The notes under the pieces were generated by a model, which did no database searches, was not told the origin of the DNA, and saw only the letters and a program-made list of their open reading frames with translations. Position numbers and translations under genes: made by a program. From assembly GCA_963710825.1 (NCBI GenBank), contig CAVQBQ010000005.1, positions 769,504-833,503 of the forward strand: a DNA stretch of 64,000 nucleotides, read 5' to 3'. Below are positions 1 to 64,000 of the stretch, in pieces (positions within the stretch are counted from its first letter, which is position 1; the number at the start of each line of letters is the position of its first letter). This DNA comes from an uncultured Gammaproteobacteria bacterium. GTDB lineage: Bacteria > Pseudomonadota > Gammaproteobacteria > Xanthomonadales > Xanthomonadaceae.

Positions 1-1373
<1,373 letters not shown>

Positions 1374-1515
1374 GCGGTGACTTTCCGGAATCAGGGATTC
1401 GGGATTGGAGATTCGGACAGGCCAGGGACGTCCTGAGGCAGTACGAAACGCCTCGTGCTGTTGCAAATCCCCAATCTCGAATCACGAATCCCGTTACGAG
1501 CGAAGCGAGTAAACC

Positions 1516-1941
1516 ATGACCACCACCATCCGCTGCGACATCGTCAGTGCCGAGAACGAGATCTTCCACGGCGAAGCGACCATGATCGTCGCCACCGGAG
1601 AGTCCGGTGAACTCGGCATCGCGCCACGCCATGCGCCGCTGATCACGCGCCTGAAGCCCGGCAAGATCGTGGTGACGCAGCCCGATGGCACGATCCTGGA
1701 TTTCGCGATTTCCGGCGGCATCCTCGAAGTCCAGCCGCAGGTCGTCACCGTGCTGGCTGATACCGCCGTGCGTGCGCAGGACATCGACGAGGCCTCGGTG
1801 CTGGAAGCCAAGGCCGAAGCCGAGCGCATCCTGGCCCACCGCGGCGAACCAATGGAAGTGGCCGAAGCGCAACAGCGCCTGGCCGAAGTCACCGCGCAGC
1901 TGCAGGCGCTCGAGCGCCTGCGCAAGAACCTGAAGCACTAA
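1516..1941 (+). CDS. atpC: ATP synthase F1 epsilon subunit
   Basis: 141 aa. [21 protein letters not shown]... is typical epsilon N-terminal beta-sandwich plus C-terminal helices. It lies immediately downstream of atpD. Confidence 0.9.
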
Positions 1942-1987
1942 GGGTTCCGGCGCCTGCCGATCAGGCATCCTTGCGTGGCAAACCAAG

Positions 1988-2016
1988 ACACCGGCCTGGC
2001 GCCGGTGTTTTATTGT
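1988..2016 (+). terminator. Rho-independent terminator of the atp operon
   Basis: Hairpin ACACCGGC-CTGGC-GCCGGTGT followed by TTTTATT, 47 nt after the atpC stop. Confidence 0.7.
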
Positions 2017-2324
2017 CGTGTACGCAAGGACAAGGCAGCCAACGCAGCGGTCATCCTGCGGGGCTGCGCGACGCCGTGCCGGCCGCGCGTCCCGCGCCAG
2101 GCACACCAAGCGGCTCGCACCTCTTGCGGCCCCGTCGAGAGCGGAATGAGCGCTGGCTCATGCTGTTGCTTGTCGCTGCTTGCAGGGGAGAAGGAAGGAG
2201 ATGCCCGCAGGGCGACTCGCCGGCGCTTTTCGCGACAGCGTCGCAAAAAGCGCCTCCTGCCGGTTCCAGTGCATCCCGCCTCACGCGCACTGCCAGTGGC
2301 CGCTGCACACAGCCATCCAAAAAC

Positions 2325-2708
2325 CTACTTCCGATACACCCAATGCCGCGACAGCAGGAAACCAAACACCCCAAGCAGGCCCTCCACCGCAGGCTTGGCC
2401 AGCCAGGCCCATTTCAGCCCGACAGCCGCATCGATCCACCCCAAGGACCAGGTGCTGATCACCGTCGTGCACAGCCACATGGCCACGTAGCGCAGCAACT
2501 GCGTGCGCCCGATCGCGGTATCTTCGCCGGCAAATGTCAGCTTGCCATTGAGCCAGTAGCCCAGCAGGGCACCTGCAACCCGGCCCAGGATATTGGCCGG
2601 CACCACCGCCATGCCCAGGTGCGTCAGCAGTACCAGCACGCCCCAGTCGATCAACCACTGGATGCCACCGATCAACAGGTAATGGCGGGCATGCCGCCCC
2701 AGGCTCAT
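2325..2708 (-). CDS. GtrA-family membrane protein (polysaccharide-synthesis-associated flippase-like)
   Basis: ~127 aa with 4 TM helices and the GtrA-like motif LIGGIQWLIDWGVLVLL. Its ATG (2706-2708) overlaps the stop of the upstream large membrane protein gene (ATGA coupling). Confidence 0.7.
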   Translation of the reverse strand: MSLGRHARHYLLIGGIQWLIDWGVLVLLTHLGMAVVPANILGRVAGALLGYWLNGKLTFAGEDTAIGRTQLLRYVAMWLCTTVISTWSLGWIDAAVGLKWAWLAKPAVEGLLGVFGFLLSRHWVYRK

Positions 2709-4771
2709 GGCGTGGCCCCGGGCAATCGCCACCATTGTGCATCACCGACCACCAACCGGCGCCGTGCGCCTGCCACGACAAGCCCTGCTCGCTGTGCAGG
2801 GGTCAACTGCGTGTGGTGCAACATCAATTCGCCGATGCGTTCGCGTTGCCATAGTTCAGCCCACGCATGACCGCTGGCATCCTTGTCGGCGCGTGCACTG
2901 GCCGCCTGCAAGGCGGGGTCGTACCAGGTCGTGGTGCGGCCCAGGCCGGCGAATTCGGCGTAGGCCGGCAAATGCAGCGACAGCACCTTGCCATGGCGTG
3001 GTGCCTGCTCGCGCATTGCAGCTGCGAGTACCCGTTCGGGTGCATAACGTGCAAACAGGCGTGGCTCGTCATGAAGGCTGGTCAAGGTGTCTTTGATCGC
3101 TCCGTTGTGCAGCATCCAGTTGGCATTGGTCTGGAAGGCCAGGTTGACGGCGCATACCGCGATGAGCACGACCACCAGGCGTTTGTCCGCCAGGGTGTAC
3201 TGCAATGCCACCACCAGCGCCGGTATGAGCAACACCAGTGAAGGATGGATGTAACGCGCGTATTGCATCCCAAGCAGGGGTAGCACGATGGCTGCCGTTG
3301 CGACCCAAGCCAGTGCGCGCGTACGTTTGCGGGCAAGGGCAATCAGCCAGGCCCCGGCAAGCGCGACCATGACGAAACCAAAGCCACCATCCCATGATTC
3401 ATAGTAGTGCTCGGTGTCGAAGGTGAGGCGCCAGGGCAGGGTTGGACCAAAACCCTGGTGCCAACGCAGGTCCTGGAAATTCACGGCGGCATAGTACGGG
3501 GAATCGAAGGTGGCGTTGAACAGCGGCAGCACCGGATTGCCGGCAACGACCCAGGCATACGTATAGCTGGAAGCGCCCACCAGCAGGACCAATAGTGCGG
3601 CCGGAAGCGCGCGGCGCCAAGCAAGGCTGGGCCAGTGGCGCCATAGCGCCCAGACCAGCAGGGGCAGCGCTGCGAGGGCATGCAGGGGCTTGAGCGTGCA
3701 CAGCAGTCCGAACAGCAGTGCGCCGACGAAAATGCCGCAGTATCCATGGTCGCGCTCTTCAAGGATCGCCAGCGCCAATCCCAGGGTGACCGCCGCGGCC
3801 GCGGTTTCCGTCTGCATGCTCTCCTGCAGGGACTGGGTGAGCGGCAAGCTTGCATACAGTGCGACTGCCGCCCATCGTGTCGACACGCGTGCGCCCAGCG
3901 CGGCACAGAGTTGCCAAACACCGGCAGCGGTCGCCAACAACCAGACTGCATTGAGCGCACTCCTGGCCTCGGCATGCGCCATGACCTGTGCGATCGCCTG
4001 CAGGACATCACCGCCCCAGGCGGCCAGTGCCCAGACCTGGTGCGAAGGGTCGAGCACGTAGGCGCCATGCGTCATCAGTTGCCATGGCAGGCCCAGGTGG
4101 TAGGCAAGGTCGTCGAACATCATGGTCGGCGGCCATGCTCCCGCCGACGCGATTCCCAGGACCGTGATTGCCGCTGCGGCGGTGCGCGGTGCGCCATCGA
4201 CGGCGCGGCGCCAACGGCTTGAGATCGTCGATGCCGTTTGCAGCAAGGCCCGACGACGCAGCACGACCGCAGCGACACTCAAGGGGATGTAGACCCACGC
4301 ATGATGGATCGGCAGCGGCAGGAGCCATCCCACGACGCCGGCCAACAGCGCGAAGCCGGACAACAGCGACAGCAGCGGCCGGGAGTGGCCCGCGACCAGG
4401 CTGCCGATGGCGATCGCGGTGGCGGACAGCAGCAGGACCGACAACGCAGGCAGCAGCCCGGTCAGCCCCACCAGGGCCACCAACCATGCCAACCCGACCG
4501 CTTCGGCCCACGTGCGGCAAAGCCAGCGACGCAAGGGCCACGCCAGCAACCACGCCAGGCCGGCAAGCAAGACCATCTCCCCGAACCGCGACAGTGGCAT
4601 CACCAGCCACAAGCGGTTCAAGCCAAATCCGATCGCGCAGGCGGCCAGCCCCGCCCAGACCAGCGCTTCGGCGAGCCATGCAGGGCGGGTTGGGGCGGGA
4701 AGCGTGGTTGTCGGGGACGTGTCTGTATTCGGCACCGCGGCATCGTACCAGCGTGACCCGGCCAAGGGCAT
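2705..4771 (-). CDS. Large polytopic membrane protein, probable GT-C-type glycosyltransferase partnered with GtrA
   Basis: The six-frame ORF 2705-5224 is long and open. The N-terminal ~150 codons are Arg/Cys-rich and overlap glmU on the other strand. The start is set at the ATG at 4771 ([13 protein letters not shown]...), which precedes the first TM segment. The protein has >12 predicted TM helices plus a C-terminal soluble domain and is coupled to GtrA. Confidence 0.55.
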
Positions 4772-4844
4772 GCCACGACGCCTGTGTCGGCTACCAGGCG
4801 GCCCGTTACAATCGAGGTTGATCGACAAAGAACGCCAAATCCAG

Positions 4845-6224
4845 ATGCCAGTTGCCCTGCCTGCTCCCCTGCACGTCGTGATCCTCGCCGCCGGCGAGGG
4901 CAAGCGCATGAAATCGTCCCTGCCCAAGGTGCTGCAGCGCATTGCCGGGCGCTCGATGCTGGCGCATGTCATCGATGCCGCGCGCGGACTGGATCCGGCG
5001 GCCATCCACGTCGTCCAGGGCCATGGCGGGGACCAGGTGCGCGCGGCGTTTGCCGATGCATCCGGATTGACATGGGCCGAGCAGACCGAGCAACGCGGCA
5101 CCGGCCATGCAGTACAGCAAGCGATGCCATCGATTCCGGGAGCCGCCCGCGTGCTGGTGTTGTATGGCGACGTCCCGCTGATCACCACCTCGACCCTGCA
5201 GCGGTTGCTCGATGCGCCGGGCAAGCTGGCCGTCCTTGCAGCCGAGCCGGACGATCCGGACGGTTATGGCAGGATCCTCCGCGATTCCGAGGGCAATGTC
5301 GCCGCGATCGTCGAGCAAAAGGATGCCAGTGCGGCGCAGCGCCGGATCGGCATCATCAATACCGGGGTGATCGCGGCCGAAGGCGAGTCGCTCGCTCGCT
5401 GGCTCGCAAACCTGTCGGACGACAACGCACAGGGCGAGTACTACCTCACCGACATCTTCGCGATGGCTGCAGCGGAATACAGTGGGGCCGAGATCGTGCT
5501 GGTGGCCGATCCGGTGGAAGCAGAAGGCGCCAACGACCCGTGGCAGCTCGCACAACTCGAGCGCGCGTTCCAGCAGCGCGAGGTGCGCGCGCTTTGCGCA
5601 CAGGGTGTGCGATTCGCCGATCCTGCCCGCATCGATATCCGTGGCCAGGTGGAAGTGGGTACCGATGTCGAAATCGACGTCGACGTCATCCTGGCCGGCC
5701 GCGTCGCCCTGGGCGACGGCGTGCGTATCGGCGCGTTTTGCCGGCTCCAGGATGTGTCGCTGGCAGCCGGAAGCGTGGTCCGTGCGCATTGCGACCTGGA
5801 GGGCGCACGCAGCGACGGGGCGGTGACGATCGGGCCGTTCGCACGGCTGCGTCCCGGGACGGTGTTGTCCGAGGGCGTACATATCGGCAATTTCGTCGAG
5901 ACCAAGAACGCGCAGCTGGGCGCCGGCAGCAAGGCCAACCACCTCACCTACCTTGGCGACGCCGTCATCGGCAGCAAGGTCAACATTGGCGCCGGGACGA
6001 TCACCTGCAACTACGACGGCGCAAACAAGTCAACGACCACCATCGACGAGGGTGCATTCATCGGGTCGAACACCTCGTTGGTCGCACCGGTGACGATTGG
6101 AAGCAATGCGACCATCGCCGCCGGATCGGTGATCGGCACCGACGCGCCGCAAGGCAAACTGACTGTTGCGCGCGCACGCCAGCACACAGTCGAAGGCTGG
6201 CAGCGTCCAAAGAAAAAGTCGTAA
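4845..6224 (+). CDS. glmU: Bifunctional N-acetylglucosamine-1-phosphate uridyltransferase / glucosamine-1-phosphate acetyltransferase
   Basis: [31 protein letters not shown]... is the canonical GlmU N-terminus (LAAGxGTRM). The C-terminal left-handed beta-helix hexapeptide repeats are present. The upstream in-frame extension of the ORF (4407-4844) is rejected. Confidence 0.92.
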
Positions 6225-6424
6225 GTTACGTAGAAGCGGCTCCAGCCGCGAGCCCTCGATCTTGATTTGCTCTTTCGTAGGAGCGACGTAAGTCGCGATC
6301 AGAGTGTTCGGGCATCTGATCGCGACTTACCGGTTGCGGCATGCCGCAACCACTCCTGCAAGAGCCGGAACCAGATGCAAGATCAAGATCAAGATCAAGA
6401 ACTCGCGGCTGAAGCCGCTCCTAC
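6225..6424. repeat. REP-like nested palindromic element cluster A (outer arm GTAGAAGCGGCTCCAGCCGCGAGC / GCTCGCGGCTGAAGCCGCTCCTAC; inner arm GTAGGAGCGACGTAAGTCGCGATC with its reverse complement; core palindrome GGTTGCGGCATGCCGCAACC; an (AAGATC)3-4 run)
   Basis: Direct reading. The same arm sequences recur in both orientations at 8 other intergenic sites in the window. Confidence 0.85.
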
Positions 6425-7731
6425 AACGGCAACACCAGGCTGACGCAGAGGCCGCCGCCTTCGCGGTTGAGCAGGGCGATCCTGCCGCCGTGCGCCTCGG
6501 CGATCTCGCGCGCCAGGGCCAATCCCAGGCCAGTGCCATTGCGCTTGGTCGAGTAGAACGGCAGCAAGGCATTGGCCAGCACGGCTTCGTTCATGCCGGT
6601 GCCACGATCAAGTACCTCGATCCGCCATCCAGCGGGCAGCCGGCGCACGACCAGTCGCACGTCCTGCGGTGTCGAACCGGATTCGTGTGCATTCTTGAGC
6701 AGGTTGAGAAGGCCCTGGGCCATCTGCGCCGCATCGAAGCGCGCGATCCCGTCCGCGGGCGTGACCTCGGCCACGAATTCGACTTGCGTGCGCAACTGCG
6801 CGATGAAGCGCTTCCATTCCATCGCATCGAGCCGTGGCGAGGGCAGCTTGGCGAAGCGGGCATAGTCCCGGATGAAGCTTTCCAGGTGGCGTGCGCGGTC
6901 CTCGATGGTGGCCAGCGCACCGGGCAGGCGCTCGTATTGTTCGCGCCTGAGCAACTCCAATCCGGAATGCGCCAGCGATGCGATGGGCGCCAGCGAGTTG
7001 TTGAGCTCGTGGCTGATCACCCGGATGACCTTCTTCCAGGTCTGCACTTCCTGCCGGCGCAGTTCCGCGGTGAGCAGCCGCAGCAGGATCAGTTCATGCG
7101 GGCGGCCATTGAGGCGGAAGGTGCGGCGCGAGAGGTGGTAGATGTCTTCGTTTTCCGCGTCACCCACGGTGAACATGCCGTCGCCGCCGCGCGCAAAGGC
7201 ATCCTGCACCGCATCGCTGGTGCCGGCGAGCACGTCTTCGAACGACTGCCCTTCGAGCTTGTGTCCGTCGCCAAAGGTCTTGCGCGCGGCCAGGTTGCCC
7301 AGCACGACTCGCCGCGATGGATCGACCAGCACCATCGCCACCGGGGTGTTCTGCACGATGGTGTCCAGCAGCAATTCACGCTGTACCAGCGCCAGGCGCT
7401 GTTTGCGCAGCGTGTCGCCGAGCTCGCGGTGGCTTTCGACCAGTTCGCGCAGTTCGCCCTGCCCACGCCAGGCAATACCAAAGCTGTAGTCGCCGTCGCG
7501 ATAGCTGGCCACGCTGCCGGCCAATGCACGGAACAGCGAGCGGATCGGCGCGAACAGGCGGCGCACATGATAGAAGAGCACCGGCGCCAATACGCCTGAA
7601 GCAAGCAGCACGGCGGCCCATGGCTGCAACCACTGCCGCAGGTACATCGCAAGCAACGATGCCGCGACCATGTATGCGCAGGCCAGTGCGCCGTAAAGCC
7701 AAGCCAGCGGGAGGCGCTGCCACCAGTGCAT
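6421..7731 (-). CDS. Sensor histidine kinase (PAS + HisKA + HATPase_c), partner of the adjacent sigma54-dependent regulator
   Basis: 436 aa. N-terminal TM helices, H-box VISHELNNSLAPI, and G-boxes GTGMNEAVLANALLPFYSTKRNGTGLGLALAREIAEAHGG. Confidence 0.85.
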   Translation of the reverse strand: MHWWQRLPLAWLYGALACAYMVAASLLAMYLRQWLQPWAAVLLASGVLAPVLFYHVRRLFAPIRSLFRALAGSVASYRDGDYSFGIAWRGQGELRELVESHRELGDTLRKQRLALVQRELLLDTIVQNTPVAMVLVDPSRRVVLGNLAARKTFGDGHKLEGQSFEDVLAGTSDAVQDAFARGGDGMFTVGDAENEDIYHLSRRTFRLNGRPHELILLRLLTAELRRQEVQTWKKVIRVISHELNNSLAPIASLAHSGLELLRREQYERLPGALATIEDRARHLESFIRDYARFAKLPSPRLDAMEWKRFIAQLRTQVEFVAEVTPADGIARFDAAQMAQGLLNLLKNAHESGSTPQDVRLVVRRLPAGWRIEVLDRGTGMNEAVLANALLPFYSTKRNGTGLGLALAREIAEAHGGRIALLNREGGGLCVSLVLPL

Positions 7732-7864
7732 CAGCAGGTCCCCGCCGCGCTGTCATTCCCGGGAAAGCTGGAATCCATCGGCGCTGTTCGATTGCACGCA
7801 TAGACGCGGGATTCCGGCTTTCGCAGGAATGACGGTGTCCTGGCAATGTCGCGGCCGGCCAACA

Positions 7865-9208
<1,344 letters not shown>

Positions 9209-9400
9209 TACGCGGCTTTTTGTAGGAGCGGCTTCAGCCGCGAGCTCTTGACCCTGTCATTTGCTGTTGCCGCTGCTGTGGCTGTTGTAGGAGCGACGTC
9301 GGTCGCGATCAAGCATCCCGGAAAGCAATCGCGACTCACGTCGCTCCTGCAGCCGCAATAACAGGGTCAAGAGCTCGCGGCTGAAGCTGCTCCTGCAGGA
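9209..9400. repeat. REP-like nested palindromic element cluster B
   Basis: Outer arms TGTAGGAGCGGCTTCAGCCGCGAGCTCTTGACCCTGT ... ACAGGGTCAAGAGCTCGCGGCTGAAGCTGCTCCTGCA form a long inverted repeat. Inner arms GTAGGAGCGACGTCGGTCGCGATC / GATCGCGACTCACGTCGCTCCTGC. Confidence 0.85.
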
Positions 9401-10639
9401 TCATACGCTGCGCGTCGCCACCGCCGGCGGCACCGCCGCCGCGCGCCGCGCAGGCCAGAACACCGCGACCTGCCCCAGCAGCCACAAGGCAACCGCCCCG
9501 GCCGGCAAGTACACCAGCGGCAGGCGTGGCAACTCATACTTGCTCATCAACAGCTGGTTGATGCCATAGGCCAGCACCATGCCCAATACGATTCCGACGG
9601 TAGCCAGCAGGAAGTTCTCGGTCTGGAAGTAACGCAGGATCTGGCCCCGGGTCGCGCCCAGTGCACGGCGCACGCCGATCTGCTTGGTGCGTTGCTGCAC
9701 CCAGAAGCTGGCAAGGCCGACGATGCCCAGGGCGGTGACGACCAGCAGTGCGATGATCACTGCCGACAGCAGCCACACCATCGACCGCTGGCGCTGGTAG
9801 TACTCGCCACGCAGCGCTTCCATGGTCTTGGTGTTCTCGTCCAGGATGATCCGCGGCGGCCCATTGCCCCGCAACGCGGCGACGGCGGCCTTGAGCACCT
9901 CGTCGCGTCGGGCCGGATCGGTGCGGATCACGTAGTTGCCGCCCAGGGTATAGGGCCCCTTGAGCGGGAAGACCATCGAGTACTCACGTCCTTCCGGGCC
10001 GCCCTGCTGGCTTGGGCGCACCAGGTGGTCGACGACGCCGACGATCCGGGTGGGGTTGTCGCCCCAACTGTAGAACGACTTGCCCACCGCGTCGCCGTCG
10101 GGGAACAGCTTGTCGGCGACGCTGCGGCTGATGATCGCCGCCGGGATGTTGCTGTCGCCCTTGTAGTCCGGATCGTTGATGCGGGACCAGTCGAGGTACT
10201 CGTCCGCCGTGAAGTTGCGTCCGGCGACGATCTTCAGCCCGAACGTATCGACGAAGGCTTCGTCGGCCATGTAGACCGTGGCGTTCAAGGTGGGCTGCTT
10301 CTGGTCCTTCTCCATGGTGATGCTGCTGTTCCACGACGAATTGACGAAGGGAACCTGGTTGACCACGGTGGCATTCTTGACGCCAGGCAGCGCACGCAAC
10401 ACGGCAAGGTCGGACTGCGTCTGCGCATCGGCGTTGTCGTCGGTGCCGATACCCGCGAGTTGCACCCGGACAAGCTCGTTGTCGGCCAGGCCACTGACTT
10501 CGTTGATCTGGGTGACCCGGGTGCCGATCAGGAACAGCGCATTGCAGATGATCGCGCAGCTCAGGGCGATCTCCAGGACGATCAGCGTGGCGGCCGTCTT
10601 GTGGCGCAACAGCGTGGAGAGGATGGGGCGGATGTTCAT
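9401..10639 (-). CDS. ABC transporter permease, FtsX/MacB-type (second permease of the efflux system)
   Basis: Start set at the ATG at 10639 (MNIRPILSTLLRHKTAATLIVLEIALSCAII...). Layout is N-terminal TM1, large periplasmic domain, C-terminal 3-TM FtsX domain. The upstream 72 codons of the ORF are rejected. Confidence 0.8.
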   Translation of the reverse strand: MNIRPILSTLLRHKTAATLIVLEIALSCAIICNALFLIGTRVTQINEVSGLADNELVRVQLAGIGTDDNADAQTQSDLAVLRALPGVKNATVVNQVPFVNSSWNSSITMEKDQKQPTLNATVYMADEAFVDTFGLKIVAGRNFTADEYLDWSRINDPDYKGDSNIPAAIISRSVADKLFPDGDAVGKSFYSWGDNPTRIVGVVDHLVRPSQQGGPEGREYSMVFPLKGPYTLGGNYVIRTDPARRDEVLKAAVAALRGNGPPRIILDENTKTMEALRGEYYQRQRSMVWLLSAVIIALLVVTALGIVGLASFWVQQRTKQIGVRRALGATRGQILRYFQTENFLLATVGIVLGMVLAYGINQLLMSKYELPRLPLVYLPAGAVALWLLGQVAVFWPARRAAAVPPAVATRSV

Positions 10640-10787
10640 GGTGGTTCTCCGAGGTGTTGTTGCCTCCCCTTGCTCGTGCAGCGAGTAGGGGCAGGCCATG
10701 AGGGGATGCTCTTGGGTGGGTGGTCGGCGAAAGGCACCCCTCCCCAACCCTCCCCTTGCCCTGCGGCGAAAGGGAGGGGGGAAAACA

Positions 10788-12092
10788 CTATTGCGACTTG
10801 AGTTGCATGGCAGGCGACACCTGCATCGCGCTCCATGCAGGCAGCAGGCCGGCAAGCAGGCTGGCGACGATCGCGATGACGAACGTCGTCAACAGCATCA
10901 TCGGGTCCAGGTGGGCAAGGTCGGCGTAATCGGTCGGCTGTTGCCGCACAGCCCACAGGCCAAGCCAGGCCAGCCCCAGCCCCAGGACGCCCCCGGCCAG
11001 TCCGACGGTGCCGGCTTCGACCAGGCATTGCAGGAAGATCTCCCTGCGTGAAGCGCCCAACGCCCGCCGCACGCCGACTTCGCCGCTGCGGCGCATGAAC
11101 TTGGCCAGCAGCAGGCCGACGGTGTTGACCAGGCATACCAGCAGGAAGCCGAAGGCCAGCCAGACCTGCATCACCACGTCGCTGGGCACGATCTTGTTGT
11201 AGTCCAGCCATTCCATGACGTTGCGCAAGCGGATGTTGGTGGGTCGCTCGTAGCGGCCGCTGGCGCGTTGCTGGTCGGAGTAGTTGGAAAGGTATCGCTT
11301 GTACGCGGCCGCCTTTTCCGGCGTGTCCAGCTCCACCCAGTACTGGATCCAGGTGCAGGGCGCATTGAGGTCCGTATTGTCCCCGTTGCTGTCGCCCCAG
11401 CAGTTCATGCTGCCGCTGCGGCCCATCTTCAGATCGCGCGAGGCAGAGAACGGCAGGAAGACCTGTTCGGTTTCGCCATAGCCGTCGCTGCTGTTCATGT
11501 CGTAGAACTTGGGCGTCGGTCGCCAGTCGTCCAGCACGCCGACGATGCGGAACTCGGCCGCGTCGATGCGCAGCGACTTGCCGACGCTGTTGCCACCGCC
11601 GAACAGTTTGTCGTTCAGTGCCTTGGTGATCACGGCGACCCGGGCATGGTCGTTGTCGTCGCGTGCGCTCCATCCGTTGCCATGCAGGAACGGGATGGAA
11701 AACATCGCGAAGATGTCCGCGCTTGAATAGCGGGCGTCGACGCGGAAAGGCGGCAGGCTGGCCTGCCTGGGCTCGATCGACACGTTGCCGCCGGTCATCA
11801 TCGCCTGGCGGTCGCCGCGCTTCTGGGCCAGCAGCGTTTCGGCGTCGAAGCGCGTCAGCTGGCCATTCGGCTCCTCGCCGGGCGTGTAGCCATCCATGCT
11901 TTCCGGATCAAGCTGGGGGTAGAACAGCACCGAGCTCCTGGTCGGGATCGGGTCGCCGGACAGGATATGGAAGACGGTCAGCGTGGTCATGCTGGCGCCG
12001 ATGCCCAGCGCGATCGCCAGGACCATCAGCGCGGTCAACGCCTTGTTGCGCTTGAAGCTGCGCACGGCGAGATTGAGGTAATAGCCGAACAT
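10788..12092 (-). CDS. ABC transporter permease, FtsX/MacB-type (first permease)
   Basis: Start set at the ATG at 12092 (MFGYYLNLAVRSFKRNKALTALMVLAIALGIG...). Same architecture as the neighbouring permease. Lies 9 nt downstream of the ATPase gene. Confidence 0.8.
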   Translation of the reverse strand: MFGYYLNLAVRSFKRNKALTALMVLAIALGIGASMTTLTVFHILSGDPIPTRSSVLFYPQLDPESMDGYTPGEEPNGQLTRFDAETLLAQKRGDRQAMMTGGNVSIEPRQASLPPFRVDARYSSADIFAMFSIPFLHGNGWSARDDNDHARVAVITKALNDKLFGGGNSVGKSLRIDAAEFRIVGVLDDWRPTPKFYDMNSSDGYGETEQVFLPFSASRDLKMGRSGSMNCWGDSNGDNTDLNAPCTWIQYWVELDTPEKAAAYKRYLSNYSDQQRASGRYERPTNIRLRNVMEWLDYNKIVPSDVVMQVWLAFGFLLVCLVNTVGLLLAKFMRRSGEVGVRRALGASRREIFLQCLVEAGTVGLAGGVLGLGLAWLGLWAVRQQPTDYADLAHLDPMMLLTTFVIAIVASLLAGLLPAWSAMQVSPAMQLKSQ

Positions 12093-12102
12093 GGCGGTGT
12101 CC

Positions 12103-12840
12103 TCAGGAGGCGGTGGAAGTTGCGTCTTCGTGCTGGCGCGAAGACTGCGCGACGCGCGCCAGGCTGGGCTCCACCGACAGATCGGTGGCCATGCCGTCGA
12201 CGATGTGCACGTTGCGCTGGGCGCGCGCGGCGAGCTCCGGGTCGTGGGTGACCATGACGATGGTCGTGCCCTGCTGGTTGATGTCCTCGAGCAGCTCCAG
12301 CACGCTGCGCGCCATCTGCGAGTCCAGGTTGCCGGTGGGCTCGTCGGCGAGCAGCAGGCGTGGGCTACCGGCCAGCGCGCGCGCAATCGCTGCACGTTGC
12401 TGCTGGCCGCCGGACAGTTCCGCCGGGAAGTGCTTCATGCGCGAACTCAGGCCAACCAGTCCCAGCGAATCCTCGATCCGCAGCTTGCGATCACCCGCGG
12501 ACATGCCGCGATAGCGCAACGGCACATCCACGTTGTCGTAGATGTTGAGGTCGGGGATCAGGTTGAAACTCTGGAAGATGAAGCCGATCTTCTGGTTGCG
12601 CAGCTTGCTGCGGGCGTTGTCGGACAGGCCGCTGACGTCTTCGCCATCAAGTATGTAATCGCCACTCGTGAAGCCTTCCAGCAGCCCGGCGATGTTGAGG
12701 AAGGTGGTCTTGCCCGAGCCCGACGGCCCGGTGACGGCGACGAATTCGCCTTCCTTGACCTTCAGGTCGAGCGAACGCAACGCGTGCGTCTCGACCAGTT
12801 CGGTGCGGTAGACCTTGGTGACCTGGCGCATATCCAACAT
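12103..12840 (-). CDS. ABC transporter ATP-binding protein (MacB/LolD-like NBD)
   Basis: Start at the ATG at 12840 (MLDMRQVTKVY...). Walker A GPSGSGKTT, signature LSGGQQQRAAIARAL, Walker B LLLADEPT, H-loop VMVTHD. Confidence 0.88.
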   Translation of the reverse strand: MLDMRQVTKVYRTELVETHALRSLDLKVKEGEFVAVTGPSGSGKTTFLNIAGLLEGFTSGDYILDGEDVSGLSDNARSKLRNQKIGFIFQSFNLIPDLNIYDNVDVPLRYRGMSAGDRKLRIEDSLGLVGLSSRMKHFPAELSGGQQQRAAIARALAGSPRLLLADEPTGNLDSQMARSVLELLEDINQQGTTIVMVTHDPELAARAQRNVHIVDGMATDLSVEPSLARVAQSSRQHEDATSTAS

Positions 12841-13019
12841 GGGAGGATTCCTTCGTGACGGGTGTTCGTTTGGCGGGCTGCCTGGCTGGCCACTCCGGCG
12901 GCGCCGGAGTCCAGGGCGATGGTGGTCGATCAGTCGCTTGGATCGTGGGCTGGTGGCGAACGACGGGTCGGGCAAGTCAGGACCGACATGGTGTTCGCCG
13001 TTGTCGCATCGGGCGTGGC

Positions 13020-13250
13020 TCAGCGGATCCGGAACAACGGGAGCATCGGGTTTTGCAGGAAGCTCCGCGCCGCGGGTGCGTGCCGCGGCATCGTGGCGTT
13101 GGCGCTGCCCCGGGCCGGGCCGATCTGGCTGGCGGCATCGAAGTCCAGCAGTTCCGACAACCGCAACGGCACCGCGGCGGCCAGGTCGTGCGAGGTCCAG
13201 TGCGTGTGCAGTGGCATGTCTGGTGCATGCAAGGCATTCGGGATGTTCAT
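13020..13250 (-). CDS. Possible small ORF (76 aa, no recognisable domain) in the 410-bp gap between the HlyD and ATPase genes
   Basis: Its ATG (13248-13250) lies 1 nt after the HlyD stop codon, which suggests coupling. There is no homology I can recognise, and it could be a high-GC artefact. Confidence 0.2.
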   Translation of the reverse strand: MNIPNALHAPDMPLHTHWTSHDLAAAVPLRLSELLDFDAASQIGPARGSANATMPRHAPAARSFLQNPMLPLFRIR

Positions 13251-13251
13251 G

Positions 13252-14547
13252 TCAAAGTCCTGAGATGCGGACGCGGTCCGCGTTGTCGAACAGGTCGCTT
13301 CCGGAAACGACGATTCGGTCGCCCGGCTGCAGCCCGGAGATGATTTCCACGGCGCTCAAGCTGCTGGTGCCGGCCTGTATCGGACGCCGCACGGCGCTGT
13401 TGCCGTCGACGACGTAGGCAAAGCGGCCGCCGTCCTGTTCGAGGAATGGGCCGCGCTCGACCATCAACACGTTGTTGCGGGTATCCAGCACGATCCGCGC
13501 GGACAGCCGCTGGTTTTGCCGCAGGCCGGGAGGCTGCTGGCCCTTGGAGAACCGCAGGCGGGCGTTGACCTCGCCATTGACGACTTCCGGCGACACCGCT
13601 GCGACTTCGGCGGCATAGGTCTTGCCGTTGCTGGACACCTGCGCGGGGATGCCGATGCCCAGGTCGCGGGCGAAGCTTTCTGGCACCTTGATCTCGAGTT
13701 CGAACTTGCTCAGGTCGACCACGCCCAGGATGGGTGCATTGGCGGCCACATTGGTTCCCTGCGGCACCTGCACCTGCCCGACCTGGCCGTCGAAGGGCGC
13801 ACGCAGGGTCAGCGCATCGACCTGTCGCTGCAGTTCACCGACGACCGCGCGCTGTCGATCGGCGAGCAAGCGCTTGTTGCGCGTATCCAGTCCGGCGCCC
13901 TGGCCCTGGAGGCCGAGGTCCTCGCGGGCGTGGGCGACGCCGATTTCGGTCTTCTTGACGGTGTCCTGCGCCTTGGCGACGTCGACCTGCGCGACCGCGC
14001 CGCCTTCGAAGCCACGCTGGTAGCGCTGCAGGTCGCGCTGCGCGGCGACCCGGTCGATCTGCGCCTGGTCCAGCGCCTTCTGCGCGGCAGAGCGCAACAA
14101 GCGGGCATCCAGCGCGGCGCGGCCGGCCTCGGCCTGCAGGCTGGCCAGGGTGGATTGTTCCTGCACCAGCCTGCTGCGCAGCTCGGGACTGTCGATCACC
14201 GCCAGCGCCTGGCCCTTCTTGACCGCATCGCCGGCCACGACCTTCAGGGTCACGGTGCCGCCGGCGATGGCGTACAGGGTCGGGCTGTTGGCCGCGATCA
14301 CGCGGCCATCGGCGGACAGGTCGCGGACAAGGTCGCCTCGCTTGACTTCGGCGATCCGCAGGCGCGAGGCGTCGATGGAGCGTCCGCCCGTCATCCAGCC
14401 GGCGCCGACCCAGATCGCCAGCCCCACCACCACCACGGCGGCGGCGCCTGCGACCAGCCAGGGCTTGCGGCGGGAGCGTCGGGATGCCGATGCCGACAGG
14501 ACCTGGTCCTGGCCTGCGGTATCGCGGATGCGTGTGCGGTTGTCCAT
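13252..14547 (-). CDS. HlyD-family periplasmic adaptor (membrane fusion protein) of the ABC efflux system
   Basis: Start at the ATG at 14547 (MDNRTRIRDT...). Single N-terminal TM, long coiled-coil, C-terminal beta-barrel (…GDRIVVSGSDLFDNADRVRI). First gene of the operon. Confidence 0.85.
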   Translation of the reverse strand: MDNRTRIRDTAGQDQVLSASASRRSRRKPWLVAGAAAVVVVGLAIWVGAGWMTGGRSIDASRLRIAEVKRGDLVRDLSADGRVIAANSPTLYAIAGGTVTLKVVAGDAVKKGQALAVIDSPELRSRLVQEQSTLASLQAEAGRAALDARLLRSAAQKALDQAQIDRVAAQRDLQRYQRGFEGGAVAQVDVAKAQDTVKKTEIGVAHAREDLGLQGQGAGLDTRNKRLLADRQRAVVGELQRQVDALTLRAPFDGQVGQVQVPQGTNVAANAPILGVVDLSKFELEIKVPESFARDLGIGIPAQVSSNGKTYAAEVAAVSPEVVNGEVNARLRFSKGQQPPGLRQNQRLSARIVLDTRNNVLMVERGPFLEQDGGRFAYVVDGNSAVRRPIQAGTSSLSAVEIISGLQPGDRIVVSGSDLFDNADRVRISGL

Positions 14548-14585
14548 GCTTGGGCGGTGCGTACGATGTGGTTTGCATGCCATTA

Positions 14586-14602
14586 CGCAATCGCCGTGCC
14601 AA
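14586..14602 (-). promoter_or_regulatory. Sigma54 (-24/-12) promoter for the HlyD-ABC efflux operon
   Basis: The minus strand reads tTGGCACggcgaTTGCgt, i.e. TGGCAC-N5-TTGC, ~40 bp upstream of the HlyD start. An NtrC-type activator is encoded in the same locus. Confidence 0.65.
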
Positions 14603-14644
14603 CACGTAAAGCAATGATTTGAAAGGAAATCGCCTGCGATCAAT

Positions 14645-14660
14645 GTGTCCGCCCGGACAC
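14645..14660. promoter_or_regulatory. Perfect palindrome GTGTCCGCCCGGACAC ~50 bp upstream of the sigma54 promoter; candidate enhancer/UAS for the response regulator
   Basis: Direct reading. Its position fits a bacterial enhancer-binding-protein site. Confidence 0.4.
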
Positions 14661-14710
14661 TTTTACCGTCCGCTCGGACGCCCGCACCGTTTACACTGGC
14701 GGCATCGCCA

Positions 14711-14990
14711 ATCGCCTTTGTGTAGGAGCGGCTTCAGCCGCGAGCTCCTGATCCTGGCGATGGCTCTTGTAGGGGCGACGTAAGTCGCGATCAGCAATTC
14801 CGGAACTCCTGATCGCTACTTGCGTCGCTCCTACAACGGCAAAAACAAGATCAAGATCAAGATCAAGATCAAGATCAAGATCAAGATCAAGATCAAGATC
14901 AAGATCAAGATCAAGATCAAGATCAAGATCAAGAGCTCGCGGCTGAAGCCGCTCCTACGAAAAGCATCAACAGCTACGACAGCCACAGCA
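14711..14990. repeat. REP-like nested palindromic element cluster C containing an (AAGATC)~15 hexanucleotide microsatellite (14846-14933)
   Basis: Outer arms at 14712 and 14936, inner arms at 14768 and 14809. A perfect 88-bp AAGATC tandem array lies between the inner and outer arms. Confidence 0.9.
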
Positions 14991-15012
14991 AGCCAACAAA
15001 GGACAAACCTTC

Positions 15013-16845
15013 ATGTGCGGCATCATCGGTGCGATCGCGGATCGCGATGTGGTTCCGGTCCTGATCGAGGGCCTCAAGCGGCTTGAATACCGTGGCTATG
15101 ATTCGGCCGGCATCGCGGTGGTGGCGGACGATGCCGTGCGTCGCGTGCGCCGCACCGGGCGCGTGTCGGAAATGGAGGCGGCCGCGCAGGCCGAGGGCTT
15201 CCACGCATCGCTCGGCATCGGCCACACGCGCTGGGCCACGCACGGCGGCGTCACCGAGGGCAATGCGCATCCGCACATCAGCCACGGCGAGCTGGCGCTG
15301 GTGCACAACGGCATCATCGAGAACCACGAGCAGCAGCGCGAGCGCCTGGTCGCGCTGGGCTACCGGTTCGAGTCGCAAACCGATACCGAGGTCATCGCCC
15401 ACCTGATCCACCACTACATGCAGGCCGGCGACGACTTGCTGGCGGCCTTGCAGAAGTCGGTGCGCGAGCTTGATGGCGCCTACGCGCTGGCGGTGATCGA
15501 CAAGCGCGATCCCACGCGCATGGTGGCCGCGCGCATGGGCTGTCCGCTGCTGGTCGGCCTGGGCGAGGGTGAGAATTTCATCGCCTCGGACGTCTCGGCG
15601 ATCCTGTCCTCGACCCGCCGCGTGATCTTCCTGGAGGAAGGCGATACCGCCGAACTCATGCGCGACGCCGTGCGCGTGTTCGACGCGCAAGGCAAGGTTG
15701 TCCAACGGGAAGTGCACTTGTCGGACGTCTCGCTGGCATCGCTGGAGCTGGGTCCCTACCAGCACTACATGCAGAAGGAGATCCACGAGCAGCCGCGCGC
15801 TATCGCCGACACCATCGAGGCGGTGATCGACAACGATGCCTTCACCCCGGCGTTGTTCGGTGACGATGCGCTGGATGTCCTGGCCGATTGCGAAGCGGTG
15901 CAGATCCTTGCCTGCGGCACCAGCTATTACGCCGGCCTCGTCGCGCGCTACTGGATCGAGTCGATCGCGGGCATTCCCTGCGCGGTCGATATCGCCAGCG
16001 AATACCGGTATCGCCGCGTCGCGGCCAACCCCAGGCAGCTGGTCGTGACGCTGTCCCAGTCCGGCGAAACCCTGGACACGATGGAGGCATTGAAGTACGC
16101 CAAGTCGCTGGGGCAGCTGCGCACGTTGTCGATCTGCAACGTGCCCGAGAGCGCCATCCCGCGCGCCAGCCGGCTGGTGTATTACACCCGCGCCGGCGCC
16201 GAGATCGGTGTCGCTTCGACCAAGGCGTTCACCACGCAGCTGGTCGCGCTGTTCACGCTGACCGCCACGCTGGCAAAACTGCGGGGATGCCTGTCGGCCG
16301 AACAGGAAGCCGAGTTGATCGATGCATTGCGCCACCTGCCGGGCAGCGTGCAGCACGCGCTCAACCTGGAGCCGCAGATCGCGTCCTGGGCCGAGCGTTT
16401 CGCGCCCAAGCAGCATGCGTTGTTCCTGGGTCGCGGCGAGCACTACCCGATCGCCCTGGAAGGTGCGCTCAAGCTCAAGGAAATTTCCTACATCCACGCC
16501 GAGGCGTATCCGGCGGGGGAACTCAAGCATGGGCCGCTGGCGCTCGTGGACAGCGACATGCCGGTGGTGGTGATCGCACCGATGGACAGCCTGCTGGAAA
16601 AGGTCAAGTCCAATATCCAGGAGGTGCGCGCACGTGGTGGCGAGATGTTCGTGTTTACCGATGCGGACAGCCACTTTGGCGAGTCCGAGGGCGTGCATGT
16701 GATCCGCACCCCGCGTCATGTCGGCGTGCTTAGCCCGATCGTGCAATCCATCCCGGTGCAGTTGCTGGCCTACCACGTGGCGTTGGCGCGCGGCACGGAC
16801 GTCGACAAGCCACGCAACCTGGCCAAGTCGGTGACGGTGGAGTAG
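15013..16845 (+). CDS. glmS: Glutamine--fructose-6-phosphate aminotransferase
   Basis: 610 aa. Canonical N-terminus MCGIIGAI (Cys2 nucleophile) and two SIS domains. Confidence 0.95.
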
Positions 16846-16886
16846 CGGTTTGGCGGTTGCTGGATGGTCTGGCAATCCTGTCGTTC

Positions 16887-16925
16887 CAGCCTGTCATCCT
16901 TCGCTGCGCGCAGGATGACAGGGTC
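16887..16925. terminator. Stem-loop between convergent glmS and the TonB-dependent receptor gene
   Basis: CCTGTCATCCT-TCGCTGCGCGC-AGGATGACAGG is an 11-bp stem. There is no strong U-tract, so it may act on either strand. Confidence 0.4.
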
Positions 16926-17028
16926 GCAATGACAGCATCGTTGCAGCAGCACGGCCGCTAACAGCACACCGATCATGTCATTGGAATAACCGGGCCGGGA
17001 TGGGATCGCCATCCCGGCACTGGGGCCA

Positions 17029-18945
17029 TCAATCGTGCAGCGCGTATCGCAACGTCAACACGAACTCGCGTCCGGGCTGGTTGTAGAACGCCGCGGTTTC
17101 GTAGTCACGATCAAATGCATTGTGCACGCTGCCTTGCAACGTCCACCGGCGGGCGAAGGCAACTTCTGCACGCAGGTCGAGCGTCGTGTATCCGCCCAGG
17201 CGAAGGCTGTTGGCGACATCGTCGTAGCGTGCGCCTTCCGCGACCAGGCTGCCGCCGATACGCCAGCGGCCGAGGTTGCGATCGGCATCGATGCGCGCGC
17301 TGTCGCGGGCACGCCGCGGCAGTAGTTTGCCGTCGTTGGCATTGCTGCGATTGCGCGGGTCGAGCCAGCTTGCTTGCGCAGACACGTCCCAGCCGGCCAA
17401 GGTCGTGCCAGCGGTCAGTTCGACACCACGGATGCGTGCGTCCTCGATGTTGTTGGCGATGAAGATCCTCGGGTCGTAGACGATCAGCTGGTCGATGCTG
17501 GTTTGATAGGCGTTTGCCTGCCAGTGCCAGCCACGCCTGCGTTGTGCGACGCCAAGCTCCAGGCTGCGCGAGGTCTCCGGCTGCAGGTCGGGATTGCCGT
17601 AATACGGGTAGTACAGCTCATTGAACGAAGGCGCCTTGAACGCGCTGCCGTAGCTGGCAGTAAAGCGCAGGCCGTGGGCGGCATCCATGCCCCAGGCCAG
17701 GCTGCCGGTGTCGTGACCACCGAACTGGTCATTGTCGTCATGGCGCACGGCAGCCTGCAGGTCGTGTCCACCGAAACGGCCTTGGTACTGCAAGAAACCA
17801 GCACGGTTGCTGCGGTCGGCCACGAAGCTGCTGGATGGGTCGTCGATACCGCCGATATCCCGCGACCAGTCCAGTCCGATGGTCAACAGTTGCGCCCCGG
17901 TGACGTTGATATCCGTTTGCAGCGTCGCGCTGTCGCGGGTGCTGTAGAAGCGGTTGCCGAATGTCGTCCCCAGGTAATTGTCGGACGCGTCGATGTTGCG
18001 TCCGCCGGTCAGCTGCAGTGCGAAACGATCATTGGCCGAATAACGCAGCTTGCCGGCTACGACCTGTTGCAGCGTGTCCGAGTTGTCCGGCAGTGCGTAG
18101 GCGGGGTTGGCGTCGTAGGCGTTGTGGCCTTGGCTGCGCAGGGCATGCGCGGTCGCTTCCCAGTCCTCGCCCAGGTCCAACCCGGCGCGCAGGGAGAGTG
18201 AGTTGTTTTCATAACCGTCGCGATCGGGGTCGGGACTGTCATGGCCGCAACCTGCGTAAAGCGGCGCCCCGATGCCGCGGCAGGCATTGATGCCATCACT
18301 GGCCTGGTGGCTGTAGTCAATGCCCAGCCAACCATATTTGCCACCGATATCGACACCGCCCCCGGCCTTGCGCAGGCCGTGGCTGCCGCCGCCAAGATGT
18401 AGCCGGGGATGGACGCCTGTGCGGCCAATGCGGGTAAATATCTGGATCACGCCGCCGATGGCCTCGCTGCCGTAGAGGCTGGAGCGCGGACCACGCACGA
18501 TCTCGATGCGGTCGATCAGTTCCAGCGGCAGGTCCTGCAGCGACGTCAGCCCGGATGTCGCCGAGCCAACGCGCACGCCGTCGATCAGGAACAGGGTGTG
18601 GTCGGATTCGGTGCCGCGCAGGAACACTGTCGACAGCTTGCCCAGGCCGCCCTGGTTGGCCAGGTTGATGCCGGCCCGGCCGCGCAGCAGGTCCTGCAAC
18701 GACAGCGCCTGGCTGCGTTCGATGTCGTCGCGGTCGATGACTTCGACCGCCGCCAGTGAATCGTCGACAGTGACTGTAGTGCGGGTGCCGGTGACGGTGA
18801 CCTTGTCGAGTTGCTTGACGCGATCGTTGGTGGCCATGCCATCGGCGCTAGTGGCAGGGGCTATCGTTTGCGCGATGGCCGTGGCCGGCAGTGATAACGC
18901 AGACAGGCTGCAGGTGATGGCCAGGCAAAGCAGGTGGGACTTCAT
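17029..18945 (-). CDS. btuB: TonB-dependent outer-membrane receptor, cobalamin (BtuB)-type judged by its riboswitch
   Basis: Start at the ATG at 18945 (MKSHLLCLAITCSLSALSLPATAIAQ, a signal peptide). TonB box DKVTVTGTR, plug and 22-strand barrel, C-terminal ...RYALHD ending in an aromatic/terminal residue. The upstream ORF extension is rejected. Confidence 0.8.
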   Translation of the reverse strand: MKSHLLCLAITCSLSALSLPATAIAQTIAPATSADGMATNDRVKQLDKVTVTGTRTTVTVDDSLAAVEVIDRDDIERSQALSLQDLLRGRAGINLANQGGLGKLSTVFLRGTESDHTLFLIDGVRVGSATSGLTSLQDLPLELIDRIEIVRGPRSSLYGSEAIGGVIQIFTRIGRTGVHPRLHLGGGSHGLRKAGGGVDIGGKYGWLGIDYSHQASDGINACRGIGAPLYAGCGHDSPDPDRDGYENNSLSLRAGLDLGEDWEATAHALRSQGHNAYDANPAYALPDNSDTLQQVVAGKLRYSANDRFALQLTGGRNIDASDNYLGTTFGNRFYSTRDSATLQTDINVTGAQLLTIGLDWSRDIGGIDDPSSSFVADRSNRAGFLQYQGRFGGHDLQAAVRHDDNDQFGGHDTGSLAWGMDAAHGLRFTASYGSAFKAPSFNELYYPYYGNPDLQPETSRSLELGVAQRRRGWHWQANAYQTSIDQLIVYDPRIFIANNIEDARIRGVELTAGTTLAGWDVSAQASWLDPRNRSNANDGKLLPRRARDSARIDADRNLGRWRIGGSLVAEGARYDDVANSLRLGGYTTLDLRAEVAFARRWTLQGSVHNAFDRDYETAAFYNQPGREFVLTLRYALHD

Positions 18946-19189
18946 GTGTCGTTTTCTCCAGCGCGCACGCCCGCACGCAACAGCCCGGGATGGGCAGGTG
19001 ATGGGAGTTGCGGGAGGCGGGAGAGCTGCGAAGGTGCCGAAGGGACGTGTCACGTGGATACACGCGGACACAGGACGGCACCGCCGCCGCAATGCCCGCC
19101 GCATCACAACCAGTCGACTCCGGGGCCGGTCTCCGGACTCGCGAGTGGTAATGGGGTCAGGTTCATTCACGCCGTGGTTGCGGCACGAA

Positions 19190-19390
19190 GCGGGATGTCC
19201 CGCCGCGTAAATGAACCCGACCCCATTACCGGCCTTGGCGCCTTCCCGTGCGCTGCACAGTGGCGGTTGCCTTGGCCCGTCTCGCTTACCGTTGCGGGGG
19301 CAGTGCCGGGGTGGACGCGCAGGGCGTGGTCACCGGCTTCCCGTTTCAACCTTCCGGACAGTGTGTCCTTCGGGTCACCTCGAAGCGTGT
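19190..19390 (-). ncRNA. Cobalamin (AdoCbl) riboswitch in the btuB 5' leader
   Basis: The minus strand reads ...GGTTGAAACGGGAAGCCGGTGACC...CTGCCCCCGCAACGGTAAGCGAG...GCCACTG (B12 box) ...GGGAAGGCGCC..., followed by a long hairpin GGTAATGGGGTCGGGTTCATT...AATGAACCTGACCCCATTACC as the expression platform. This matches the conserved B12-element core. Confidence 0.75.
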
Positions 19391-19506
19391 GCAGTCTATG
19401 CCAGCGCTGGCATGGGCGCAAAGGATTGATGTCGGTGCACCGACACTTTCAAGAGGAAGCGGGCATTAGCTGACGTATTTCCGTCCATCCATGGACATCG
19501 GCGTTT

Positions 19507-19668
19507 GTGTAGGAGCGGCTTCAGCCGCGAGCTCTTGCTTTTGCCTTGCATTTTCGTAGGAGCGACGTAAGTCGCGATAGGCGTTACGGGTGTGCGATCG
19601 CGACTTAGCGGTGGCGGCATGCCGCCACCACTGCTACACAAGACAGATCAACATCAACATCAAGATCA
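19507..19668. repeat. REP-like element cluster D (outer arm + inner arm pair + core palindrome GGTGGCGGCATGCCGCCACC, followed by GATCAACATCAACATCAAGATCAA)
   Basis: Direct reading. It lacks the closing outer arm. Confidence 0.8.
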
Positions 19669-19964
19669 AACGCTTCCGCGCTGTCGCGCGGGTTACCTTT
19701 GTTACGGCAAAAGGTAACCAACACCATGGCTCCTGACGCTTGCCGATGCGATACAGCCGCATCGGTGCCCTGCGCTTCGGACTGGGGCACATCCCTGTGC
19801 CCCACCCGCTACGCGGGCGCCATTCGGTGGTCCAGATCGTTCCGGACGATCTGTCGTCAAGAAGGGTACGGTGCCCAAACTCGCGCGCTGCGCGCACTCA
19901 GACATGGGCACCTTTTCCCCCGTCTTGACTGCGATGCTCGGCAAGCCTTAAGTCGCACACGATC

Positions 19965-20086
19965 AACAGCCAAGAGCCAAGAGCCAAGAGCCAGAGGCGA
20001 AAAGCGAAAAGCGAAAAGCGAAAAGCGAAAAGCGAAAAGCGAAAAGCGAAAAGCGAAAAGCGAAAAGCGAAAAGCGAAAAGCGAAA
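19965..20086. repeat. Two adjacent heptanucleotide microsatellites: (CAAGAGC)3 then (GCGAAAA)14
   Basis: Perfect tandem copies. The tract is AT-rich in a 67% GC genome. It lies in a ~570-bp ORF-free region between the 3' end of the tfoX-like gene and the btuB promoter. Confidence 0.9.
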
Positions 20087-20261
20087 AGCCACAAACGCAT
20101 CTATGCAGTCATTCCCTCTTAGGCGGGAATCCAGGGACGTTGCCCCTGTGTCCAGAGGGCCATTCGGTGGACTGGGGTTTCACAGCAAAGAGACTTCGCG
20201 TACGTGCGAAGGGTGACTCGCAGTGGCGAATGCAACCCGGGAACGACCTGCTACAAGCGGG

Positions 20262-20645
20262 TCAATCCTTGTTGTAGCGCATTCGGGGGTCAAGTTCGGC
20301 CCGCTCGCGCTCCATCGGTCCTTCTTCGATCATCACGGTGGTCGTGACCGGTGCGGCGGCCGGTTTGCCGCGTGGGGGGGGCAGTTGCTCGATTGCTGCT
20401 TCAGCAGCGGCAACCATTTCGCTTCGACGTTCGGTAGACACGTCCTGCCAATGGCAGTCGTGCAGCGCGCCTTCCAGCGCGTACAGCAGGTTGAGGCTGG
20501 GTTTGAACCCGGCACGCTTGACCCGCATGAAGGCATCGACCGGGCCGGCGTCGGCCAGGTCCTGGCGCGTGTGCAGGCCGACCTGTCGCAGCCATGCGGC
20601 GGACTTTGGTCCGATGTTGCGCATTTTTTCCTGCTCTCCACCCAT
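20262..20645 (-). CDS. TfoX/Sxy C-terminal-domain protein (stand-alone)
   Basis: Start set at the ATG at 20645 (MGGEQEKMRNIGPKSAAWLRQVGLHTRQDLADAGPVDAFMRVKRAGFKPSLNLLYALEGAL...). The HhH-type TfoX_C motif is present. The upstream Gly/Arg-rich part of the ORF is rejected. Confidence 0.6.
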   Translation of the reverse strand: MGGEQEKMRNIGPKSAAWLRQVGLHTRQDLADAGPVDAFMRVKRAGFKPSLNLLYALEGALHDCHWQDVSTERRSEMVAAAEAAIEQLPPPRGKPAAAPVTTTVMIEEGPMERERAELDPRMRYNKD

Positions 20646-20650
20646 GCCGG

Positions 20651-21166
20651 TCACTCCGATGACAGTCGTTCCGATCCCGCGGCATCCTCGTATGCCCTGG
20701 CGATCGCTTCCAGGCCTTGCTGGTCTTCGGCGTCGAACCTGTCCTTGTCGGGGCTGTCCAGGTCCAGCACGCCGATGATCGTTTCTTCCCCGCCGCGCCG
20801 CAGCAGCAGCGGCACCACCAACTCCGAACGCGACGCAGAGTCGCACGCAATATGCCCGTCGAACGCGTCGACGTCGGCGATGCGTTGCGTCTGCCGCGTC
20901 CGTGCCGCCGCCCCGCAGACGCCTTTGTCCAGCGGGATGCGGATGCAGGCAGGTAAACCCTGAAACGGCCCTACCACCAATTCCCGGCCATCAAAAAAGT
21001 AGAACCCGCACCAGTTCAGGTCCGGCAAGGCATGCCAGAGCAGCGCACAGAGGTTGGCGGCGTTGGCGATGCGGTCGCTCTCGCCGTGCATCAAGGCCCG
21101 CGCCTGCTCAAGCAGTTGGGCATATTGCTCGGGCTTGGTACCGCTTAAACTGGTGGTGTTGAACAT
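20651..21166 (-). CDS. msrC: Free methionine-(R)-sulfoxide reductase (GAF-domain, YebR/fRMsr family)
   Basis: 171 aa, collinear with E. coli YebR: ...NWCGFYFFDGRELVVGPFQGLPACIRIPLDKGVCGAAARTRQTQRIADVDAFDGHIACDSASRSELVVPL... Confidence 0.85.
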   Translation of the reverse strand: MFNTTSLSGTKPEQYAQLLEQARALMHGESDRIANAANLCALLWHALPDLNWCGFYFFDGRELVVGPFQGLPACIRIPLDKGVCGAAARTRQTQRIADVDAFDGHIACDSASRSELVVPLLLRRGGEETIIGVLDLDSPDKDRFDAEDQQGLEAIARAYEDAAGSERLSSE

Positions 21167-21297
21167 GCCACCAGTTTAGCAGCGACCACGAAACCCACGG
21201 AGACCTGGATGGATCGGAACACCAGGCTGGTACGCAACCGAAAGGCGTGCCGCTTGCGGCAAGCGGTCGTGTCCGCCATGGCCACGGGCGCAGCCCC

Positions 21298-21993
21298 ATG
21301 ATCGGTGCACTGGATCGTGGTGAAACGACAACGCGGGTCGAGGCCTTTGTCGACGGCGCGTTCGCCTTCGCCCTGACGCTGTTGGCGATCGCGGGCGATC
21401 ATATCCCGGGCAGCGTTGGTGAGCTGGTGGGTGCGATCAAGGGCGTCCCGGCGTTCGCCCTGAGCTTCCTGCTGATCGTCCAGGTCTGGTCCGGCCATGT
21501 CGAATGGAGCCGCAGCTTCGGCCTGGACGACGTGACCACGCGCCGCCTGTCGCTGTTGCTCGTGCTGCTGGTGCTGGTTTTCGTCTACCCGCTGAAGATG
21601 GTGTTCAGCGCACTGTTCAGCGGTTTGTCGGGGGGCTACCTGCCAGCGAATTTCACGGTCGAAACCTATGCGGAGGTCACGACGTTGTTCGTGACCTTCG
21701 GGGTCGCGTTCGGCTCTCTTGGCCTGACACTGTTCCTGCTGTACCTGCACGCGTGGAAACAGCGCGATGCAATCGGACTCGATCGGGGCGAGCGCATCGT
21801 CGCGCGTGCACGCATGGTCTGCTGGGCGTTGATTCCGTTGGTGGCCGCGGTGTCGATCGGGTTGGCGTCGTGGCTGTCGGGACGTGCGCAGATCGGCTGG
21901 TGGAATGGTCTTCCCGGGTACATCTACTTCAGCCTCAACATCGCCACGCCGCTGATCATGCGGCGTGCACGCGATCGAGCGCTCCAGGCATGA
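21298..21993 (+). CDS. DUF1211 (TMEM175-like) membrane protein
   Basis: Start at the ATG at 21298 (MIGALDRGETTTRVEAFVDGAFAFALTLL, with the RxxxFSDGVFAIAITLL-type motif). 6 TM segments. Its stop overlaps the bioD start (ATGA). Confidence 0.65.
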   Translation: MIGALDRGETTTRVEAFVDGAFAFALTLLAIAGDHIPGSVGELVGAIKGVPAFALSFLLIVQVWSGHVEWSRSFGLDDVTTRRLSLLLVLLVLVFVYPLKMVFSALFSGLSGGYLPANFTVETYAEVTTLFVTFGVAFGSLGLTLFLLYLHAWKQRDAIGLDRGERIVARARMVCWALIPLVAAVSIGLASWLSGRAQIGWWNGLPGYIYFSLNIATPLIMRRARDRALQA

Positions 21994-22676
21994 CCCACCA
22001 CGGCATCTATGTCACCGGCACCGATACCGGCGCTGGAAAGACGTTGGCCAGTTGCGCGCTGCTGCATGCGCTGCGCGCACGCGGTTTGCGTGCGGTGGGG
22101 ATGAAGCCCCTGGCCAGCGGTTGCCAATCCACGCCGCAGGGACTGCGCAATGACGATGCGTTGGCGCTGCAGGCCGCCAGTGATCCGCAGCCTCGCTACG
22201 AGGACCTGAATCCGGTTGCGTTGCCGCAGCCACTGGCGCCCGAGATCGCCGCACGCGAAGCCGGGGTCGAGGTCACGATGACGCCGATGCTGGCTGCCTA
22301 CGAGCGCTTGGCGGCGCGCGCTGACGTGCTGGTCGTGGAAGGGGTTGGTGGCTGGATGGCGCCCCTGTCGACCACGCTGGATCAAGTGGACCTGGTGCGC
22401 GCGCTGGATTTGCCGGTCGTATTGGTGGTCGGCATGCGGCTTGGCTGCATCAACCATGCGCGCCTGAGCGCGGCAGCAATCGCCGCCGACGGCTGCCAGC
22501 TGGTCGGGTGGATTGCGAGCGAAGTCGATCCGGACATGGCCCGTCGCGACGAGAACTTCGCATTGCTGTCGCAGCGCCTGCCGTCGCCTTGCCTGGGCCG
22601 GTTGCCATGGACTGGCCACCCCGATCCCGCGTCGCAGGCTTCACGGCTTGACCTGGGACCGATCACCTCGCTTTGA
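21990..22676 (+). CDS. bioD: ATP-dependent dethiobiotin synthetase
   Basis: MTHHGIYVTGTDTGAGKTLASCALL... is the canonical BioD P-loop (GTDTxVGKT). The long upstream ORF extension (21504-) is rejected. Confidence 0.88.
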   Translation: MTHHGIYVTGTDTGAGKTLASCALLHALRARGLRAVGMKPLASGCQSTPQGLRNDDALALQAASDPQPRYEDLNPVALPQPLAPEIAAREAGVEVTMTPMLAAYERLAARADVLVVEGVGGWMAPLSTTLDQVDLVRALDLPVVLVVGMRLGCINHARLSAAAIAADGCQLVGWIASEVDPDMARRDENFALLSQRLPSPCLGRLPWTGHPDPASQASRLDLGPITSL

Positions 22677-22804
22677 CCACGACTTCTGGCACGGTTGCCC
22701 GAGTGTTGCGATGCTAGACTGGCGGGTATAGGAATTAGATTTCCGATCCTCCCCAGGCTCCTTAGTTTTCCCGGAGTTTTACCGTTTCCGCGGAGTTCCA
22801 ACCC

Positions 22805-24127
22805 ATGGCGAAGCCCTCCCATTCGCCGGCGATCGCCGGTGCCGTCTTCCTGACCCTGGGCCTGTTGCTGTCGGCCTGCGGCAAGGACAAGCAGGCCGGG
22901 CCGGGCGGCCCCGGTGGCCAGATGCCGCCGCCACAGGTGGGTGTCGTCGTGGCCAAGGCCACCCGGGTTCCGCTGCAACAGGAACTGGTCGGGCGGCTGG
23001 CGCCGTTTCGCAGCGCTGACGTGCGTGCGCGGGTGCCGGGCGTGTTGCAGAAGCGGGTCTACGACGAAGGCAGCGATGTAAGCAAGGGCCAGGTGTTGTT
23101 CAAGATCGACCCTGCCCAGCTGCAGGCGGCACTGGGCCAGAGCAAGGCCGCCCTGGCCCAGGCCCAGGCCAGTTACGCCAACGCCAGGGCCGCAGCGGAT
23201 CGCGCCCGCAAGCTGATCGCCGACAAGTTCATCTCGCAATCCGATTACGACAACGCATTGGCCGCCGAGCGCAGTAGCGCCGCTGCCGTGCAGCAAGCCA
23301 GGGCGACGGTCCAGAGTGCTGACATCAATTTGGGTTATGCCACCGTGCGTGCGCCGATCAGTGGGCGGGCCGGCAAGCAGCAGGTGACCGAAGGCGCACT
23401 GGTCGGGCAGGGCGATGCGACGCTGCTGACCACGGTCGACCAGATCGATCCGCTGTACGTGAACTTCTCGATGAGCGTGTCGGAGCTGGAGCAGGTGCGC
23501 ACCCTGCGCGCGCGCGCCGCCGATGCGGCAGGCATGCAGGCCCAGCAGGTGCAGGTGCTGTTGCCAGATGGCACGCCTTACGACCATCCGGGCGTCCTCG
23601 ACTTCTCCGGCGATGTGGTCGATCCGGCAACGGGTGCGGTGTCATTGCGCGCAAGCGTCCCCAATCCGGACAAGCGCCTGCTTCCCGGCACCTTCGTGAC
23701 GCTCAAGGCGACACTGGGCGAAATCCCGCGCGCGTTCCTGATCCCGCAAGCCGCGGTGCAGCGCGACGCCAAGAGCGCCTATGTCCTTGTAGTGGGCAAG
23801 GACGGCCAGGTCGCACGCAAGGACATCACCGCCGAGCGCGCCCAGGGCAGCCGCTGGATCGTGACCAAGGGGCTGGACGGCGGCGAGCAGGTCATCGTTT
23901 CGGGCCTGCAGAAGGCGCAGGCCGGACAGCCAGCAAAGGCGTCGCCGTGGCAGCCTGGGGGCGATGCCGCGCAGGGTGGCCCGCAGCAAGGCGCCGAGCC
24001 GGCAGGCAGCTCGCCGCAAGGCAGCTCGACGCAAGGCAGCTCGCAACCCCCTGCAAGCCCTTCGTCAGCCACGGGCCAGTCCGATGCGTCCCGGCAACAA
24101 GGCGACGACGCGACGACGCAGGGCTGA
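22805..24127 (+). CDS. RND efflux periplasmic adaptor (AcrA/MexA family), with a low-complexity Gln/Ser/Pro-rich C-terminal tail
   Basis: Lipoprotein signal MAKPSHSPAIAGAVFLTLGLLLSAC. Hairpin, lipoyl and beta-barrel domains (...YATVRAPISGRAGK...). Immediately followed by the RND pump gene. Confidence 0.88.
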   Translation: MAKPSHSPAIAGAVFLTLGLLLSACGKDKQAGPGGPGGQMPPPQVGVVVAKATRVPLQQELVGRLAPFRSADVRARVPGVLQKRVYDEGSDVSKGQVLFKIDPAQLQAALGQSKAALAQAQASYANARAAADRARKLIADKFISQSDYDNALAAERSSAAAVQQARATVQSADINLGYATVRAPISGRAGKQQVTEGALVGQGDATLLTTVDQIDPLYVNFSMSVSELEQVRTLRARAADAAGMQAQQVQVLLPDGTPYDHPGVLDFSGDVVDPATGAVSLRASVPNPDKRLLPGTFVTLKATLGEIPRAFLIPQAAVQRDAKSAYVLVVGKDGQVARKDITAERAQGSRWIVTKGLDGGEQVIVSGLQKAQAGQPAKASPWQPGGDAAQGGPQQGAEPAGSSPQGSSTQGSSQPPASPSSATGQSDASRQQGDDATTQG

Positions 24128-24133
24128 CCGGGC

Positions 24134-27100
24134 ATGTCCAAGTTCTTCATCCACCATCCGATCTTCGCCTGGGTCATCGCACTGCTGATCGTGCTCGGCG
24201 GCGTGCTGTCGATCTTCAACCTGGGCGTGGAGTCGTATCCCAACATCGCGCCACCGCAGGTGACGGTGAGTGCGACCTATCCCGGCGCCAGTGCCGACAC
24301 CACCGAGCGCGCGGTGACCCAGGTCCTCGAGCAGCAGATGACCGGGATCGACAACCTGGACTACTTCAGCTCCTCGTCCAGCGCCAGCGGCGGCGCCTCG
24401 GTGACGCTGACCTTCAAGCCCGGCACCGATCCCGACATCGCCCAGGTGCAGGTGCAGAACAAGGTCGCGCTGGCGACGCCGCGACTGCCTTCGGAGGTCA
24501 CCCAGCAGGGCGTGGTGGTGGCCAAGGCCAACCCGGGCTTCCTGATGGTGGCGGCCCTGCGGTCGACCAATCCGCAGTTCGGCAAGGCCGAGATGGCCGA
24601 CCTGATCGGCTCGCGCATCGTCGACCAGATCTCGCGCGTTCCCGGCGTCGGCAGCGCGCAGCTGTTCGGCGGCGAATTCGCGATGAACATCTGGCTCAAC
24701 CCCGACAAGCTGCGCGCCTACGGCCTGTCCGCCAGCCAGGTGCTGTCGGCGGTGCGTGGGCAGAACGTGCAGTTCGCCGCCGGTCGCATCGGCGCCGAAC
24801 CGTCGCCCAAGGACCAGGCCTTCACCGCCACGGTCAGCGCCGAGGGGCGCTACAGCACGGCCGAGCAGTTCCGCAATATCATCCTGCGCGCCAATGGCGA
24901 TGGCACCACGGTGCGGCTGGGCGATGTCGCGCGCGTTGAAAAGGGATCGTCGGCCTACGGCTTCGACCTGAAATGGAGCGGTACGCCGGCGTCCGGTTTC
25001 GCCGTGCAGCTGGCGCCCGGCGCCAATGCGCTGGGGGTCGCCAGCGCGGTGCGCGATCGCATGGACGAGTTGCAGCAGAGCTTCCCGCAGGGAGTGACCT
25101 GGTTCTCCCCCTACGACAGCTCGACCTTCGTCAAGGTATCGATCGAGGAGGTGGTACAGACCCTGGTCGAGGCGATGGTGCTGGTGTTCCTGGTGATGCT
25201 GATCTTCCTGCAGAACCTGCGCGCCACGCTGATCCCGACGATGGTGATCCCGGTGGCGTTGCTGGGCACGTTCCTGGGCATGAACGCGGTGGGCTTCACC
25301 ATCAACCAGCTGACCCTGTTCGGCATGGTGCTGGCGATCGGCATCGTGGTCGACGACGCCATCGTGGTGATCGAGAACGTCGAACGGATCATGACCGAAG
25401 AGGGCCTGTCGCCCGAGGACGCGACGGTCAAGGCGATGCAGCAGATCACCGGCGCGGTGGTCGCGATCACGGTGGTGCTGGCGGCGGTGTTCATCCCCAG
25501 CGCATTCCAGTCCGGCAGTGCCGGCGAGATCTACAAGCAGTTCGCGATCACCATCGCGATGGCGATGGGGTTCTCCGCGTTCCTGGCGCTGGGCTTCACC
25601 CCGGCGTTGTGCGCCTCGCTGCTCAAGCCCAGCGACCACCACGACAGTCGCAACGTCCTCTTCCGCGGATTCAACAAGGCCTACGACAAGGTGCGTGGGA
25701 CGTATGTCGGCCATGTCGGCAGCGCCGTTCGCCATGCGCCACGCTGGATGCTGGCGTTCGCCGGCCTGGCGGTCCTGTGCGGCTTCCTGTTCTACAAGAT
25801 GCCAGGCAGCTTCCTGCCCGAGGAAGACCAGGGGTACGCGCTTGCGATCGTGCAGTTGCCGCCGGGCGCGACCCTCAACCGCACCGAGCGCGTGTTCGAG
25901 CAGGTCCGGGGCACGCTTGAAAAAATGCCCGGTTACGAAGGCATGATGCAGATCTCCGGCTTCAGTTTCGTTGGCCAGGGCGAGAACGTCGGCATGGCGT
26001 TCGTCAAGCTCAAGCCTTGGGGCGAGCGCGACATCACCGCCTCGGAATTCATCCAGCAGGCCAACGGCGCGCTGTTCGGCATCCGCGACGCGCAGATCTT
26101 CGTGATCAACCTGCCCACGGTCAACGGGCTCGGGCAATTCGGCGGATTCGACTTCTACCTGCAGGACCGTGCCGGCAAGGGACGCGATGCACTGACGCAG
26201 GCACGCAACATCCTGCTGGGCAAGGCCAGCCAGAACCCGGCGATGACCGGGGTGCGACCCAATACGCTCGAGGACGCGCCGCAACTCAAGTTGGACGTGG
26301 ATCGCGTGCAGGCGCAGTCCATGGGGTTGTCGGTCAACGACATCTACAGCGCGATCCAGCTGATGCTGGCGCCGGTCTACGTCAACGATTTCGTCGATGA
26401 AGGGCGGATCAAGCGCGTGACCATGCAGGCCGATGACGATTACCGGACCGGCGTGGATTCGTTGAGCCACTTCTACACGCCCGCGCCCGGCGTGGGCGCC
26501 AGCAGCGGCGATGCCGACAGCCGCACGATGATCCCGTTGTCCAACGTCGTCCACAGCAAGTGGATCACCGCGCCACCGTCGCTGAGCCGGTACAACGGCT
26601 ATCCGGCCGTGCAGATCAATGGGTCGCCGGCCCCCGGGCACAGTTCCGGCGAAGCGATGGATGCGATGCAGGACATCGTCAATGACGACCTGCCCGAGGG
26701 CTTCGGCATCGACTGGACCGGACAGTCTTACCAGGAAATCCTGGCCGGCAACCAGGCGGCATTGCTGATGGGTTTGTCGATCCTGGTCGTCTTCCTGGCC
26801 CTGGCGGCGTTGTACGAGAGCTGGTCGGTGCCGGTCGCCGTGCTGCTGGTGGTGCCCCTGGGTGTATTGGGCGCGGTGGCGTTGTCGATGGCGCGCGGGT
26901 TGCCCAATGACATCTATTTCAAGGTCGGCCTGATCACCGTCATCGGCCTGGCGGCCAAGAACGCGATCCTGATCGTCGAATTCGCGATCGAGGAGCGCCA
27001 GCGCGGCAAACCGCTGGGCCAAGCCGTGGTCTCGGCAGCCAAGCTGCGTTTCCGGCCGATCCTGATGACCTCGCTGGCCTTCATCATGGGCGTGACCCCG

Positions 27101-27271
27101 CTGGCGTTGTCCAGCGGTGCCGGTGCCAATGCCCGCCATGCGATCGGTACCGGCGTGATCGGCGGCATGTTGTTTGCCACGTTCCTGGGACTGTTGCTGA
27201 TCCCGGTGTTCTACGTGGTGGTGCGCAGGGTGCTGGGAGACAAGCTCGAGGATGGCGCCAAGGCGTCCTGA
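24134..27271 (+). CDS. RND multidrug efflux transporter, HAE1 family (AcrB/MexB-like)
   Basis: 1045 aa with 12 TM and two large periplasmic loops. Start MSKFFIHHPIFAWVIALLIVLGG is canonical. No outer-membrane factor gene follows. Confidence 0.92.
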   Translation: MSKFFIHHPIFAWVIALLIVLGGVLSIFNLGVESYPNIAPPQVTVSATYPGASADTTERAVTQVLEQQMTGIDNLDYFSSSSSASGGASVTLTFKPGTDPDIAQVQVQNKVALATPRLPSEVTQQGVVVAKANPGFLMVAALRSTNPQFGKAEMADLIGSRIVDQISRVPGVGSAQLFGGEFAMNIWLNPDKLRAYGLSASQVLSAVRGQNVQFAAGRIGAEPSPKDQAFTATVSAEGRYSTAEQFRNIILRANGDGTTVRLGDVARVEKGSSAYGFDLKWSGTPASGFAVQLAPGANALGVASAVRDRMDELQQSFPQGVTWFSPYDSSTFVKVSIEEVVQTLVEAMVLVFLVMLIFLQNLRATLIPTMVIPVALLGTFLGMNAVGFTINQLTLFGMVLAIGIVVDDAIVVIENVERIMTEEGLSPEDATVKAMQQITGAVVAITVVLAAVFIPSAFQSGSAGEIYKQFAITIAMAMGFSAFLALGFTPALCASLLKPSDHHDSRNVLFRGFNKAYDKVRGTYVGHVGSAVRHAPRWMLAFAGLAVLCGFLFYKMPGSFLPEEDQGYALAIVQLPPGATLNRTERVFEQVRGTLEKMPGYEGMMQISGFSFVGQGENVGMAFVKLKPWGERDITASEFIQQANGALFGIRDAQIFVINLPTVNGLGQFGGFDFYLQDRAGKGRDALTQARNILLGKASQNPAMTGVRPNTLEDAPQLKLDVDRVQAQSMGLSVNDIYSAIQLMLAPVYVNDFVDEGRIKRVTMQADDDYRTGVDSLSHFYTPAPGVGASSGDADSRTMIPLSNVVHSKWITAPPSLSRYNGYPAVQINGSPAPGHSSGEAMDAMQDIVNDDLPEGFGIDWTGQSYQEILAGNQAALLMGLSILVVFLALAALYESWSVPVAVLLVVPLGVLGAVALSMARGLPNDIYFKVGLITVIGLAAKNAILIVEFAIEERQRGKPLGQAVVSAAKLRFRPILMTSLAFIMGVTPLALSSGAGANARHAIGTGVIGGMLFATFLGLLLIPVFYVVVRRVLGDKLEDGAKAS

Positions 27272-27305
27272 TGTCGGGGCAAGCAATGGCAGGGCACGGA
27301 CCGGC

Positions 27306-27412
27306 CGCTACATGTTCGTAGAAGCGATGCTTTCGTCGGAGCGGCTTCAGCCGCGAGCTCTTCCCACAGGTCGCCATTAATCAAGAGCTCGCGGCTGAAG
27401 CCGCTCCTACAG
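27306..27412. repeat. REP-like element cluster E (outer-arm inverted pair)
   Basis: GTCGGAGCGGCTTCAGCCGCGAGCTCTTCC...TCAAGAGCTCGCGGCTGAAGCCGCTCCTACAGG. Confidence 0.85.
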
Positions 27413-27569
27413 GAAGCACGCGAGCTTCGCCGCGATCGAGCTGTACTTGCACCAGGCATGAAAAAACCCGGCAGCTCGCGCTGCCGGGTTGGCTTCATCA
27501 AGGCGGGGGTCGTCCCGCAAGGCCGGGCCGCGATCCTCTGCGGTACCGCCCTCAGTCACGCTAACGCGC

Positions 27570-27959
27570 TTACTTGGCCTTGGCGGCCTTGGTCGCCTTT
27601 TCGACGCCGGCCTTGGCCTGCGCGGTGGCGGCTTCGAACTGGCCCTTGGCGACTTGGCTGATGGCCTCGTTGGTCTTCATGGTCTGGCCCAGGACTTCCT
27701 GGCTGGTGCTGATGCTGCGCTCGACGTTCTCACGCGCAACCTGGATACCCTTGGGCCACACGGCCTTGAGGCCGTCGGCGTCGCGCACGTTGGCCAGCTC
27801 GCCGAAGAAGGCGAAGGCGGCGGTGGCGTTCTGCTCGATGGCGGCCAGCTGCATGCCGAAGACTTCCTGGGCATTGGCAAGCGCCAGCTGGTTGACTTCA
27901 GCGGCGTTGTCGGCGAACTGACGGGTGGTGGCGGTGAACTGCTCGTTGATCTGGTTCAT
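27570..27959 (-). CDS. Phasin-family protein (PHA granule-associated)
   Basis: Start at the ATG at 27959 (MNQINEQFTATTRQFADNAAEVNQLALANAQEVFGMQLAAIEQN...). Alpha-helical, ending in an Ala/Lys-rich C-terminus. Confidence 0.75.
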   Translation of the reverse strand: MNQINEQFTATTRQFADNAAEVNQLALANAQEVFGMQLAAIEQNATAAFAFFGELANVRDADGLKAVWPKGIQVARENVERSISTSQEVLGQTMKTNEAISQVAKGQFEAATAQAKAGVEKATKAAKAK

Positions 27960-28181
27960 GGCGGTTTCCTCTGCGAGATCCGGCAGGGAGTGCCGGTTTG
28001 TGCGATGCAGCATAACCCGGTGTTTGTTGCGATGCAACATTTCTCGGTGGAAGGTTGGGGGCCGTTAAGAAACCCCATGCAAACAAAGACATACGCTTAT
28101 GCCCAAGCGATGCATGGTTGCAATTGACCGATATTGGTTGTGCCGGTGGGGATCGCGCCTGCCGGGCGCCCCTGCAATCGC

Positions 28182-28535
28182 TCAGCCGTTGTAGCGACAG
28201 CCCGAGGTGCAGGTCTCGTGGACCACGACCTGGCTCAACAGTGGCAGCCTAGGCAGTAAATGGTCCCAGATCCACATCGCCAGACGCTCGCTGGTGGGAT
28301 TGTCCAGCCCAGGCACGTCATTGAGGTAATGGTGGTCCAGCTGGTCGTACAGGGGCTGGAAAGCCGCCTTGATGTCCGCGAAGTCCATCACCCAGCCAGT
28401 ATCGGCACCGGGCTGGCCACTGACATGCAGCTCGATCCGGAACGAGTGCCCGTGCAGCCGTGCACACTTGTGCCCGGCCGGGACATTTGGCAGCCGGTGC
28501 GCGGCTTCCAGGGTGAAGGTCTTGAAGATGTCCAT
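28182..28535 (-). CDS. queD: 6-carboxy-5,6,7,8-tetrahydropterin synthase
   Basis: Start at the ATG at 28535. [32 protein letters not shown]...ETCTSGC is collinear with E. coli QueD, including the Zn-binding His and the CxxHGH motif. Confidence 0.9.
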
Positions 28536-28909
28536 GACGGTTTCCGGGCCATGCCGGCCATGGGTGGCAAGACAATCACGGCCGGTGAAGGGGTGGGCAC
28601 GGTGGTGTGCAGATCGTTTTCGGAGGGCATGTCCGCACCCGCCAGAGCAAATGCGAGCAATTGCCAGATGCCAGTGCCCGGAAATCATCTCTTAAGTCAT
28701 TGAATATTTTACTGAAATAAAGGGGCCGAAGGAAGGCTGCCCAGCTATCACTCGATCTGGCCACACCTTTGCTGTCATCCAGCTCCTGCGGACCATTTCC
28801 ACAAGGTGTTTGAGTGGTGTCGATTTTGCCGGCCCCAGGCCGGCTGGCATGCGTTCCAACGCCGGAGCAAACAGCGTTGCCATGGCTTGGTATCGTGGTG
28901 ATCTACCTG

Positions 28910-29617
28910 ATGAGCAGAGAGTTCCAGAAGCCATTGACGGCATTACAGGTAAGTGTGATCATTGATTACATGAAAGGCAAGCAAGCCAAGCCCAGACCGT
29001 CCACCCTGCACGTACGCAATTATCGCGAGCGCATGCGGCAGCAGGGCCTTGTGAAAAAGGACGTGTGGATCCGGCCTGAATATGCCGAAGAACTGGCCGC
29101 CATCGAGCGCGGCATGCGAGAGGTTGACCGCGATCCCGCACTGCCTTGCCTGCCCTCCGAGCCGAGCCAGGCCGGCTGGTCGATCTCGACGATCCACCAT
29201 GCGATCGCCCAGACCTCGGCTGTGCAACAAGGGCTGGTGACGCTCGATCTCATCGAGGGCGCCGAGCCCAGCCTGCATCTGCAGATGCATGCGTTTGGGG
29301 ATCTCTCGGTCTTCGTGGCGGTTGGCGGGGACCAGATCATCGTGGAGTCCTACCTGTGGCCGGTGGCCCAGGTCATGGAGCCCGCTGACTTCAACGCGCA
29401 TGTCCTGCGCACCCACAAACTCATTCCGCTGTCCACGATTGCGCTGCAGGAGGTGGGCGGGATCGAGAGCTACACGATGTTCGGTGCCTTGGACACGCGA
29501 TCCAGCCTACCCAGCCTGATGCTCGAAATCGAATCACTTGCCGACAACGTCATCAGTTTCACCGAGACGTACGCTTCCTACCTGCGTCCCTTGGAAGCAA
29601 CAGGGCCGTCCTGCTGA
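28910..29617 (+). CDS. YjfI-like DUF2170 protein with ~90-aa N-terminal extension (gene 1 of the stress cluster)
   Basis: The C-terminal half (…SVFVAVGGDQIIVESYLWPVAQVMEPADFNAHVLRTHKLIPLSTIALQEVGGIESYTMFGALDTRSSLPSLMLEIESLADNV…) resembles E. coli YjfI. The basic N-terminal part (KGKQAKPRPSTLHVRNYRERMRQQGLVKK...) has no clear assignment. An alternative start at 28814 is possible. Confidence 0.55.
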   Translation: MSREFQKPLTALQVSVIIDYMKGKQAKPRPSTLHVRNYRERMRQQGLVKKDVWIRPEYAEELAAIERGMREVDRDPALPCLPSEPSQAGWSISTIHHAIAQTSAVQQGLVTLDLIEGAEPSLHLQMHAFGDLSVFVAVGGDQIIVESYLWPVAQVMEPADFNAHVLRTHKLIPLSTIALQEVGGIESYTMFGALDTRSSLPSLMLEIESLADNVISFTETYASYLRPLEATGPSC

Positions 29618-30351
29618 TGGTGGACGCGCTGCCAATGCTTTTCAAAAGAATCCAGGACGGCGTTGGCGAGCTGGGTGAGTCGGTGCTGGGCAACCGCAGC
29701 GAACGCGCGCTGGACCAGGGTATCCGCGGTATCGACCTGGTCCTGCACCAAGCCCGATCGGATCTTGCGTCGGCCAAAGCCCGCCGGATTGCCAAGGAGG
29801 ATGCGATCAACGCAGGCAAGACGCGCATCCATGCCGCAGAACTGCAGATTCGCTCGCTTCTTGCAAAGCGCCGGGTCAAGCAGGCGCGCACACTCGCCGC
29901 CGAGGTCGTGGCGCTGGAAGCCGAGCAGCTCGCGCTCGGCCACGAAGCTCGGGCACTTGTCGACCAGGAAGGTGAGTTCGTGCATGCCATCGCCCAGCTT
30001 GAACACCAGCTACGTCGCATGAAGCACCAGCTGGGCACGTTGCGCGCCACCACCGGCATCCAGCGGGCGCAGGCCGCAGTGGCACATCTGCAGCCGGGCC
30101 CGGAGACCCACCCCGAGAGCGCGCAAGCTTCCGCGCAACGCCTGCGCGAACGCGCCGCAACAACCAAGCCTGCTGCCAGCAAGCCAGCTACCAGCAAGCC
30201 GTCTGTAAGGCAACCAAGGGGCAAGCGCAGACCAGCCGAGGTGCCGCAGACGGACCAGGCCATTGAAAACGTCCTGGAGCGCCTGTCCATGCATGCGAAG
30301 TCCACAAGCAAGACGGCCGTCAACAAGACAACCGCAAGGAAGACCAAATGA
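29617..30351 (+). CDS. PspA/IM30-family protein (YjfJ-like)
   Basis: 244 aa, all-helical coiled coil. MLFKRIQDGVGELGESVLGNRSERALDQGIRGIDLVLHQARSDLASAKARRIAKEDAINAGKTR... resembles PspA/Vipp1 helix alpha1-alpha4, with a Lys/Thr-rich C-terminus. Its start overlaps the previous stop; its stop overlaps the next start (ATGA). Confidence 0.7.
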   Translation: MVDALPMLFKRIQDGVGELGESVLGNRSERALDQGIRGIDLVLHQARSDLASAKARRIAKEDAINAGKTRIHAAELQIRSLLAKRRVKQARTLAAEVVALEAEQLALGHEARALVDQEGEFVHAIAQLEHQLRRMKHQLGTLRATTGIQRAQAAVAHLQPGPETHPESAQASAQRLRERAATTKPAASKPATSKPSVRQPRGKRRPAEVPQTDQAIENVLERLSMHAKSTSKTAVNKTTARKTK

Positions 30352-30983
30352 ACGATTTCCTGCAAACCGTGCTCACCTTTCCGACATTGCCTTACAGCAT
30401 CCTGCTGGCGTTCTGCGTGGTTTACTGGATGCTCGCAGCGACCGGACTGCTGGATGGCGACGCCATCGACGGCCTGCTGGGATCGGACGGCGATCCCGGT
30501 GATTCCACCGCGACGGCCGGCATCGTGGCCAGGATGGGGCTGGGTGGGGTACCACTCATGGTTGTGATCGCGGTCCTGTCTTTTTGCGCGTGGCTGGCCA
30601 CCTATTTCGTTCAGCTGCTGGTCCTGTCGCACCTGCCAGGCCCACTGCGCATGCTGGCGGGCGTGGTGACACTGGTCGCGGCCTTGATCCCCGGCGTGCT
30701 GGTGACATCTGCACTGCTGCGGCCCCTGAGCAAGCTCATCAACCGCCTGAGTCCCCCCATCGCACGGTCGATCCTGGGGCGCGCTGGCACCGTGATTTCG
30801 CCTTGCGTCGATGCCGATTCCGGCCGCGCTGAATTCGATGACGGCGGCGCCGGGCTGATCCTGCAGGTGCGTACCTTGCCCGGCAGCATCTTCCAACGTG
30901 GCGAGCGTGTCGTCCTGCTTTCGTACGACGAGCAGGCCAATACCCACGCCGTGATCTCCGAAACCGATTTCAACAACCGCTAG
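30348..30983 (+). CDS. YqiJ-like inner-membrane protein with C-terminal NfeD-type OB-fold (flotillin partner)
   Basis: 211 aa. TM helix, acidic DGDAIDGLLGSDGDPGD stretch, two further TM helices, and a C-terminal OB-fold segment LILQVRTLPGSIFQRGERVVLLSYDEQ. This matches the architecture of E. coli YqiJ (DUF1449/NfeD). Confidence 0.7.
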   Translation: MNDFLQTVLTFPTLPYSILLAFCVVYWMLAATGLLDGDAIDGLLGSDGDPGDSTATAGIVARMGLGGVPLMVVIAVLSFCAWLATYFVQLLVLSHLPGPLRMLAGVVTLVAALIPGVLVTSALLRPLSKLINRLSPPIARSILGRAGTVISPCVDADSGRAEFDDGGAGLILQVRTLPGSIFQRGERVVLLSYDEQANTHAVISETDFNNR

Positions 30984-31013
30984 CCATACCGAGACCCAAA
31001 AAAGGAGCTTTAC

Positions 31014-32987
31014 ATGTCACTTCCCCTCATTCTTCCGTTCTTGATCGGGCTCGGTGTGCTGCTGGTACTGGCGCTGGGCGTGTTTGGACTGTTCAAGGCG
31101 TTCTACCGCAAGGTCGACCAGGGCACTGCCCTTATCGTCAACGACATGAGCACGCAGCCCAAGGTGCACTTCACCGGCGGGTTGATCATCCCGGTGCTGT
31201 ACAAGGCCGAAGAGATGCAGATCAGCCTGATCACGCTGCAGGTCGATCGCCGCGGCAAGGAAGGCCTGATCTGCCGCGACAATATGCGCGCTGATATCTC
31301 GGTCGCCTTCTACCTCCGCGTCAACGAGACGCCGGCCGACGTGTTGCGGGTGGCCAAAGCCGTAGGCGCTGCACGTGCTTCGAACAAGAACGCGGTCGAT
31401 GAGTTGTTCAACGCCAAGTTCTCCGAGGCACTGAAGACCGTGGGCAAGCGCTTTGAATTCATCGACCTGTTCGAGAAGCGCCAGGAGTTCCGCGACGCGA
31501 TCGTCGATGTGATCGGCAGGGACCTCAATGGCTACGTGCTGGAAGACGTGGCCATCGACTACCTGGAGCAGACCCGCAAGACCGAACTGGACCCCAGCAA
31601 CATCATGGATGCCGAGGGTATCCGCAAGATCACCGAGCTCACTGCTGCGCAAAACGTGCGTACCAACGAGCTGGAGCAGGACGAGCGGCTTTCGATCACC
31701 AAGAAAAACACCGAGACCCGTGAGCACATGCTGCAGATGGAGCGCCAGCAGGCCGAGGCCGAAGCCAAGCAGAAGCGCGAAGTCGCCACTGTCCAGGCGC
31801 GCGAGGAAGCCGAAACCGCCAAGGTGCAGGAAGAGCAGCGCCAGGTCTCCGAGCGCGCGCGCATCGAGACGCTGGAGCAGGTCCAGATCCGTGAGCAGGA
31901 GCAGCTGCGCCAGGTAGAAGTCGCCGAGCAGAACCGCCGCCGCGCCGTGGCCATAGAGTCCGAGCGCGTGACCCGAGCCGAGCAGCTCGAGCAGGTGACC
32001 ACCGACAAGGAAGTCCAGCTGCAGGGCGTCGAGCGCGACAAGGTCGTCGAGCAGGGCCGCATGGACGTCGCCAACGTCGTGCGCGAGCGCACCCAGATCG
32101 AACAGACGGTGGCCGTGGCCGAAGAGAAGATCAAGGAAACCCGCCAGGTGTCGGAAGCCGATCGTGCCAAGCAGGTGTCGATCCTCGCCGCCGAGGCGTC
32201 GGCGCAGGAAACCCTGGTCATGCAGGTCAAGGCAGCCGAAGCGGGCGAGCAGTCGGCCAAGCATCGCGCCATGGAGATGACCCTGATCGCCGAAGCCGAG
32301 TTGGTCGCCGCTGCAAAGCAGTCCGATGCCAAGAAGGCACTCGCTGTCGGCATCCGTGCCGAGCAGGCGGCACCTGGCCTGGCGCTGGCCGAGGTTCAGG
32401 AAGCCACTGCCATTGCGTCCGAAAAGACCGGCGTGGCCGAGGCGCGCGTGATCGAAGCCAAGGCGGGCGCGAACTACAAGCAGGGCAACAGCGAAGCGCG
32501 CGTGCTCGCCGAACGCTTGGAAGCCGAGGCTGGCGGCCAGGCCAAGATGGGCCAGGCCAAGGCCGATGCGACCCAGGCGATGGGCGAGGCAGAAGCCGAC
32601 GCCGTAGGTCGGCGCATGGGCGCCGAGGCCGAGGGCCTGACCGCCAAGTTCGCAGCCATGGGCAAGATGAGCCCGGAAGCGCGCCAGCACGAGGAGTTCC
32701 GCATGCAGCTGGAAACCACGTTGCGGCAACTGTTGGCATCGCTGGAAGCGGGCAAGGACATCTCGCGCGAGAATGCCTCGGTACTGGCCAATGCCCTCAA
32801 CGGCGCCAACATCGAGCTGATCGGCGGCGACGGTGGTGTGTTTGATGCGCTCACCAAGGGTGTCTCGATCGGCAAGGCGCTGGAGGGCATCACCGGCGAG
32901 AGCCCGGTCCTCAAGCAGATGCTGGGCCGACTGGCTGGCCTGCCGGCGCCGCAGGCCGACTCGAAGGCTTCGGCACCCGAAGCCTGA
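31014..32987 (+). CDS. Flotillin-family SPFH/band-7 protein (YqiK-like)
   Basis: 657 aa. N-terminal TM, SPFH domain (…ISLITLQVDRRGKEGLICRDNMRADISVAFYLRVNET…), then a very long Glu/Ala/Gln/Arg-rich flotillin coiled-coil. Confidence 0.85.
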   Translation: MSLPLILPFLIGLGVLLVLALGVFGLFKAFYRKVDQGTALIVNDMSTQPKVHFTGGLIIPVLYKAEEMQISLITLQVDRRGKEGLICRDNMRADISVAFYLRVNETPADVLRVAKAVGAARASNKNAVDELFNAKFSEALKTVGKRFEFIDLFEKRQEFRDAIVDVIGRDLNGYVLEDVAIDYLEQTRKTELDPSNIMDAEGIRKITELTAAQNVRTNELEQDERLSITKKNTETREHMLQMERQQAEAEAKQKREVATVQAREEAETAKVQEEQRQVSERARIETLEQVQIREQEQLRQVEVAEQNRRRAVAIESERVTRAEQLEQVTTDKEVQLQGVERDKVVEQGRMDVANVVRERTQIEQTVAVAEEKIKETRQVSEADRAKQVSILAAEASAQETLVMQVKAAEAGEQSAKHRAMEMTLIAEAELVAAAKQSDAKKALAVGIRAEQAAPGLALAEVQEATAIASEKTGVAEARVIEAKAGANYKQGNSEARVLAERLEAEAGGQAKMGQAKADATQAMGEAEADAVGRRMGAEAEGLTAKFAAMGKMSPEARQHEEFRMQLETTLRQLLASLEAGKDISRENASVLANALNGANIELIGGDGGVFDALTKGVSIGKALEGITGESPVLKQMLGRLAGLPAPQADSKASAPEA

Positions 32988-33062
32988 TCCCGCCGGCGCC
33001 CGGCATGCCGGGCCCCGGTGTTGCCTGCGCCTCTTGCCTGCGCCATCAAGGACTGAAGCTTC

Positions 33063-36000
33063 ATGACGGATTCCAACACCACGGACGCCAACGCATCACT
33101 CGACCAGGCCGTCGCCCAGGGCGGTGCCTACGAGGTACTGCGCCAGCGACTCTCCGAGCAGGGCCGGCGACTGCGCGAGGTCGCCGACACGCTCAACGCC
33201 AAGCGACTGCAGGAGTTCGGCGATTCCCGTATGGAAATCGTGGGCCGCCTGCGGGTGCGCAGCGAGCAGAATGCGCTGGGCCGCGACGTAGTGCAGGTCG
33301 GGAATCAATTGCTCTTCGGTTACAACGTGTTCCTTGGGCTCAAGACCAGCACCGTCGTGGCCGACGTCTTCAGCCTGTATCGCCTGGTGGAGACTACAGG
33401 CGGCTACGACGTCACTCCGGTCGACCTGGGTACGAGCTTCCTTGCTGATCCCGCGTTCCAGAGGGATTTCGAAGAGCTCTACGCGTATTCCAAAAACGCG
33501 CGTCTGCTCCAGCTGTTGGTCAAGGACGGCAAGCTGCTGGCGTCGTTCCAGGTGGGACTCAAGACCACCGATATCCGCGTGTTCCGCTGGCAGCTGGCCA
33601 GCAGCGGCGAGATCTCCTACATCGACACCCGAGGCGAGCGCGACGTGGTGCTGCCGGCGCCGTTCGACTTCCAGTGGACGCGCGCCGACAAGGACATGGA
33701 AGTCAGCGGGCGCTTCCCGCACCTGAATATCCTCGACACCCTGTTCGTCGAAACCACCGGCGGTGACTTGACGATCAAGGTCGAGAACAACACCGAGACC
33801 GGCGAAGGCGTCTACAGCGAGCCGGTCGAGGATCGGACCCAGTCACTCGACGACGCGCAGGTCGAATTCGCCAAGGTCGGCACGCTGGTCCTGCTCAAGG
33901 TCTTGCCCTACCGGGAAACCCGGTGGCGCGGCCTGATATTCAACACGTTGACCGGCAAGGTATCGCGGGTGGATGCCATCGTCCAGGCATGTGTCCAGCT
34001 GCCCGAAGACCACGGCATCATCTTTCCCGGTGGCTATTACCTGCAGAGCGGCGAGCACAAGGCTTTCGACGCCGCGGTCGCCGGGATGCATTACAGGCGC
34101 ACGATCCGCTCGCCCAATGGCGAAGACGTGCTGTATGTGTTCTACGAACCCGAGAGCGGGCTGATCGCCCTGTTGGTTTACAACATGGTGCAGCGCCGCT
34201 TGCAGCCGCCGGTGCTTGCGCATGGTTACGCGCGCCTGCCCGATGGCCGCATGGTCCTGTTCCTGGCCGAAAACGACGATCCGACCCGCGTGCACCAGAT
34301 GCAGGTCTGGCAGACACCATTCGCGAGCGACGAGTTTGCCGCGGGGCGCCCTCCCAGCAGCACGTTCATGGGCCGGGTTGGCAATGCCGAGCTGGTGCGC
34401 GCCATCTCCAACGTCTACGACCTGACCCGCGACATCGAGCGCGAGGAGGTCACCGCCCAGCGCTATGAGCTGCTCGCCCACGCTACCCGCAAGCTGTTCG
34501 ACGCGCACCACTGGATCGACGATGCACATACCGGGGGCCTGTCCACGCTGCTGCACGAGATCGCGGCCACCGGCGAGTCGGTGCTGGACGAATTCGAGAA
34601 GGTCGTCGCCATCCGCCAGCAGTCGCAGGTCGCCATGGACAAGGCCAAGGTCGCGCAGCGCGCCTTGCTGGGACGGCTGCAGCCCGAGGGCTGGAACCAG
34701 GCGCAGGAGTTCGTGGACGCGCTCAACGCGATCAGTGCCCAGCGCGGCCACCTGCTGACCATCCGCGAGTTGCGCTACATCGACACCCGCGCCATCGATG
34801 CGATGGTGGAGGCCTTGGGTCAAGCCCACGAGGATGTGGGTGCGGCCACCGGCCGTTTCCTGGCGACCGACCAGGCGCTGGCGCCCTTCGAGCAGCGCTT
34901 ATCGACGCTCGACGACGCGGCGCAAAAGGCCACCACAGCCGTGCAATTGGCCGAGCGATTGGCCGGCATGCAGGGCATGTCGGCGGACCTGGACATGCTC
35001 TCCGAGTTGATGGCCTCGCTGAAGGTCGATGACCCCACGCAACGCACGCAGGTCGTGGACACGCTGTCCAACCTTTACTCGCGCCTCAACCAGGCCAAGG
35101 CACGGGCCGATCTGCGCCGCAAATCCTTGGGATCGGCCGAAGCGGTCGCCCAGTTCGGGGCCCAGTTCACCTTGTTCGGACAGTCGCTGGCCAGCGCCCT
35201 GGGGATGGCGACCACGCCGGAAAAAGCGGACGAACACCTTTCGCGCCTGATGGTCCAGCTTGAGGAGATCGAGAGCCAGTTCGGAGAGCATGAAGAATTC
35301 CTCGGTGACATCCTGGGCAAGCGCGAGGAGTTGCTCGAAGCGTTCGAAAGCCACAAACAGGCCTTGCTCGACCAACGCCAACGCAAGGCGCAATCCGTCA
35401 TGGACGCGGCCAGCCGTATCCTGGATGGCCTGCCCCGGCGCACCGAACGATTCGCAAGCGCCGACGAGCTCAACGCCTTCTTTGCCGGCGACACGCTGAT
35501 CCAGAAGCTGCGCGAGCTGGCCGGGCGTTTGCGCGAGCTCAAGGACACCGTCAAGGCCGACGACGTCGAATCGCGGATCAAATCGGCCCGCGACCAGGCC
35601 GTCCGCGCCCTGCGTGATCGCAGCGACCTGTTCGAAGACGGCGGCAACGTCATCAAGCTGGGGCCGCGTCATCGGTTCAGCGTCAATACCCAACCGCTGG
35701 ACCTGACCCTGCTCCCGCGCGGCGACCACTTGGCCGTGCACTTGACCGGCACCGACTTCATGGAGGCCATCGACGATATCGAGCTCGCGGCGCTCAAGCC
35801 GTTCTGGTCGGTCACGCTGGAATCGGAGTCGCCGGACATCTCCCGTGCCGAATACCTGGCAGGTCAGATACTGGAAGCAGCCATGGCCGATCGTGACGGC
35901 CTGGACTTGCCTGGCTTGCACGGCCTGGCTGCGGACACGCAAGCGCTTGGCAAGGCCGTGCGCGACTTCGCGGCACCGCGCTACCGCGACGGATACGAGA

Positions 36001-38426
36001 AAGGGATCCATGACCACGATGCCACCCTGATCCTGCAGGCGCTACTTGCCGTGCAACGCGATGCCGGCACCCTGGTCCATCCACCCGCGGCGCGCGCGCT
36101 GGCCTTCGACTTCTGGGCCAACCTGGGCGACGACGCCGTCGAGTGGATTGTGCGGGTCCGGGCCGCGCGCGCCGTGGATGCTCTTAGCATGGGTGGCAAC
36201 GGCATTGCACAGTTGCAAGCGGGTCTGGCGACGGCAATCGACCAGTACGCTTTTACGGGCGATCGAATCTTTCCGGTCACCGACGCGCAACCGGCGGAAG
36301 CTGCCGCCTATCTCATAGAAAGCATCACCGGCACCGCCCCCGCATTCCAGGCCAGTGCCGGCGCGGACATCTTGGAGCGCGCCCTACGCGAGGCCCTGCG
36401 GTCCGGCGACGTCGGTAGCGTCTTCGAAGCTGCCTTGGGACATCTGCAAGCGCGCCCGGGTGCCCGCTGGTCATTGGTCCAGCAGGCATTGGAGTCGATC
36501 GCAGTCCGCCCGGATCTGGGCGAGTACGCACGCTATGTACCCGAAGCCACGGCGCTGTACCTGCATGGCAAGGAACTCGCACCCACGATCGGCCAGGCCC
36601 CCCTGTCGGCGACGGTCAGCGGCTTGCTGGGGCAGCATCCTCGTATCCAGGACGGCACCCTGACCGTGGCGATCGATGAGGCCATCGCGCGATACAAGCA
36701 TCACGCCACGCAGTTCGTCCCCGCCTACCAGCGCTACCTGGCCCTGCGATCCCAGGTGATCCAGCGCGAGCGCGAAGCAATGCGGCTGGAAGAATTCAAG
36801 GCGCGTCCGCTGACCTCGTTCGTGCGCAACAAGCTCATCAACGACGTCTACCTGCCGGTCATCGGCGACAACCTCGCCAAGCAGATGGGCACGGCGGGCG
36901 AGGGCAAGCGTAGCGACCTGATGGGGCTGCTGATGATGATTTCGCCGCCTGGTTACGGCAAGACCACGTTGATGGAATACGTCGCCCACCAGCTTGGCCT
37001 GGTCTTCATGAAGATCAACGGGCCGGCCCTCGGCCACGAGGTGCGTTCGCTGGATCCCGCTCAGGCACCCGATGCGACGTCGCGGCAGGAGCTGGAGAAG
37101 CTCAACCTGGCGCTGGAGATGGGCAGCAACGTGATGCTTTACATCGATGACATCCAGCACACACACCCGGAATTCCTGCAGAAGTTCATTTCCTTGTGCG
37201 ACGGCACCCGCCGCATCGAAGGTGTCTGGCATGGCAAGACGCGCACCTACGACATGCGCGGCAAGAAGTTCGCGGTGGTGATGGCCGGCAACCCGTACAC
37301 CGAATCGGGCGAGGTCTTCAAGATCCCGGACATGCTGGCCAACCGGGCCGACATCTACAACCTGGGCGACGTGCTCGGGGGCATGGAGGACTCCTTTGTC
37401 CTGAGTTACCTGGAGAACAGCCTGACGTCCAACCCGGTGTTGGCCCCGTTGGCGACGCGTGACATGTCCGACCTGTACCTGCTGGTTGACAAGGCGCGCG
37501 GCAAGGAGGTCTCCACCAATGCGCTCAAGCACGCCTACAGCGGCGCGGAGATCAACGAGATCGTAGGTGTGCTGCAACGCCTGATGGCGGTGCGCGACGT
37601 GGTGTACCGCGTCAACCAGCAATACATCGAGAGCGCGTCGCAGGCCGACAAATATCGCGTCGAGCCGCCGTTCAAGCTGCAGGGCAGCTACCGCAACATG
37701 AACAAGCTGGCGGAGAAGGTCTCGCCGGTGATGAATGACGCCGAATTGCAGCAACTCGTGTCCGATCACTACCTGGGCGAGTCGCAACTGTTGACCACCG
37801 GCGCCGAGGAAAACCTCCTGAAGCTCGCCGAGTTGCGAGGCAACATGACGGCGGAACAGCAGGCACGCTGGGACCGGATCCGCGCCGATTTCCTGCGCAA
37901 CAAGGCAATGGGCGCCGATGATGCAGATGTCGGGGGTCGAATGGTCGCGCAACTGGCCGACATCGCCGGCAACCTGGAGTCGTTGCGTCAGGAACCCATG
38001 GAGAAGACCGGCCCGGCGCCGTGGGACGAGGTGATCGGGCTGCTTGAGCGGCTCGGGCAGAGGGAAGTCCACGCAACGGCACGGCCATCCCCGGCAGCCC
38101 CACACACTTCAATCAAGCCGGAACTCGATGCCATGTTCGACGGGCTGCAGGCCCATCAAGCCCCGTTGCTTGAGATCCTGAGGGCCACGCTGACCCGGCA
38201 GGACATCCTCAACGACACCATGGTCGACGTGTTTGATCGATTGGCCCAGACCGCATCGTCCCCAGCTACCGAGGCTGACGATCAAGACGGCCACCGCCCT
38301 GTCGAGCACACCCTGCGCGTGCGAAGCGCCCGTGAAATCGCCTTCGAGCGCGAACTGGCCAACCTGCGATTCCGCCACGAAGGGCCTGCCCGCACGAGCA
38401 AGCCTGCAACGGATCCAGACGCTTGA
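33063..38426 (+). CDS. Giant (1787 aa) uncharacterised protein with an internal AAA+ ATPase core
   Basis: Uninterrupted ORF with normal codon bias. Walker A LMMISPPGYGKTTLMEYVAH (~aa 1290-1310), Walker B NVMLYIDDIQH (~aa 1355), sensor-1-like FAVVMAGNPYTESG and an Arg-finger region FKIPDMLANRADIYNLGD (MoxR/dynein-like AAA+). ~1270 aa of unassigned sequence lie N-terminal and ~330 aa C-terminal. Confidence 0.8.
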   Translation: MTDSNTTDANASLDQAVAQGGAYEVLRQRLSEQGRRLREVADTLNAKRLQEFGDSRMEIVGRLRVRSEQNALGRDVVQVGNQLLFGYNVFLGLKTSTVVADVFSLYRLVETTGGYDVTPVDLGTSFLADPAFQRDFEELYAYSKNARLLQLLVKDGKLLASFQVGLKTTDIRVFRWQLASSGEISYIDTRGERDVVLPAPFDFQWTRADKDMEVSGRFPHLNILDTLFVETTGGDLTIKVENNTETGEGVYSEPVEDRTQSLDDAQVEFAKVGTLVLLKVLPYRETRWRGLIFNTLTGKVSRVDAIVQACVQLPEDHGIIFPGGYYLQSGEHKAFDAAVAGMHYRRTIRSPNGEDVLYVFYEPESGLIALLVYNMVQRRLQPPVLAHGYARLPDGRMVLFLAENDDPTRVHQMQVWQTPFASDEFAAGRPPSSTFMGRVGNAELVRAISNVYDLTRDIEREEVTAQRYELLAHATRKLFDAHHWIDDAHTGGLSTLLHEIAATGESVLDEFEKVVAIRQQSQVAMDKAKVAQRALLGRLQPEGWNQAQEFVDALNAISAQRGHLLTIRELRYIDTRAIDAMVEALGQAHEDVGAATGRFLATDQALAPFEQRLSTLDDAAQKATTAVQLAERLAGMQGMSADLDMLSELMASLKVDDPTQRTQVVDTLSNLYSRLNQAKARADLRRKSLGSAEAVAQFGAQFTLFGQSLASALGMATTPEKADEHLSRLMVQLEEIESQFGEHEEFLGDILGKREELLEAFESHKQALLDQRQRKAQSVMDAASRILDGLPRRTERFASADELNAFFAGDTLIQKLRELAGRLRELKDTVKADDVESRIKSARDQAVRALRDRSDLFEDGGNVIKLGPRHRFSVNTQPLDLTLLPRGDHLAVHLTGTDFMEAIDDIELAALKPFWSVTLESESPDISRAEYLAGQILEAAMADRDGLDLPGLHGLAADTQALGKAVRDFAAPRYRDGYEKGIHDHDATLILQALLAVQRDAGTLVHPPAARALAFDFWANLGDDAVEWIVRVRAARAVDALSMGGNGIAQLQAGLATAIDQYAFTGDRIFPVTDAQPAEAAAYLIESITGTAPAFQASAGADILERALREALRSGDVGSVFEAALGHLQARPGARWSLVQQALESIAVRPDLGEYARYVPEATALYLHGKELAPTIGQAPLSATVSGLLGQHPRIQDGTLTVAIDEAIARYKHHATQFVPAYQRYLALRSQVIQREREAMRLEEFKARPLTSFVRNKLINDVYLPVIGDNLAKQMGTAGEGKRSDLMGLLMMISPPGYGKTTLMEYVAHQLGLVFMKINGPALGHEVRSLDPAQAPDATSRQELEKLNLALEMGSNVMLYIDDIQHTHPEFLQKFISLCDGTRRIEGVWHGKTRTYDMRGKKFAVVMAGNPYTESGEVFKIPDMLANRADIYNLGDVLGGMEDSFVLSYLENSLTSNPVLAPLATRDMSDLYLLVDKARGKEVSTNALKHAYSGAEINEIVGVLQRLMAVRDVVYRVNQQYIESASQADKYRVEPPFKLQGSYRNMNKLAEKVSPVMNDAELQQLVSDHYLGESQLLTTGAEENLLKLAELRGNMTAEQQARWDRIRADFLRNKAMGADDADVGGRMVAQLADIAGNLESLRQEPMEKTGPAPWDEVIGLLERLGQREVHATARPSPAAPHTSIKPELDAMFDGLQAHQAPLLEILRATLTRQDILNDTMVDVFDRLAQTASSPATEADDQDGHRPVEHTLRVRSAREIAFERELANLRFRHEGPARTSKPATDPDA

Positions 38427-39124
38427 CCGGGACGTTCGACATTGCCGAAGCAAGTCGATTCGGGGAAGCATCCGTCCGCCACGATTTGATGCGCGACGCG
38501 GCCAACATGGCCGATGCCTCCCCTGCAGCGCTCCTTCTGAAGAGCGTCCAGACGATCCACAAGGTGCTTCTCTCTGCGGATCCACGATCCCTCAAGCGCA
38601 GCATCGGCTGGTTCGGACGGCTGTTGGGTCGCGACATTGCCTTGCAGGCCGAGTCGGAGGCGCTGCGTAGCCATCTGCGTGTAGACATCCTTGAAGCGCA
38701 TCGTCTGCTTCATGACCTGCAACTCCATGACAAACGGCTGCAGCAGCTTCGCGACGATTTTGGCCAGGCCATCAAGCAACTGGACGCGGATGTTGCCGCG
38801 CTCAACAGCCAGGTCATGGACAGCACCGATGTGGGTCTGTCGACCGTCATTGCCCAACGAACGCAATTTCTTGCTTCGCTGGCCTACAGCTACCGGATGA
38901 CCGGTGCCCACCTGGATCTGACCGTCACCAACCACCGGGAGCTTGCCCGGCGCGTCGCCCTCATGCTGCCTCGGGTGGAGCTGTTGCTGGACCAGGACAG
39001 GTTGTTGCGTGCAGGCCATACCGAAAACACCGCAATCCAGTCAGCCGCGCAGTCGATGGATGGGCTGGTCGACCTCATTGACCCCCCGGGGGAGTTACCC
39101 TCGATCCAGACCACAAGGACCTAG
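38423..39124 (+). CDS. TelA-like coiled-coil protein, shorter paralogue (possible TTG start overlapping the giant gene's stop; alternative ATG at 38483)
   Basis: 233 aa helical protein whose pattern (...LRSHLRVDILEAHRLLHDLQLHDKRLQQLRDDFGQAIKQLDADVAALNSQ...) parallels the middle region of the next gene. Tightly coupled on both sides. Confidence 0.45.
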   Translation: MTGTFDIAEASRFGEASVRHDLMRDAANMADASPAALLLKSVQTIHKVLLSADPRSLKRSIGWFGRLLGRDIALQAESEALRSHLRVDILEAHRLLHDLQLHDKRLQQLRDDFGQAIKQLDADVAALNSQVMDSTDVGLSTVIAQRTQFLASLAYSYRMTGAHLDLTVTNHRELARRVALMLPRVELLLDQDRLLRAGHTENTAIQSAAQSMDGLVDLIDPPGELPSIQTTRT

Positions 39125-39126
39125 TC

Positions 39127-40224
39127 ATGAACCAGCCCCCTTCCGAGCCTTCACAAGCCCTGCTCCCGCCCTCGCTCAACGCGCAGTCCCTCAAGGACCT
39201 GGGCCTGTCGTCGGAGGATGTCGAACCCATCCTTGAAACGGCCAAGGCACTGCAGGATCTAAGCCCGGGCAACCTGCACGGTTATGGGCGCCAGGCCGCT
39301 GGCCGGACCACCAGTTTCAGCACGCAATTGCTGGACAAGGTGCGCAACACCGACCTGGACGAGAGCGGCAACAAGCTCGGCGAGGTGGTCCGGATCGCAC
39401 GCAGCCTCAACCTGTCGGCGCTCAACGAGCGATCCAGGGTCCCGGTCATCGGTGCTCTGATCGACAAGCTCAAGACGACCAAAGGCGAGTTGGTACAGCG
39501 TTACAGCTCCACCAACAAACAGGTCGACGAGTTGATGCATGACGTTGGCCGCACCCAGGCCTTGCAACAGCAACGCGTGCGTGAGTACGACCAGATGCAC
39601 GCCATCGTGCTGGAGGAGCGCCACGACCTCGGCATCCATGTCGCCGCCGGCCGCATCCGCATCGCCGAGTTGCAGCAGGACATCGCCGGGTTGGAAGGCC
39701 GGGACGATCCGGAATCGCGTACGCAGCGTGCCGAGCTCGACACCGCTTTGCGGCTGATCGACAAGCGGGTGTCGGACCTGCAGGTCCTGCAACATGCCGC
39801 CACCCAGACGCTGCCGATGATCCGGCTGATCCAGGCCAATGCGATCCAGTTGATCGAGAAGTTCAGCGCCGTGCGCGACATCACCCTTCCGATGTGGCGC
39901 AATCAATTTGCGATCCAGCTGTCACTGGCCGACCAGCGCAACGCGGTGGACCTGGCCAACGCCATCGACGACGCCAGCAACGAGCTGATGCGCAAGAACG
40001 CCGAGTTGATCCACTCGACTGCCGTGGGCAGCGCCAAGGCCAACCAGCGATCGATCATCGACCTGGAAACCCTGCAAACGGTCAACGACACACTCATCAG
40101 CACGGTCGAGGAGGTGCGCCAGATCCATCGCGACGGCATGGCAGCACGTCAGCAGTTGAGTGTCGAGATCGCGACGATGCGCGACGATCTCGAAAAACGC
40201 CTGTCGTTGACCACGACCCCTTGA
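39127..40224 (+). CDS. TelA-like (toxic-anion-resistance family) protein
   Basis: 365 aa, all-helical. Size and coiled-coil layout fit the TelA/KlaB family. Adjacent to a TerB-like gene. Family assignment is by resemblance only. Confidence 0.45.
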   Translation: MNQPPSEPSQALLPPSLNAQSLKDLGLSSEDVEPILETAKALQDLSPGNLHGYGRQAAGRTTSFSTQLLDKVRNTDLDESGNKLGEVVRIARSLNLSALNERSRVPVIGALIDKLKTTKGELVQRYSSTNKQVDELMHDVGRTQALQQQRVREYDQMHAIVLEERHDLGIHVAAGRIRIAELQQDIAGLEGRDDPESRTQRAELDTALRLIDKRVSDLQVLQHAATQTLPMIRLIQANAIQLIEKFSAVRDITLPMWRNQFAIQLSLADQRNAVDLANAIDDASNELMRKNAELIHSTAVGSAKANQRSIIDLETLQTVNDTLISTVEEVRQIHRDGMAARQQLSVEIATMRDDLEKRLSLTTTP

Positions 40225-40254
40225 GATTGACCACGCCAACGAAGGAAAGAACCA

Positions 40255-40500
40255 GTGAACATCAAGCACAGCCATCTCGAAATCGCGCTCAAGTCCATCT
40301 CCTGCTTCCAGAGTAATGGCCGGCTTGACGTCCAGGAGCTCGACGCACTGGTCGCCATCGCCGAGCGCGACGGTTCGATCAATCCGCAAGAGGCGCAGGT
40401 GCTTGATGACATCATCCAGAAGATCAGCCCGGGTGAGATCGATGCGGCCATGAAGGAACGCATCGAAGCGTTGAAAAAAAAGCTGGCGGCTGTGGGCTGA
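40255..40500 (+). CDS. Small TerB-like (tellurite-resistance TerB / DjlA N-domain fold) protein; GTG start with a good RBS (AAGGAAAG)
   Basis: 81 aa. ...SNGRLDVQELDALVAIAERDGSINPQEAQVLDDIIQ... matches the TerB-like D-G-x-I-x-x-x-E repeat pattern. Confidence 0.45.
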   Translation: MNIKHSHLEIALKSISCFQSNGRLDVQELDALVAIAERDGSINPQEAQVLDDIIQKISPGEIDAAMKERIEALKKKLAAVG

Positions 40501-40835
40501 CTCCTGCTTCCATGTCCCGCTTCCATGTCCGAAGCGTCAGCTTGCGGAGTATTCGCTTTGATCGGCGTTAGCGCTTGCTCAATATCTTCCAAGCGCATGG
40601 CTTGGTGAGTGATGCGGATTGAGGGGGCTTCAGGGACGCACTCGCGTGCCTGGGCATCATGGGTTGCTGCGCCGCACAGCAAGCTTATGTGAAAAGCCAG
40701 CCCAGACCCGCAGCGGCCCCTGCTGATCACGAACGGACCAGGTGCACATCAGACATAAGGCATTGGCGTGCATGGCGGGTGCCGGCGGCCAGTCATGGTC
40801 CCCACTCAAACTGGCACAACCCCTCCAGGCACCAA

Positions 40836-40866
40836 AAACCCCGCGTCGATGGCGGGGTTTTCGTTC
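40836..40866. terminator. Bidirectional rho-independent terminator (stress cluster on + ; tRNA-Met on -)
   Basis: AAAAACCCCGCGTCGATGGCGGGGTTTTCGTT is a GC stem flanked by an A-tract and a T-tract. Confidence 0.7.
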
Positions 40867-40894
40867 GTAACATGCTGATTTGCATATAGAAATA

Positions 40895-40971
40895 TGGTGG
40901 CTATGGGTGGACTCGAACCACCGACCCCGGCATTATGAGTGCCGTGCTCTAACCAGCTGAGCTACATAGCC
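40895..40971 (-). tRNA. metT: tRNA-Met (CAT), elongator type
   Basis: Reverse complement GGCTATGTAGCTCAGCTGGTTAGAGCACGGCACTCATAATGCCGGGGTCGGTGGTTCGAGTCCACCCATAGCCACCA. Cloverleaf with CAU anticodon and encoded CCA. Near-identical to E. coli elongator tRNA-Met. Confidence 0.92.
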
Positions 40972-41485
40972 GAATTTTGTTTTCGAGGCTTTTGACAGCC
41001 TTGCGAGTGCTGTGCCCACACCCGCTGGGCGGCATGGCCACATGGCCACCGTGCCGCGTTGAACCTGCGGCTAACCCGCAATTGTCCATGCCACCGTGGA
41101 CCGCGTCAATGCTTTGGGGTGGGGCGATGTGATGGCCTGATCCGTCCGTCCACTATTTTCTGCCATGGGGTGGTCTCTGGCCAAATGCCTGCCTGTCCAA
41201 CGGGTGTAAGGCGGGTGACCTTGGCGTCGCGCTTGAGCCGAACTTGCTTAACTGAATTGGATCGCGGTTTGCAGGGATGCCCGGCCCCAACCGTCCCAAG
41301 GGACACGGGCCGGTTCGAGCCGCGTGGCAGCCCGGGTTGCATTCAGCCGGGTATCACTTCGGCAATGGGGCGGGGCACGCGAGCTATGGCGTCGCGACGG
41401 CGCGATGCCCAAATGCGGGCATTCGCGCTTGTCGTCGGGGTGCGGCCGTGGCAGAGTCGGACGCAGTGCATTTGGAGTCCGCATC

Positions 41486-42094
41486 GTGATCGATCCGGAC
41501 GGTTACCGACCCAACGTCGGTATCGTGTTGATACGCCCCGACGGCCAGGTCTTCTGGGCCCGGCGCGTGCGTCGCGACGGTTGGCAGTTCCCGCAGGGCG
41601 GGATGAACACCGACGAGACGCCGTTGGAGGCGATGTACCGCGAACTGCGGGAAGAAACCGGCCTGGCGCCGGAACACGTCTCCGTGCTTGGCGTGACCCC
41701 GGGCTGGCTGCGCTACCGCCTGCCGCAGCGGGCGATCCGGCGTCGCGACAAACTGGTGTGCATCGGCCAGAAGCAGGTCTGGTTCCTGTTGCAGTTCACC
41801 GGTGAAGAGGTTGACCTGCGCCTGGATCTCACCAGCAAGCCCGAGTTCGACCTGTGGCGCTGGGTGGACTTCTGGTATCCGATGCAGCACGTGGTCGCAT
41901 TCAAGCGCGGTGTCTACGTCAACGCGCTGCGTCACCTGGCACCATTTGCACGGCAGCTGGCCGGGCAGCAGGCCATCCCGTCACTCAGTGTCGAAAGCTG
42001 GTCACGCAAGCGGGGACACTCGAATGCCGGCAGGGATGGCAAGCAGGCGTTCGCGGGCAGGGGCAGGGATCGCCGCGAACCCGGACAGACCTGA
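41486..42094 (+). CDS. rppH: RNA pyrophosphohydrolase (Nudix)
   Basis: GTG start with RBS GGAG 9 nt upstream. [60 protein letters not shown] is collinear with E. coli RppH, including the Nudix box. The upstream ORF extension (41324-) is rejected. Confidence 0.88.
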
Positions 42095-42123
42095 GCCGGC
42101 AACCGGGCAAGGCCGACGCGGGT

Positions 42124-42711
42124 TTATCTTTGGGCTTGCCTGCGCTCGACCAGTTGGTATTGGCGACGATCCCCTTGGCGTTTGCCCTGTGCATCCACGT
42201 TGACGCATAGCCGTCCGTCCTCGCACAGCACGATGTCCGAGGCGTTGATGGCCGAGAGCAGGCGTGCCTCGACGTGGTGGCGGGCGACTTCATCGCGGCT
42301 ACTGTCCACCCATCGCCAGGTGCCACCTACAGCAAGCACAGAACCGACCAGTAGCGCCGTCACGGCTGCGGCGACAAGGGTCCTCTGCGACCTGGCCAGT
42401 AGCGCGCGCTGGTCCGTCATGGCATCGGCGGCACGATTGGCATTGTCTGCAGCGTGCTGCAAGCGTCCCTCGAACGTTGCGATGGCACTCCCCGCCCCGT
42501 GCGTGATGGCGTGTTGCGACTGCTCGCCGATGGCCTGCAGGACCTGTCGTGCAAAATCCCCAGCACCGGATTCCAGCCGATGGGCGCTTTGCGACAGCGT
42601 CTTGGTGCCGGCCTCCACCTCCTGCACGGCCTGCTCGCTCCGGGCATCGAGCCGGTCGGCGATCACAGCCAGCTTCAGCAGCAGTTGCTTGACTGCCTCG
42701 ATATCGTCCAT
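42124..42711 (-). CDS. Hypothetical membrane-anchored coiled-coil protein (195 aa)
   Basis: Single TM (LVAAAVTALLVGSVLAVGG) and no recognisable domain. Lies downstream of the DUF2235 gene. Confidence 0.4.
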   Translation of the reverse strand: MDDIEAVKQLLLKLAVIADRLDARSEQAVQEVEAGTKTLSQSAHRLESGAGDFARQVLQAIGEQSQHAITHGAGSAIATFEGRLQHAADNANRAADAMTDQRALLARSQRTLVAAAVTALLVGSVLAVGGTWRWVDSSRDEVARHHVEARLLSAINASDIVLCEDGRLCVNVDAQGKRQGDRRQYQLVERRQAQR

Positions 42712-42740
42712 GCCTGTCTCCGACGTCCAGTGTCGTGTGG

Positions 42741-44205
42741 TTACATCCGCATCGCGTGCGGCGTGGGTGCCTGCAATACCTGCGCCTGTTGCGCGGGGAG
42801 GGGTTGCTCTGCGGCCTGCTGGTCACGAAGTTGCAGCGCGCGCCCAAGCGACTGGCTTTCGGATTGCCATGCCTGCCCAGCTTGTGAGCCGAGGAAGCCT
42901 TGCGAGACGGCGTGCGACTCACGTTTCCAGTTGGCGTCGCTACCGTCCTGCGAAGCTTTGAAAAGCCGGTCGATCATGCCGTCCGTGTCACTACCGGGTT
43001 TTGGTTGGAATGGCGTGTTCATCGACTGGGTGACATCAAGTCCAGGCCGTCTCTCCTGAACGGGTAGCGGCCCAATCGGGACGCCGCGGCGCTCCAGCGT
43101 CGCCTCCAAAGCGGGATCGATGGGGTCTTTGTGCCAGCAGTCCTGACTGGGATCACGACGGCACAATGCGCGTGTCACCAGGATCGTGTCGTGGTTGCGC
43201 ACGCCGTCGCGGAAGCCGAACGTGGTGAAGAGGCCATGCATGTGCTGATCCGAGCGGTGCACCACGCTCAGTTCCGGATCCGCTGGGATCGCGCGTTTGA
43301 CGAGGAAGGGCTGGTCGCTCAGGGCATTGAGGTAATCGATGCCCAGGTTATGGCTGCGGATGCCCAGTCCGTTGAGCAGATAGGAATCCCCGATGTCGCT
43401 GTGGGAGCCGCCCACCATGATGTTGAGGAATCTGCCCTGTTCGCTGAAGCCGAATACGAGGACATCACTGGCGGGAAACAGGTCGCGACGTTCGTCTTCG
43501 GCGGTGATCTGCAATGCCGATACAACCGACGATGGCAACCGGCGATCTTCCTCGGCGACGCCAGTATCGACAGGATCGAACAGCACCACCGCTTGCACCG
43601 TTTTTCCTGGTGGGACCAGGGCCGGTTTGGCGTACTCGATATGCGTAATCAGATTGTCTTTGTCGCGAGTGAACCTGGCGTCATGTCGGATCCTGGATGC
43701 CACGCTCGTCGATCATGCGAAGCAAGGAAGCGACTTCTTCGGAACCACGACTGAAGCCTACGCCAGCAATCCGGATCTGGGCCTGCGGGTCCTCTTTCAA
43801 CCATTCGTACGATTGCTTGCAGAACCCGTAGTACGCCGTTTCAACGCGTGCTTCAAACGTATAGCCGGTAAGCCCATCCAGAGTGCGTTTGATCGGGTTG
43901 GCCTGGGTGAAGGTGCCCTCGACGTAGCCGCCGCGGATGCGTTTGTTGCCTTGGTCTTCCAAAGCGCGGACTTGTGAGTAAATCTTTGCGACGACACTCC
44001 AGTTTTCTGGCGCGTCCTTGAACATGCTGTTACCCGTTCCGTCCAGTCCTGAAATATACAAGCGCTGGTGAGGGTCGTCGGCATGTATGAGGACCGGTGT
44101 TTGCAGCTTTTCTAGCGCGCTTTCAGCTTGTTGATAACTTTCCAAGTCATGCGGATCGGCACGATCAACATCGACGCCGTCCACGCCTGTCTTTTTCTTC
44201 CCCAT
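42741..44205 (-). pseudogene. DUF2235 alpha/beta-hydrolase (Tle1-like T6SS lipase effector family) split by a frameshift near 43681-43703
   Basis: ORF 43681-44205 carries the N-terminal motifs ISGLDGTGN and GVGFSRGS (GxSxG-like nucleophile elbow). ORF 42741-43703 in another frame continues the same domain with GGSHSDIGD (catalytic His/Asp motif). Together ~490 aa. Confidence 0.6.
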
Positions 44206-44220
44206 CTTTAGCTTCCCTGC

Positions 44221-44895
44221 TTAGTAGGTGCGACTGAAAATTTTGATCAGGTCATTTCGTGAGTAGCTATATTTATTACCCGGAATTTGAGCGGTTTTCA
44301 TGGGGATCCACGCCCGCATATAGACATTGATTGTCGAGTCATTGACTTCAAGAATGATGCCGGGTGGAGGGATGCTCGCGGTCTCGGATATCTGTGCTCG
44401 CAAAGCGTGGTGACGAATCAACTTGTCCTTGAATATCTCCGCGATATCGATTTCGGCATGGTGTGGGGTGCCATCTTTCGAGCGCCAGTCGACTTGGGCT
44501 GGTGCCGGGAAATTCGGTATCGGTCCCCACCCCGCTGTCATGTTGTCGGGGTAGTCAGAGCCAAGCGACTCGGAAGAGCTTTGGAGTTCGTCGTCCGGTT
44601 CATCGATTCGGTAATTTCCATACCGCACCTTGCAGCCATAGGTGCTGTAAGTGGAAACATCGAAATCATGTGCCGTAAACCACAACGGCCAATCCGCCAC
44701 CGTGCCGGTGTAGGGCCCATGCCCAGGAGGCGGCGTCATGTTCGACGACGGGTGCGCTGGCTGGATGTCGGGGTCGGGAGCTGTAGTGGTCATGGCCGGG
44801 TAGCATCCTGTCATGGCGAGTGAGAGCAACAAGGCGGGCGCCAGGCGGGTGCGGGGCCCCAGGCTGGTGGGTAGCCTGCTTGGTCGTGTTGTCAT
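44221..44895 (-). CDS. Lipoprotein of unknown function, candidate partner (immunity?) of the DUF2235 protein
   Basis: Start at the ATG at 44895. Signal peptide plus lipobox LSLAMTGC. Sits 16 nt upstream of the DUF2235 gene. Confidence 0.5.
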   Translation of the reverse strand: MTTRPSRLPTSLGPRTRLAPALLLSLAMTGCYPAMTTTAPDPDIQPAHPSSNMTPPPGHGPYTGTVADWPLWFTAHDFDVSTYSTYGCKVRYGNYRIDEPDDELQSSSESLGSDYPDNMTAGWGPIPNFPAPAQVDWRSKDGTPHHAEIDIAEIFKDKLIRHHALRAQISETASIPPPGIILEVNDSTINVYMRAWIPMKTAQIPGNKYSYSRNDLIKIFSRTY

Positions 44896-45125
44896 GGGGC
44901 ATTCCTTTGCCGGCCGATCAGTCTGGAGTCTAGGGTTTGCGGTTGCCGGTCTGCAACTGGCGGGCAGCGGGGTTGGCATGCGCCAGGGCGCGTCGCTGCT
45001 TTGACGGGCAAAGAAATAGCGTCAAGACACGTATCCCGCACCGTTTTGCGCCAATCACGTGTTGGAGTCGTGAAGGCGGTCGGATGAATGGGTGGGACTG
45101 ATGCTTGCTGGATTCGCTGCTGGGA

Positions 45126-45166
45126 TTGACAATCATTCTCATCCAAGGCGAGAATGATTCCCAACT
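45126..45166 (+). promoter_or_regulatory. Fur box(es) upstream of bfd
   Basis: GATTGACAATCATTCTCATC matches 15 of 19 positions of GATAATGATAATCATTATC. There is a 10-bp inverted repeat AATCATTCTC / GAGAATGATT. Confidence 0.6.
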
Positions 45167-45200
45167 GGAATCAATGCCGCCAACCCGGAGCCTGAAGCCC

Positions 45201-45416
45201 ATGTATGTCTGCATCTGCAACGGTGTCACCGAGCAGGAGATCCGCGAGGTCTCGGCTGCGGGTTGCCGCAGTGTCGCGGAGCTGACCATGCGGACAGGTT
45301 GCGGTGCCAGTTGTGGTTGCTGCCTGGAGACGGCGGCTGCGCTGCTCGAAGAGCTTCGCGCCCCGGATGAGGCGATGGAGTCAGCGGGCCTGCAGGTGCT
45401 GACCCACGCCGCCTGA
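45201..45416 (+). CDS. bfd: Bacterioferritin-associated ferredoxin ([2Fe-2S])
   Basis: MYVCICNGVTEQEIREVSAAGCRSVAELTMRTGCGASCGCC is the canonical Bfd with four Cys. Confidence 0.85.
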   Translation: MYVCICNGVTEQEIREVSAAGCRSVAELTMRTGCGASCGCCLETAAALLEELRAPDEAMESAGLQVLTHAA

Positions 45417-45614
45417 TTCAAGGCTGCGCGTCTGGCCTGTGCTGCTTGCTGGTGGCTGCGTGCCCACGGTTGCTGCTGTCGATGACGCCAATGCCTGCCG
45501 CTGCAATCCCGCGAATGCATTCGATTCGCGTTTTGTCATTGCACGCGCGTCGGCGTTAGCATCCATGGATCGATTGCATGACTCCGGCTTGGAGTACCCC
45601 CAGAGGAGCAGGAC

Positions 45615-46085
45615 ATGAAAGGCGACGCCAAGGTCATCGAGCACCTCAACAAAGCGTTGTACAACGAGCTGGTTGCGATCAACCAGTACTTCCTGCACGC
45701 CAAGATGCTGAAGAACTGGGGCCTCAAGGAACTGGCCCAGCACGAGTACCACGAGTCGATCGACGAGATGAAGCACGCGGACAAGTTGTCCGAGCGCATC
45801 CTGTTCCTGGAAGGGCTGCCCAATTTCCAGAACCTGGGCAAGCTGCGGATCGGCGAAGGTCCGGTCGAAGTGCTCAAGGCTGACCTGGCGCTGGAGCTGG
45901 ATGCGTTGCCGACGCTGAAAGAGGCGATCGCGCATTGCGAGCAGGTCGCTGACTACGCCAGTCGCGAGCTGTTCGTCGAGATCCTTGCCTCCGAGGAAGA
46001 ACACATCGACTGGATCGAAACCCAGCTCGACCTGATCGACCGCCTGGGCGAGAAAAACTACCTGTTGACCCGCACCGACGGCTGA
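45615..46085 (+). CDS. bfr: Bacterioferritin
   Basis: 156 aa. [36 protein letters not shown]... with ferroxidase-centre residues and the Met52 haem ligand. Confidence 0.92.
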
Positions 46086-46116
46086 TTGCACGGCGCACGC
46101 GCCGACGATATCCGGC

Positions 46117-48702
46117 TCACGGGCCGCCGCCGCGTACACCCTGAGCGTGCGTCCCGGGCTGCGAGTCGGCCAGTGCGCCGCGGGAACTGCTGGCGCCCAG
46201 CGCCTGCCGGACCCGATTGAACTCCATCGCCAGCAACGCAACCGCCACGGCGGGGCGGTCCAGCGTCTTCATCCGTGCGCCCAGCTCAATGCGCTGGGCG
46301 GCATGGGAAAGTGTCATCGCACCCAGGTTGGCGCTCGAGGACTTCAGCGAGTGCGCGATTTCGCGCATGGCATCAAAGTCCGGCGTGACGGCAGCACTTT
46401 CGAGCTTTCCGATCAGCGGTGGCGTGGTGTCCAGGAACATGCGCACCAACTGGTCGACATCCTCGCTGCCCAGCACGTCACGTAGCTCGCCCAGCACTGC
46501 GTGGTCGATGGGCGAGTTGTCGTTCGAGGATCTGTCATCCTGACTGGCGTTGTTCGACATAGGGGGCGCCTGCGGTGCCTGCCAGCCGCCTGGCGGCCGC
46601 GTGAATGGATGTGCGTCCGTGGGCGCCGTGCTTGCGGACGCTGCAGCCGAAGTGATCGGACGCGGAGTCGGCGTGGGTGCATCCCCGGCAAGCATATCCC
46701 CATCGGCCGCCGCCGGCAGTGTCATCGAAGGCGCCGGGGGCATTGCGGGTGGCGCCTGGTCTTGTGGGAATGGACGTGTGGAGGGCTGCGCGGACGCGTC
46801 TGTCCGCGGGCGCCACCAGCGATGCACGCAGCGTTCCAGCTCGACCCGCGTGACTGGCTTTGGCAGGTAGTCGTCCATGCCGGCATCCAGGCATTTCTGG
46901 CGGTCGCCTGCCATGGCGTTGGCGGTCATGGCGATGATCGGCAAATGGCGGCCGTCCTGGGCCTGGTGCTCGCCCTCGCGCCAGCGCCGGGTTGCCGAGT
47001 AGCCATCCATGACGGGCATCTGGCAATCCATCAGCACCATGTCGTAGCGTGAGGCCTGCATCCGCAGCAGGGCGGCTTCGCCATTGTTGGCCGTGTCGCA
47101 GTCGACCCCAAGCACGTTGAGCAGGCGCTGGCCGACCATCAGGTTGACCGGGTTGTCCTCGACCAGCAGGATCTTGGCCTTGGAGAGCGGTTGCCCCCCC
47201 GTCGCCGGCTCGCTGGTCGCGGCCTCCATCGCGTGTTGTTCGCCGATGTCCTGGCGTGGGGTTTGTTTGCTGGCGAGGGCCGCACGCAGGTCCGAATCCG
47301 GTGTTTGGCGGTTGAGCACGGTTGCATTGCGCTGCAACTCATCGGGTGCCGGCTCGTCACCCTGCAGGCAGATGAGGCGTACGTCGCCGTACACGGCATG
47401 CCGTTCCAGGTTGCGATGCAGGGCCAGCGCGGTGTTGCGCATCCCGGTCAGGTCGGCCAGCACGATGTCGTAGGTCCACGGCGCCCCTTGTGCCGCGGCG
47501 GAGCGCAACCGGTCGAGTGCTTCCTGGGTGGTTTCCACCGTGGTCACGCGCAGGCCCCAGTTGGGTAGCAGCATGGACAGGCGCAGGCGCAGGCGCTCAT
47601 CGGTGCTGAGCAGCAGCAGGCGGCCGCCGTCGATCTGCGATTCGCGTGTGGGCAGGTCGCCTTGGACCTTGGACAGCGGCACCTCGAAATGGAAGGTCGC
47701 GCCGCGTCCGGTTTCGGATTCGACGCCGATGTGTCCGCCCATGAGCTCGATGATCCGGCGGCAGATCGCCAGGCCCAGGCCGGTGCCGCCGTAGAGCCGC
47801 GTGGTCGAGGCGTCGGCCTGGCTGAAGGCCTGGAACAGCCTGTCCTGGGCCTCCAGCGGGATGCCGATGCCGGTGTCGCGCACCTCGAACCGCAACCGGT
47901 GCTGCGCGTTGGTTTCGCCCAGTCGGCTGACCCGGACCGTGATCGAGCCGCGGTCGGTGAATTTGATGGCGTTGCCGACCAGGTTGCTGAGTACCTGGCG
48001 CAGGCGCACCGGGTCGCCACGCACCGGCAGCCGCACGCTCGGTTCGATGTGCAGGTGCAGGCGCAACCCCTTGGACTCCGCCGAGCGCTGCATGAGGTTG
48101 ATGGTTGTTTCCAGCAGGTCGCGCAGGTTGAAGGTGATCGACTCCAGCTCGAGCTTGTCGACCTCGAGCTTGGAGTAATCCAGGATGTCGTCGACGATCC
48201 GCAACAATTGTTGCGAGGAGTTGTACGCGGTGCGTGCCAGTTCGCGCTGGTCGGCGGTCAGTGGTGCGTGTACCAGCAGGTCGAGCATCGGCACGATGCC
48301 GTTGAGCGGGGTCCGGATCTCATGGCTCATCGTGGCCAGGAACTCGCCCTTGGCCATCACTGCCGATTCGGCCACCTGCTTGGCTTGCAGCAACTGTCGT
48401 TCGAGCTGGGTATGACGGTCGATCTCGCGTTGCAGTTCGCCGATTTCCGTCTCGCCACGCTCGGCGCGCGCAGCGGCGTCCTGCAGCTCGCGGTCGCGAC
48501 GCCGACCCGAGTAGAGGTAGGCGCTGATCGCGAACATCGTCAACAGGATCAGCAGCAGTGCGACACCCTGCCAAGGGCCGGAGGGCCCGAAACGTTCCAG
48601 CGCCAGAGCCAGTGCCGCACCCGCCGCCGCGCCGAGTGCAAGCCAGCGCATCATCGGCGCGGTTGCGGCTGGAGCAGGAGCAGCAGGCGCGGGCAGGCTC
48701 AT
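46117..48702 (-). CDS. Hybrid sensor histidine kinase / response regulator with C-terminal Hpt domain
   Basis: Start at the ATG at 48702 (MSLPAPAAP...). TM helices, HisKA (MSHEIRTPLNG), HATPase, a degenerate internal receiver, a second REC (ILLVEDNPVNLMV...MDCQMPVMDGY), a Pro/Ala-rich linker and Hpt (HSLKSSSANLG). Confidence 0.85.
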   Translation of the reverse strand: MSLPAPAAPAPAATAPMMRWLALGAAAGAALALALERFGPSGPWQGVALLLILLTMFAISAYLYSGRRRDRELQDAAARAERGETEIGELQREIDRHTQLERQLLQAKQVAESAVMAKGEFLATMSHEIRTPLNGIVPMLDLLVHAPLTADQRELARTAYNSSQQLLRIVDDILDYSKLEVDKLELESITFNLRDLLETTINLMQRSAESKGLRLHLHIEPSVRLPVRGDPVRLRQVLSNLVGNAIKFTDRGSITVRVSRLGETNAQHRLRFEVRDTGIGIPLEAQDRLFQAFSQADASTTRLYGGTGLGLAICRRIIELMGGHIGVESETGRGATFHFEVPLSKVQGDLPTRESQIDGGRLLLLSTDERLRLRLSMLLPNWGLRVTTVETTQEALDRLRSAAAQGAPWTYDIVLADLTGMRNTALALHRNLERHAVYGDVRLICLQGDEPAPDELQRNATVLNRQTPDSDLRAALASKQTPRQDIGEQHAMEAATSEPATGGQPLSKAKILLVEDNPVNLMVGQRLLNVLGVDCDTANNGEAALLRMQASRYDMVLMDCQMPVMDGYSATRRWREGEHQAQDGRHLPIIAMTANAMAGDRQKCLDAGMDDYLPKPVTRVELERCVHRWWRPRTDASAQPSTRPFPQDQAPPAMPPAPSMTLPAAADGDMLAGDAPTPTPRPITSAAASASTAPTDAHPFTRPPGGWQAPQAPPMSNNASQDDRSSNDNSPIDHAVLGELRDVLGSEDVDQLVRMFLDTTPPLIGKLESAAVTPDFDAMREIAHSLKSSSANLGAMTLSHAAQRIELGARMKTLDRPAVAVALLAMEFNRVRQALGASSSRGALADSQPGTHAQGVRGGGP

Positions 48703-48704
48703 GG

Positions 48705-50579
48705 TTACAGCACCGAGTGTTGGAAATCGAAGTCGATTTCGTCGCTGGCCTGCTGCACCAGGTTGCCCTGGATGTAGTCGATGCCACTCATCCACAGCGT
48801 CGCGGCACCCTGCGGATCCTCGACCTGCGGGCCGATGACCTGCAGCCCGAGCCCATGCGCGCGGTCGATTGCTATGCGCAGATGGTCGCGCAGGGCCGAG
48901 TCCGAGTGCGCGTTGGAGTAGCGTGCTGCCAGCCGCATGTAACCCAGTGGCAGCTGCGACAGCAACGCGTCGGCTTCTTCGCCATGTGCGTACTGGCTCA
49001 GGCAGAACTGTACGCCGGCCGGCATCAGCGCCTCGCAGAACTGGCGCAGCGCGACGGTATGCACCAGCGCATCCTCCAGGCGCAGGTCAATGACCAGCGT
49101 GGGCCCGTCGATGGCGTGCTTGTCGAGCAATGCCAGCAGCCAGCCGGCATGTGTGTCGTGCGCCAGGGTGAGTGGTGATTGCGACACGAACAAGCGCACC
49201 GGTTGCTGTTGGTCATTGCGCCTGCGCAGCAGGTCCACGGCCTGTTCCAGCACCCAGCGGTCGATATCCGGTATCAGTCCGGCGGCCTCGGCTGCGGGGA
49301 TCAGCTCAGCGGCCTTGTGGACGCTGCCATCGGCATTGCGCATGCGCAGCAGGGCCTGGAACTGGGCCTCGTTGCCGCCGGCGACTGCCACGATGGGCTG
49401 GAACTGCAGTTCGAACGCGCCGTCGACCAGCCCCGCCCGCATCGCCTCGACCAGGTCGCTGTTGGCATCGGTGCGCTCAGGTGGCGCGTAAGGCGCCAGC
49501 CCGATGCTTTCACCGCGCGCCGCACGGGCGGCTTGCTCCACGGCGTCCACCGCTGCTCCGGCATCGGCGAATCCGTGCTCCAGGGTGCTGTACCCCACCA
49601 CCATGCGCAGCTTCAGCGGGACGCCCGCCATGTCGAACGCATCCTGGCCAATGCCGTCACGCAGCGTGCGGGCGAGCTGCTCCAGGGCGGGCCCGCCTGA
49701 CGGCACGAAGACGACGAAGGCGCTGTCCTTGAGCCGGGTGCTGGGGCAGGCACCGAGCAACCCATCCAGGCGGTGGGCGATCTCGACGGCCAGCTGCTCA
49801 AAACCCGCGTAACCATAGCGGTCGTGCAGCGCGCCGGCATTCTGGATTTCCAGGAACAACAGGCCCTGGCCGCTGCCGCCCGTGAGCGCGGCAGAAATGC
49901 GCTGCATCAGGTACTCGCGCTTGAACAGCCCAGTCGTTGGATGTCGCGCGTTGTCGCCAAAGCGTTGCTGTTGCAAGGCCCGTGCGCGCTGGAGCCGGCT
50001 TTGCACCGCCGCGATCAGGTGGCGCGGGCGGATGGGTTTGCTCAGGAAGTCGTCGGCGCCGCACGCGAGCACTTCGTATTGGCGCTCGGGGTCGGGGTCA
50101 CCGGTCAGGAACACGATCGGGGTGTGCGCAAACGTGGCGTGCTCACGGATCTGCGCGGTCAGCTCCGTGCCGCTCAGCCCCGGCATGTGCAGGTCCATCA
50201 GTACCAGGTCCGGTCGAAACTGCTCCATCGCCGGCATGACATCGTCGGACGTCGCCGCGACCTGGGCCTGGATGCCGGCGCCGCGCAAGACACCAGCGGC
50301 GAACAGGGCCTGGGTGGTGTCGTCTTCGACCACCAGCACGCGGTACGGGGCGTCGCCCGAGCCGTCGGCCAGGGGCTTGTCATCGGAAGATTCCCTGGCC
50401 GCGTCACTGCCAGCACCAGCGGCGGCACTGTCATCAGGCGACACGTCCACGGTGGCGATCGCCGCTGTCGCATCACTGCTCCAGCGGCGCCAGTACCGCG
50501 GGGGCGGCGTTTCAGCGCGCCCGGGCATGTCGACGCGGATGGTGTGACCGGTGGCTTGGCTGGTTGGATGGGTATTCAT
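48705..50579 (-). CDS. Response regulator with REC - degenerate GGDEF - EAL domains (c-di-GMP phosphodiesterase-type)
   Basis: REC (VLVVEDDTTQALF...DLVLMDLHMPGLSG). The middle domain lacks an intact GGDEF motif. The EAL domain has ELQFQPIV. Its stop lies 2 nt from the hybrid kinase start. Alternative starts are at 50600 and 50627. Confidence 0.75.
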   Translation of the reverse strand: MNTHPTSQATGHTIRVDMPGRAETPPPRYWRRWSSDATAAIATVDVSPDDSAAAGAGSDAARESSDDKPLADGSGDAPYRVLVVEDDTTQALFAAGVLRGAGIQAQVAATSDDVMPAMEQFRPDLVLMDLHMPGLSGTELTAQIREHATFAHTPIVFLTGDPDPERQYEVLACGADDFLSKPIRPRHLIAAVQSRLQRARALQQQRFGDNARHPTTGLFKREYLMQRISAALTGGSGQGLLFLEIQNAGALHDRYGYAGFEQLAVEIAHRLDGLLGACPSTRLKDSAFVVFVPSGGPALEQLARTLRDGIGQDAFDMAGVPLKLRMVVGYSTLEHGFADAGAAVDAVEQAARAARGESIGLAPYAPPERTDANSDLVEAMRAGLVDGAFELQFQPIVAVAGGNEAQFQALLRMRNADGSVHKAAELIPAAEAAGLIPDIDRWVLEQAVDLLRRRNDQQQPVRLFVSQSPLTLAHDTHAGWLLALLDKHAIDGPTLVIDLRLEDALVHTVALRQFCEALMPAGVQFCLSQYAHGEEADALLSQLPLGYMRLAARYSNAHSDSALRDHLRIAIDRAHGLGLQVIGPQVEDPQGAATLWMSGIDYIQGNLVQQASDEIDFDFQHSVL

Positions 50580-50700
50580 GACGCTCCTCGTAGGAGCCAT
50601 ACGATGAAAGCCCCTCCTGCGATGCATTGAAACGATTTGGTTGTCCTGACCCGGCCAAGCAGGTCAATCGACAGGATGCACGCCGTGGGCACGTGCGTGG

Positions 50701-51279
50701 TCATCGCGACAATGCGCGGATGCCACGATACAGCCTGCGCCACAGCCACCATACAAGCAATGCCAGGCAACCACTGATGGCGATCGCGAGTACCAGCGCC
50801 AGCCACGGATGGGCAAATGCCAGGGCCAGGGCGCCGACCACCGCCGCATCCTCGCCCAGCGAGGCGGTCCAGTTACTGACTGGCTCGGGCGAGGTGTTGA
50901 GCACGACCCGGGTGCCGGACTTGAGCAGGTGGCTGGTCAATGCCACGCCAGCGCCGGTGGCCAGCATGCCTGCCCCCAGGTGGCCATCGGGAGATATTGC
51001 CGAAGCGGCCAGGAACGCACCGGCGGGTATCCGGAGCAAGGTATGCAGCAGGTCCCAGCCCGAATCCACTCCCGGGATCTTGTCGGCGAAAAACTCGACC
51101 AGCGCCAGCGCCCCCGACACACCGATCACCCATGGCGACTGCGCCACCTGCAGCGCTTGCGGCAGGTCGAGCCAGCCAAGATAGCCGGCGATGCCGACGC
51201 CGAACACAGTCAGGTAGACCCGGATCCCCGCCAGCCACGCCAGCAGGATGCCGATCGCGAATACATGGGCTTCGCTCAT
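50701..51279 (-). CDS. DUF4126-family membrane protein
   Basis: Start at the ATG at 51279 (MSEAHVFAIGILLAWLAGIRVYLTVF...). Multi-TM. Confidence 0.5.
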   Translation of the reverse strand: MSEAHVFAIGILLAWLAGIRVYLTVFGVGIAGYLGWLDLPQALQVAQSPWVIGVSGALALVEFFADKIPGVDSGWDLLHTLLRIPAGAFLAASAISPDGHLGAGMLATGAGVALTSHLLKSGTRVVLNTSPEPVSNWTASLGEDAAVVGALALAFAHPWLALVLAIAISGCLALLVWWLWRRLYRGIRALSR

Positions 51280-51400
51280 CACGGGCGCTCCGCGACGCGG
51301 CACGATGCCGCAGGATTCATCTTATACGCAGCCTGGCTTTGCAGGCCGATGGCGACCTGCGTGCTTGACGCAACCCGCAGCGGCTGGCTATACCGGGTCG

Positions 51401-52195
51401 ATGAATGCCGCCCCGCCTCCCGACGACATGCCATCCAATGGCTTGACCTCCAACGACACGCCGTCCGCACCAGACGCCGGGCACCCCGCAGACCATGCAA
51501 CGATCGAAGAGGTCGTCGCCCACAACCATGCCCTGGCTTACGGCTTGCTGGCGGTGTTCGTGCTGGCGCTGGTGTTCGGTGCCTGGGGGTTGTGGCAAGT
51601 GCTGGTCCCGGCGTCCGCGCCCGCCGTTTCGCAGGCCCAGCTGCGGGCGCAGCAACGCAGGGCCGACGCACTGGAGCAGCGCGTTGCCACGTTGAGCCGG
51701 TCCGACCAGATCAGCCGCGAAGCAAACCGCGACCTGCAGGGCACGTTGGCCGAGCGCGACGAAGAGATCGCCGGCCTGCGTGCCGATGTCGCCTTCTACG
51801 AGCGTTTTGTCGGTAGCACCGCCAAGCGCCACGGCCTCAACGTGCACCAGCTGCAACTGCAGCAGCAGGACGGGCAGGCCTGGCACTTCACCGCCACCCT
51901 GACCCAGAACCTCAACCGCGGCGCGGTCAATACCGGCAAGCTGACATTGACGGTCGAAGGCAGCCAGGACGGCAAGATGCGGAAGCTGTCGTGGGTACAG
52001 TTGCGCCAGGAGCCCGATGCGCCGGGCGTGGATTATTCGTTCAAGTATTTCCAGCAGGTCGACGGCGACATCCTGCTGCCAGAAGGCCTGCAGCCGATCC
52101 GCGTGGTCGCGCACCTGGATCCACAACGCGGCGCGGCGCAGGAGCAGTCGTTCACCTGGGCAGAGGCCATCGTCAAAAGCGGTGCTGCCCAGTAG
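51401..52195 (+). CDS. Hypothetical single-pass membrane protein with a coiled-coil and C-terminal beta-rich domain
   Basis: Start at the ATG at 51401 (MNAAPPPDD...). TM helix LAYGLLAVFVLALVFGAWGLW. No domain recognised. Confidence 0.45.
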   Translation: MNAAPPPDDMPSNGLTSNDTPSAPDAGHPADHATIEEVVAHNHALAYGLLAVFVLALVFGAWGLWQVLVPASAPAVSQAQLRAQQRRADALEQRVATLSRSDQISREANRDLQGTLAERDEEIAGLRADVAFYERFVGSTAKRHGLNVHQLQLQQQDGQAWHFTATLTQNLNRGAVNTGKLTLTVEGSQDGKMRKLSWVQLRQEPDAPGVDYSFKYFQQVDGDILLPEGLQPIRVVAHLDPQRGAAQEQSFTWAEAIVKSGAAQ

Positions 52196-52241
52196 CCGGC
52201 GTTGAACACCACCGGAAACACTGTCGCAAACGGAGTTCTAC

Positions 52242-52550
52242 ATGACAGCGTCAAAGGCAACGCGCAGGGTGTGTCCCAAGGGGCACGTATTCCACAAAAG
52301 TTCAGACTGCCCAAGCTGCCCGGTGTGTGAGCAGAATCGCAAGCCGGATACTGGCCTTCTATCCGAACTGGTCGCACCAGCTCGTCGCGCGCTGGAAAGC
52401 AAAGGTGTTACCACGCCCGCCAAGCTTGCCAGGTATTCCGAAGCTCAGATACTGCAGCTTCATGGCATGGGTCCCAGCTCAATCCCCAAGCTCCGCAAGG
52501 CGCTGCAAGCCGAGGGGTTGTCGTTCAAATCCTCAAAGAGAGATGGATGA
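52242..52550 (+). CDS. Small Zn-ribbon + helix-hairpin-helix protein (RpoA-CTD-like)
   Basis: 102 aa. CPKGHVFHKSSDCPSCPVC is a C4 zinc ribbon. The C-terminal HhH-like motif LHGMGPSSIPKLRKAL is present. Confidence 0.5.
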   Translation: MTASKATRRVCPKGHVFHKSSDCPSCPVCEQNRKPDTGLLSELVAPARRALESKGVTTPAKLARYSEAQILQLHGMGPSSIPKLRKALQAEGLSFKSSKRDG

Positions 52551-53056
52551 CAAACCGTTCAAGCCGAAGTTTCTCCGCTCCGCCCTCTGCGCGGCAAGGA
52601 AAGCCTGCCACGCAACTGGACCGGCTACGCAAGTCGGTTTGAATCCGATGTTCCACGGATCGTGTCGCGATTGCAGTGTCGCCCCCTCCGCAGAGGCGAT
52701 GCCAGTATCCGTGATCCCGCTGCCGGCGGCATCCATGCGTGGTGTGGCCAGGCCGGCACCTGCCCAAGGGCCTCGCCTGCGGTTGGAGGACGGGGTATTT
52801 GCGGTGTCCCGCAGATGTGGCATGCCCTGACGGTCGTTGCGCGACAACAGCAATCCATTGCGGGGCATTTTTTTGTCTTGCTGAAGCTCGAGCTTGACCG
52901 GCCGGGCCTGCGGAGACCAAATCCGGATGGATCACGGCTACCATCGCGATGGCAATCGTGCAGGCCAGTGGCGGAGGCAGTGCCCGGCATGCAGTGAAGG
53001 CGGATTCGCGTACGCAAGTGCTTGAATTCGTGCATCTGCGGCCCCATCCTGAGCAC

Positions 53057-53446
53057 ATGGATCCCATCGCCGCCACTACTGAAATCCCTTCCGATTCACC
53101 CGGCTACCAGACGCTTTCCAAGCCGCTGGACTTCACCACTGCGGCCGCGGCCAAGGTGCGCGAGTTGATCAAGGAAGAAGGCAATCCCGATCTGAAGCTG
53201 CGCGTCTACATCCAGGGCGGCGGCTGCTCGGGGTTCCAGTATGGTTTCGAGTTCGACGAACAGCAGGGCGAGGACGACCTGGCTGTCGTCACCGACGATG
53301 TCACGTTGCTCGTGGACCCGTTGAGCCTGCAATACCTGATGGGTGCCAAGGTCGACTACACCGAAAGCCTGCACGGCGCGCAGTTCGTGATCGGCAACCC
53401 CAATGCCAAGAGCACCTGCGGTTGCGGCAGCAGCTTTACGACCTGA
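53057..53446 (+). CDS. erpA: Iron-sulfur cluster insertion protein (A-type carrier)
   Basis: Start at the ATG at 53057. ...[21 protein letters not shown]...STCGCGSSF is the canonical ErpA/IscA three-Cys motif. Upstream ORF extension rejected. Confidence 0.88.
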
Positions 53447-53482
53447 GCCTGCCTGTCCGGCCAGGCTTTCCGTGCCCGCGGT

Positions 53483-53615
53483 TGTAGGAGCGGCTTCAGC
53501 CGCGAGCTTTTGGTCGGGCCCTGGTCTCTTGTACGTCGCTCCTACACAAAGCAATAAAGAAGCAACCCAATCCAAGACAGGATCAGGAGCTCGCGGCTGA
53601 GGCCGCTCCTACGAC
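53483..53615. repeat. REP-like element cluster F
   Basis: TTGTAGGAGCGGCTTCAGCCGCGAGCTTTTGG...CAGGAGCTCGCGGCTGAGGCCGCTCCTACGA. Confidence 0.85.
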
Positions 53616-53727
53616 AGGCAGCGGCACAGCAGAGCCTTCGTAGCGCCCAGGATCACATTGGGGCGCTGCCCGAGACAACGGGACACGGGCTCCGGCAAGG
53701 AGCGGATAATGTGTTCCCCTTCCAGCC

Positions 53728-54782
53728 ATGCCCGTCATGACCGTCAGCCCCTTCGCCTTCGTCGATGCCGCTTTGGATCGTGCCGATGCCTTGCGCGACC
53801 AGCCCGACGCACTTGCCGCCCTGTGGCCACGGGCGCGGGTGATCCTGCTTGACGACAGCGGTCGGGCGTTGGCTGACGACAACGGTGGCTTGCTTGCACC
53901 CACCGGCGCAGCCGTGGGCGGCGGCCCGGGCATGGCGATCTTCCTGGGCTTGCAAGACAGCGGGCTCCAGCACAGCGGGCTCCAGGACAGCGCGCTCCAG
54001 GACAGCGCGCTGCCCAGAGCAGCGCACTCCACGGAAGCGTGGGCTGGTTTGCACAGCGGTCAGCGACCGTGGCGCTGGAAGCCCCGGGACGTGTCGACCT
54101 GCGTACTGCGGCGCGGCAGTGGCCTGCGTTCGAGGCGACGGTCTTCGCGCAGGCACGGGCGGTGTTGCATTGGCATGCACGACATCGTCATTGCGGTGCC
54201 TGCGGTGGCGAGCTGGACTTCATCCGTGCCGGTTGGCTCGGCCGCTGCCGTCAGTGTGGCGACGAGCACTATCCGCGCACCGACCAGGCGATCATTGCTG
54301 CCGTCACCGATGGCAAGCGGTTGTTGCTGGGACGCCAGCGCACTTGGCCGGCGGGGCGCTGGTCGGTGCTGGCCGGCTTTGTCGAGCCTGGTGAATCGCT
54401 TGAGCAGACCGTGGCCCGTGAAGTGCTCGAGGAAAGTGGCGTGCGCGTGCGTAGTGCGCGCTACCTGGCATCGCAGCCGTGGCCTTTTCCCGGCAGTCTG
54501 ATGCTGGGGTTCATCGCGCACGCCCAGCCCGATGCACCCGTGGTTGGCGATGAGCTGGAAGACGCGCGCTGGTTCGACGCCCATGCCGTGCGCGCGGGGC
54601 TGGCCCGCGACTGGGATGGCCATGCGTCGCAGGGCGATGCGCACGGCCCGGATGCCCCAGGCAACGACGGTCCAGGCAGGGACGGTCCAGGCAAGGATGA
54701 TCCCGACAGCATCGTACTGTCCTCGCCGATCTCAATCGCGCGCTGGCTTGTCGAGCAATGGCTGCTGACGCAGCCCGGCTGA
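53728..54782 (+). pseudogene. nudC: NAD-capped-RNA / NADH pyrophosphatase NudC, apparently frameshifted in a 15-nt tandem-repeat tract
   Basis: The NudC-like N-domain is in one frame (53728-~53950, MPVMTVSPFAFVDAALDRADALRDQPDALAALWPRARVILLDD...). The Zn-ribbon (HCGACGGELDFIRAGWLGRCRQCG) and Nudix domain (LAGFVEPGESLEQTVAREVLEESG) are in another frame (opens at 53853, runs to 54782). The junction falls in the repeat CAGCGGGCTCCAGCA / CAGCGGGCTCCAGGA / CAGCGCGCTCCAGGA (53953-54012). Confidence 0.6.
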
Positions 54783-54870
54783 GAGCGTGCGCTCACACCT
54801 GTGGCAACCGCCGTCAACGCGGCTGCATGGCCGCGACGAACGATCACGCCAATTGCGTACAATCGCAGGC

Positions 54871-55785
54871 ATGTCGATCACACTGATTGCTGTCGTCATC
54901 GCACTTGCGCTGGGCCATGTCGCTCCGTCGCTGGCGTCATCGGTGCGCGATTACGGTTGGTTCGGGCGCTGGCTGCAGTGGCTCGACGGGCGAATGCAGG
55001 CCGAGGATGGCTTCTGGCGCGGGCGCTACGGCATCGTGCTGGCGCTATTGCCGCCGCTGGTGGTGATCGTGCTGTTCCAGTTGGCGCTTGACGCGCCGTT
55101 GCTGGGACTGGCTGGACTGGTGTTCGGGATCGCAGTGCTGTTCTATTGCTGGGGTCCGCGCGACCTGGACCTGGACGTGGACGCGGTCATCCAAGCCAGT
55201 GACCCGGTCGCGCGCCGCGACGCAGCAGCGGCCCTGTGGCCGGCCGGTGGCACGGTCTCGCTGGATGGGCCGTCTTTGGTCGCGGCTGTCTTCGCCAATG
55301 CCAAGCGACGCTGGTTTGGCGTGCTGTTCTGGTTCCTGCTGCTGGGTCCGGCCGGTGCGCTGCTGTACCGGCTCACGGTGCTCGCCGCGCAGGATGCCAT
55401 GGCGACGCAGCTGCCCGCCGGCACCCGTGCCGGTGCCCGCTGGCTGGCCAGTCTGCTGGATTGGCCGGTGGCGCAGCTGATGACGTTGGCCTTGGCGCTG
55501 GTCGGCAACTTCGACAGCGTGGTCGGTGCCTGGAAGGATCGCGGCGGCGCCTCGTTCCGGCTCGACGCGGATTACTTGTCCGCAGCGGCGCGGGCCAGCG
55601 TCAAGTCCGAGCTGGCCGACGAGGCGATGGACTACGTCGAAGACGGCATCGGGGATTCAAGCGCGCTGGTGCAACAGATGGGCGAACTGCCCGAACTGCG
55701 CGACGCGATGAGCCTGGCCTGGCGAGTCCTGCTGGTCTGGCTGGCGGTGCTGGCGTTGTTCGTGCTGGCTGGCTTCGTGGCCTGA
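54871..55785 (+). CDS. ampE: AmpE-like regulatory membrane protein
   Basis: Start at the ATG at 54871 (MSITLIAVVIALALGHVAPSLASSVRDYGWFGRWLQWL...). Multi-TM with AmpE-like N-terminus and length. Confidence 0.55.
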   Translation: MSITLIAVVIALALGHVAPSLASSVRDYGWFGRWLQWLDGRMQAEDGFWRGRYGIVLALLPPLVVIVLFQLALDAPLLGLAGLVFGIAVLFYCWGPRDLDLDVDAVIQASDPVARRDAAAALWPAGGTVSLDGPSLVAAVFANAKRRWFGVLFWFLLLGPAGALLYRLTVLAAQDAMATQLPAGTRAGARWLASLLDWPVAQLMTLALALVGNFDSVVGAWKDRGGASFRLDADYLSAAARASVKSELADEAMDYVEDGIGDSSALVQQMGELPELRDAMSLAWRVLLVWLAVLALFVLAGFVA

Positions 55786-55847
55786 GCGTTGCTCGCCTGG
55801 GCTGCTGGGGCCGAGGTTGTAGCCTGGCCTGGGCTGGGCTGCCGGGC

Positions 55848-56354
55848 TCAGCCCGGCGCCAGCCACGCGAATGGCATCCACGGCAGGTTGCGCAACACCC
55901 AATAGCCCAGCAAGGCGACCAGCCAGATGCGCGGGTTGCCAGCGAACGGCAGGAGCAGCCGGCGGCCTGGCAGGGAGATCCCGGCGGCACTGAGCGCCAT
56001 CCAGGCCAGCAGCGGCAGCACCACTACCAGCAAGGGATTCATCGCCAGCGCCAGCGCCGCATCGCCGTGGATGAGCGCATGCAGGGCGCGGGTGCTTCCG
56101 CAGCCCGGGCAAAACCAACCGGTCAATGCATGGAACGGGCAGGGTGGCAGCAAGCTGCCCTTGGCGTACGGATCAAGTCGCGAAAGCACCTGGAAGGTCA
56201 CGATCGCACCTGCGCCCAACAGCAGCGTCGGCACGGCTTGCCGGAGCCGCACCACTGTTGACCGGCCTGATGGGGTGCTGGTTGCTGATGGAGCGCTCAA
56301 CGTTGATGTAGAGCTCAACGCTGATGTAGAGCCCGTCGCTGATGGAGAGCCCAT
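55848..56354 (-). CDS. DUF2752-domain membrane protein (start uncertain; N-terminal Ser/Thr-rich stretch encoded by an 18-nt tandem repeat)
   Basis: Core ...CPFHALTGWFCPGCGSTRALHALIHGD... is DUF2752-like. The ORF extends upstream to 56399 through a low-complexity region. Confidence 0.5.
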   Translation of the reverse strand: MGSPSATGSTSALSSTSTLSAPSATSTPSGRSTVVRLRQAVPTLLLGAGAIVTFQVLSRLDPYAKGSLLPPCPFHALTGWFCPGCGSTRALHALIHGDAALALAMNPLLVVVLPLLAWMALSAAGISLPGRRLLLPFAGNPRIWLVALLGYWVLRNLPWMPFAWLAPG

Positions 56355-56364
56355 TGCCGATGAA
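56293..56364. repeat. Imperfect 18-nt tandem repeat x4 (CTCAACGTTGATGTAGAG / CTCAACGCTGATGTAGAG / CCCGTCGCTGATGGAGAG / CCCATTGCCGATGAAGAG)
   Basis: Direct reading. It sits between, and overlaps, the CD225 and DUF2752 ORFs. Confidence 0.8.
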
Positions 56365-56367
56365 GAG

Positions 56368-56652
56368 CTAATGGAAGTCGCCACCGAACAACGCACCAAG
56401 CGTAGCCAGGCCGCCGAAGAGCATGAACCAGGCGACCACGATCACGGGCAGCGACACGGCTGAGTAGATCGCCCACATCTTTGCCTGGTGCGAAGATGCC
56501 CTGGCACCGGCGATGTCGCCTGCGGCGCGCTTGCCATCGACCTGCGCGGCATGGACGATCGAGACGATCCCCAGCGGCAAGCAACAGAACAACGTGGTCA
56601 GGATCGCCCAGACCAGGTGGTTGGGAACGTATTCCCCGTGCGTTGTCGACAT
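56368..56652 (-). CDS. CD225/dispanin-family small membrane protein
   Basis: 94 aa. HLVWAILTTLFCCLPLGIVSIVHAAQV is the hallmark CD225 motif. Two TM helices. Confidence 0.7.
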   Translation of the reverse strand: MSTTHGEYVPNHLVWAILTTLFCCLPLGIVSIVHAAQVDGKRAAGDIAGARASSHQAKMWAIYSAVSLPVIVVAWFMLFGGLATLGALFGGDFH

Positions 56653-56791
56653 TTCACTCCCCTTGCAGATGGTGCGCGCAAGCGCATGGCGCGAGGGCGC
56701 GATCAGTCGGTACTTCCCCAGCCCGCGATGCTAGCAAGATCCCCGGCAAGTTCAATCGCGCATTGTGGAGGCAGGCGACGGGCCTGCCTGG

Positions 56792-58693
56792 TCAGGCGGC
56801 GTCCCCGCGCATGTCGCGGACCTTGGCTTCCAGGATCGCCGCGGTGGCTGCGCTTGCAGCGATCGGTGCTTCGGCAACGACATCGACATGGGCACGGAAA
56901 CGGCGTGGCACGCGCATGCGGCCCAGCCGGCTGTCGCGCTTGCTCCACATGCTGGACCACATCCCGCGCAGCGCCATCGGCACCACCGGGACCGGGCGAC
57001 GCGCGAGCGTGCGTTCGAGACCGGATTTGAACCTGGCCATCGTCCCGTCCGTGGTCAGCTTGCCTTCCGGGAAGATGCAGACGATCTCGCCTTCTTCCAG
57101 CGCCGCGTCCATGGCATCGAATGCGCGTTGCAGCAACGCCGGGTCCTCGCGCGCGCCGGCAATCGGGATCGTCTTGGCATGCTTGAAGATCCAGTGCATG
57201 AACGGGATCCGGTAGATCTTGTGGTACATCACGAAGCGCACCGGCCGCGGGATGCTTGCCGCCAGGATCAGCGCATCCATGTAGCTGACGTGGTTGCACA
57301 CCAACAGCGCCGGACCTTCGTCGGGGACGTGCTCCTCGATCCCCTGCGTACGCAGCCGGTACAGCGCACGGACCAGTACCCAGCTCAGGAAGCGCATCAG
57401 GAACTCGGGCACGATGGTGAAGATCCACAGCGCGACCAGCGTGTTGAGGATCGCCAGTGCCAGGAACACCTGCGGGATCGTCCAGCCAAGGTAACGCTGC
57501 ACCACGATGCCCAGCACGGCGGCCAGCACGATGAAGCCCGCGTTCTGGATGTTGAGCGCGGCGATTACCCGCGACAGTTCGTTGCGCGGCGTGCGGCTCT
57601 GGATCAGCGCGAACAACGGCACCAGGAAGAGCCCGGCGAACAATCCGACCCCCACCAGGTCGCTGGCGATGCGCCAGCCGCCGGGCTGGTGCAGGAACCC
57701 AGCGATATCCAATCCCTGGACCAGCGATGCACCTGGCCGCGCGAAATACAGGTCAAGCAGGAACGCGCTCATCCCGAACGCACCCAGCGGCACCAGGCCG
57801 ATCTCGACCGTGCGTGCGGACAGCTTCTCGCACAGGATCGAGCCGGTGCCGGTGCCGACCGAGAACAGCGCCAACGCAAACAGGTACAGCGTCGCCGAAC
57901 CGCCGAGGTTGGTTTCGGCATAGGTCGGCAATTGCGAGGTGAGCACCGTGCCGATGAACCAGAACCAGGACACGCCCAGCACCGAGTTGCGCACCGCCAG
58001 CTGCTTGCGCATCAGCCGCATGATATGCAGCGATTCCGGCAGCGGGTTCCAGTTGATCTTGAGGTCGGGCGCACCGGCATCGACCCGCGGGATGTAGCGA
58101 CTGGCGATATTGCCGGCGATCGCAAAGGCGACGACCGCCGTCGCCGCCGCCGCCGGACCGTGGTCGCCGGCAAGCTTGAAGACCAGCCCCCCAAAGATCA
58201 TGCCGGTGAGGATCGACAGCGACGTCCCCATTTCCACCAGGCCGTTGCCGCCGGTGAGCTCTTCCGGCGCAAGCACCGATGGCAAGATCGAATATTTGAC
58301 CGGGCCGAACAGCGTCGAATGCAGTCCGGTGCTGAACAACGCGACCAACAGCACCGGCAGGCTCTGGATGAAGAAGCCGACGGCAGCCACGGCCATGATG
58401 CCGATTTCCAGCGCCGTGGTGATGCGGATCAGTTTCGACTTTTCCAGCTTCTCGGCGATCTGTCCCGCGGTCGCGGAGAACAGGAAGAACGGCAGGATGA
58501 ACAGCGCCGGCGCCAGGTTGGTATACAGCGTGCGCTCGTCCGGGCTGACCCCCAGCCAGAACAACAGCCCGATGATCGCCTGTCGGTAGACGTTGTCGTT
58601 GAATGCATTGAGCGACTGCACCGCGAAGAACGGCGCAAAGCGCCGCTGCCGCAACAGTTCGAACTGCGAATGCTGCCTGGAATCCTGCGCCAT
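56792..58693 (-). CDS. lplT: Lysophospholipid transporter LplT (MFS) fused to a PlsC-type acyltransferase domain
   Basis: Start at the ATG at 58693 (MAQDSRQHSQFELLRQRRFAPFF...). 12-TM MFS followed by the acyltransferase HxxxxD motif (LLVCNHVSYMDALIL) and FPEGKLT. The ORF's upstream extension runs into REP sequence (…ELAAEAAPT…) and is rejected. Confidence 0.8.
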   Translation of the reverse strand: MAQDSRQHSQFELLRQRRFAPFFAVQSLNAFNDNVYRQAIIGLLFWLGVSPDERTLYTNLAPALFILPFFLFSATAGQIAEKLEKSKLIRITTALEIGIMAVAAVGFFIQSLPVLLVALFSTGLHSTLFGPVKYSILPSVLAPEELTGGNGLVEMGTSLSILTGMIFGGLVFKLAGDHGPAAAATAVVAFAIAGNIASRYIPRVDAGAPDLKINWNPLPESLHIMRLMRKQLAVRNSVLGVSWFWFIGTVLTSQLPTYAETNLGGSATLYLFALALFSVGTGTGSILCEKLSARTVEIGLVPLGAFGMSAFLLDLYFARPGASLVQGLDIAGFLHQPGGWRIASDLVGVGLFAGLFLVPLFALIQSRTPRNELSRVIAALNIQNAGFIVLAAVLGIVVQRYLGWTIPQVFLALAILNTLVALWIFTIVPEFLMRFLSWVLVRALYRLRTQGIEEHVPDEGPALLVCNHVSYMDALILAASIPRPVRFVMYHKIYRIPFMHWIFKHAKTIPIAGAREDPALLQRAFDAMDAALEEGEIVCIFPEGKLTTDGTMARFKSGLERTLARRPVPVVPMALRGMWSSMWSKRDSRLGRMRVPRRFRAHVDVVAEAPIAASAATAAILEAKVRDMRGDAA

Positions 58694-58749
58694 GCAACCC
58701 TCCCCGGGAAGGCGACGAGTGTAGCCCGGAAGCCGGCTTCTGCTTGCTG

Positions 58750-58858
58750 TCGTAGGAGCGGCTTCAGCCGCGAGCTCTTGATTGTGTGTTCGCTCCTGCA
58801 AATGCAAGGAACCAGGAAACCAGGGTCAAGGGCTCGCGGCTGAAGCCGCTCCTACAGG
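58750..58858. repeat. REP-like element cluster G
   Basis: GTAGGAGCGGCTTCAGCCGCGAGCTCTTGATTGTG...GGGTCAAGGGCTCGCGGCTGAAGCCGCTCCTACAGG. Confidence 0.85.
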
Positions 58859-58862
58859 GACA

Positions 58863-60155
58863 CTATTTTTGCTGCTCGCGCTCTATGGCACGCCAGCCGA
58901 TGTCGCTGCGGTGGAACTCGCCATCCCAGGTGATCTTCGCCACGCCATCGAGCGCCAGCTGCCGCGCCTCGGCCACGTTGTCGCCCAGCGCGCAGACGCA
59001 CAGCACGCGGCCGCCCGCAGTCACCACGGCACCATCGCCATCGAACTTCGAGCCAGCATGGAACACCTTCGTGCCAATCGGCTGCACCGCGTCCAGCCCA
59101 GAGATCGCATCCCCCGTACGCGGCTTGCCCGGATAACCTTCGGCCGCCATGACGATGCCCAGCGACGGGCGCGGGTTCCAGCGCGCGTCCATGGTGTCGA
59201 GCTGCCCGTCGATCGCGGCTTCCACCAGGTCGACCAGGTCCGATTGCAGTCGCAACAGGACCGGCTGCGTTTCCGGGTCACCAAAACGCACGTTGAATTC
59301 GATCACCTTCGGTGCGCCCGATGCGTCGATCATCAGCCCGGCATACAGGAAGCCGCTAAACGGCATGCCGTCGGCCGCCATCCCCTGCACGGTAGGCTCG
59401 ACGACTTCGCGCATGATCCGCAGTTCCACTTCGGGCGTCACCACCGGGGCGGGCGAGTACGCACCCATGCCGCCGGTATTGGGCCCGGTGTCGCCGTTGC
59501 CGACGCGCTTGTGGTCCTGCGAGGTCGCCATCGGCAACACGCCTTGGCCGTCGACCATCGAGATGAAGCTGGCCTCCTCGCCGTCGAGGAATTCCTCGAT
59601 GACCACGCGTGACCCCGCCGCACCAAAGGCGTTGCCCGAGAGCATGTCGGTCACCGCGGCTTCGGCTTCAGCCAGTGTCATGGCGACCACGACGCCCTTG
59701 CCGGCAGCCAGGCCATCGGCCTTGATGACGATGGGCGCACCTTGTTTACGGACATCCGCCAGCGCGGAATCCAGGTCGTCATGCACTGCGTAATGCGCGG
59801 TGGGAATGCCGTGGCGCGCGAGGAAATCCTTGGCGAAGGCCTTGCTGCCCTCGAGCTGCGCGGCGGCTGCCGTTGGACCGAAGATGCGTTTGCCTGCGGC
59901 ACGGAACCGGTCGACCACGCCGGCAACCAGTGGGCCTTCCGGGCCGACCACGGTCAGCGCGATGCCTTCGTCTTTGGCCAGTGCCAGTAGTGCTTCGATG
60001 TCCCCCACGCCGACATCGACATTGCGACACTTGTCCTCGCGTGCGGTCCCGGCGTTACCGGGCGCGACCAGTACTTCGTCGACGCGCGGCGACTGTGCCA
60101 GCTTCCAGGCCAGCGCATGTTCGCGTCCGCCGGCACCAATGACGAGGATTTTCAT
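58863..60155 (-). CDS. purD: Phosphoribosylamine--glycine ligase
   Basis: Start at the ATG at 60155 (MKILVIGAGGREHALAWKLAQSPRV...). Canonical PurD with ATP-grasp. The upstream 46 codons of the ORF overlap REP cluster H and are rejected. Confidence 0.92.
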   Translation of the reverse strand: MKILVIGAGGREHALAWKLAQSPRVDEVLVAPGNAGTAREDKCRNVDVGVGDIEALLALAKDEGIALTVVGPEGPLVAGVVDRFRAAGKRIFGPTAAAAQLEGSKAFAKDFLARHGIPTAHYAVHDDLDSALADVRKQGAPIVIKADGLAAGKGVVVAMTLAEAEAAVTDMLSGNAFGAAGSRVVIEEFLDGEEASFISMVDGQGVLPMATSQDHKRVGNGDTGPNTGGMGAYSPAPVVTPEVELRIMREVVEPTVQGMAADGMPFSGFLYAGLMIDASGAPKVIEFNVRFGDPETQPVLLRLQSDLVDLVEAAIDGQLDTMDARWNPRPSLGIVMAAEGYPGKPRTGDAISGLDAVQPIGTKVFHAGSKFDGDGAVVTAGGRVLCVCALGDNVAEARQLALDGVAKITWDGEFHRSDIGWRAIEREQQK

Positions 60156-60179
60156 TGTCGACTCCCTGTGGTTGGCCGC

Positions 60180-60345
60180 CGTAGGAGCGGCTTCAGCCGC
60201 GAGCTCTTGAGCTTGTTGTTGCCGCTGCAGGAGCGACGTGAGTCGCGATCGGTCTACCGGAACACCTGATCGCGACTCACGTCGCTCCTGCAAAAGCCCG
60301 AATCACAAGCTCGCGGCTGAAGCCGCTCCTACACGTCGCGGTCAG
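60180..60345. repeat. REP-like element cluster H (outer + inner arm pairs, fully nested palindrome)
   Basis: GTAGGAGCGGCTTCAGCCGCGAGCTCTTGAGC...GCAGGAGCGACGTGAGTCGCGATCGG...GATCGCGACTCACGTCGCTCCTGC...CAAGCTCGCGGCTGAAGCCGCTCCTACA. Confidence 0.9.

Positions 60346-64000: not shown

Follow-up and report, generated by a model that had tools for sequence, protein, structure and literature searches.

The question raised by this locus is what kind of system is encoded by a run of eight co-directional genes in the window (the whole 64,000-nucleotide stretch analysed), and whether a system of this composition has been described before. Our analysis indicates that the locus as a whole is probably an envelope-stress operon of the Bac type (PspA–flotillin–AAA+) in its Lysobacteraceae version.

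Organisation of the gene cluster

A direct ORF check found eight ORFs, all on the + strand: g1 (28970–29617), g2 (29617–30351), g3 (30348–30983), g4 (31014–32987), g5 (33063–38426; 1787 aa), g6 (38423–39124; TTG start, 233 aa), g7 (39127–40224) and g8 (40255–40500; GTG start, 81 aa). This bears out the same-strand cluster of the initial annotation, with small corrections of the coordinates. The start of g1, formerly placed at 28910, was replaced by the ATG at 28970 in an ORF that opens at 28814, the N-terminus being conserved in 43 distinct homologues. Direct reading confirmed the ATGA junction between g2 and g3 (4 nt overlap), but the one claimed for g1 and g2 at 29617 reads TGATG, a 1 nt overlap. 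Genes g5 and g6 overlap by 4 nt (TTGA), and g6 and g7 are 2 nt apart. The remaining gaps are 30 nt between g3 and g4 (containing GGAG), 75 nt between g4 and g5, and 30 nt between g7 and g8 (containing GAAGGA). The cluster is flanked upstream of g1 by a divergent queD (PTPS) gene on the − strand, with a probable start at 28537, and downstream by a tRNA-Met gene (40895–40971, − strand).

Homologues of all eight ORFs were found in other genomes, and in 20 of the 29 loci carrying a g6-type gene this gene begins 3 nt before the end of the stop codon of the giant gene g5, as in the window. Therefore, the arrangement is not a matter of chance. A single tightly packed cluster of membrane-stress families is supported, and co-transcription is probable. 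At the Pfam thresholds, the family labels proposed earlier hold for DUF2170 (g1), PspA_IM30 (g2), AAA_5 (g5, along with DUF3686 and DUF7902) and TelA (g7), and for Band_7 (g4) when the N-terminal region was scanned alone, whereas NfeD/YqiJ (g3), TelA-like (g6) and TerB-like (g8) fell below the thresholds and were assigned on weaker evidence.

Genes g1–g5 and the bac operon

A tblastn search against P. paraeruginosa L039 gave identities of 46, 30, 41, 59 and 62% for g1 to g5, in the same order. Judged by sequence, these genes are the orthologues of P. aeruginosa bacA–E (PA3732–PA3728), with the order kept. Therefore, the claim that no described system has this composition fails for the core, which also matches a gene context reported by Ravi et al. 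in 2024.

The product of g1 is a BacA-like protein with a DUF2170 domain of CesT/YbjN-like chaperone fold. It scored 151 bits against Pfam DUF2170 and 238 bits against NCBIfam BacA (under the 300-bit equivalog cut-off), and matched PDB 8q8o, a 'DUF2170 family protein', at E 2.8e-33 over residues 70–206 only. Its basic N-terminal extension of about 50 aa is conserved in 43/43 distinct homologues examined, is weakly MazE-like (below-threshold similarity in 14 of 22) and is apparently unreported. The product of g2 is a PspA/IM30 protein of the ESCRT-III superfamily, BacB-like (41.4 bits; cut-off 33.9), and by tblastn its homologue follows g1 in 36 of 70 loci.

The g3 product is a BacC-like multi-pass membrane protein with a soluble C-terminal domain, of the YqiJ or 'short NfeD' type, the latter being the term used for its P. 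aeruginosa orthologue (PMC13086221). Its match to Pfam YqiJ_N is sub-threshold (E 0.23); 5 of 24 homologues match this family, likewise below threshold (best 0.0019), and 3 of 24 match NfeD (best 0.24), and the Hymenobacter homologue is annotated as DUF1449. The g4 product is a flotillin-like SPFH protein resembling BacD/PaFlo3; it has a TM segment at its N-terminus, a Band_7 domain and a long coiled coil rich in Ala and Glu. The Band_7 match (36.9 bits against a cut-off of 23.6) was obtained only when residues 1–240 were scanned alone, and the Flot domain matched only at E 0.27.

Conservation of the gene context

The loci sampled were the 80 best matches, in which identity to the giant is 52% or more; most come from Gammaproteobacteria. 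The NfeD-like and flotillin genes adjoin the giant in 72 of 72 loci (g4 homologues 51–78% identical), and this invariant triad was also seen in Deinococcus, Streptomyces, Hymenobacter and Vibrio. The DUF2170–PspA pair, scored by g1, is optional (43 of 70 loci). The slot after the giant varies, holding a short TelA-like gene with TelA, a rhomboid gene, or a PLD gene (bacF in P. aeruginosa); downstream of the giant, TelA was found in 28, PLD in 28 and rhomboid in 17 of 71 loci, and 15 have none of the three. On Vibrio campbellii chromosome 2 the order is giant–PLD–TelA (TelA 264 bits). No link of TelA to a flotillin–AAA+ operon was described in the literature searched.

PLD-family effectors are frequent in defence systems, and a slot with interchangeable enzyme- or effector-like genes is a pattern typical of such systems. 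The locus might accordingly be an envelope-associated anti-phage or conflict system, in which the propeller-AAA+ giant senses invasion and fires a swappable effector (PLD, rhomboid or TelA pair) while flotillin and PspA protect or localise. The presence of giant homologues on megaplasmids and the 60% identity of the Deinococcus giant suggest horizontal transfer, the chromosomal neighbourhood varies from genus to genus, and TelA and TerB have been put within Ter conflict systems by the Aravind group. However, PADLOC lent no support to this alternative, which the initial annotation had raised: its matches were confined to LmuB (21.9 bits, in the coiled-coil region) and, through the P-loop, to IetA (13.6 bits). 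The operon is near-universal across entire genera (Pseudomonas, Stenotrophomonas and Luteimonas among them), the G+C content of the cluster matches that of its flanks, no integrase or mobile-element genes adjoin it, the 15 loci mentioned above lack any effector-like gene of the three kinds, and the P. aeruginosa data concern osmotic and biofilm physiology. We consider a defence role unlikely.

The 3′ genes

The g7 product is clearly a TelA-family protein (toxic anion resistance protein family), as annotated initially, with 227.4 bits against Pfam TelA (cut-off 30) and 325 of 332 profile positions covered. That of g6 has no Pfam match, yet it appears to be a remote relative, a shortened and very divergent member of the TelA superfamily corresponding to about TelA positions 123–275. 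Its profile search reached 86 representative clusters, 10 of the 58 scanned matching Pfam TelA (best 3.4e-13); hhalign against the TelA family gave 68.9% probability (E 4.5e-5; controls 0.1%), and local TelA HMM matches reached 34.8 bits. These results agree with the TelA-like label given before. The protein is all-helical, with a long helical hairpin in its AF2 model (pLDDT 81.7) and no significant fold match in the PDB. As a homologue of P. aeruginosa BacF it was rejected, BLASTP showing no similarity.

The g8 product is a helical protein with two DG-x-hD-xxE motifs, resembling TerB and EF-hand families. It scored 15.2 bits against TerB (cut-off 24.4) and E 0.018 against DUF533; in its family TerB matched below threshold in 8 of 13 members (best 5.8e-5), and EF-hand families matched equally often. 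Its homologues are found between the flotillin gene and the giant in 14 loci, upstream of g1 in five and elsewhere in others, and they occur only in loci with g1 (21 of 42 versus 0 of 25, p = 5e-6). Thus g8 is an accessory of lineage-dependent position that tracks the DUF2170–PspA pair and not TelA, and the 'Ter-type module' formerly proposed as one unit is not supported.

TelA genes alone confer resistance to tellurite or envelope antibiotics elsewhere (RK2 klaB/telA, Listeria telA), and most bac-type loci lack the 3′ genes, as would be expected if g6 to g8 formed an independent tellurite or toxic-anion resistance unit downstream of the operon and uncoupled from it. Against this stand the recurrent overlap of g6 with the stop of the giant, the position of TelA after the giant in 28 of 71 loci and, independently, after the PLD gene in Vibrio, and the g8 homologues found inside the operon in other lineages. 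The cluster contains no TerC, TerD, TerZ, TerA, TerE, TerF, klaA or telB genes. A separate unit is therefore very unlikely.

The giant AAA+ ATPase

The g5 product is a BacE-like giant ATPase with at least 5779 homologues. It comprises an N-terminal helix, a β-propeller (DUF3686, about 58–418), a long helical region with DUF7902 (about 435–853), a small β domain, a helical domain (906–1172), one AAA_5-type AAA+ module (about 1280–1640) and a variable tail; the Pfam matches are 1e-189 for DUF3686, 1.8e-24 for DUF7902 and 4.6e-7 for AAA_5. In the AF2 model of residues 1–1200 (mean pLDDT 78.1) Foldseek recognised generic propeller and propeller-plus-solenoid folds, and no solved structural relative was found. 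Invariant motifs are Walker A (G1297-Y-G-K-T-T), Walker B (D1362-D1363), N1410 and R1428. Walker B is DD and not DE, which counts against an ATP-driven reading.

NCBI and UniRef name its homologues 'DNA repair ATPase', Pfam describes DUF3686 (of which we found no mention in the literature searched) as an 'ATPase involved in DNA repair', and there are weak P-loop matches to RuvB, but a genome-maintenance function is hardly credible, since the RuvB matches are limited to some 40 residues surrounding Walker A (E about 0.005), the DUF3686 region is predicted to fold as a β-propeller and not an ATPase, and the conserved neighbours are all membrane protein families.

Putative promoter, operator and terminator

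Promoter scanning and comparison of loci revealed a putative σ70-type promoter with two degenerate candidate operator half-sites at 28934–28975 on the + strand. The −35 box is TTGACG (28934–39) and the extended −10 is TG-GATCAT (28957–62), scoring 9/12 matches plus TG. The half-sites are ATTACAGGTAA (28942–52) and ATTACATGAAA (28965–75), the second overlapping the g1 ATG; this geometry implies that the g1 mRNA is probably leaderless or near-leaderless. The closest loci repeat it (cTTGACa … TTTCATGTAAG … TTACATGaaa). In 29 other loci a strict pair of [TC]ACATGT[GA] with a spacing of 21–25 bp is found no more than about 50 bp upstream of g1, and this core has only 71 occurrences in 1.85 Mb; the palindromes are degenerate in the clade of the window itself. 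A conserved paired palindrome on a σ70-like promoter suggests autorepression and is apparently unreported. No σ54 promoter, as proposed for bacA, was evident here.

Between g8 and tRNA-Met, direct reading identified a probable bidirectional intrinsic terminator at 40834–40865 (A5-CCCCGC-GTCGATG-GCGGGG-TTTTCGTT), a CCCCGC-N7-GCGGGG hairpin with an A run before and a T run after it. The stop codon of g8 lies 334 nt before it and tRNA-Met is 30 nt away. The element agrees with the terminator annotated earlier and was not listed by the automatic scan.

Proposed function

From the gene content, homologies, order and cis-element conservation observed here, we infer the biochemical roles. The likely function of the Bac-type operon is to remodel inner-membrane scaffolds under stress with energy from ATP, and remodelling or repair of the membrane, as first suggested, is the most reasonable reading. 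The invariant core would consist of the scaffold pair (YqiJ/short-NfeD and flotillin-like SPFH proteins) and the giant ATPase, which may oligomerise and spend ATP on building up, reshaping or taking apart the flotillin scaffold and, where PspA is present, may also act on its ESCRT-III-like polymer; a mechanical analogy would be Vps4 on ESCRT-III. The DUF2170–PspA pair would form a front module that is optional, with BacA as the probable repressor of the operon: its basic extension would bind the paired palindrome (TTACATGT-type repeats) that overlaps the promoter, and we propose that its DUF2170 domain binds PspA, which would tie expression to PspA's state. Past the giant, the genes may be interchangeable membrane-acting accessories, the short TelA-like protein and the full TelA being predicted sub-membrane helical proteins, where other loci have a rhomboid protease or a hydrolase of the PLD family. 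The g8 product may be functionally tied to the BacA/PspA module, possibly sensing a ligand or a metal.

Comparison with known systems

The P. aeruginosa bac operon, bacABCDEF (PA3732–PA3727 / PA14_16140–16200), was named in 2008 (Macé 2008), and RT-PCR showed co-transcription of bacA–F (Wallart 2024). It shares with the locus studied here the DUF2170 protein BacA, the PspA-like BacB, the short-NfeD BacC, the flotillin BacD/PaFlo3, the giant BacE and the tight packing. However, its bacF encodes a PLD/HKD-family protein unrelated to g6, whereas the operon in the window ends with a short TelA-like gene, TelA and the 81-aa TerB-like gene; tblastn found no g8 homologue in the P. paraeruginosa locus. 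Previous studies reported induction of PA3731 by osmotic shock and a 6- to 13-fold accumulation of BacB–F in a bacA mutant. This mutant is a transposon insertion, so part of the rise in downstream expression could be due to polar read-through. Deletion of paFlo3 lowered biofilm by only about 20% (PMC13086221), so the bac phenotypes reported so far may be indirect. In the published model, regulation involves σ54 and protein–protein contacts, without DNA binding by BacA.

Ravi et al. (2024, mSystems 9:e00847-23) described a context of CesT/Tir–PspA, band-7/flotillin, YqiJ/YuaF and a β-propeller AAA+ ATPase, the same five core components as g1–g5, and proposed ATP-dependent membrane remodelling. 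They also reported abbreviated flotillin–YqiJ(–AAA+) operons without PspA and the addition of PLD in some Proteobacteria, which agrees with our locus counts. TelA does not occur in their paper, which also lacks the rhomboid alternative, the small g8 family and the promoter palindromes.

In E. coli the same four families form yjfI–yjfJ (DUF2170 and a PspA paralogue) and yqiJ–yqiK (YqiJ and a flotillin-like YqiK), but at two separate loci with no giant AAA+ and no TelA; the joining of two such pairs with a giant AAA+ in the window, noted initially, is supported. E. coli YjfI is about 133 aa long and is not known to carry the N-terminal extension.

As in ESCRT-III/Vps4 (archaeal CdvB/CdvC), a gene for a PspA/ESCRT-III-superfamily polymer adjoins an AAA+ gene. 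The ATPase here, however, belongs to the AAA_5 type. It lacks an MIT domain, contains a β-propeller together with long helical regions, and is obligately associated with flotillin/NfeD but not with PspA.

Finally, the full-length TelA g7, the remote relative g6 and the weakly TerB-like g8 recall TelA/KlaB of the RK2 kilA operon, Listeria TelA, Bacillus YaaN and the Ter systems, for which the Aravind group described TelA as forming 'sub-membrane structures' and TerB as a ligand-binding domain. Unlike in those systems, TelA in the window is translationally chained to a flotillin–AAA+ operon.

Gene organization and probable co-transcription

Eight co-directional ORFs, here called g1 to g8, were present on the + strand of the region (28970-40500). 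The coordinates of the initial annotation held except for two details. The start of g1 was moved from 28910 to the ATG at 28970, because the conserved N-terminus of 43 distinct homologues, M..KSSA.YQR..RQRLREQGLVKKEVWILPE, starts at the Met equivalent to this codon; and the g1/g2 overlap, given as ATGA, is actually one common base (TGATG). All junctions were read directly. The others are an ATGA overlap (g2/g3), a 30-nt gap with GGAG (g3/g4), a 75-nt gap (g4/g5), a TTGA overlap (g5/g6), a 2-nt gap (g6/g7) and a 30-nt gap with GAAGGA ahead of a GTG start (g7/g8), none of the gaps being longer than 75 nt. Terminator-like sites in the region were not above shuffled sequence (8 vs 9.3). It is reasonable to regard g1-g8 as one operon.

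The G+C content is even throughout the cluster, and its drop is confined to the two ends. On the upstream side the divergent neighbour is queD; past it lie a 212-aa ORF without a Pfam match (27489-28127) and an AcrB/RND efflux pump gene (24134-27271, 1178 bits), neither of which stands beside the operon in any related locus. On the other side, a hairpin between an A run and a T run (40834-40865) precedes tRNA-Met. The 333 nt between the g8 stop and this hairpin (40501-40833) have a G+C content below that of the cluster, with no convincing ORF and no Rfam match; the Rfam scan of 28000-41500 found nothing beyond the tRNA.

Similarity of g1-g5 to the bac operon

The g1 product matched DUF2170 (CesT/YbjN-like) with 151 bits, the NCBIfam model "biofilm formation regulator BacA" with 238 bits, which is under its 300-bit equivalog cut-off, and PDB entry 8q8o (E 2.8e-33). 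Directly after it, with the 1-nt overlap, comes a PspA/IM30 gene, g2 (PspA_IM30, 41.4 bits, cut-off 33.9). All YqiJ_N and NfeD matches of g3 were sub-threshold, and its assignment to the YqiJ/NfeD family rests on these matches, on its position and on the literature, in which the P. aeruginosa orthologue is called "short NfeD" (PMC13086221). The flotillin-like g4 product had no Pfam match at full length and matched Band_7 with 36.9 bits when the coiled coil was taken off (N-terminal fragment). Both g3 and g4 had homologues in the corresponding positions of every related locus with enough flank (72/72); PDB sequence searches with g4 and with the g3 profile found nothing. The giant protein encoded by g5 (33063-38426, 1787 aa) matched DUF3686 (1e-189), DUF7902 and AAA_5, runs from an N-terminal helix/coiled coil through a β-propeller to a AAA+ module at the C-terminus, and is 62% identical to the P. 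paraeruginosa BacE orthologue.

This core has been described before. PA3732-PA3729 of P. aeruginosa were named a biofilm-associated cluster (Macé et al. 2008), which was later widened to bacABCDEF, with RT-PCR amplification over every bac junction in P. aeruginosa PA14 only, and with a solved BacA structure (Wallart et al. 2024). A computational description of the operon reported that PLD is added in some lineages and that there are abbreviated versions without PspA (Ravi et al. 2024). The composition had initially been taken as undescribed, and for five of the eight genes these reports overturn that claim.

Genes associated with the giant ATPase in related loci

The eight window proteins served as queries against 80 retrieved genome loci. 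NfeD-like and flotillin genes preceded the giant wherever the flank sufficed (72/72 loci), whereas g1 was found in 43/70 loci and the giant was followed by TelA in 28/71, all of them a subset of Lysobacteraceae-type loci. The triad of NfeD-like protein, flotillin and giant was also kept in more distant loci of Deinococcus, Streptomyces and Hymenobacter, the order in the last being Tir chaperone–PspA–DUF1449–flotillin–giant. Since the giant is always found with flotillin/NfeD and only sometimes with PspA, the SPFH scaffold rather than PspA is suggested as its primary partner and is the more likely primary substrate. The AcrB, QueD, NUDIX and tRNA-Met flanks of the window were common to no related locus and are uninformative on island versus vertical origin.

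Clustering of the downstream ORFs showed three alternative genes directly after the giant. A g6-type gene occupied this position in 29 loci, in 20 of which its start lies 3 nt ahead of the last position of the giant's stop codon, as in the window; a rhomboid gene (PF01694) did so in 18, among them many Pseudomonas, Limnobaculum and Pragia loci. The third alternative was a PLD/HKD gene, the bacF of the P. aeruginosa group, which was also found in some Lysobacter and Halopseudomonas. None of the three was present in 15/71 loci. Genes after the giant lie, for example, at 15256-15807 of locus L031, 14946-15518 of L055, 11846-13624 of L085 and 15243-15950 of the P. paraeruginosa locus L039, where the product matched PLDc_2 with 103.5 bits. 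A 225-aa ORF after this PLD gene is Arg/Pro-rich and was rejected as an off-frame artefact. The rhomboid alternative was not found in the literature searched.

Chromosome 2 of Vibrio campbellii carries NfeD-like–flotillin–giant–PLD–TelA (TelA, 264 bits), so the TelA linkage recurs outside the window clade. No mention of this linkage was found in the literature searched, a search that lies apart from the 2012 Ter-systems paper (Anantharaman et al.). Such recurrent physical linkage to the machine could supply a functional context for TelA. A TerD-family gene of Streptomyces sp. NBC_00080 (L083, 16122-16655), encoded on the strand opposite to flotillin and giant and separated from them by about 4 kb, is a further neighbour from the Ter families, possibly by coincidence.

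Swappable 3' genes, together with horizontal transfer, are what a defence or conflict system might show, a role that had been raised for the cluster at the outset. We consider it improbable, because no component matched a PADLOC-DB 2.0 model significantly (best scores: LmuB, 21.9 bits, in the giant's coiled coil; IetA, 13.6 bits, in the P-loop; DndD, 12.9 bits, in PspA), and both the genus-wide presence of the operon and P. aeruginosa physiology speak against it.

The TelA-type genes and g8

Two TelA-like genes had been proposed. The g7 product is a full-length TelA (PF05816, 227.4 bits vs 30, profile positions 6-330 of 332), whereas g6 could be placed in the family at the level of remote homology only. 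Neither g6 itself nor 30 close homologues had a Pfam domain, and BLASTP found no similarity of g6 to g7 or to BacF. When 1.84 billion representatives were searched with the profile, 86 clusters were found, nearly all of 200-260 aa; among 58 scanned g6-family representatives, 10 matched Pfam TelA unaided (best 3.4e-13). With hhalign, the g6 family matched the TelA family of these loci with 68.9% probability (E 4.5e-5), against 0.1% for four control proteins, and a local TelA HMM placed g6-family proteins at TelA positions ~123-275. From these three results, by a link that is transitive or profile-profile only, g6 is thus probably a relative of TelA that is truncated and evolves fast.

AF2 modelled g6 as a long helical hairpin (pLDDT 81.7), for which Foldseek found no significant match in the PDB. 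Its best matches, designed helical bundles and α-pore-forming toxins of the ClyA/AhlC type, all had E > 0.04 and were set aside as relatives. PDB sequence searches found nothing for TelA.

The small gene g8 had been called TerB-like, but its match to TerB (PF05099) was below the gathering threshold (15.2 bits vs 24.4, E 0.027, 39/118 profile positions). A word-indexed search gave only two proteins, and the g8 family was gathered from the related loci. Eight of its 13 members had sub-threshold TerB matches (best 5.8e-5), EF-hand families were matched about equally often and likewise below threshold, and the family bears two DG-x-hD-xxE motifs. No PDB sequence match was found for g8, its profile included. 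Judged by sequence, g8 resembles TerB, with membership unproven.

Fourteen loci have the g8 homologue between flotillin and giant, five have it upstream of g1 and a few have it elsewhere; among the loci compared, only the window has it after TelA. It was confined to loci with g1 (21/42 vs 0/25, Fisher p = 5e-6), so g8 belongs with the BacA/PspA module and not with the Ter-type module to which it had been assigned. The 75-nt g4/g5 spacer of the window (32988-33062) contains a GC hairpin, GCCCGGCATGCCGGGC, at 32998-33013 and TTGCCTGCGCC as a tandem direct repeat at 33021-31 and 33034-44. Because a g8-type gene occupies this position in the 14 other loci, the hairpin and the repeat may be left over from a g8-type gene that was lost or moved.

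That g6-g8 form an independent tellurite-resistance unit is less probable still than defence, given their translational coupling and the recurrence of the TelA linkage.

The giant ATPase

The giant had at least 5779 homologues in Pseudomonadota, Deinococcota, Actinomycetota and Bacteroidota, and the Bac/PspA–flotillin–AAA+ operon is widespread. The closest were from Lysobacteraceae (at most 78% identity). Homologues 60-69% identical were seen in two Longimicrobium MAGs (L016 and L028, Gemmatimonadota contigs) and on a Deinococcus grandis megaplasmid (L082); this is far closer than phylogeny predicts and points to horizontal transfer or, in the case of the MAGs, to contamination in binning.

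An AF2 model of residues 1-1200 (mean pLDDT 78.1) predicted an N-terminal helix (residues 5-52), a β-propeller that is the DUF3686 region (58-418), a stretch of about 400 residues made up of long helices, in which DUF7902 lies, a small β domain and a helical domain (906-1172). The Foldseek matches had low TM-scores and were generic proteins with a propeller or with propeller+solenoid (nucleoporins, IFT-A, prolyl oligopeptidases), which we took solely as confirming the modelled propeller. There is one AAA+ module, with invariant GYGKTT, DD, N1410 and R1428, and no solved relative of the giant was found.

The homologues (P0008-P0117) uniformly carry the database name "DNA repair ATPase", which apparently derives from the Pfam description of DUF3686, a domain of which no mention was found in the literature searched. 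The name looks unfounded because this region forms a β-propeller and the conserved neighbours are without exception membrane-related; a DNA repair role, backed by nothing in our analysis, is very unlikely.

Putative promoter and operator, and the BacA extension

Two copies of [TC]ACATGT[GA], 21-25 bp apart, were found in 29 loci (Pseudomonas, Lysobacter, Halopseudomonas, Nevskia, Maricurvus and others), about 49 and 27 bp ahead of the g1 ATG. The paired palindrome (TTACATGT repeats) lies at 28934-28975 of the window, the promoter included, and at 5674-5706 of L039, with equivalents in 28 other loci. The core occurred 71 times in 1.85 Mb, mostly at the site ahead of g1, and loci without g1 lacked it save for three lone copies, each remote from the start of the operon.

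Immediately ahead of bacA-type genes, in several orders of Proteobacteria, there is a σ70-like promoter that the pair overlaps. Between the copies there is a TTGAnn box, 17 bp on a TAnnnT box and within ~10 nt the ATG; there is no Shine-Dalgarno sequence, so that the g1 mRNA is probably leaderless. The geometry fits a σ70 promoter with a leaderless or near-leaderless mRNA and putative operators over the promoter. In the window clade the sites are degenerate and the geometry is kept, moved by one site: the window has a −35 box, TTGACG, at 28934-39, an extended −10 box, TG-GATCAT, at 28957-62, and putative operator half-sites at 28942-52 and 28965-75.

The σ54 promoter proposed for P. aeruginosa bacA had no convincing counterpart. 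A −24/−12 scan gave one two-mismatch match, TGGCCACACCTTTGCT, at 28758-73; consensus scans were not above chance (54 such matches across the window vs 44 expected), and no site with at most three mismatches was found on the + strand of L039 5377-6250, just upstream of the P. paraeruginosa gene. The conserved σ70-like promoter is the better candidate for g1.

The N-terminal extension of BacA (g1 residues 1-55, 28970-29135) is basic and strongly conserved, with sub-threshold MazE-like antitoxin matches in 14/22 homologues and weak UrfF-like similarity. The crystallised 146-residue P. aeruginosa BacA is without it, 8q8o spanning only g1 residues 70-206, and the start in the old annotation of PA3732 (16 kDa) is probably set too far downstream. 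Its profile found nothing in a PDB sequence search. A bacA mutant accumulates BacB-F 6- to 13-fold (Wallart et al. 2024). From this derepression, the extension and the conserved operator/promoter, we infer autorepression by BacA as the simplest model, which would make a simple circuit.

Proposed function

The best reading of the cluster, and in our judgment a likely one, is a machine for inner-membrane stress or remodelling. Its obligate core would be the NfeD-like protein, the flotillin and the giant ATPase, with BacA/PspA (and g8) as an optional front module and, after the giant, lineage-specific membrane-acting accessories, which in the window would be the two TelA-type proteins.

We put forward a more specific joint reading tentatively. 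TelA-family proteins may be dedicated accessories or clients of the flotillin/NfeD–giant AAA+ machine, as a short/long pair in Lysobacteraceae and after PLD in Vibrio, interchangeable with rhomboid and PLD modules; and the system may be autoregulated by a DNA-binding N-terminal domain of BacA, which would act on the palindrome pair at a leaderless σ70 promoter. If true, the DNA-binding part would revise the published σ54/chaperone model of P. aeruginosa.

Comparison with known systems

No TerC or TerD domain was present in the eight window products, which sets the cluster apart from the Ter system (terZABCDEF), with its TerC membrane protein and TerD-family proteins. It also differs from the classical Psp system (pspF-pspABCDE), as neither the eight products nor the flanking ORFs that were scanned matched PspB, PspC or a σ54 activator. 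The locus is not a new kind of system, its core being already known: PA3732-PA3728 of the P. aeruginosa bac operon (bacABCDEF, PA3732-PA3727) are the counterparts of g1-g5, and the window cluster differs in having no PLD gene such as the sixth, bacF. What appears to be new beside the bac operon is the TelA-pair variant and the recurrence of the linkage to TelA, the alternation among three genes in the position that follows the giant, the way the g8 family behaves, and the observation on the operator, promoter and BacA extension.

Follow-up and report, generated by a model that had tools for sequence, protein, structure and literature searches.

A BacE-family AAA+ ATPase encoded with flotillin and NfeD-like proteins in a Lysobacteraceae operon: a candidate motor for an envelope-stress machine

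RESULTS

The operon and its gene products

The window analyzed here is a stretch of 64,000 nucleotides of genomic DNA from an uncultured gammaproteobacterium (contig CAVQBQ010000005.1). It carries the following gene cluster, each gene given with the basis of its assignment.

28970..29617, + strand: bacA-like gene (DUF2170/CesT-Tir fold, YjfI family); Pfam and NCBIfam
29617..30351, + strand: PspA/IM30-like gene (bacB-like, yjfJ family); Pfam PspA_IM30
30348..30983, + strand: short NfeD/YqiJ-like gene (bacC-like); weak Pfam match and orthologs
31014..32987, + strand: flotillin/SPFH gene (bacD/PaFlo3-like), 657 aa; orthology
33063..38426, + strand: BacE-family AAA+ protein, 1787 aa (DUF3686 + DUF7902 + AAA_5); open reading frame, Pfam, and homologs
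38423..39124, + strand: truncated TelA paralog, 233 aa; hhalign
39127..40224, + strand: TelA (toxic anion resistance family) gene, the final gene of the cluster; Pfam TelA, E = 3.3e-67

The AAA+ gene belongs to a compact operon with the order bacA-like, pspA-like, nfeD/yqiJ-like, flotillin, AAA+, telA-like, and telA. Stops and starts overlap by 1 nt at the bacA-like/pspA-like junction and by 4 nt at both the pspA-like/nfeD-like and AAA+/telA-like junctions, while the remaining junctions are gaps of 30 nt (nfeD-like/flotillin), 75 nt (flotillin/AAA+), and, at another, 2 nt. The AAA+ reading frame runs without interruption for 1787 aa and matches its flanks in GC content, bearing out an earlier sequence-only reading that took it for real coding sequence. 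The nearest relatives of its product are in the Lysobacteraceae (65 to 78% identity), and the genes surrounding the operon in the window are housekeeping genes (AcrAB, QueD).

The bacA-like frame opens at GTG 28814, with ATG 28970 as the probable start. Its product matches Pfam DUF2170 (E = 1.6e-44) and, over residues 62 to 258 of the open reading frame, the NCBIfam model NF050185, “biofilm formation regulator BacA” (E = 7.5e-71), with a score of 238 bits that lies under the 300-bit cutoff. The PspA gene that had been noticed upstream of the AAA+ gene is upheld by a PspA_IM30 match of 41.4 bits against a cutoff of 33.9 (E = 1.7e-10). The bacC-like product is a membrane protein with three transmembrane (TM) segments and a C-terminal soluble domain. 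It matches Pfam YqiJ_N weakly (E = 0.23), its Hymenobacter ortholog carries the annotation DUF1449, and PA14_16160 has been termed “short NfeD” (PMC13086221).

The 657-aa neighbor has an N-terminal TM segment, then its SPFH domain, then an extended coiled coil rich in Glu and Ala. Pfam and PDB sequence searches with it gave no match, even with a 14-sequence profile, and its earlier designation as a flotillin stands on orthology: it is 44 to 70% identical to its orthologs, 3 of 14 of these match Band_7 (1.2e-7), and RefSeq labels the ortholog on pQBR103 “SPFH domain-containing protein.” In the flotillin and in the NfeD-like protein alike, positively charged residues directly past the TM segments put the soluble domain in the cytoplasm by the positive-inside rule. 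The start of the 233-aa TelA paralog lies within the end of the AAA+ gene; Pfam and NCBIfam searches with this protein gave no match, and its comparison with the TelA family by hhalign gave a probability of 98.7% (E = 2.3e-16).

A sigma54 promoter has been proposed upstream of bacA in P. aeruginosa, and a candidate, TGGCCACACCTTTGCT, lies at 28758 to 28773, 5' of the bacA-like gene. We treat it as unsupported. In the window the pattern turns up 7 times where about 2 copies are expected, and 1 of 100 shuffles gave at least as many; of 68 related operons, 66 lack it on their 5' side, and a consensus-scored sigma54 scan returned no site at a threshold that also dropped the window's own. Scans for sigma70 promoters and terminators gave results at chance level.

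Domain architecture of the AAA+ protein

The sequence-only reading recognized an AAA+ core in otherwise unassignable sequence. This was wrong for the remainder: Pfam places DUF3686 (PF12458) at residues 37 to 483, spanning profile positions 2 to 448 of 448 (E = 1e-189; 631 bits versus a cutoff of 25), and DUF7902 (PF25472) at residues 604 to 688 (34872 to 35126; E = 1.8e-24), while AAA_5 and AAA match residues 1290 to 1417. Two AlphaFold2 models of regions of the protein, A and B (pLDDT of 88 and 87.6), divide it as follows.

Residues 56-420, 33228..34322, + strand: beta-propeller of about 28 strands, probably seven blades, forming the DUF3686 core; model A and Foldseek
Residues 421-860, 34323..35642, + strand: long helices (up to 58 residues) of coiled-coil/helical-bundle character, including DUF7902; DSSP of model A
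Residues 861-1240, 35643..36782, + strand: small beta subdomain, helical domain, second beta unit, and long helix; model B
Residues 1286-1440, 36918..37382, + strand: AAA+ alpha/beta domain; Pfam, model B, structure matches, and motifs
Residues 1441-1640, 37383..37982, + strand: lid and post-AAA helical domain; model B and invariant columns
Residues 1641-1787, 37983..38423, + strand: nonconserved tail, modeled mostly at low confidence; model B and alignment

The N terminus is beta rich, as had been suspected, with strands from residue 58 to residue 417 in model A. Most of residues 56 to 420 have a pLDDT of at least 90, and Foldseek matches them to the propellers of Elp1, LRRK2 WD40, Ski8, the clathrin terminal domain, prolyl oligopeptidase, and YncE in the PDB. 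The N-terminal beta domain is modeled as a propeller, probably a seven-bladed one. The helical character claimed for residues 450 to 1250 agrees with the long helices at 423 to 856 but fails at two modeled beta subdomains (about 863 to 903 and 1175 to 1203). Residues 861 to 1240 are modeled at a pLDDT above 90, with the helical domain variable at 1011 to 1240; they are the least conserved structured part (21% identity in a diverse set), and PDB structure comparison gave them no match ranked above the AAA+ ones. The tail retains 5% identity with 64% gaps in the same set, and several of its segments have a pLDDT below 50.

PDB sequence searches with the single protein and with a profile built from 24 sequences over the AAA+ region returned solely Walker A-centered matches to RuvB, p97, NVL, and Rix7, and no solved relative of the non-AAA parts. 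The Foldseek matches of the N-terminal 900 residues also included chains of IFT-A, clathrin, and nucleoporins, which combine a propeller with helices, but their TM-scores were 0.08 to 0.14, and a protocoatomer-like, coat-type architecture was rejected on this basis. NCBIfam and PADLOC scans of the protein gave no meaningful match; a weak PADLOC match to LmuB is confined to the helical region 421 to 860 and is regarded as a coiled-coil artifact.

The AAA+ core and its closest clades

The motifs of the core were found where they had been reported: Walker A, SPPGYGKTT, at residues 1294 to 1302 (36942 to 36968) with K1300; Walker B, MLYIDDIQH, at 1358 to 1366 (37134 to 37160) with D1362-D1363; VVMAGNP at 1405 to 1411 with sensor-1 N1410; and PDMLANRADIYNLGD at 1422 to 1436. 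The label “Arg-rich” given to the last overstates it, for it holds a single Arg, the invariant R1428, which is an Arg-finger candidate. A pre-sensor-1 beta-hairpin spans residues 1384 to 1397 in model B. A further invariant motif, EPPFKLQGSYRNMNK, lies at 1534 to 1548 in the lid/post-AAA domain; model B places its R1544 at a helix N terminus, which makes this residue a sensor-2 candidate. K1300, D1362/D1363, N1410, R1428, and the QGSYR motif do not vary across 70 relatives with 26 to 51% overall identity, and the alpha/beta domain of diverse representatives at about that overall identity is 73% identical to the query. Walker A, Walker B, sensor 1, an Arg-finger candidate, the alpha/beta fold, and a helical lid together mark the protein as a member of the AAA+ superfamily.

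The nearest structural likeness of the module is to MoxR, dynein, and midasin. With the MoxR family (CbbQ, NorQ, and RavA) and the related dynein and midasin AAA modules, the target shares its Pfam AAA_5 match and its pre-sensor-1 beta-hairpin, and the G-S-x-R motif at the N terminus of its lid helix resembles sensor 2 of MoxR. The target differs from MoxR in being about six times longer and in having DD rather than DE in Walker B. The helix-2 insert of the MoxR/AAA_5 clade is not apparent in the secondary structure of model B, where helix 2 has no beta-hairpin and a conserved loop, NGPALGHEVRSLDP, lies between strand 2 and helix 2. A VWA/MIDAS partner is usual for MoxR-type AAA+ proteins; Pfam scans of the protein, of 26 family members, and of the operon neighbors detected no such domain. 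The position of pore loop 1 holds an invariant His (LGH) and no aromatic residue, so a threading mechanism is not implied.

Three other assignments were rejected. The classical AAA clade (p97/NVL/Vps4/FtsH) is contradicted by PDMLANRAD, which has one Arg where two are expected, and by the His at pore loop 1; profile matches to NVL, Rix7, and p97 cover only the Walker A segment (E of about 1e-4). A PspF-type sigma54 activator would carry GAFTGA, which is absent, and there is no Pfam match to Sigma54_activat or a helix-turn-helix domain. For a Vps4-like ESCRT-III disassemblase, an MIT domain went undetected and the features of the classical clade are lacking.

A widespread family linked to flotillin and NfeD

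Judged by its sequence, the 1787-aa protein is a typical representative of the DUF3686-DUF7902-AAA+ family, which is large, widely distributed, and biochemically uncharacterized. Clustering at 50% identity gives at least 1319 representatives, and the family occurs in at least 589 species of Proteobacteria, Myxococcota, Actinobacteria, Bacteroidota, and Deinococcus. Pathogens are among its carriers, with members in P. aeruginosa, Stenotrophomonas, Providencia, and Proteus. Full-length collinear alignments of about 1600 to 1800 aa hold down to 28% identity, and all 26 diverse members scanned have DUF3686, DUF7902, and AAA. Homologs number more than 5779, and most of those with a name are labeled “DNA repair ATPase.” No homolog was found in 50,697 phage records, and homologs occur in 13 of 72,556 plasmid records.

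Gene order was compared in 80 related loci, 71 of which include upstream DNA. In all 71, the NfeD, flotillin, and AAA+ genes are adjacent and on the same strand, which supports the earlier proposal of a functional tie to the upstream flotillin and PspA genes. These loci come from Gamma-, Beta-, and Zetaproteobacteria, Myxococcota, Actinobacteria, and a Clostridia metagenome-assembled genome; a Hymenobacter plasmid and pQBR103 keep the same order. An ortholog of the short NfeD/YqiJ-like protein is encoded directly 5' of the flotillin in 68/80 loci. The DUF2170(BacA)-PspA pair is present in 37/80, and in 34 of the 71 loci that include upstream DNA the NfeD-flotillin-AAA+ genes lack an adjacent PspA gene.

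The 3' side is variable. The start of an approximately 185-aa rhomboid intramembrane protease gene overlaps the AAA+ stop in 13 loci (Pfam Rhomboid, E = 3e-18), and a PLD/HKD hydrolase gene follows in 15 (PLDc_2, E = 1e-31). A TelA gene lies 3' of the AAA+ gene in 15/80 loci. The truncated TelA paralog is shared by 14 related loci, each placed in the Lysobacteraceae by record title or operon type, and in 12 of these the clustered frame begins 3 nt before the AAA+ stop. The window holds a Lysobacteraceae-specific variant, with two TelA-family genes where other lineages have rhomboid and PLD genes. An SF1-helicase-like frame 3' of the PLD gene was dropped as a component of the system because it is present in only 2/80 loci, and a LexA-family regulator lies near the family gene in one plasmid locus.

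Orthology to BacE of Pseudomonas aeruginosa

Sequence comparison further identifies the target as the Lysobacteraceae ortholog of P. aeruginosa BacE (PA3728/PA14_16190) of the bacABCDEF operon, an assignment made through other Pseudomonas loci, published primers, and annotation. In the loci examined, Pseudomonas orthologs share about 60% identity with the target across the C-terminal 830 residues, the primer sequences in print fall at the 3' ends of their flotillin and AAA+ genes, and PA14_16190 is likewise described as “ATPase involved in DNA repair.” The P. aeruginosa cluster shares the order DUF2170 (BacA), PspA-like (BacB), short NfeD (BacC), flotillin (BacD/PaFlo3), and large ATPase. It differs downstream: Pseudomonas loci have a rhomboid-family gene, presumably BacF, after the ATPase gene and usually then a PLD/HKD gene, whereas the window has the truncated TelA paralog and TelA.

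The bacABCDEF operon was described as a “biofilm-associated cluster” (Mace 2008, PMC2587700; Wallart 2024, PMC10948618), and Wallart et al. 2024 (PMC10948618) named BacE, showed by reverse transcription-PCR that bacA-F form a single transcript, and found that BacB-F accumulate 6- to 13-fold in a bacA mutant. PA14_16200 (BacF) is cotranscribed with BacE, and PA3728-PA3732 are coinduced by infection with two virulent phages and also in another stress proteome. The operon has been implicated in biofilm formation and virulence; phenotypes are known from bacA and bacB mutants, and deletion of paFlo3 affects biofilm by just about 20%. Our literature search found no biochemical or genetic test (ATPase, oligomer, partner, or phenotype) of the target protein or an ortholog.

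DISCUSSION

Because the AAA+ gene always follows the flotillin/NfeD pair, its product probably serves as the ATP-driven motor of a machine for envelope stress, and the strict linkage together with the strongly conserved ATPase core makes it the obvious candidate for that part. The reading that we favor, and to which we give roughly even weight, is that the target is an AAA+ ATPase of MoxR/dynein-like type, cytoplasmic and probably ring forming, that uses ATP to remodel a scaffold of flotillin and NfeD, with PspA where present. The propeller and helical arms would hold the protein to the flotillin-NfeD (SPFH) assembly on its cytoplasmic side; the motor sits in the C-terminal third, behind the propeller, about 440 residues of long helices, and the mixed domain. 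ATP hydrolysis by the ring could then drive assembly or disassembly of the scaffold or clear clients from it, where PspA is present its polymer may be a substrate as well, and the whole assembly would be part of an envelope or membrane-stress response. Gene linkage is evidence of functional coupling, not of physical contact or of the identity of a substrate. The failure of Pfam to detect a VWA/MIDAS domain, the His at pore loop 1, and the small biofilm effect of the paFlo3 deletion weigh against the favored reading. We infer the mechanochemical role, and with it the state of oligomerization, the protein that is contacted, and the direction in which remodeling runs, from the domain architecture, the intact and highly conserved ATPase motifs, the family size, and the NfeD-flotillin linkage described above, along with literature on cotranscription, coregulation with bac/psp-like genes in P. 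aeruginosa, and phage induction. More tentatively, the family as a whole may be the dedicated motor of a widespread bacterial flotillin (SPFH)-cage machine, with arms that grip flotillin-NfeD and a MoxR-like ring that remodels the cage or extracts clients upon membrane damage.

The same motor could instead be an engine for membrane protein quality control that hands flotillin-cage clients to a protease or lipid-modifying partner and leaves the scaffold as it is. HflK/C-FtsH and p97 with the rhomboid-family proteins derlin and RHBDL4 in ERAD are precedents, and the overlapping rhomboid genes of 13 loci, the PLD/HKD genes of 15, the rhomboid gene within the pQBR103 cluster, and the cotranscription of BacF with BacE all point this way. 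We nevertheless consider this unlikely: rhomboid and PLD genes are missing from the window, which has two TelA-family genes instead, and from most loci, NfeD and flotillin alone are invariant partners, and the protein has neither an aromatic pore loop nor a protease domain. Action on PspA rather than flotillin, as a Vps4-like disassemblase that recycles the PspA polymer during membrane repair, would fit the PspA and CesT-like partner genes in this operon and in 37/80 loci, the coregulation of the Bac proteins, and the ESCRT analogy in the passages of Ravi et al. 2024 (PMC11237479) on these operons. Against it stand the 34/71 loci without adjacent PspA and the failure of Pfam to detect an MIT domain in the target and 26 members, and we rate it as distinctly unlikely. 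In species whose operon lacks PspA, a distant pspA may serve; this would weaken the argument from missing PspA genes without proving that PspA is the substrate.

Phage induction of PA3728-PA3732, the family copy on megaplasmid pQBR103, and the linked TelA/Ter-family genes in the window would also suit an anti-phage or abortive-infection module that senses or answers phage-induced membrane damage, and Ter-type genes have been associated with stress or conflict systems in other genomic studies. That reading is very improbable given the lack of a significant PADLOC defense-family match, the phage and plasmid counts above, and housekeeping surroundings with a GC content like that of the operon; the operon order is conserved across phyla, so the cluster reads as a core stress system. 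A role in DNA repair is disfavored more strongly still and is barely credible. What speaks for it is a name, since Pfam titles PF12458 “ATPase involved in DNA repair” and the annotations “DNA repair ATPase” and “DNA repair protein” derive from it, along with weak RuvB_N and RuvB matches over about 40 residues at Walker A only. The name appears to stem from the entry title, and our search found no experiment behind it and no paper mentioning DUF3686 or PF12458. No DNA-binding, nuclease, or helicase domain was found in 26/26 members, the invariant neighbors are membrane proteins, and no repair gene is conserved nearby, the helicase-like frame and the LexA-family regulator being confined to the few loci noted. 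The sequence-only reading would have yielded to a well-characterized family with a known role; the family found is covered by Pfam and named “DNA repair ATPase,” yet uncharacterized.

Neither the protein nor its operon is new, as the DUF3686 + DUF7902 + AAA family, BacE (PMC10948618), and, in passages of Ravi et al. 2024 (PMC11237479), the same operon type, described by comparative genomics, are on record. That work is comparative genomics alone, like ours, its operon composition and domain description agree with the target's, and its abbreviated, widespread flotillin-YqiJ(-AAA+) operons agree with our 71/71 loci. The target differs from that description in its order of short N-terminal helices, propeller, and long helices, and those passages do not mention TelA linkage. 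The window adds one more ortholog and the Lysobacteraceae TelA variant, and its practical value is modest.

The wider interest lies in what may power these assemblies. Much current work concerns the flotillins and PspA/ESCRT-III-like proteins of bacteria, but we know of no established energy source for their dynamics in most bacteria. HflK/C, an SPFH cage, surrounds the AAA+ protease FtsH, and ESCRT-III, whose superfamily includes PspA, is remodeled by Vps4. The first system couples an AAA+ motor genetically and physically to an SPFH-family scaffold and the second couples one to a PspA/ESCRT-III-superfamily polymer, whereas here both couplings are known from gene linkage alone; the target also differs from FtsH and Vps4 in having no protease domain, TM segment, or MIT domain. 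If the flotillin-cage reading of the family is true, the “DNA repair ATPase” label on thousands of genomes is simply wrong, and the motor would count as a bacterial equivalent of FtsH-HflK/C, Vps4-ESCRT-III, or p97-ERAD.

Results

The ORF at 33063-38426 (+) is uninterrupted and encodes 1787 residues, as a sequence-only reading had stated, and its GC content is like that of the flanking genes. It is embedded in a compact cluster on one strand.

Genes of the cluster
28970-29617 (+), bacA-like (DUF2170; NCBIfam BacA model 238 bits, under its 300-bit cut-off)
29617-30351 (+), PspA/IM30-like (Pfam)
30348-30983 (+), NfeD/YqiJ-like, three TM segments
31014-32987 (+), flotillin
33063-38426 (+), AAA+ gene
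38423-39124 (+), 233-aa gene
39127-40224 (+), TelA (Pfam)

Stops and starts overlap by 1 nt at the bacA-like/PspA-like junction and by 4 nt at the PspA-like/NfeD-like and AAA+/233-aa junctions; the remaining junctions are gaps of 2, 30, and 75 nt. In both flotillin and the NfeD-like protein, the TM segments are directly followed by positively charged residues. By the positive-inside rule, this supports a predicted cytoplasmic location for the soluble domains of both, in the same compartment as the soluble AAA+ protein.

The NCBIfam BacA model matches residues 62 to 258 of the ORF at 28814-29617, whose probable start is 28970. Residues 66 to 103 of this ORF, preceding DUF2170, weakly resemble MazE (E = 0.016) and the UrfF "plasmid repression protein" (E = 0.0025). 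This N-terminal stretch may be a small DNA-binding domain, as would be expected if BacA is a repressor of the operon, as has been proposed in print. The PspA-like protein has a basic, low-complexity tail rich in Lys, Thr, Ser, Ala, and Pro (…KPAASKPATSKPSVRQPRGKRRP…KSTSKTAVNKTTARKTK), the last part of which is outside the Pfam PspA_IM30 match, which stops at residue 223 of 244. A sigma54-like -24/-12 element (TGGCCACACCTTTGCT, 28758-28773) lies ~200 nt 5' of the bacA-like start, a position that echoes a proposed P. aeruginosa bacA site; we regard it as unsupported because the window contains seven copies of the pattern where ~2 are expected, and 66 of 68 related operons lack it in their upstream DNA. 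The operon is bordered upstream by two minus-strand genes that by sequence look like a phasin (27570-28040) and a QueD-like 6-carboxytetrahydropterin synthase (28182-28688), preceded by an HlyD/AcrB efflux pair (22805-27271, +; Pfam-checked). Elsewhere in the window, overlapping ORFs at 42741-43703 (-) and 43681-44205 (-), with a GC content of 0.57 to 0.59 versus ~0.64 elsewhere, may be one frameshifted gene.

The AAA+ motifs named in the sequence-only reading were all located in the protein, and Pfam AAA_5 and AAA cover residues 1290 to 1417. Its claim that everything outside this core is unassignable was refuted by Pfam matches to PF12458 (DUF3686; residues 37 to 483, the entire 448-position model, E = 1e-189), titled "ATPase involved in DNA repair," and PF25472 (DUF7902; residues 604 to 688). 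NCBIfam, PADLOC, and PDB sequence searches returned Walker-A-centred similarity and nothing more. Two AlphaFold2 models, each built on 71-sequence alignments, were confident (residues 1 to 900, pLDDT 88.0; residues 880 to 1787, pLDDT 87.6 and pTM 0.74).

Features of the AAA+ protein (residues; motifs from the sequence, other elements from the AlphaFold2 models)
6-52, two N-terminal helices
58-417, ~28 beta-strands
423-856, very long helices, ~440 residues
~863-903, small beta unit
1011-1240, least conserved structured region, in a helical domain
~1175-1203, second small beta unit, followed by a long helix
1286-1440, AAA+ alpha/beta domain
1294-1302, Walker A SPPGYGKTT
1358-1366, Walker B MLYIDDIQH
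1384-1397, beta-hairpin preceding sensor 1
1405-1411, VVMAGNP
1422-1436, PDMLANRADIYNLGD
To ~1640, lid and post-AAA helical domain
After ~1640, low-confidence, non-conserved C-terminal tail

The strands at 58 to 417 match WD40-type and other propellers in Foldseek, and we read them as a predicted seven-bladed propeller; in the models, this propeller and the long helices are of kinds typical of interaction and reach modules. The structural models also support the proposed MoxR/dynein/midasin-like assignment, with caveats: similarity to MoxR-like proteins exceeds that to classical AAA proteins by a small margin, the modeled AAA+ domain shows no evident helix-2 insert, the VWA partner of MoxR-type AAA+ proteins is lacking, and around Walker A the nearest sequence profile is NVL/Rix7/p97. 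Across representatives 26 to 51% identical overall, the ATPase core is 73% identical to the query, versus 42% for the propeller and 21% for the variable helical domain. The family alignment is invariant at K1300, D1362, D1363, N1410, and R1428 and across the QGSYR motif (1540-1544). The AAA+ site is thus intact and under strong constraint, which points to an active enzyme.

A word-indexed search returned more than 5,779 homologs; the closest among the matches listed are ~1,780-aa Lysobacteraceae/Xanthomonadaceae proteins with 65 to 78% identity, and where the source gives a name, most are labeled "DNA repair ATPase." Exhaustive HMMER searching with residues 1 to 1200 found 1,319 representatives of 50%-identity clusters, 436 of them with E values of 1e-30 or lower; proteins collinear over their full length extend down to 28% identity. 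The family occurs in at least 589 species (one genome scanned per species), and all 26 diverse members tested contain DUF3686, DUF7902, and AAA/AAA_5 and no other domain. Homologs were absent from the phage records searched and present in only 13 of 72,556 plasmid records, mostly megaplasmids or multi-megabase replicons.

ORFs from 80 neighborhoods of AAA+ homologs were searched with iterated profiles from the window's proteins. Linkage of the AAA+ gene to NfeD and flotillin was invariant, the three being adjacent on one strand in all 71 loci having upstream DNA. A BacA-PspA pair was found in 37 loci (33 upstream on the same strand, 4 divergent). By hhalign (probability 98.7%, E = 2e-16), the product of the 233-aa gene is a truncated TelA paralog. 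It occurs with TelA in 14 of 80 loci, all assigned to Lysobacteraceae from the record title or the operon type; one further locus (Veronia) has TelA without it. This pair occupies the position held in Pseudomonas, Enterobacterales, and other lineages by a rhomboid protease and a PLD/HKD hydrolase, and this replacement is the sole local novelty of the window locus. The rhomboid gene follows the AAA+ gene in 13 loci, usually overlapping its stop (the Pseudomonas-group genera Pseudomonas, Aquipseudomonas, Phytopseudomonas, and Entomomonas; Enterobacterales; Cellvibrio; one isolate of Oleiphilaceae; and a single actinobacterial record), and the PLD/HKD gene is downstream in 15. In two Pseudomonas loci, a ~905-aa SF1-helicase-like ORF (GPPGTGKS motif; L010 13860-16577, L012 13839-16583) begins at the PLD gene stop, downstream of the operon; the remaining 78 loci yielded no such ORF.

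Two plasmid copies annotated independently by RefSeq fit this operon picture: pQBR103 carries PspA, rhomboid, YjfK/L/M/C-like genes, a hypothetical gene, SPFH, and "DNA repair ATPase," and a Hymenobacter plasmid carries "chaperone Tir," PspA, DUF1449, a hypothetical gene, and "DNA repair ATPase." On pQBR103 (NC_009444.1 85395-104536), two PspA-associated operon types are joined in one string (PspA, rhomboid, DUF2491, DUF350, DUF1190, glutathionylspermidine-synthase-like [YjfK/L/M/C-type], NfeD-like, SPFH, AAA+), with an MvaT/MvaU gene on the opposite strand after the AAA+ gene.

Discussion

The same operon, sometimes with a PLD hydrolase, appears in Ravi et al. 2024 (PMC11237479), who also report abbreviated flotillin-YqiJ(-AAA+) versions as widespread. 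The counterpart cluster in P. aeruginosa is the bac operon: bacA-bacF (PA14_16140-16200) form a single transcript by RT-PCR, and BacB-F rise 6- to 13-fold in a bacA mutant (Wallart et al. 2024, PMC10948618), a study that leaves the nature of BacE (PA3728) undiscussed. In Pseudomonas orthologs, the junction primers from the literature fall at the 3' ends of flotillin and the AAA+ gene, and the flotillin/ATPase reverse primer encodes PKNNCI, consistent with TENNC(V/I), a family motif near residue 70. From this literature and the primer mapping, we take the AAA+ protein of the window to be the ortholog of BacE. Phage infection raises PA3728-PA3732 together, these proteins are also co-induced in another stress proteome, and PA3728 is listed as an "ATPase" recurrently mutated in cystic fibrosis isolates. 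No experiments on a BacE-family protein itself were found in the literature searched.

One rival reading, plausible in Pseudomonas, is a motor for client extraction or quality control that acts together with rhomboid and PLD, but the window locus lacks both genes. Counting against a PspA-specific, Vps4-like role, PspA is not adjacent in 34 of the 71 loci that have upstream DNA. Phage defense drew no support from PADLOC, and the genes around the AAA+ gene form a conserved core operon. A role in DNA repair, as annotated, has the database name as its sole support.

The observation in the sequence-only reading is real and its interpretation broadly sensible. The family is already known, computationally described and experimentally uncharacterized; it deserves experiments, although the window reveals no new kind of system and its interest is moderate. 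We propose that the AAA+ protein would form a ring, that its propeller and helical arms may dock it on the cytoplasmic flotillin-NfeD assembly, and that ATP could be used to remodel this scaffold, plus PspA if present, under envelope stress, for which HflK/C-FtsH and Vps4-ESCRT-III are precedents.

Follow-up and report, generated by a model that had tools for sequence, protein, structure and literature searches.

A frameshifted DUF2235 lipase-like gene in a putative type IV secretion-type effector-immunity cassette with a non-canonical C-terminal module and a partner gene

The window, i.e., the whole 64-kb stretch of DNA that was analysed, contains a cassette on the minus strand (44895..42124) with the gene order lipoprotein, DUF2235 effector and a third gene, ORF195. 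The first gene (44221..44895, minus strand) encodes a 224-aa lipoprotein with the lipobox LAMTG followed by C, a candidate cognate immunity protein; a Shine-Dalgarno sequence (AAGGA) is located 7 nt upstream of this ORF, and its stop codon lies 15 nt ahead of the effector ATG. The effector gene is split into two overlapping ORFs in different frames. ORF1 (43681..44205, minus strand; 174 aa) corresponds to the 5' half and encodes the DGTGN (44043..44029) and GFSRG (43758..43744) motifs. ORF2 (42741..43703, minus strand; 320 aa counted from an incidental GTG) corresponds to the 3' part and encodes the FDPV motif with Asp210, the GGSHSD motif (43412..43395) with His268 and then a C-terminal module denoted ctd2 (42744..43001, minus strand; residues ~402-487 of the repaired protein). 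Within ORF2, the frame shared with the homologues is regained at 43682; in the databases, this fragment is annotated as P0004 (285 aa, 100% identical). As proposed in the initial annotation, ORF1 and ORF2 are two halves of a single DUF2235/Tle1-fold alpha/beta-hydrolase. Once one extra base, at 43683..43684 of the minus strand, is removed, the repaired 487-aa product aligns without gaps with full-length relatives at 88%, 74% and 68% identity, an agreement well outside what chance would produce, and the placement of DGTGN and GFSRG in ORF1 and of GGSHSDIGD (from 43412) in ORF2 was verified on the minus strand. ORF195 (42124..42711, minus strand; 195 aa) starts 29 nt past the effector stop and has its own Shine-Dalgarno sequence, GGAGA. 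This third gene (42711..42124) had been overlooked, as had the separate modular domain in the last ~85 residues of the effector. Scanning the locus for promoters and terminators yielded nothing informative.

The DUF2235 assignment of the effector is corroborated by profile searches against PF09994, in which ORF1 scores 38 bits (E 1.5e-9) and the repaired protein 43.4 bits, both above the gathering cut-off of 27; the same domain is matched in 12 of 14 relatives, with the best E value of 2.3e-18. Among 98 sequences, D55, G56, T57, N59, G150-F-S152-R-G154 and H268 are invariant, and D210 is nearly so. The catalytic domain comprises residues 1-385, with Ser152 of GFSRG as the nucleophile and Asp210 and His268 as the likely acid and base. 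The AF2 model of P0001, an orthologue with 88% identity to the window protein, was used as the structural proxy (pLDDT 89.3). The top PDB matches of this model in a Foldseek search are 4o5p, 9j3f (TleB) and 4m0m (probability 1.00, E 7e-10 to 1e-7), which bears out the fold implied by the earlier attribution to the Tle1 family; the identity to T6SS Tle1 structures in the structural alignments is just 13-17%. The entry 4o5p, labelled 'uncharacterized protein' among the matches, is presumably Tle1 of P. aeruginosa (PA3290). The effector is presumed to act as a phospholipase.

In the DNA alignment with three intact orthologues, L081 and L082 (86% nucleotide identity to the window) and L083 (76%), the window effector contains one extra base. 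The window reads CCGAC[A]TGACGCC at the lesion and the orthologues read CCGAC-TGAAGCC and CCGAC-AGAAGCC, with the codons ACT GAA or ACA GAA; the extra base lies outside any homopolymer and immediately creates the TGA that ends ORF1 (...CCG AC[A] TGA CGC...). The gap at 43683/43684 is the sole non-triplet gap in the window row, and no second indel or stop was detected in the window effector by alignment with these three orthologues. The dN/dS ratio relative to L081 is 0.11 overall (0.08 in the N-terminal half, 0.12 in the catalytic part of the C-terminal half and 0.11 in the C-terminal domain), and three-taxon arithmetic gives a branch omega of about 0.14 for the window and about 0.07 for L081. 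Thus, of the marks of a pseudogene, this gene displays the disrupted frame and neither relaxed selection nor further lesions. The single lesion combined with dN/dS of 0.11 therefore points to a mutation of very recent origin or, failing that, to an error in the consensus. With the extra base, the nucleophile is encoded apart from the acid and the base, and therefore the sequence in its present form cannot give an active enzyme. The site, ACA UGA C, superficially resembles the programmed +1 frameshift site of prfB; programmed frameshifting was rejected given the three unshifted orthologues, the poor re-pairing from ACA to CAU and the lack of a Shine-Dalgarno-like stimulator.

That the gene is intact in the organism and the extra base was introduced in assembly or polishing is close to an even possibility. 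The extra base falls exactly at the third position of a Thr codon, which is T in L081 and L082 and A in L083, the window having A and then T, so that, for example, an A/T wobble polymorphism of a mixed population could have been written out as 'AT'; furthermore, the single lesion and the dN/dS of 0.11 in both halves betray no relaxation, and the window proteins have database entries on a 1.31-Mb contig, which would suit a long-read MAG. However, the site is not homopolymeric, no further broken gene was found among the about 30 window genes examined, and the effector gene is plainly decayed in the relative L003 (14 indels within its 5'-most 570 nt, the neighbouring genes being intact) and 5'-truncated in the relative L094. 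Frameshifted X-Tfe genes are also reported to be common (PMC6536674). On balance, the extra base seems slightly more probably a real mutation than a consensus error. An exact-pattern scan of JGI metagenomes for the intact and the frameshifted allele with the window flanks found neither.

The lipoprotein has no family match in Pfam or NCBIfam. In 77 of the 80 related genome loci, a homologue of it is encoded immediately 5' of the effector gene, with 2-3 copies in some of them (L015, L026, L038, L004, L067 and L068), and 77 of 87 homologues show a loose lipobox-like pattern. This arrangement fits the immunity function suggested for the upstream lipoprotein gene in the initial annotation and, as far as sequence can tell, is consistent with the lipoprotein being the immunity protein of the effector. 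A precedent is the S. maltophilia T4SS lipase TfcA, which has a lipoprotein immunity protein (PMC8262851). Alternatively, the hydrolase could be a plain housekeeping or secreted esterase or lipase next to an unrelated lipoprotein, the two forming no toxin-immunity pair. The alpha/beta-hydrolase fold is indeed generic, and there are weaker structural matches to many esterases; this explanation is nonetheless highly improbable considering the conserved pairing with immunity-type duplications, the absence of a signal peptide on the hydrolase, the swapping of C-terminal modules that are shared with other toxins, and the linkage of the effector family to T4SS loci (see below). The composition of the cassette is also atypical: the GC content dips to 0.50 vs 0.645, with GC3 of 0.63-0.65, and the GC3 of the lipoprotein gene is 0.65 vs about 0.8-0.87 in the flanking genes.

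The absence of VgrG, PAAR and Hcp genes from the window, already pointed out in the initial annotation, was confirmed: the 20 large ORFs searched for T6SS genes matched only housekeeping Pfam families. Likewise, the Pfam annotation around L081, L083, L084 and L085 includes no T6SS genes, and none recurs near the related loci among the best 25 families of the 63 nearest large ORFs, so that the T6SS linkage of a Tle1 effector is found neither in the window nor in these neighbourhoods and neighbour families. The effector family is instead linked to T4SS. Homologues of virB4, virB6 or virD4 are located within 10 kb in 12 of the 80 loci, against an estimated chance expectation of about 1%; virD4 is directly upstream of the effector locus in L078, and in Pseudoxanthomonas sp. 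CF125 a ctd2-type orthologue is the last gene of a series with virB4, virB6, DUF4189 and a PG_binding+XVIPCD effector. About a quarter of the family members have the curated T4SS signal XVIPCD (PF20410) at the C-terminus, and these account for most of the T4SS adjacency. Among the ctd2-type loci, only 2 of 42 are vir-adjacent, the cassettes of L084 and L002 closing a vir operon; in addition, in L094, a 5' remnant of virB8 abuts the truncated ctd2 gene. Members of the family occur only in Xanthomonadales and in a few Burkholderiales, and DUF2235 X-Tfes have already been listed (PMC6536674). A tblastn search of the 64-kb window with VirB4, VirB6 and VirD4 gave no match.

These observations speak against the type VI affiliation originally implied for this gene as an 'orphan' effector, given the PF20410 domain in relatives, the proximity of virD4 or virB4-virB6 and the X-T4SS taxonomic range. 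An orphan, decaying Tle1 lipase with a Tli-like lipoprotein that became stranded from, or outlived, a T6SS would be in line with the naming of PF09994 for T6SS Tle1, the best structural matches to 4o5p and TleB, and the Tle/Tli pattern of a periplasmic or lipoprotein immunity gene. T6SSs also occur in some Xanthomonadales. Such an origin is very unlikely, however, considering the absence of T6SS genes from all the neighbourhoods searched, the virB/virD4 genes adjoining related loci, the PF20410 domain in a quarter of the family and the additional modular C-terminal domain of the effector. T6SS Tle1 proteins are not known to contain such a modular domain, and 4o5p and 9j3f, at about 700-780 aa, differ from the effector in architecture.

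The ctd2 module follows the pattern D..IDRL..A...D....L.S..GQAW, then a Gln-rich stretch and then PHAMRM; the window protein ends in ...QQAAEQPLPAQQAQVLQAPTPHAMRM. The AF2 model of P0001 shows helices 406-419, 423-439 and 441-470 between a disordered linker (387-404) and a disordered tail. The tails of ctd2 match those of XVIPCD in composition: the Gln fraction is 0.24 in both (n=46 for ctd2), and the last 6 residues of the ctd2 tails include R/K in 40 of 46 and M/P/L in 45 of 46. XVIPCD tails are described as Gln-rich, lacking acidic residues and ending with basic and hydrophobic residues (PMC8740702), and the window protein shows this X-Tfe tail signature. It does not have the C-terminal XVIPCD of X-Tfes: PF20410 was not matched by the window protein, its C-terminal domain alone or 14 close relatives (E<=1-10), whereas the positive controls L070, L037, L078 and L042 match at E values from 1e-32 to 1e-8. 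The possibility that ctd2 is a degenerate XVIPCD was rejected on the basis of the Pfam searches, the hhalign comparison of ctd2 with XVIPCD (probability 0.4%) and the predicted secondary structure, which is all-helical vs alpha-alpha-beta-beta-beta. PDB sequence searches with the family profile and with the C-terminal domains of the window protein and of P0094 retrieved neither the XVIPCD NMR entry 7MU9 nor any other useful match.

A word-indexed search with the ctd2 alignment recovered fragments of the effector family only. In an exhaustive HMMER search, ctd2 was found at the ends of proteins with unrelated N-termini that lack PF09994; the profile included ~88 catalytic-end positions from P0122, and only matches at positions ~89-175 were counted. 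Altogether, ctd2 is present on at least 7 unrelated toxin families, among them the DUF2235 lipase and a 619-aa plasmid-borne toxin of X. fragariae; other carriers are Gly-zipper proteins of 630-745 aa and several toxins of 230-390 aa without a Pfam family. Conversely, within one DUF2235 lipase family with one immunity family, the C-terminus is either XVIPCD or ctd2 (42 ctd2-type loci and, with our own XVIPCD HMM, 22-23 XVIPCD-type loci). Thus, ctd2 is a modular domain that is coupled to ORF195, and it apparently has not been described before.

The coupling is evident from the gene neighbourhoods. With an ORF195 HMM built from domain-trimmed matches, a homologue was detected directly downstream in 26 of 42 ctd2-type loci vs 0 of 22 XVIPCD-type loci (Fisher p = 3.5e-7, with phylogeny ignored); ORF195 is missing nearby in the other 16 ctd2-type loci. 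It is also found downstream of all 4 other ctd2 toxins that were looked up and on the plasmid pYL19, and, in the reverse test, a ctd2-ended ORF is located upstream in 5 of 5 ORF195 loci. The ORF195 homologue of L087 showed no plasmid match. In L003, ORF195 and the lipoprotein are intact while the effector gene decays. In the ORF195 protein, a long N-terminal helix and one transmembrane segment, at about residues 112-135, precede a small C-terminal domain that contains two invariant cysteines; the structure model of the protein is poor (pLDDT 61.5). It has no family match in the Pfam and NCBIfam libraries searched. Some of its relatives bear a precomputed match to PF28006, which apparently covers them, so that the family may already be annotated. 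A weak match to IncP TraM in NCBIfam (E 0.059) is a lead only.

In many respects, the cassette, with its putative toxin and candidate immunity genes, resembles the X-Tfe/X-Tfi pairs, such as XAC2609/XAC2610 of X. citri. These similarly combine a toxin gene with an adjacent lipoprotein or periplasmic immunity gene, are scattered in the chromosome or located at the end of a vir operon, encode an N-terminal toxin with a C-terminal module of ~100 residues whose terminal tail is Gln-rich, basic and hydrophobic, occupy the same taxonomic range and include frequent frameshifted copies. Moreover, the DUF2235 catalytic domain is joined to PF20410 in sister proteins, and a DUF2235-XVIPCD architecture was drawn by Sgro et al. 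2019 (PMC6536674). Unlike the X-Tfes, the window protein has no XVIPCD and, of the XVIPCD hallmarks HPD, DHV, F.VQG and P...R, lacks the DHV and F.VQG motifs, and its module is predicted to form three helices rather than alpha-alpha-beta-beta-beta; unlike the XVIPCD cassettes, the window cassette includes a third conserved gene, ORF195. With the T6SS Tle1/Tli1 pairs (PA3290; TleB, 9j3f), the system shares the PF09994 domain, the DGT.N and G.S.G motifs and a putative periplasm-facing immunity partner. It differs from them in the size and architecture of the effector (about 487 aa vs about 700-900 aa), the modular, targeting-type C-terminal domain, and the linkage to virB and virD4, linkage to vgrG, hcp or PAAR not being found in the effector family neighbourhoods.

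The closest parallel to the split gene is XAC1164/XAC1165 of X. citri, a frameshift-split X-Tfe with an intact counterpart, Smlt0113 (PMC6536674). There, too, the ORFs overlap, the targeting module is on the 3' ORF and relatives have intact orthologues; however, that split leaves a 127-aa XVIPCD-only ORF, whereas in the window the catalytic domain itself is interrupted, after residue ~172, and the 3' ORF carries ctd2. The 'atypical T4Es' Le1637 and XAC2247 are XVIPCD-less homologues of X-T4SS effectors (PMC10989847) and, like the window effector, are homologous to XVIPCD effectors and lack the XVIPCD; the neutralising protein encoded next to them has a candidate counterpart in the window lipoprotein. 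Le1637, a 321-aa phospholipase A1, was dismissed as a relative of the effector since it belongs to a different lipase family; it has no C-terminal module, in contrast to the window effector with its ctd2 and partner gene.

Taken together, the data make it fairly probable that the locus is a lipase effector-immunity cassette of the X-T4SS type whose targeting module is non-canonical and which includes a dedicated partner gene. In such a cassette, the 487-aa DUF2235/Tle1-fold serine hydrolase would attack target-cell membranes from the periplasm, and the lipoprotein, facing the periplasm, would neutralise the toxin. The ctd2 module, which occupies the position where sister proteins have the VirD4-binding XVIPCD, may serve, with its Gln-rich, basic, hydrophobic tail, as the export or targeting signal. 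ORF195, a predicted single-pass inner-membrane protein of 195 aa, could be the dedicated ctd2 partner, an adaptor or chaperone that would pass the ctd2 cargo to the coupling protein or the T4SS. For ctd2 proteins, export by the T4SS is our inference, as is the function of ORF195 as an adaptor. Counting against this model are the lack of PF20410 and of XVIPCD profile similarity in the window protein with its predicted all-helical C-terminal domain, the lack of a T4SS gene in the window, and the facts that just 2 of 42 ctd2-type loci (plus L094) adjoin vir genes and 16 of 42 are without ORF195.

It is also conceivable, albeit rather unlikely, that ctd2 proteins are not T4SS substrates and that ctd2 and ORF195 represent a separate route or function, for example, release that depends on ORF195, anchoring of the toxin to a membrane or an additional protective factor, with the XVIPCD-containing sisters being the T4SS-adapted branch. 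Such a separation would be compatible with the dissimilarity of ctd2 and XVIPCD in sequence and predicted fold, the exclusive association of ORF195 with ctd2, the distance of most ctd2 loci from vir genes, the retention of intact ORF195 and lipoprotein in L003 next to the decayed effector, and the described XVIPCD-less homologues of T4SS effectors that act outside T4SS killing (Le1637, PMC10989847). Yet, within one orthologous family that has a common immunity gene, ctd2 stands where XVIPCD does at the C-terminus, behind the same linker. Its tail is composed as described for XVIPCD tails, with the basic C-terminus that characterises T4SS substrates, ctd2 cassettes end a vir operon (L084, L002) or abut a virB8 remnant (L094), and the ctd2 range, Xanthomonadales and Burkholderiales, is that of the X-T4SS.

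A frameshifted Tle1-like gene alone would be ordinary: split effectors are frequent, and catalogues of bactericidal T4SS effectors already include DUF2235 proteins. The significance of the locus comes from the comparison across genomes, in which one lipase family carries either XVIPCD or ctd2, a single-pass membrane protein accompanies ctd2 only, and the pair of ctd2 and ORF195 recurs on unrelated toxins. Tentatively, at somewhat less than even confidence, the ctd2 and ORF195 family can be viewed as a second effector-targeting system, as yet undescribed, that Xanthomonadales and Burkholderiales would use in contact-dependent killing; equally tentatively, its unit would consist of a toxin with a dedicated immunity gene and, at the 3' end, an ORF195 homologue that might be either a coupling-protein adaptor or a separate export core. 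The cassette also corrects what is likely a systematic mis-annotation, namely the label 'T6SS Tle1' given to T4SS-linked proteins of Xanthomonadales. If ctd2 is indeed a targeting system, the PF20410-based inventories of X-T4SS effectors miss a whole class, effector recruitment to the bactericidal T4SS would become testable via a two-component handle, and ctd2 or ORF195 would provide a bioinformatic hook for new antibacterial toxins and immunity proteins.

The locus at 42124-44895 on the minus strand is best classified as a lipase effector-immunity cassette of the kind associated with Xanthomonadales-like type IV secretion systems (X-T4SS), in which the effector ends in a non-canonical module and an accessory gene is present. 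It consists of four ORFs in succession. The product of the first (44895..44221, 224 aa; ATG start, Shine-Dalgarno sequence AAGGA 7 nt upstream) is plausibly a lipoprotein, as suggested by its basic N-terminus, hydrophobic stretch and LAMTG|C motif. ORF1 (44205..43681, 174 aa) begins 15 nt after the lipoprotein ORF and carries the DGTGN and GFSRGS motifs; ORF2 (43703..42741, 320 aa), in a different frame, overlaps the end of ORF1 and carries GGSHSDIGD. The fourth, ORF195, encodes a 195-aa membrane protein (42711..42124) and starts 29 nt after the ORF2 stop, with GGAGA in front. The initial annotation correctly listed the lipoprotein gene and the two overlapping ORFs but did not mention ORF195.

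By profile, motifs and fold, the window hydrolase is a member of the DUF2235/Tle1-fold family. The proposed family assignment is borne out by the profile search, in which ORF1 alone matches PF09994 (T6SS_Tle1-like_cat, formerly DUF2235; E 1.5e-9); ORF2 alone yields no Pfam match. An AlphaFold2 model of the orthologous protein P0001, built with 98 homologues, has a mean pLDDT of 89.3, with values >90 over most of residues 10-385. The top Foldseek match of this model in the PDB is 4o5p, labeled 'uncharacterized protein from Pseudomonas aeruginosa', which we take to be Tle1, followed by TleB (9j3f) and Legionella lpg2422 (4m0m), with E 7e-10 to 1e-7 and probability 1.0; generic esterases rank far below these. 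By analogy with the family, the window hydrolase would be a phospholipase.

Three-frame translation of 43560-43823 shows that frame A stops at ...ERGIQDPT* and frame B runs on as ...DARFTRDKDNLITHIEY. The full-length relatives P0001-P0003 (483-491 aa; 88%, 74% and 68% identity) align with the repaired 487-aa product with no gap over the junction. In the nucleotide alignment with the intact orthologues L081/L082 (P0001) and L083 (P0002), the window gene shows exactly one non-triplet difference, CCGAC[A]TGACGCC vs CCGAC-TGAAGCC and CCGAC-AGAAGCC, that is, one extra base at 43683/43684 that creates an immediate TGA and lies outside any homopolymer. The proposal of one hydrolase split over two frames thus stands. 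Programmed +1 frameshifting can be rejected in view of the unshifted orthologues and the absence of slippery re-pairing. The nucleophile Ser152 remains in ORF1, and Asp210 and His268 are in ORF2; across 98 relatives, Ser152 and His268 never vary and Asp210 hardly does. Because Ser152 is severed from Asp210 and His268, the locus as written cannot make an active enzyme.

The repaired gene shows no sign of relaxed constraint compared with L081 (Nei-Gojobori dN/dS 0.11 overall; 0.08 in the N-terminal half, 0.12 in the catalytic C-terminal half and 0.11 in the C-terminal module; ORF195, 0.19; neighboring rppH, 0.04), and therefore the lesion is either very recent or not real. A polymorphism mis-resolved in assembly would look like this: the extra base falls at a Thr wobble position where L081/L082 have T and L083 has A, and both bases are present in the window, A then T. 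However, all of the approximately 30 other window genes checked are intact, the orthologous gene is demonstrably decaying in the relatives L003 and L094, and frameshift-split genes of X-T4SS effectors (X-Tfe) have been described as common (PMC6536674). The chances that the frameshift is a real mutation appear slightly better than even.

In L003 (MAG MFD01721.bin.1.229, 9916-11404), the effector orthologue has accumulated 14 indels within the first ~570 nt, with 64-66% nucleotide identity over this indel-rich 5' part vs 76-78%; no stop interrupts the 3' 294 codons, and both flanking genes (lipoprotein and ORF195) are intact. What survives as an ORF is the part bearing the C-terminal module of ~85 residues (hereafter ctd2), as it is in the window. 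In the metagenome locus L094 (JGI contig Ga0209257_1000078, 8640-9971), the DUF2235-ctd2 gene lacks the first ~116 codons, and a 73-codon VirB8-like 5' fragment leads straight into it (40-43% identity over 97% of its length to the N-termini of 24 plasmid VirB8/TrbF proteins, with a marginal E of 4e-3). The lipoprotein gene is absent and the downstream ORF195 homologue is intact; it looks as if a deletion took out the vir operon together with the front of the cassette. The short database protein P0123 (121 aa, ENA) runs directly from the N-terminal ~45 residues of a DUF2235-family protein into ctd2; it is an internal-deletion variant in which just the two ends remain.

Among 80 related loci drawn from one-genome-per-species contigs, a lipoprotein homologue ends just ahead of the hydrolase gene in 77 (tblastn), the other three being contig-end fragments or L066. 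Six loci contain two or three lipoprotein copies (L015, L026, L038, L004, L067 and L068), and in L026 (7193-9953), L038 (8810-9951), L004, L067 and L068, tandem arrays of 2-3 paralogues precede a single effector gene. This combination of strict adjacency and duplication is characteristic of immunity genes; it marks the lipoprotein gene as a candidate for this role and favors the initially proposed effector-immunity pairing.

The cassette is compositionally foreign: GC drops to 0.50 at 44.0-44.4 kb, with a window mean of 0.645, and GC3 is 0.63-0.65 in the lipoprotein gene and the effector 5' half, compared with 0.82-0.87 in the flanking rppH and bfr. The closest relatives have the cassette at the identical site between bfr and rppH, and therefore it has been inherited vertically within the clade after an older acquisition. 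Nearby, a ~12.2-kb block (28536-40780) is missing from the otherwise collinear L081 contig, where PTPS/phasin joins the rppH side directly. This block encodes DUF2170, a 657-aa ORF (flotillin-like by eye, with no Pfam match), a 1787-aa DUF3686 'DNA-repair ATPase' with DUF7902 and AAA domains, a 233-aa ORF, TelA and an 82-aa ORF, and has the appearance of an inserted island of the stress or defence type.

Nothing supports a type VI affiliation. As stated in the initial annotation, VgrG, PAAR and Hcp genes are missing from the window; neither T6SS nor T4SS genes were detected among the 20 large ORFs scanned. There is no T6SS gene in the Pfam-annotated neighborhoods of L081, L083, L084 and L085, and no T6SS family recurs among the top 25 families listed for the 63 large ORFs nearest the related loci. 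The proposed T6SS link is thus not supported; the lack of these genes is explained by a family of the T4SS type, with XVIPCD-bearing sisters and vir genes nearby. Several independent observations point to a place for the family with the bacteria-killing Xanthomonadales-like T4SS. It is found only in Pseudoxanthomonas, Lysobacter, Luteimonas, Xanthomonas, Dyella, Rhodanobacter, Luteibacter, Arenimonas, Vulcaniibacterium and a few Burkholderiales, the same range as described for X-T4SS (PMC8740702). In many members, the same catalytic domain is followed by a canonical XVIPCD (HPDHALF..., IDHVV, FAVQG), the VirD4-binding C-terminal signal of X-Tfe, which a local HMM detects in 22-23 loci and the curated PF20410 model in L070 (E 1e-32), L037 (9e-32), L078 (1.5e-11) and L042 (1e-8). 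In Luteibacter L078, virD4 (PF02534, PF10412) lies immediately 5' of the lipoprotein-effector pair. In tblastn searches with VirB4, VirB6 and VirD4 from these loci, T4SS genes were found <=10 kb away in 12 of the 80 (including L001, L002, L015, L020, L031, L037, L066, L073 and L078-80); random placement would give an estimated ~1%. Furthermore, DUF2235 is among the catalogued X-Tfe toxin domains (PMC6536674), and for the Stenotrophomonas maltophilia class-3 T4SS lipase TfcA, experiments have shown that a lipoprotein serves as immunity protein in the periplasm (PMC8262851). In L015 (Xanthomonas sp. LMG 31884 chromosome, 1600-14300), and also in L020, modules of a virB6 paralogue, DUF4189, lipoprotein and DUF2235 are repeated; L015 totals four VirB6-like segments, three lipoprotein copies, and two full and one partial effector copies.

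The window protein itself does not qualify as a canonical X-Tfe: PF20410, a model matched by the positive controls, gives no hit to the last ~85 residues, profile-profile comparison of 46 ctd2 tails with 39 XVIPCDs gives a probability of 0.4%, and the predicted fold of ctd2 is not that of XVIPCD. In the P0001 model, a disordered linker (387-404) leads into three helices (406-419, 423-439, 441-470), and the tail is again disordered; the XVIPCD fold is alpha-alpha-beta-beta-beta (PMC8740702). The ctd2 consensus is D..[IL]DR[LM]..A...D.......Y..S..GQ.W followed by a Gln/Ala-rich stretch and end motifs such as PHAMRM, GPVMRM or PAALAR. This is the commoner ending of the family (42 of the 80 loci). 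In composition the tails are alike, with a Gln fraction of 0.24 in both ctd2 and the XVIPCD tails of the same loci; the last six ctd2 residues include Arg/Lys in 40 of 46 tails, Met/Pro/Leu in 45 and acidic residues in 8. This composition fits what has been described for the XVIPCD tail, a segment needed for translocation and not for VirD4 binding (PMC8740702). Two ctd2-type loci lie at the end of a vir operon. In Pseudoxanthomonas sp. CF125 (L084 = L001), the order is virB4, 259-aa gene, virB6, two DUF4189 genes, 303-aa gene, PG_binding_1+PF20410 effector, 262-aa gene, lipoprotein, DUF2235-ctd2 and ORF192; L002 is arranged similarly.

The ORF195 product is predicted to start with a long helix and to have a single TM segment; its C-terminal ~55 residues include two invariant cysteines. 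Precomputed matches to the Pfam entry PF28006 exist for its relatives P0188, P0189, P0192, P0193 and P0195. With a domain-trimmed HMM, 26 of the 42 ctd2-type loci show a homologue directly downstream in the same orientation, compared with none of the 22 XVIPCD-type loci (Fisher p 3.5e-7, treating loci as independent and ignoring phylogeny). Several ctd2-type Pseudoxanthomonas loci among those without ORF195 (L018, L021, L024, L025, L032, L033, L038, L071) have a ~650-aa same-strand ORF directly after the effector, at about 11350-13385. Peptidase_S9 matches 7 of the 63 neighboring ORFs scanned, which include six of these ~650-aa ORFs; the latter probably account for the match.

When 1.84 billion representatives were searched exhaustively with HMMER, using a profile that includes ctd2, the module turned up at the very C-terminal end of proteins whose N-terminal regions are unrelated: P0138 (314 aa), the P0139/P0150/P0151/P0155 group (228-287 aa), P0167 (322 aa), P0169 (344 aa), P0172 (302 aa), P0149/P0147, P0182, and the Gly-zipper proteins P0171, P0179 and P0181 (630-745 aa). 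None of the 10 non-DUF2235 ctd2 proteins scanned matches PF09994 or any other Pfam family. In all four such toxins with the contig examined, the next gene downstream is an ORF195 homologue (P0169, E 1e-30; P0150, 4e-47; P0171, 5e-47; P0172, a 33-residue stub at the contig end, 2e-12). Where visible, a different small gene lies upstream, presumably a specific immunity gene. Among isolates, Xanthomonas fragariae plasmid pYL19 (NZ_CP071956.1; L091 2778-6174) encodes a 619-aa protein ending in ctd2 (E 4e-17), a 307-aa protein and a 161-aa ORF195 homologue (E 4e-14). This is a 20-kb mobilizable IncP/MOBP plasmid on which all three genes are annotated 'hypothetical protein'. In the reverse test, a ctd2-ended ORF is directly upstream in 5 of 5 metagenome loci found via ORF195. 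Therefore, ctd2 and ORF195 travel together whatever the toxin, and the XVIPCD-bearing form of the same lipase does without ORF195.

The simplest reading of these gene associations is that ctd2 would serve as a module for targeting, with ORF195 as a partner dedicated to it. The preferred possibility is that ORF195 serves as an adaptor to VirD4 or the T4SS; alternatively, it could be a tether or part of another route. No description of ctd2 or ORF195 was found in the literature searched. Altogether, the frameshifted gene is in itself of little note; it is the ctd2/ORF195 pairing exposed here that matters.
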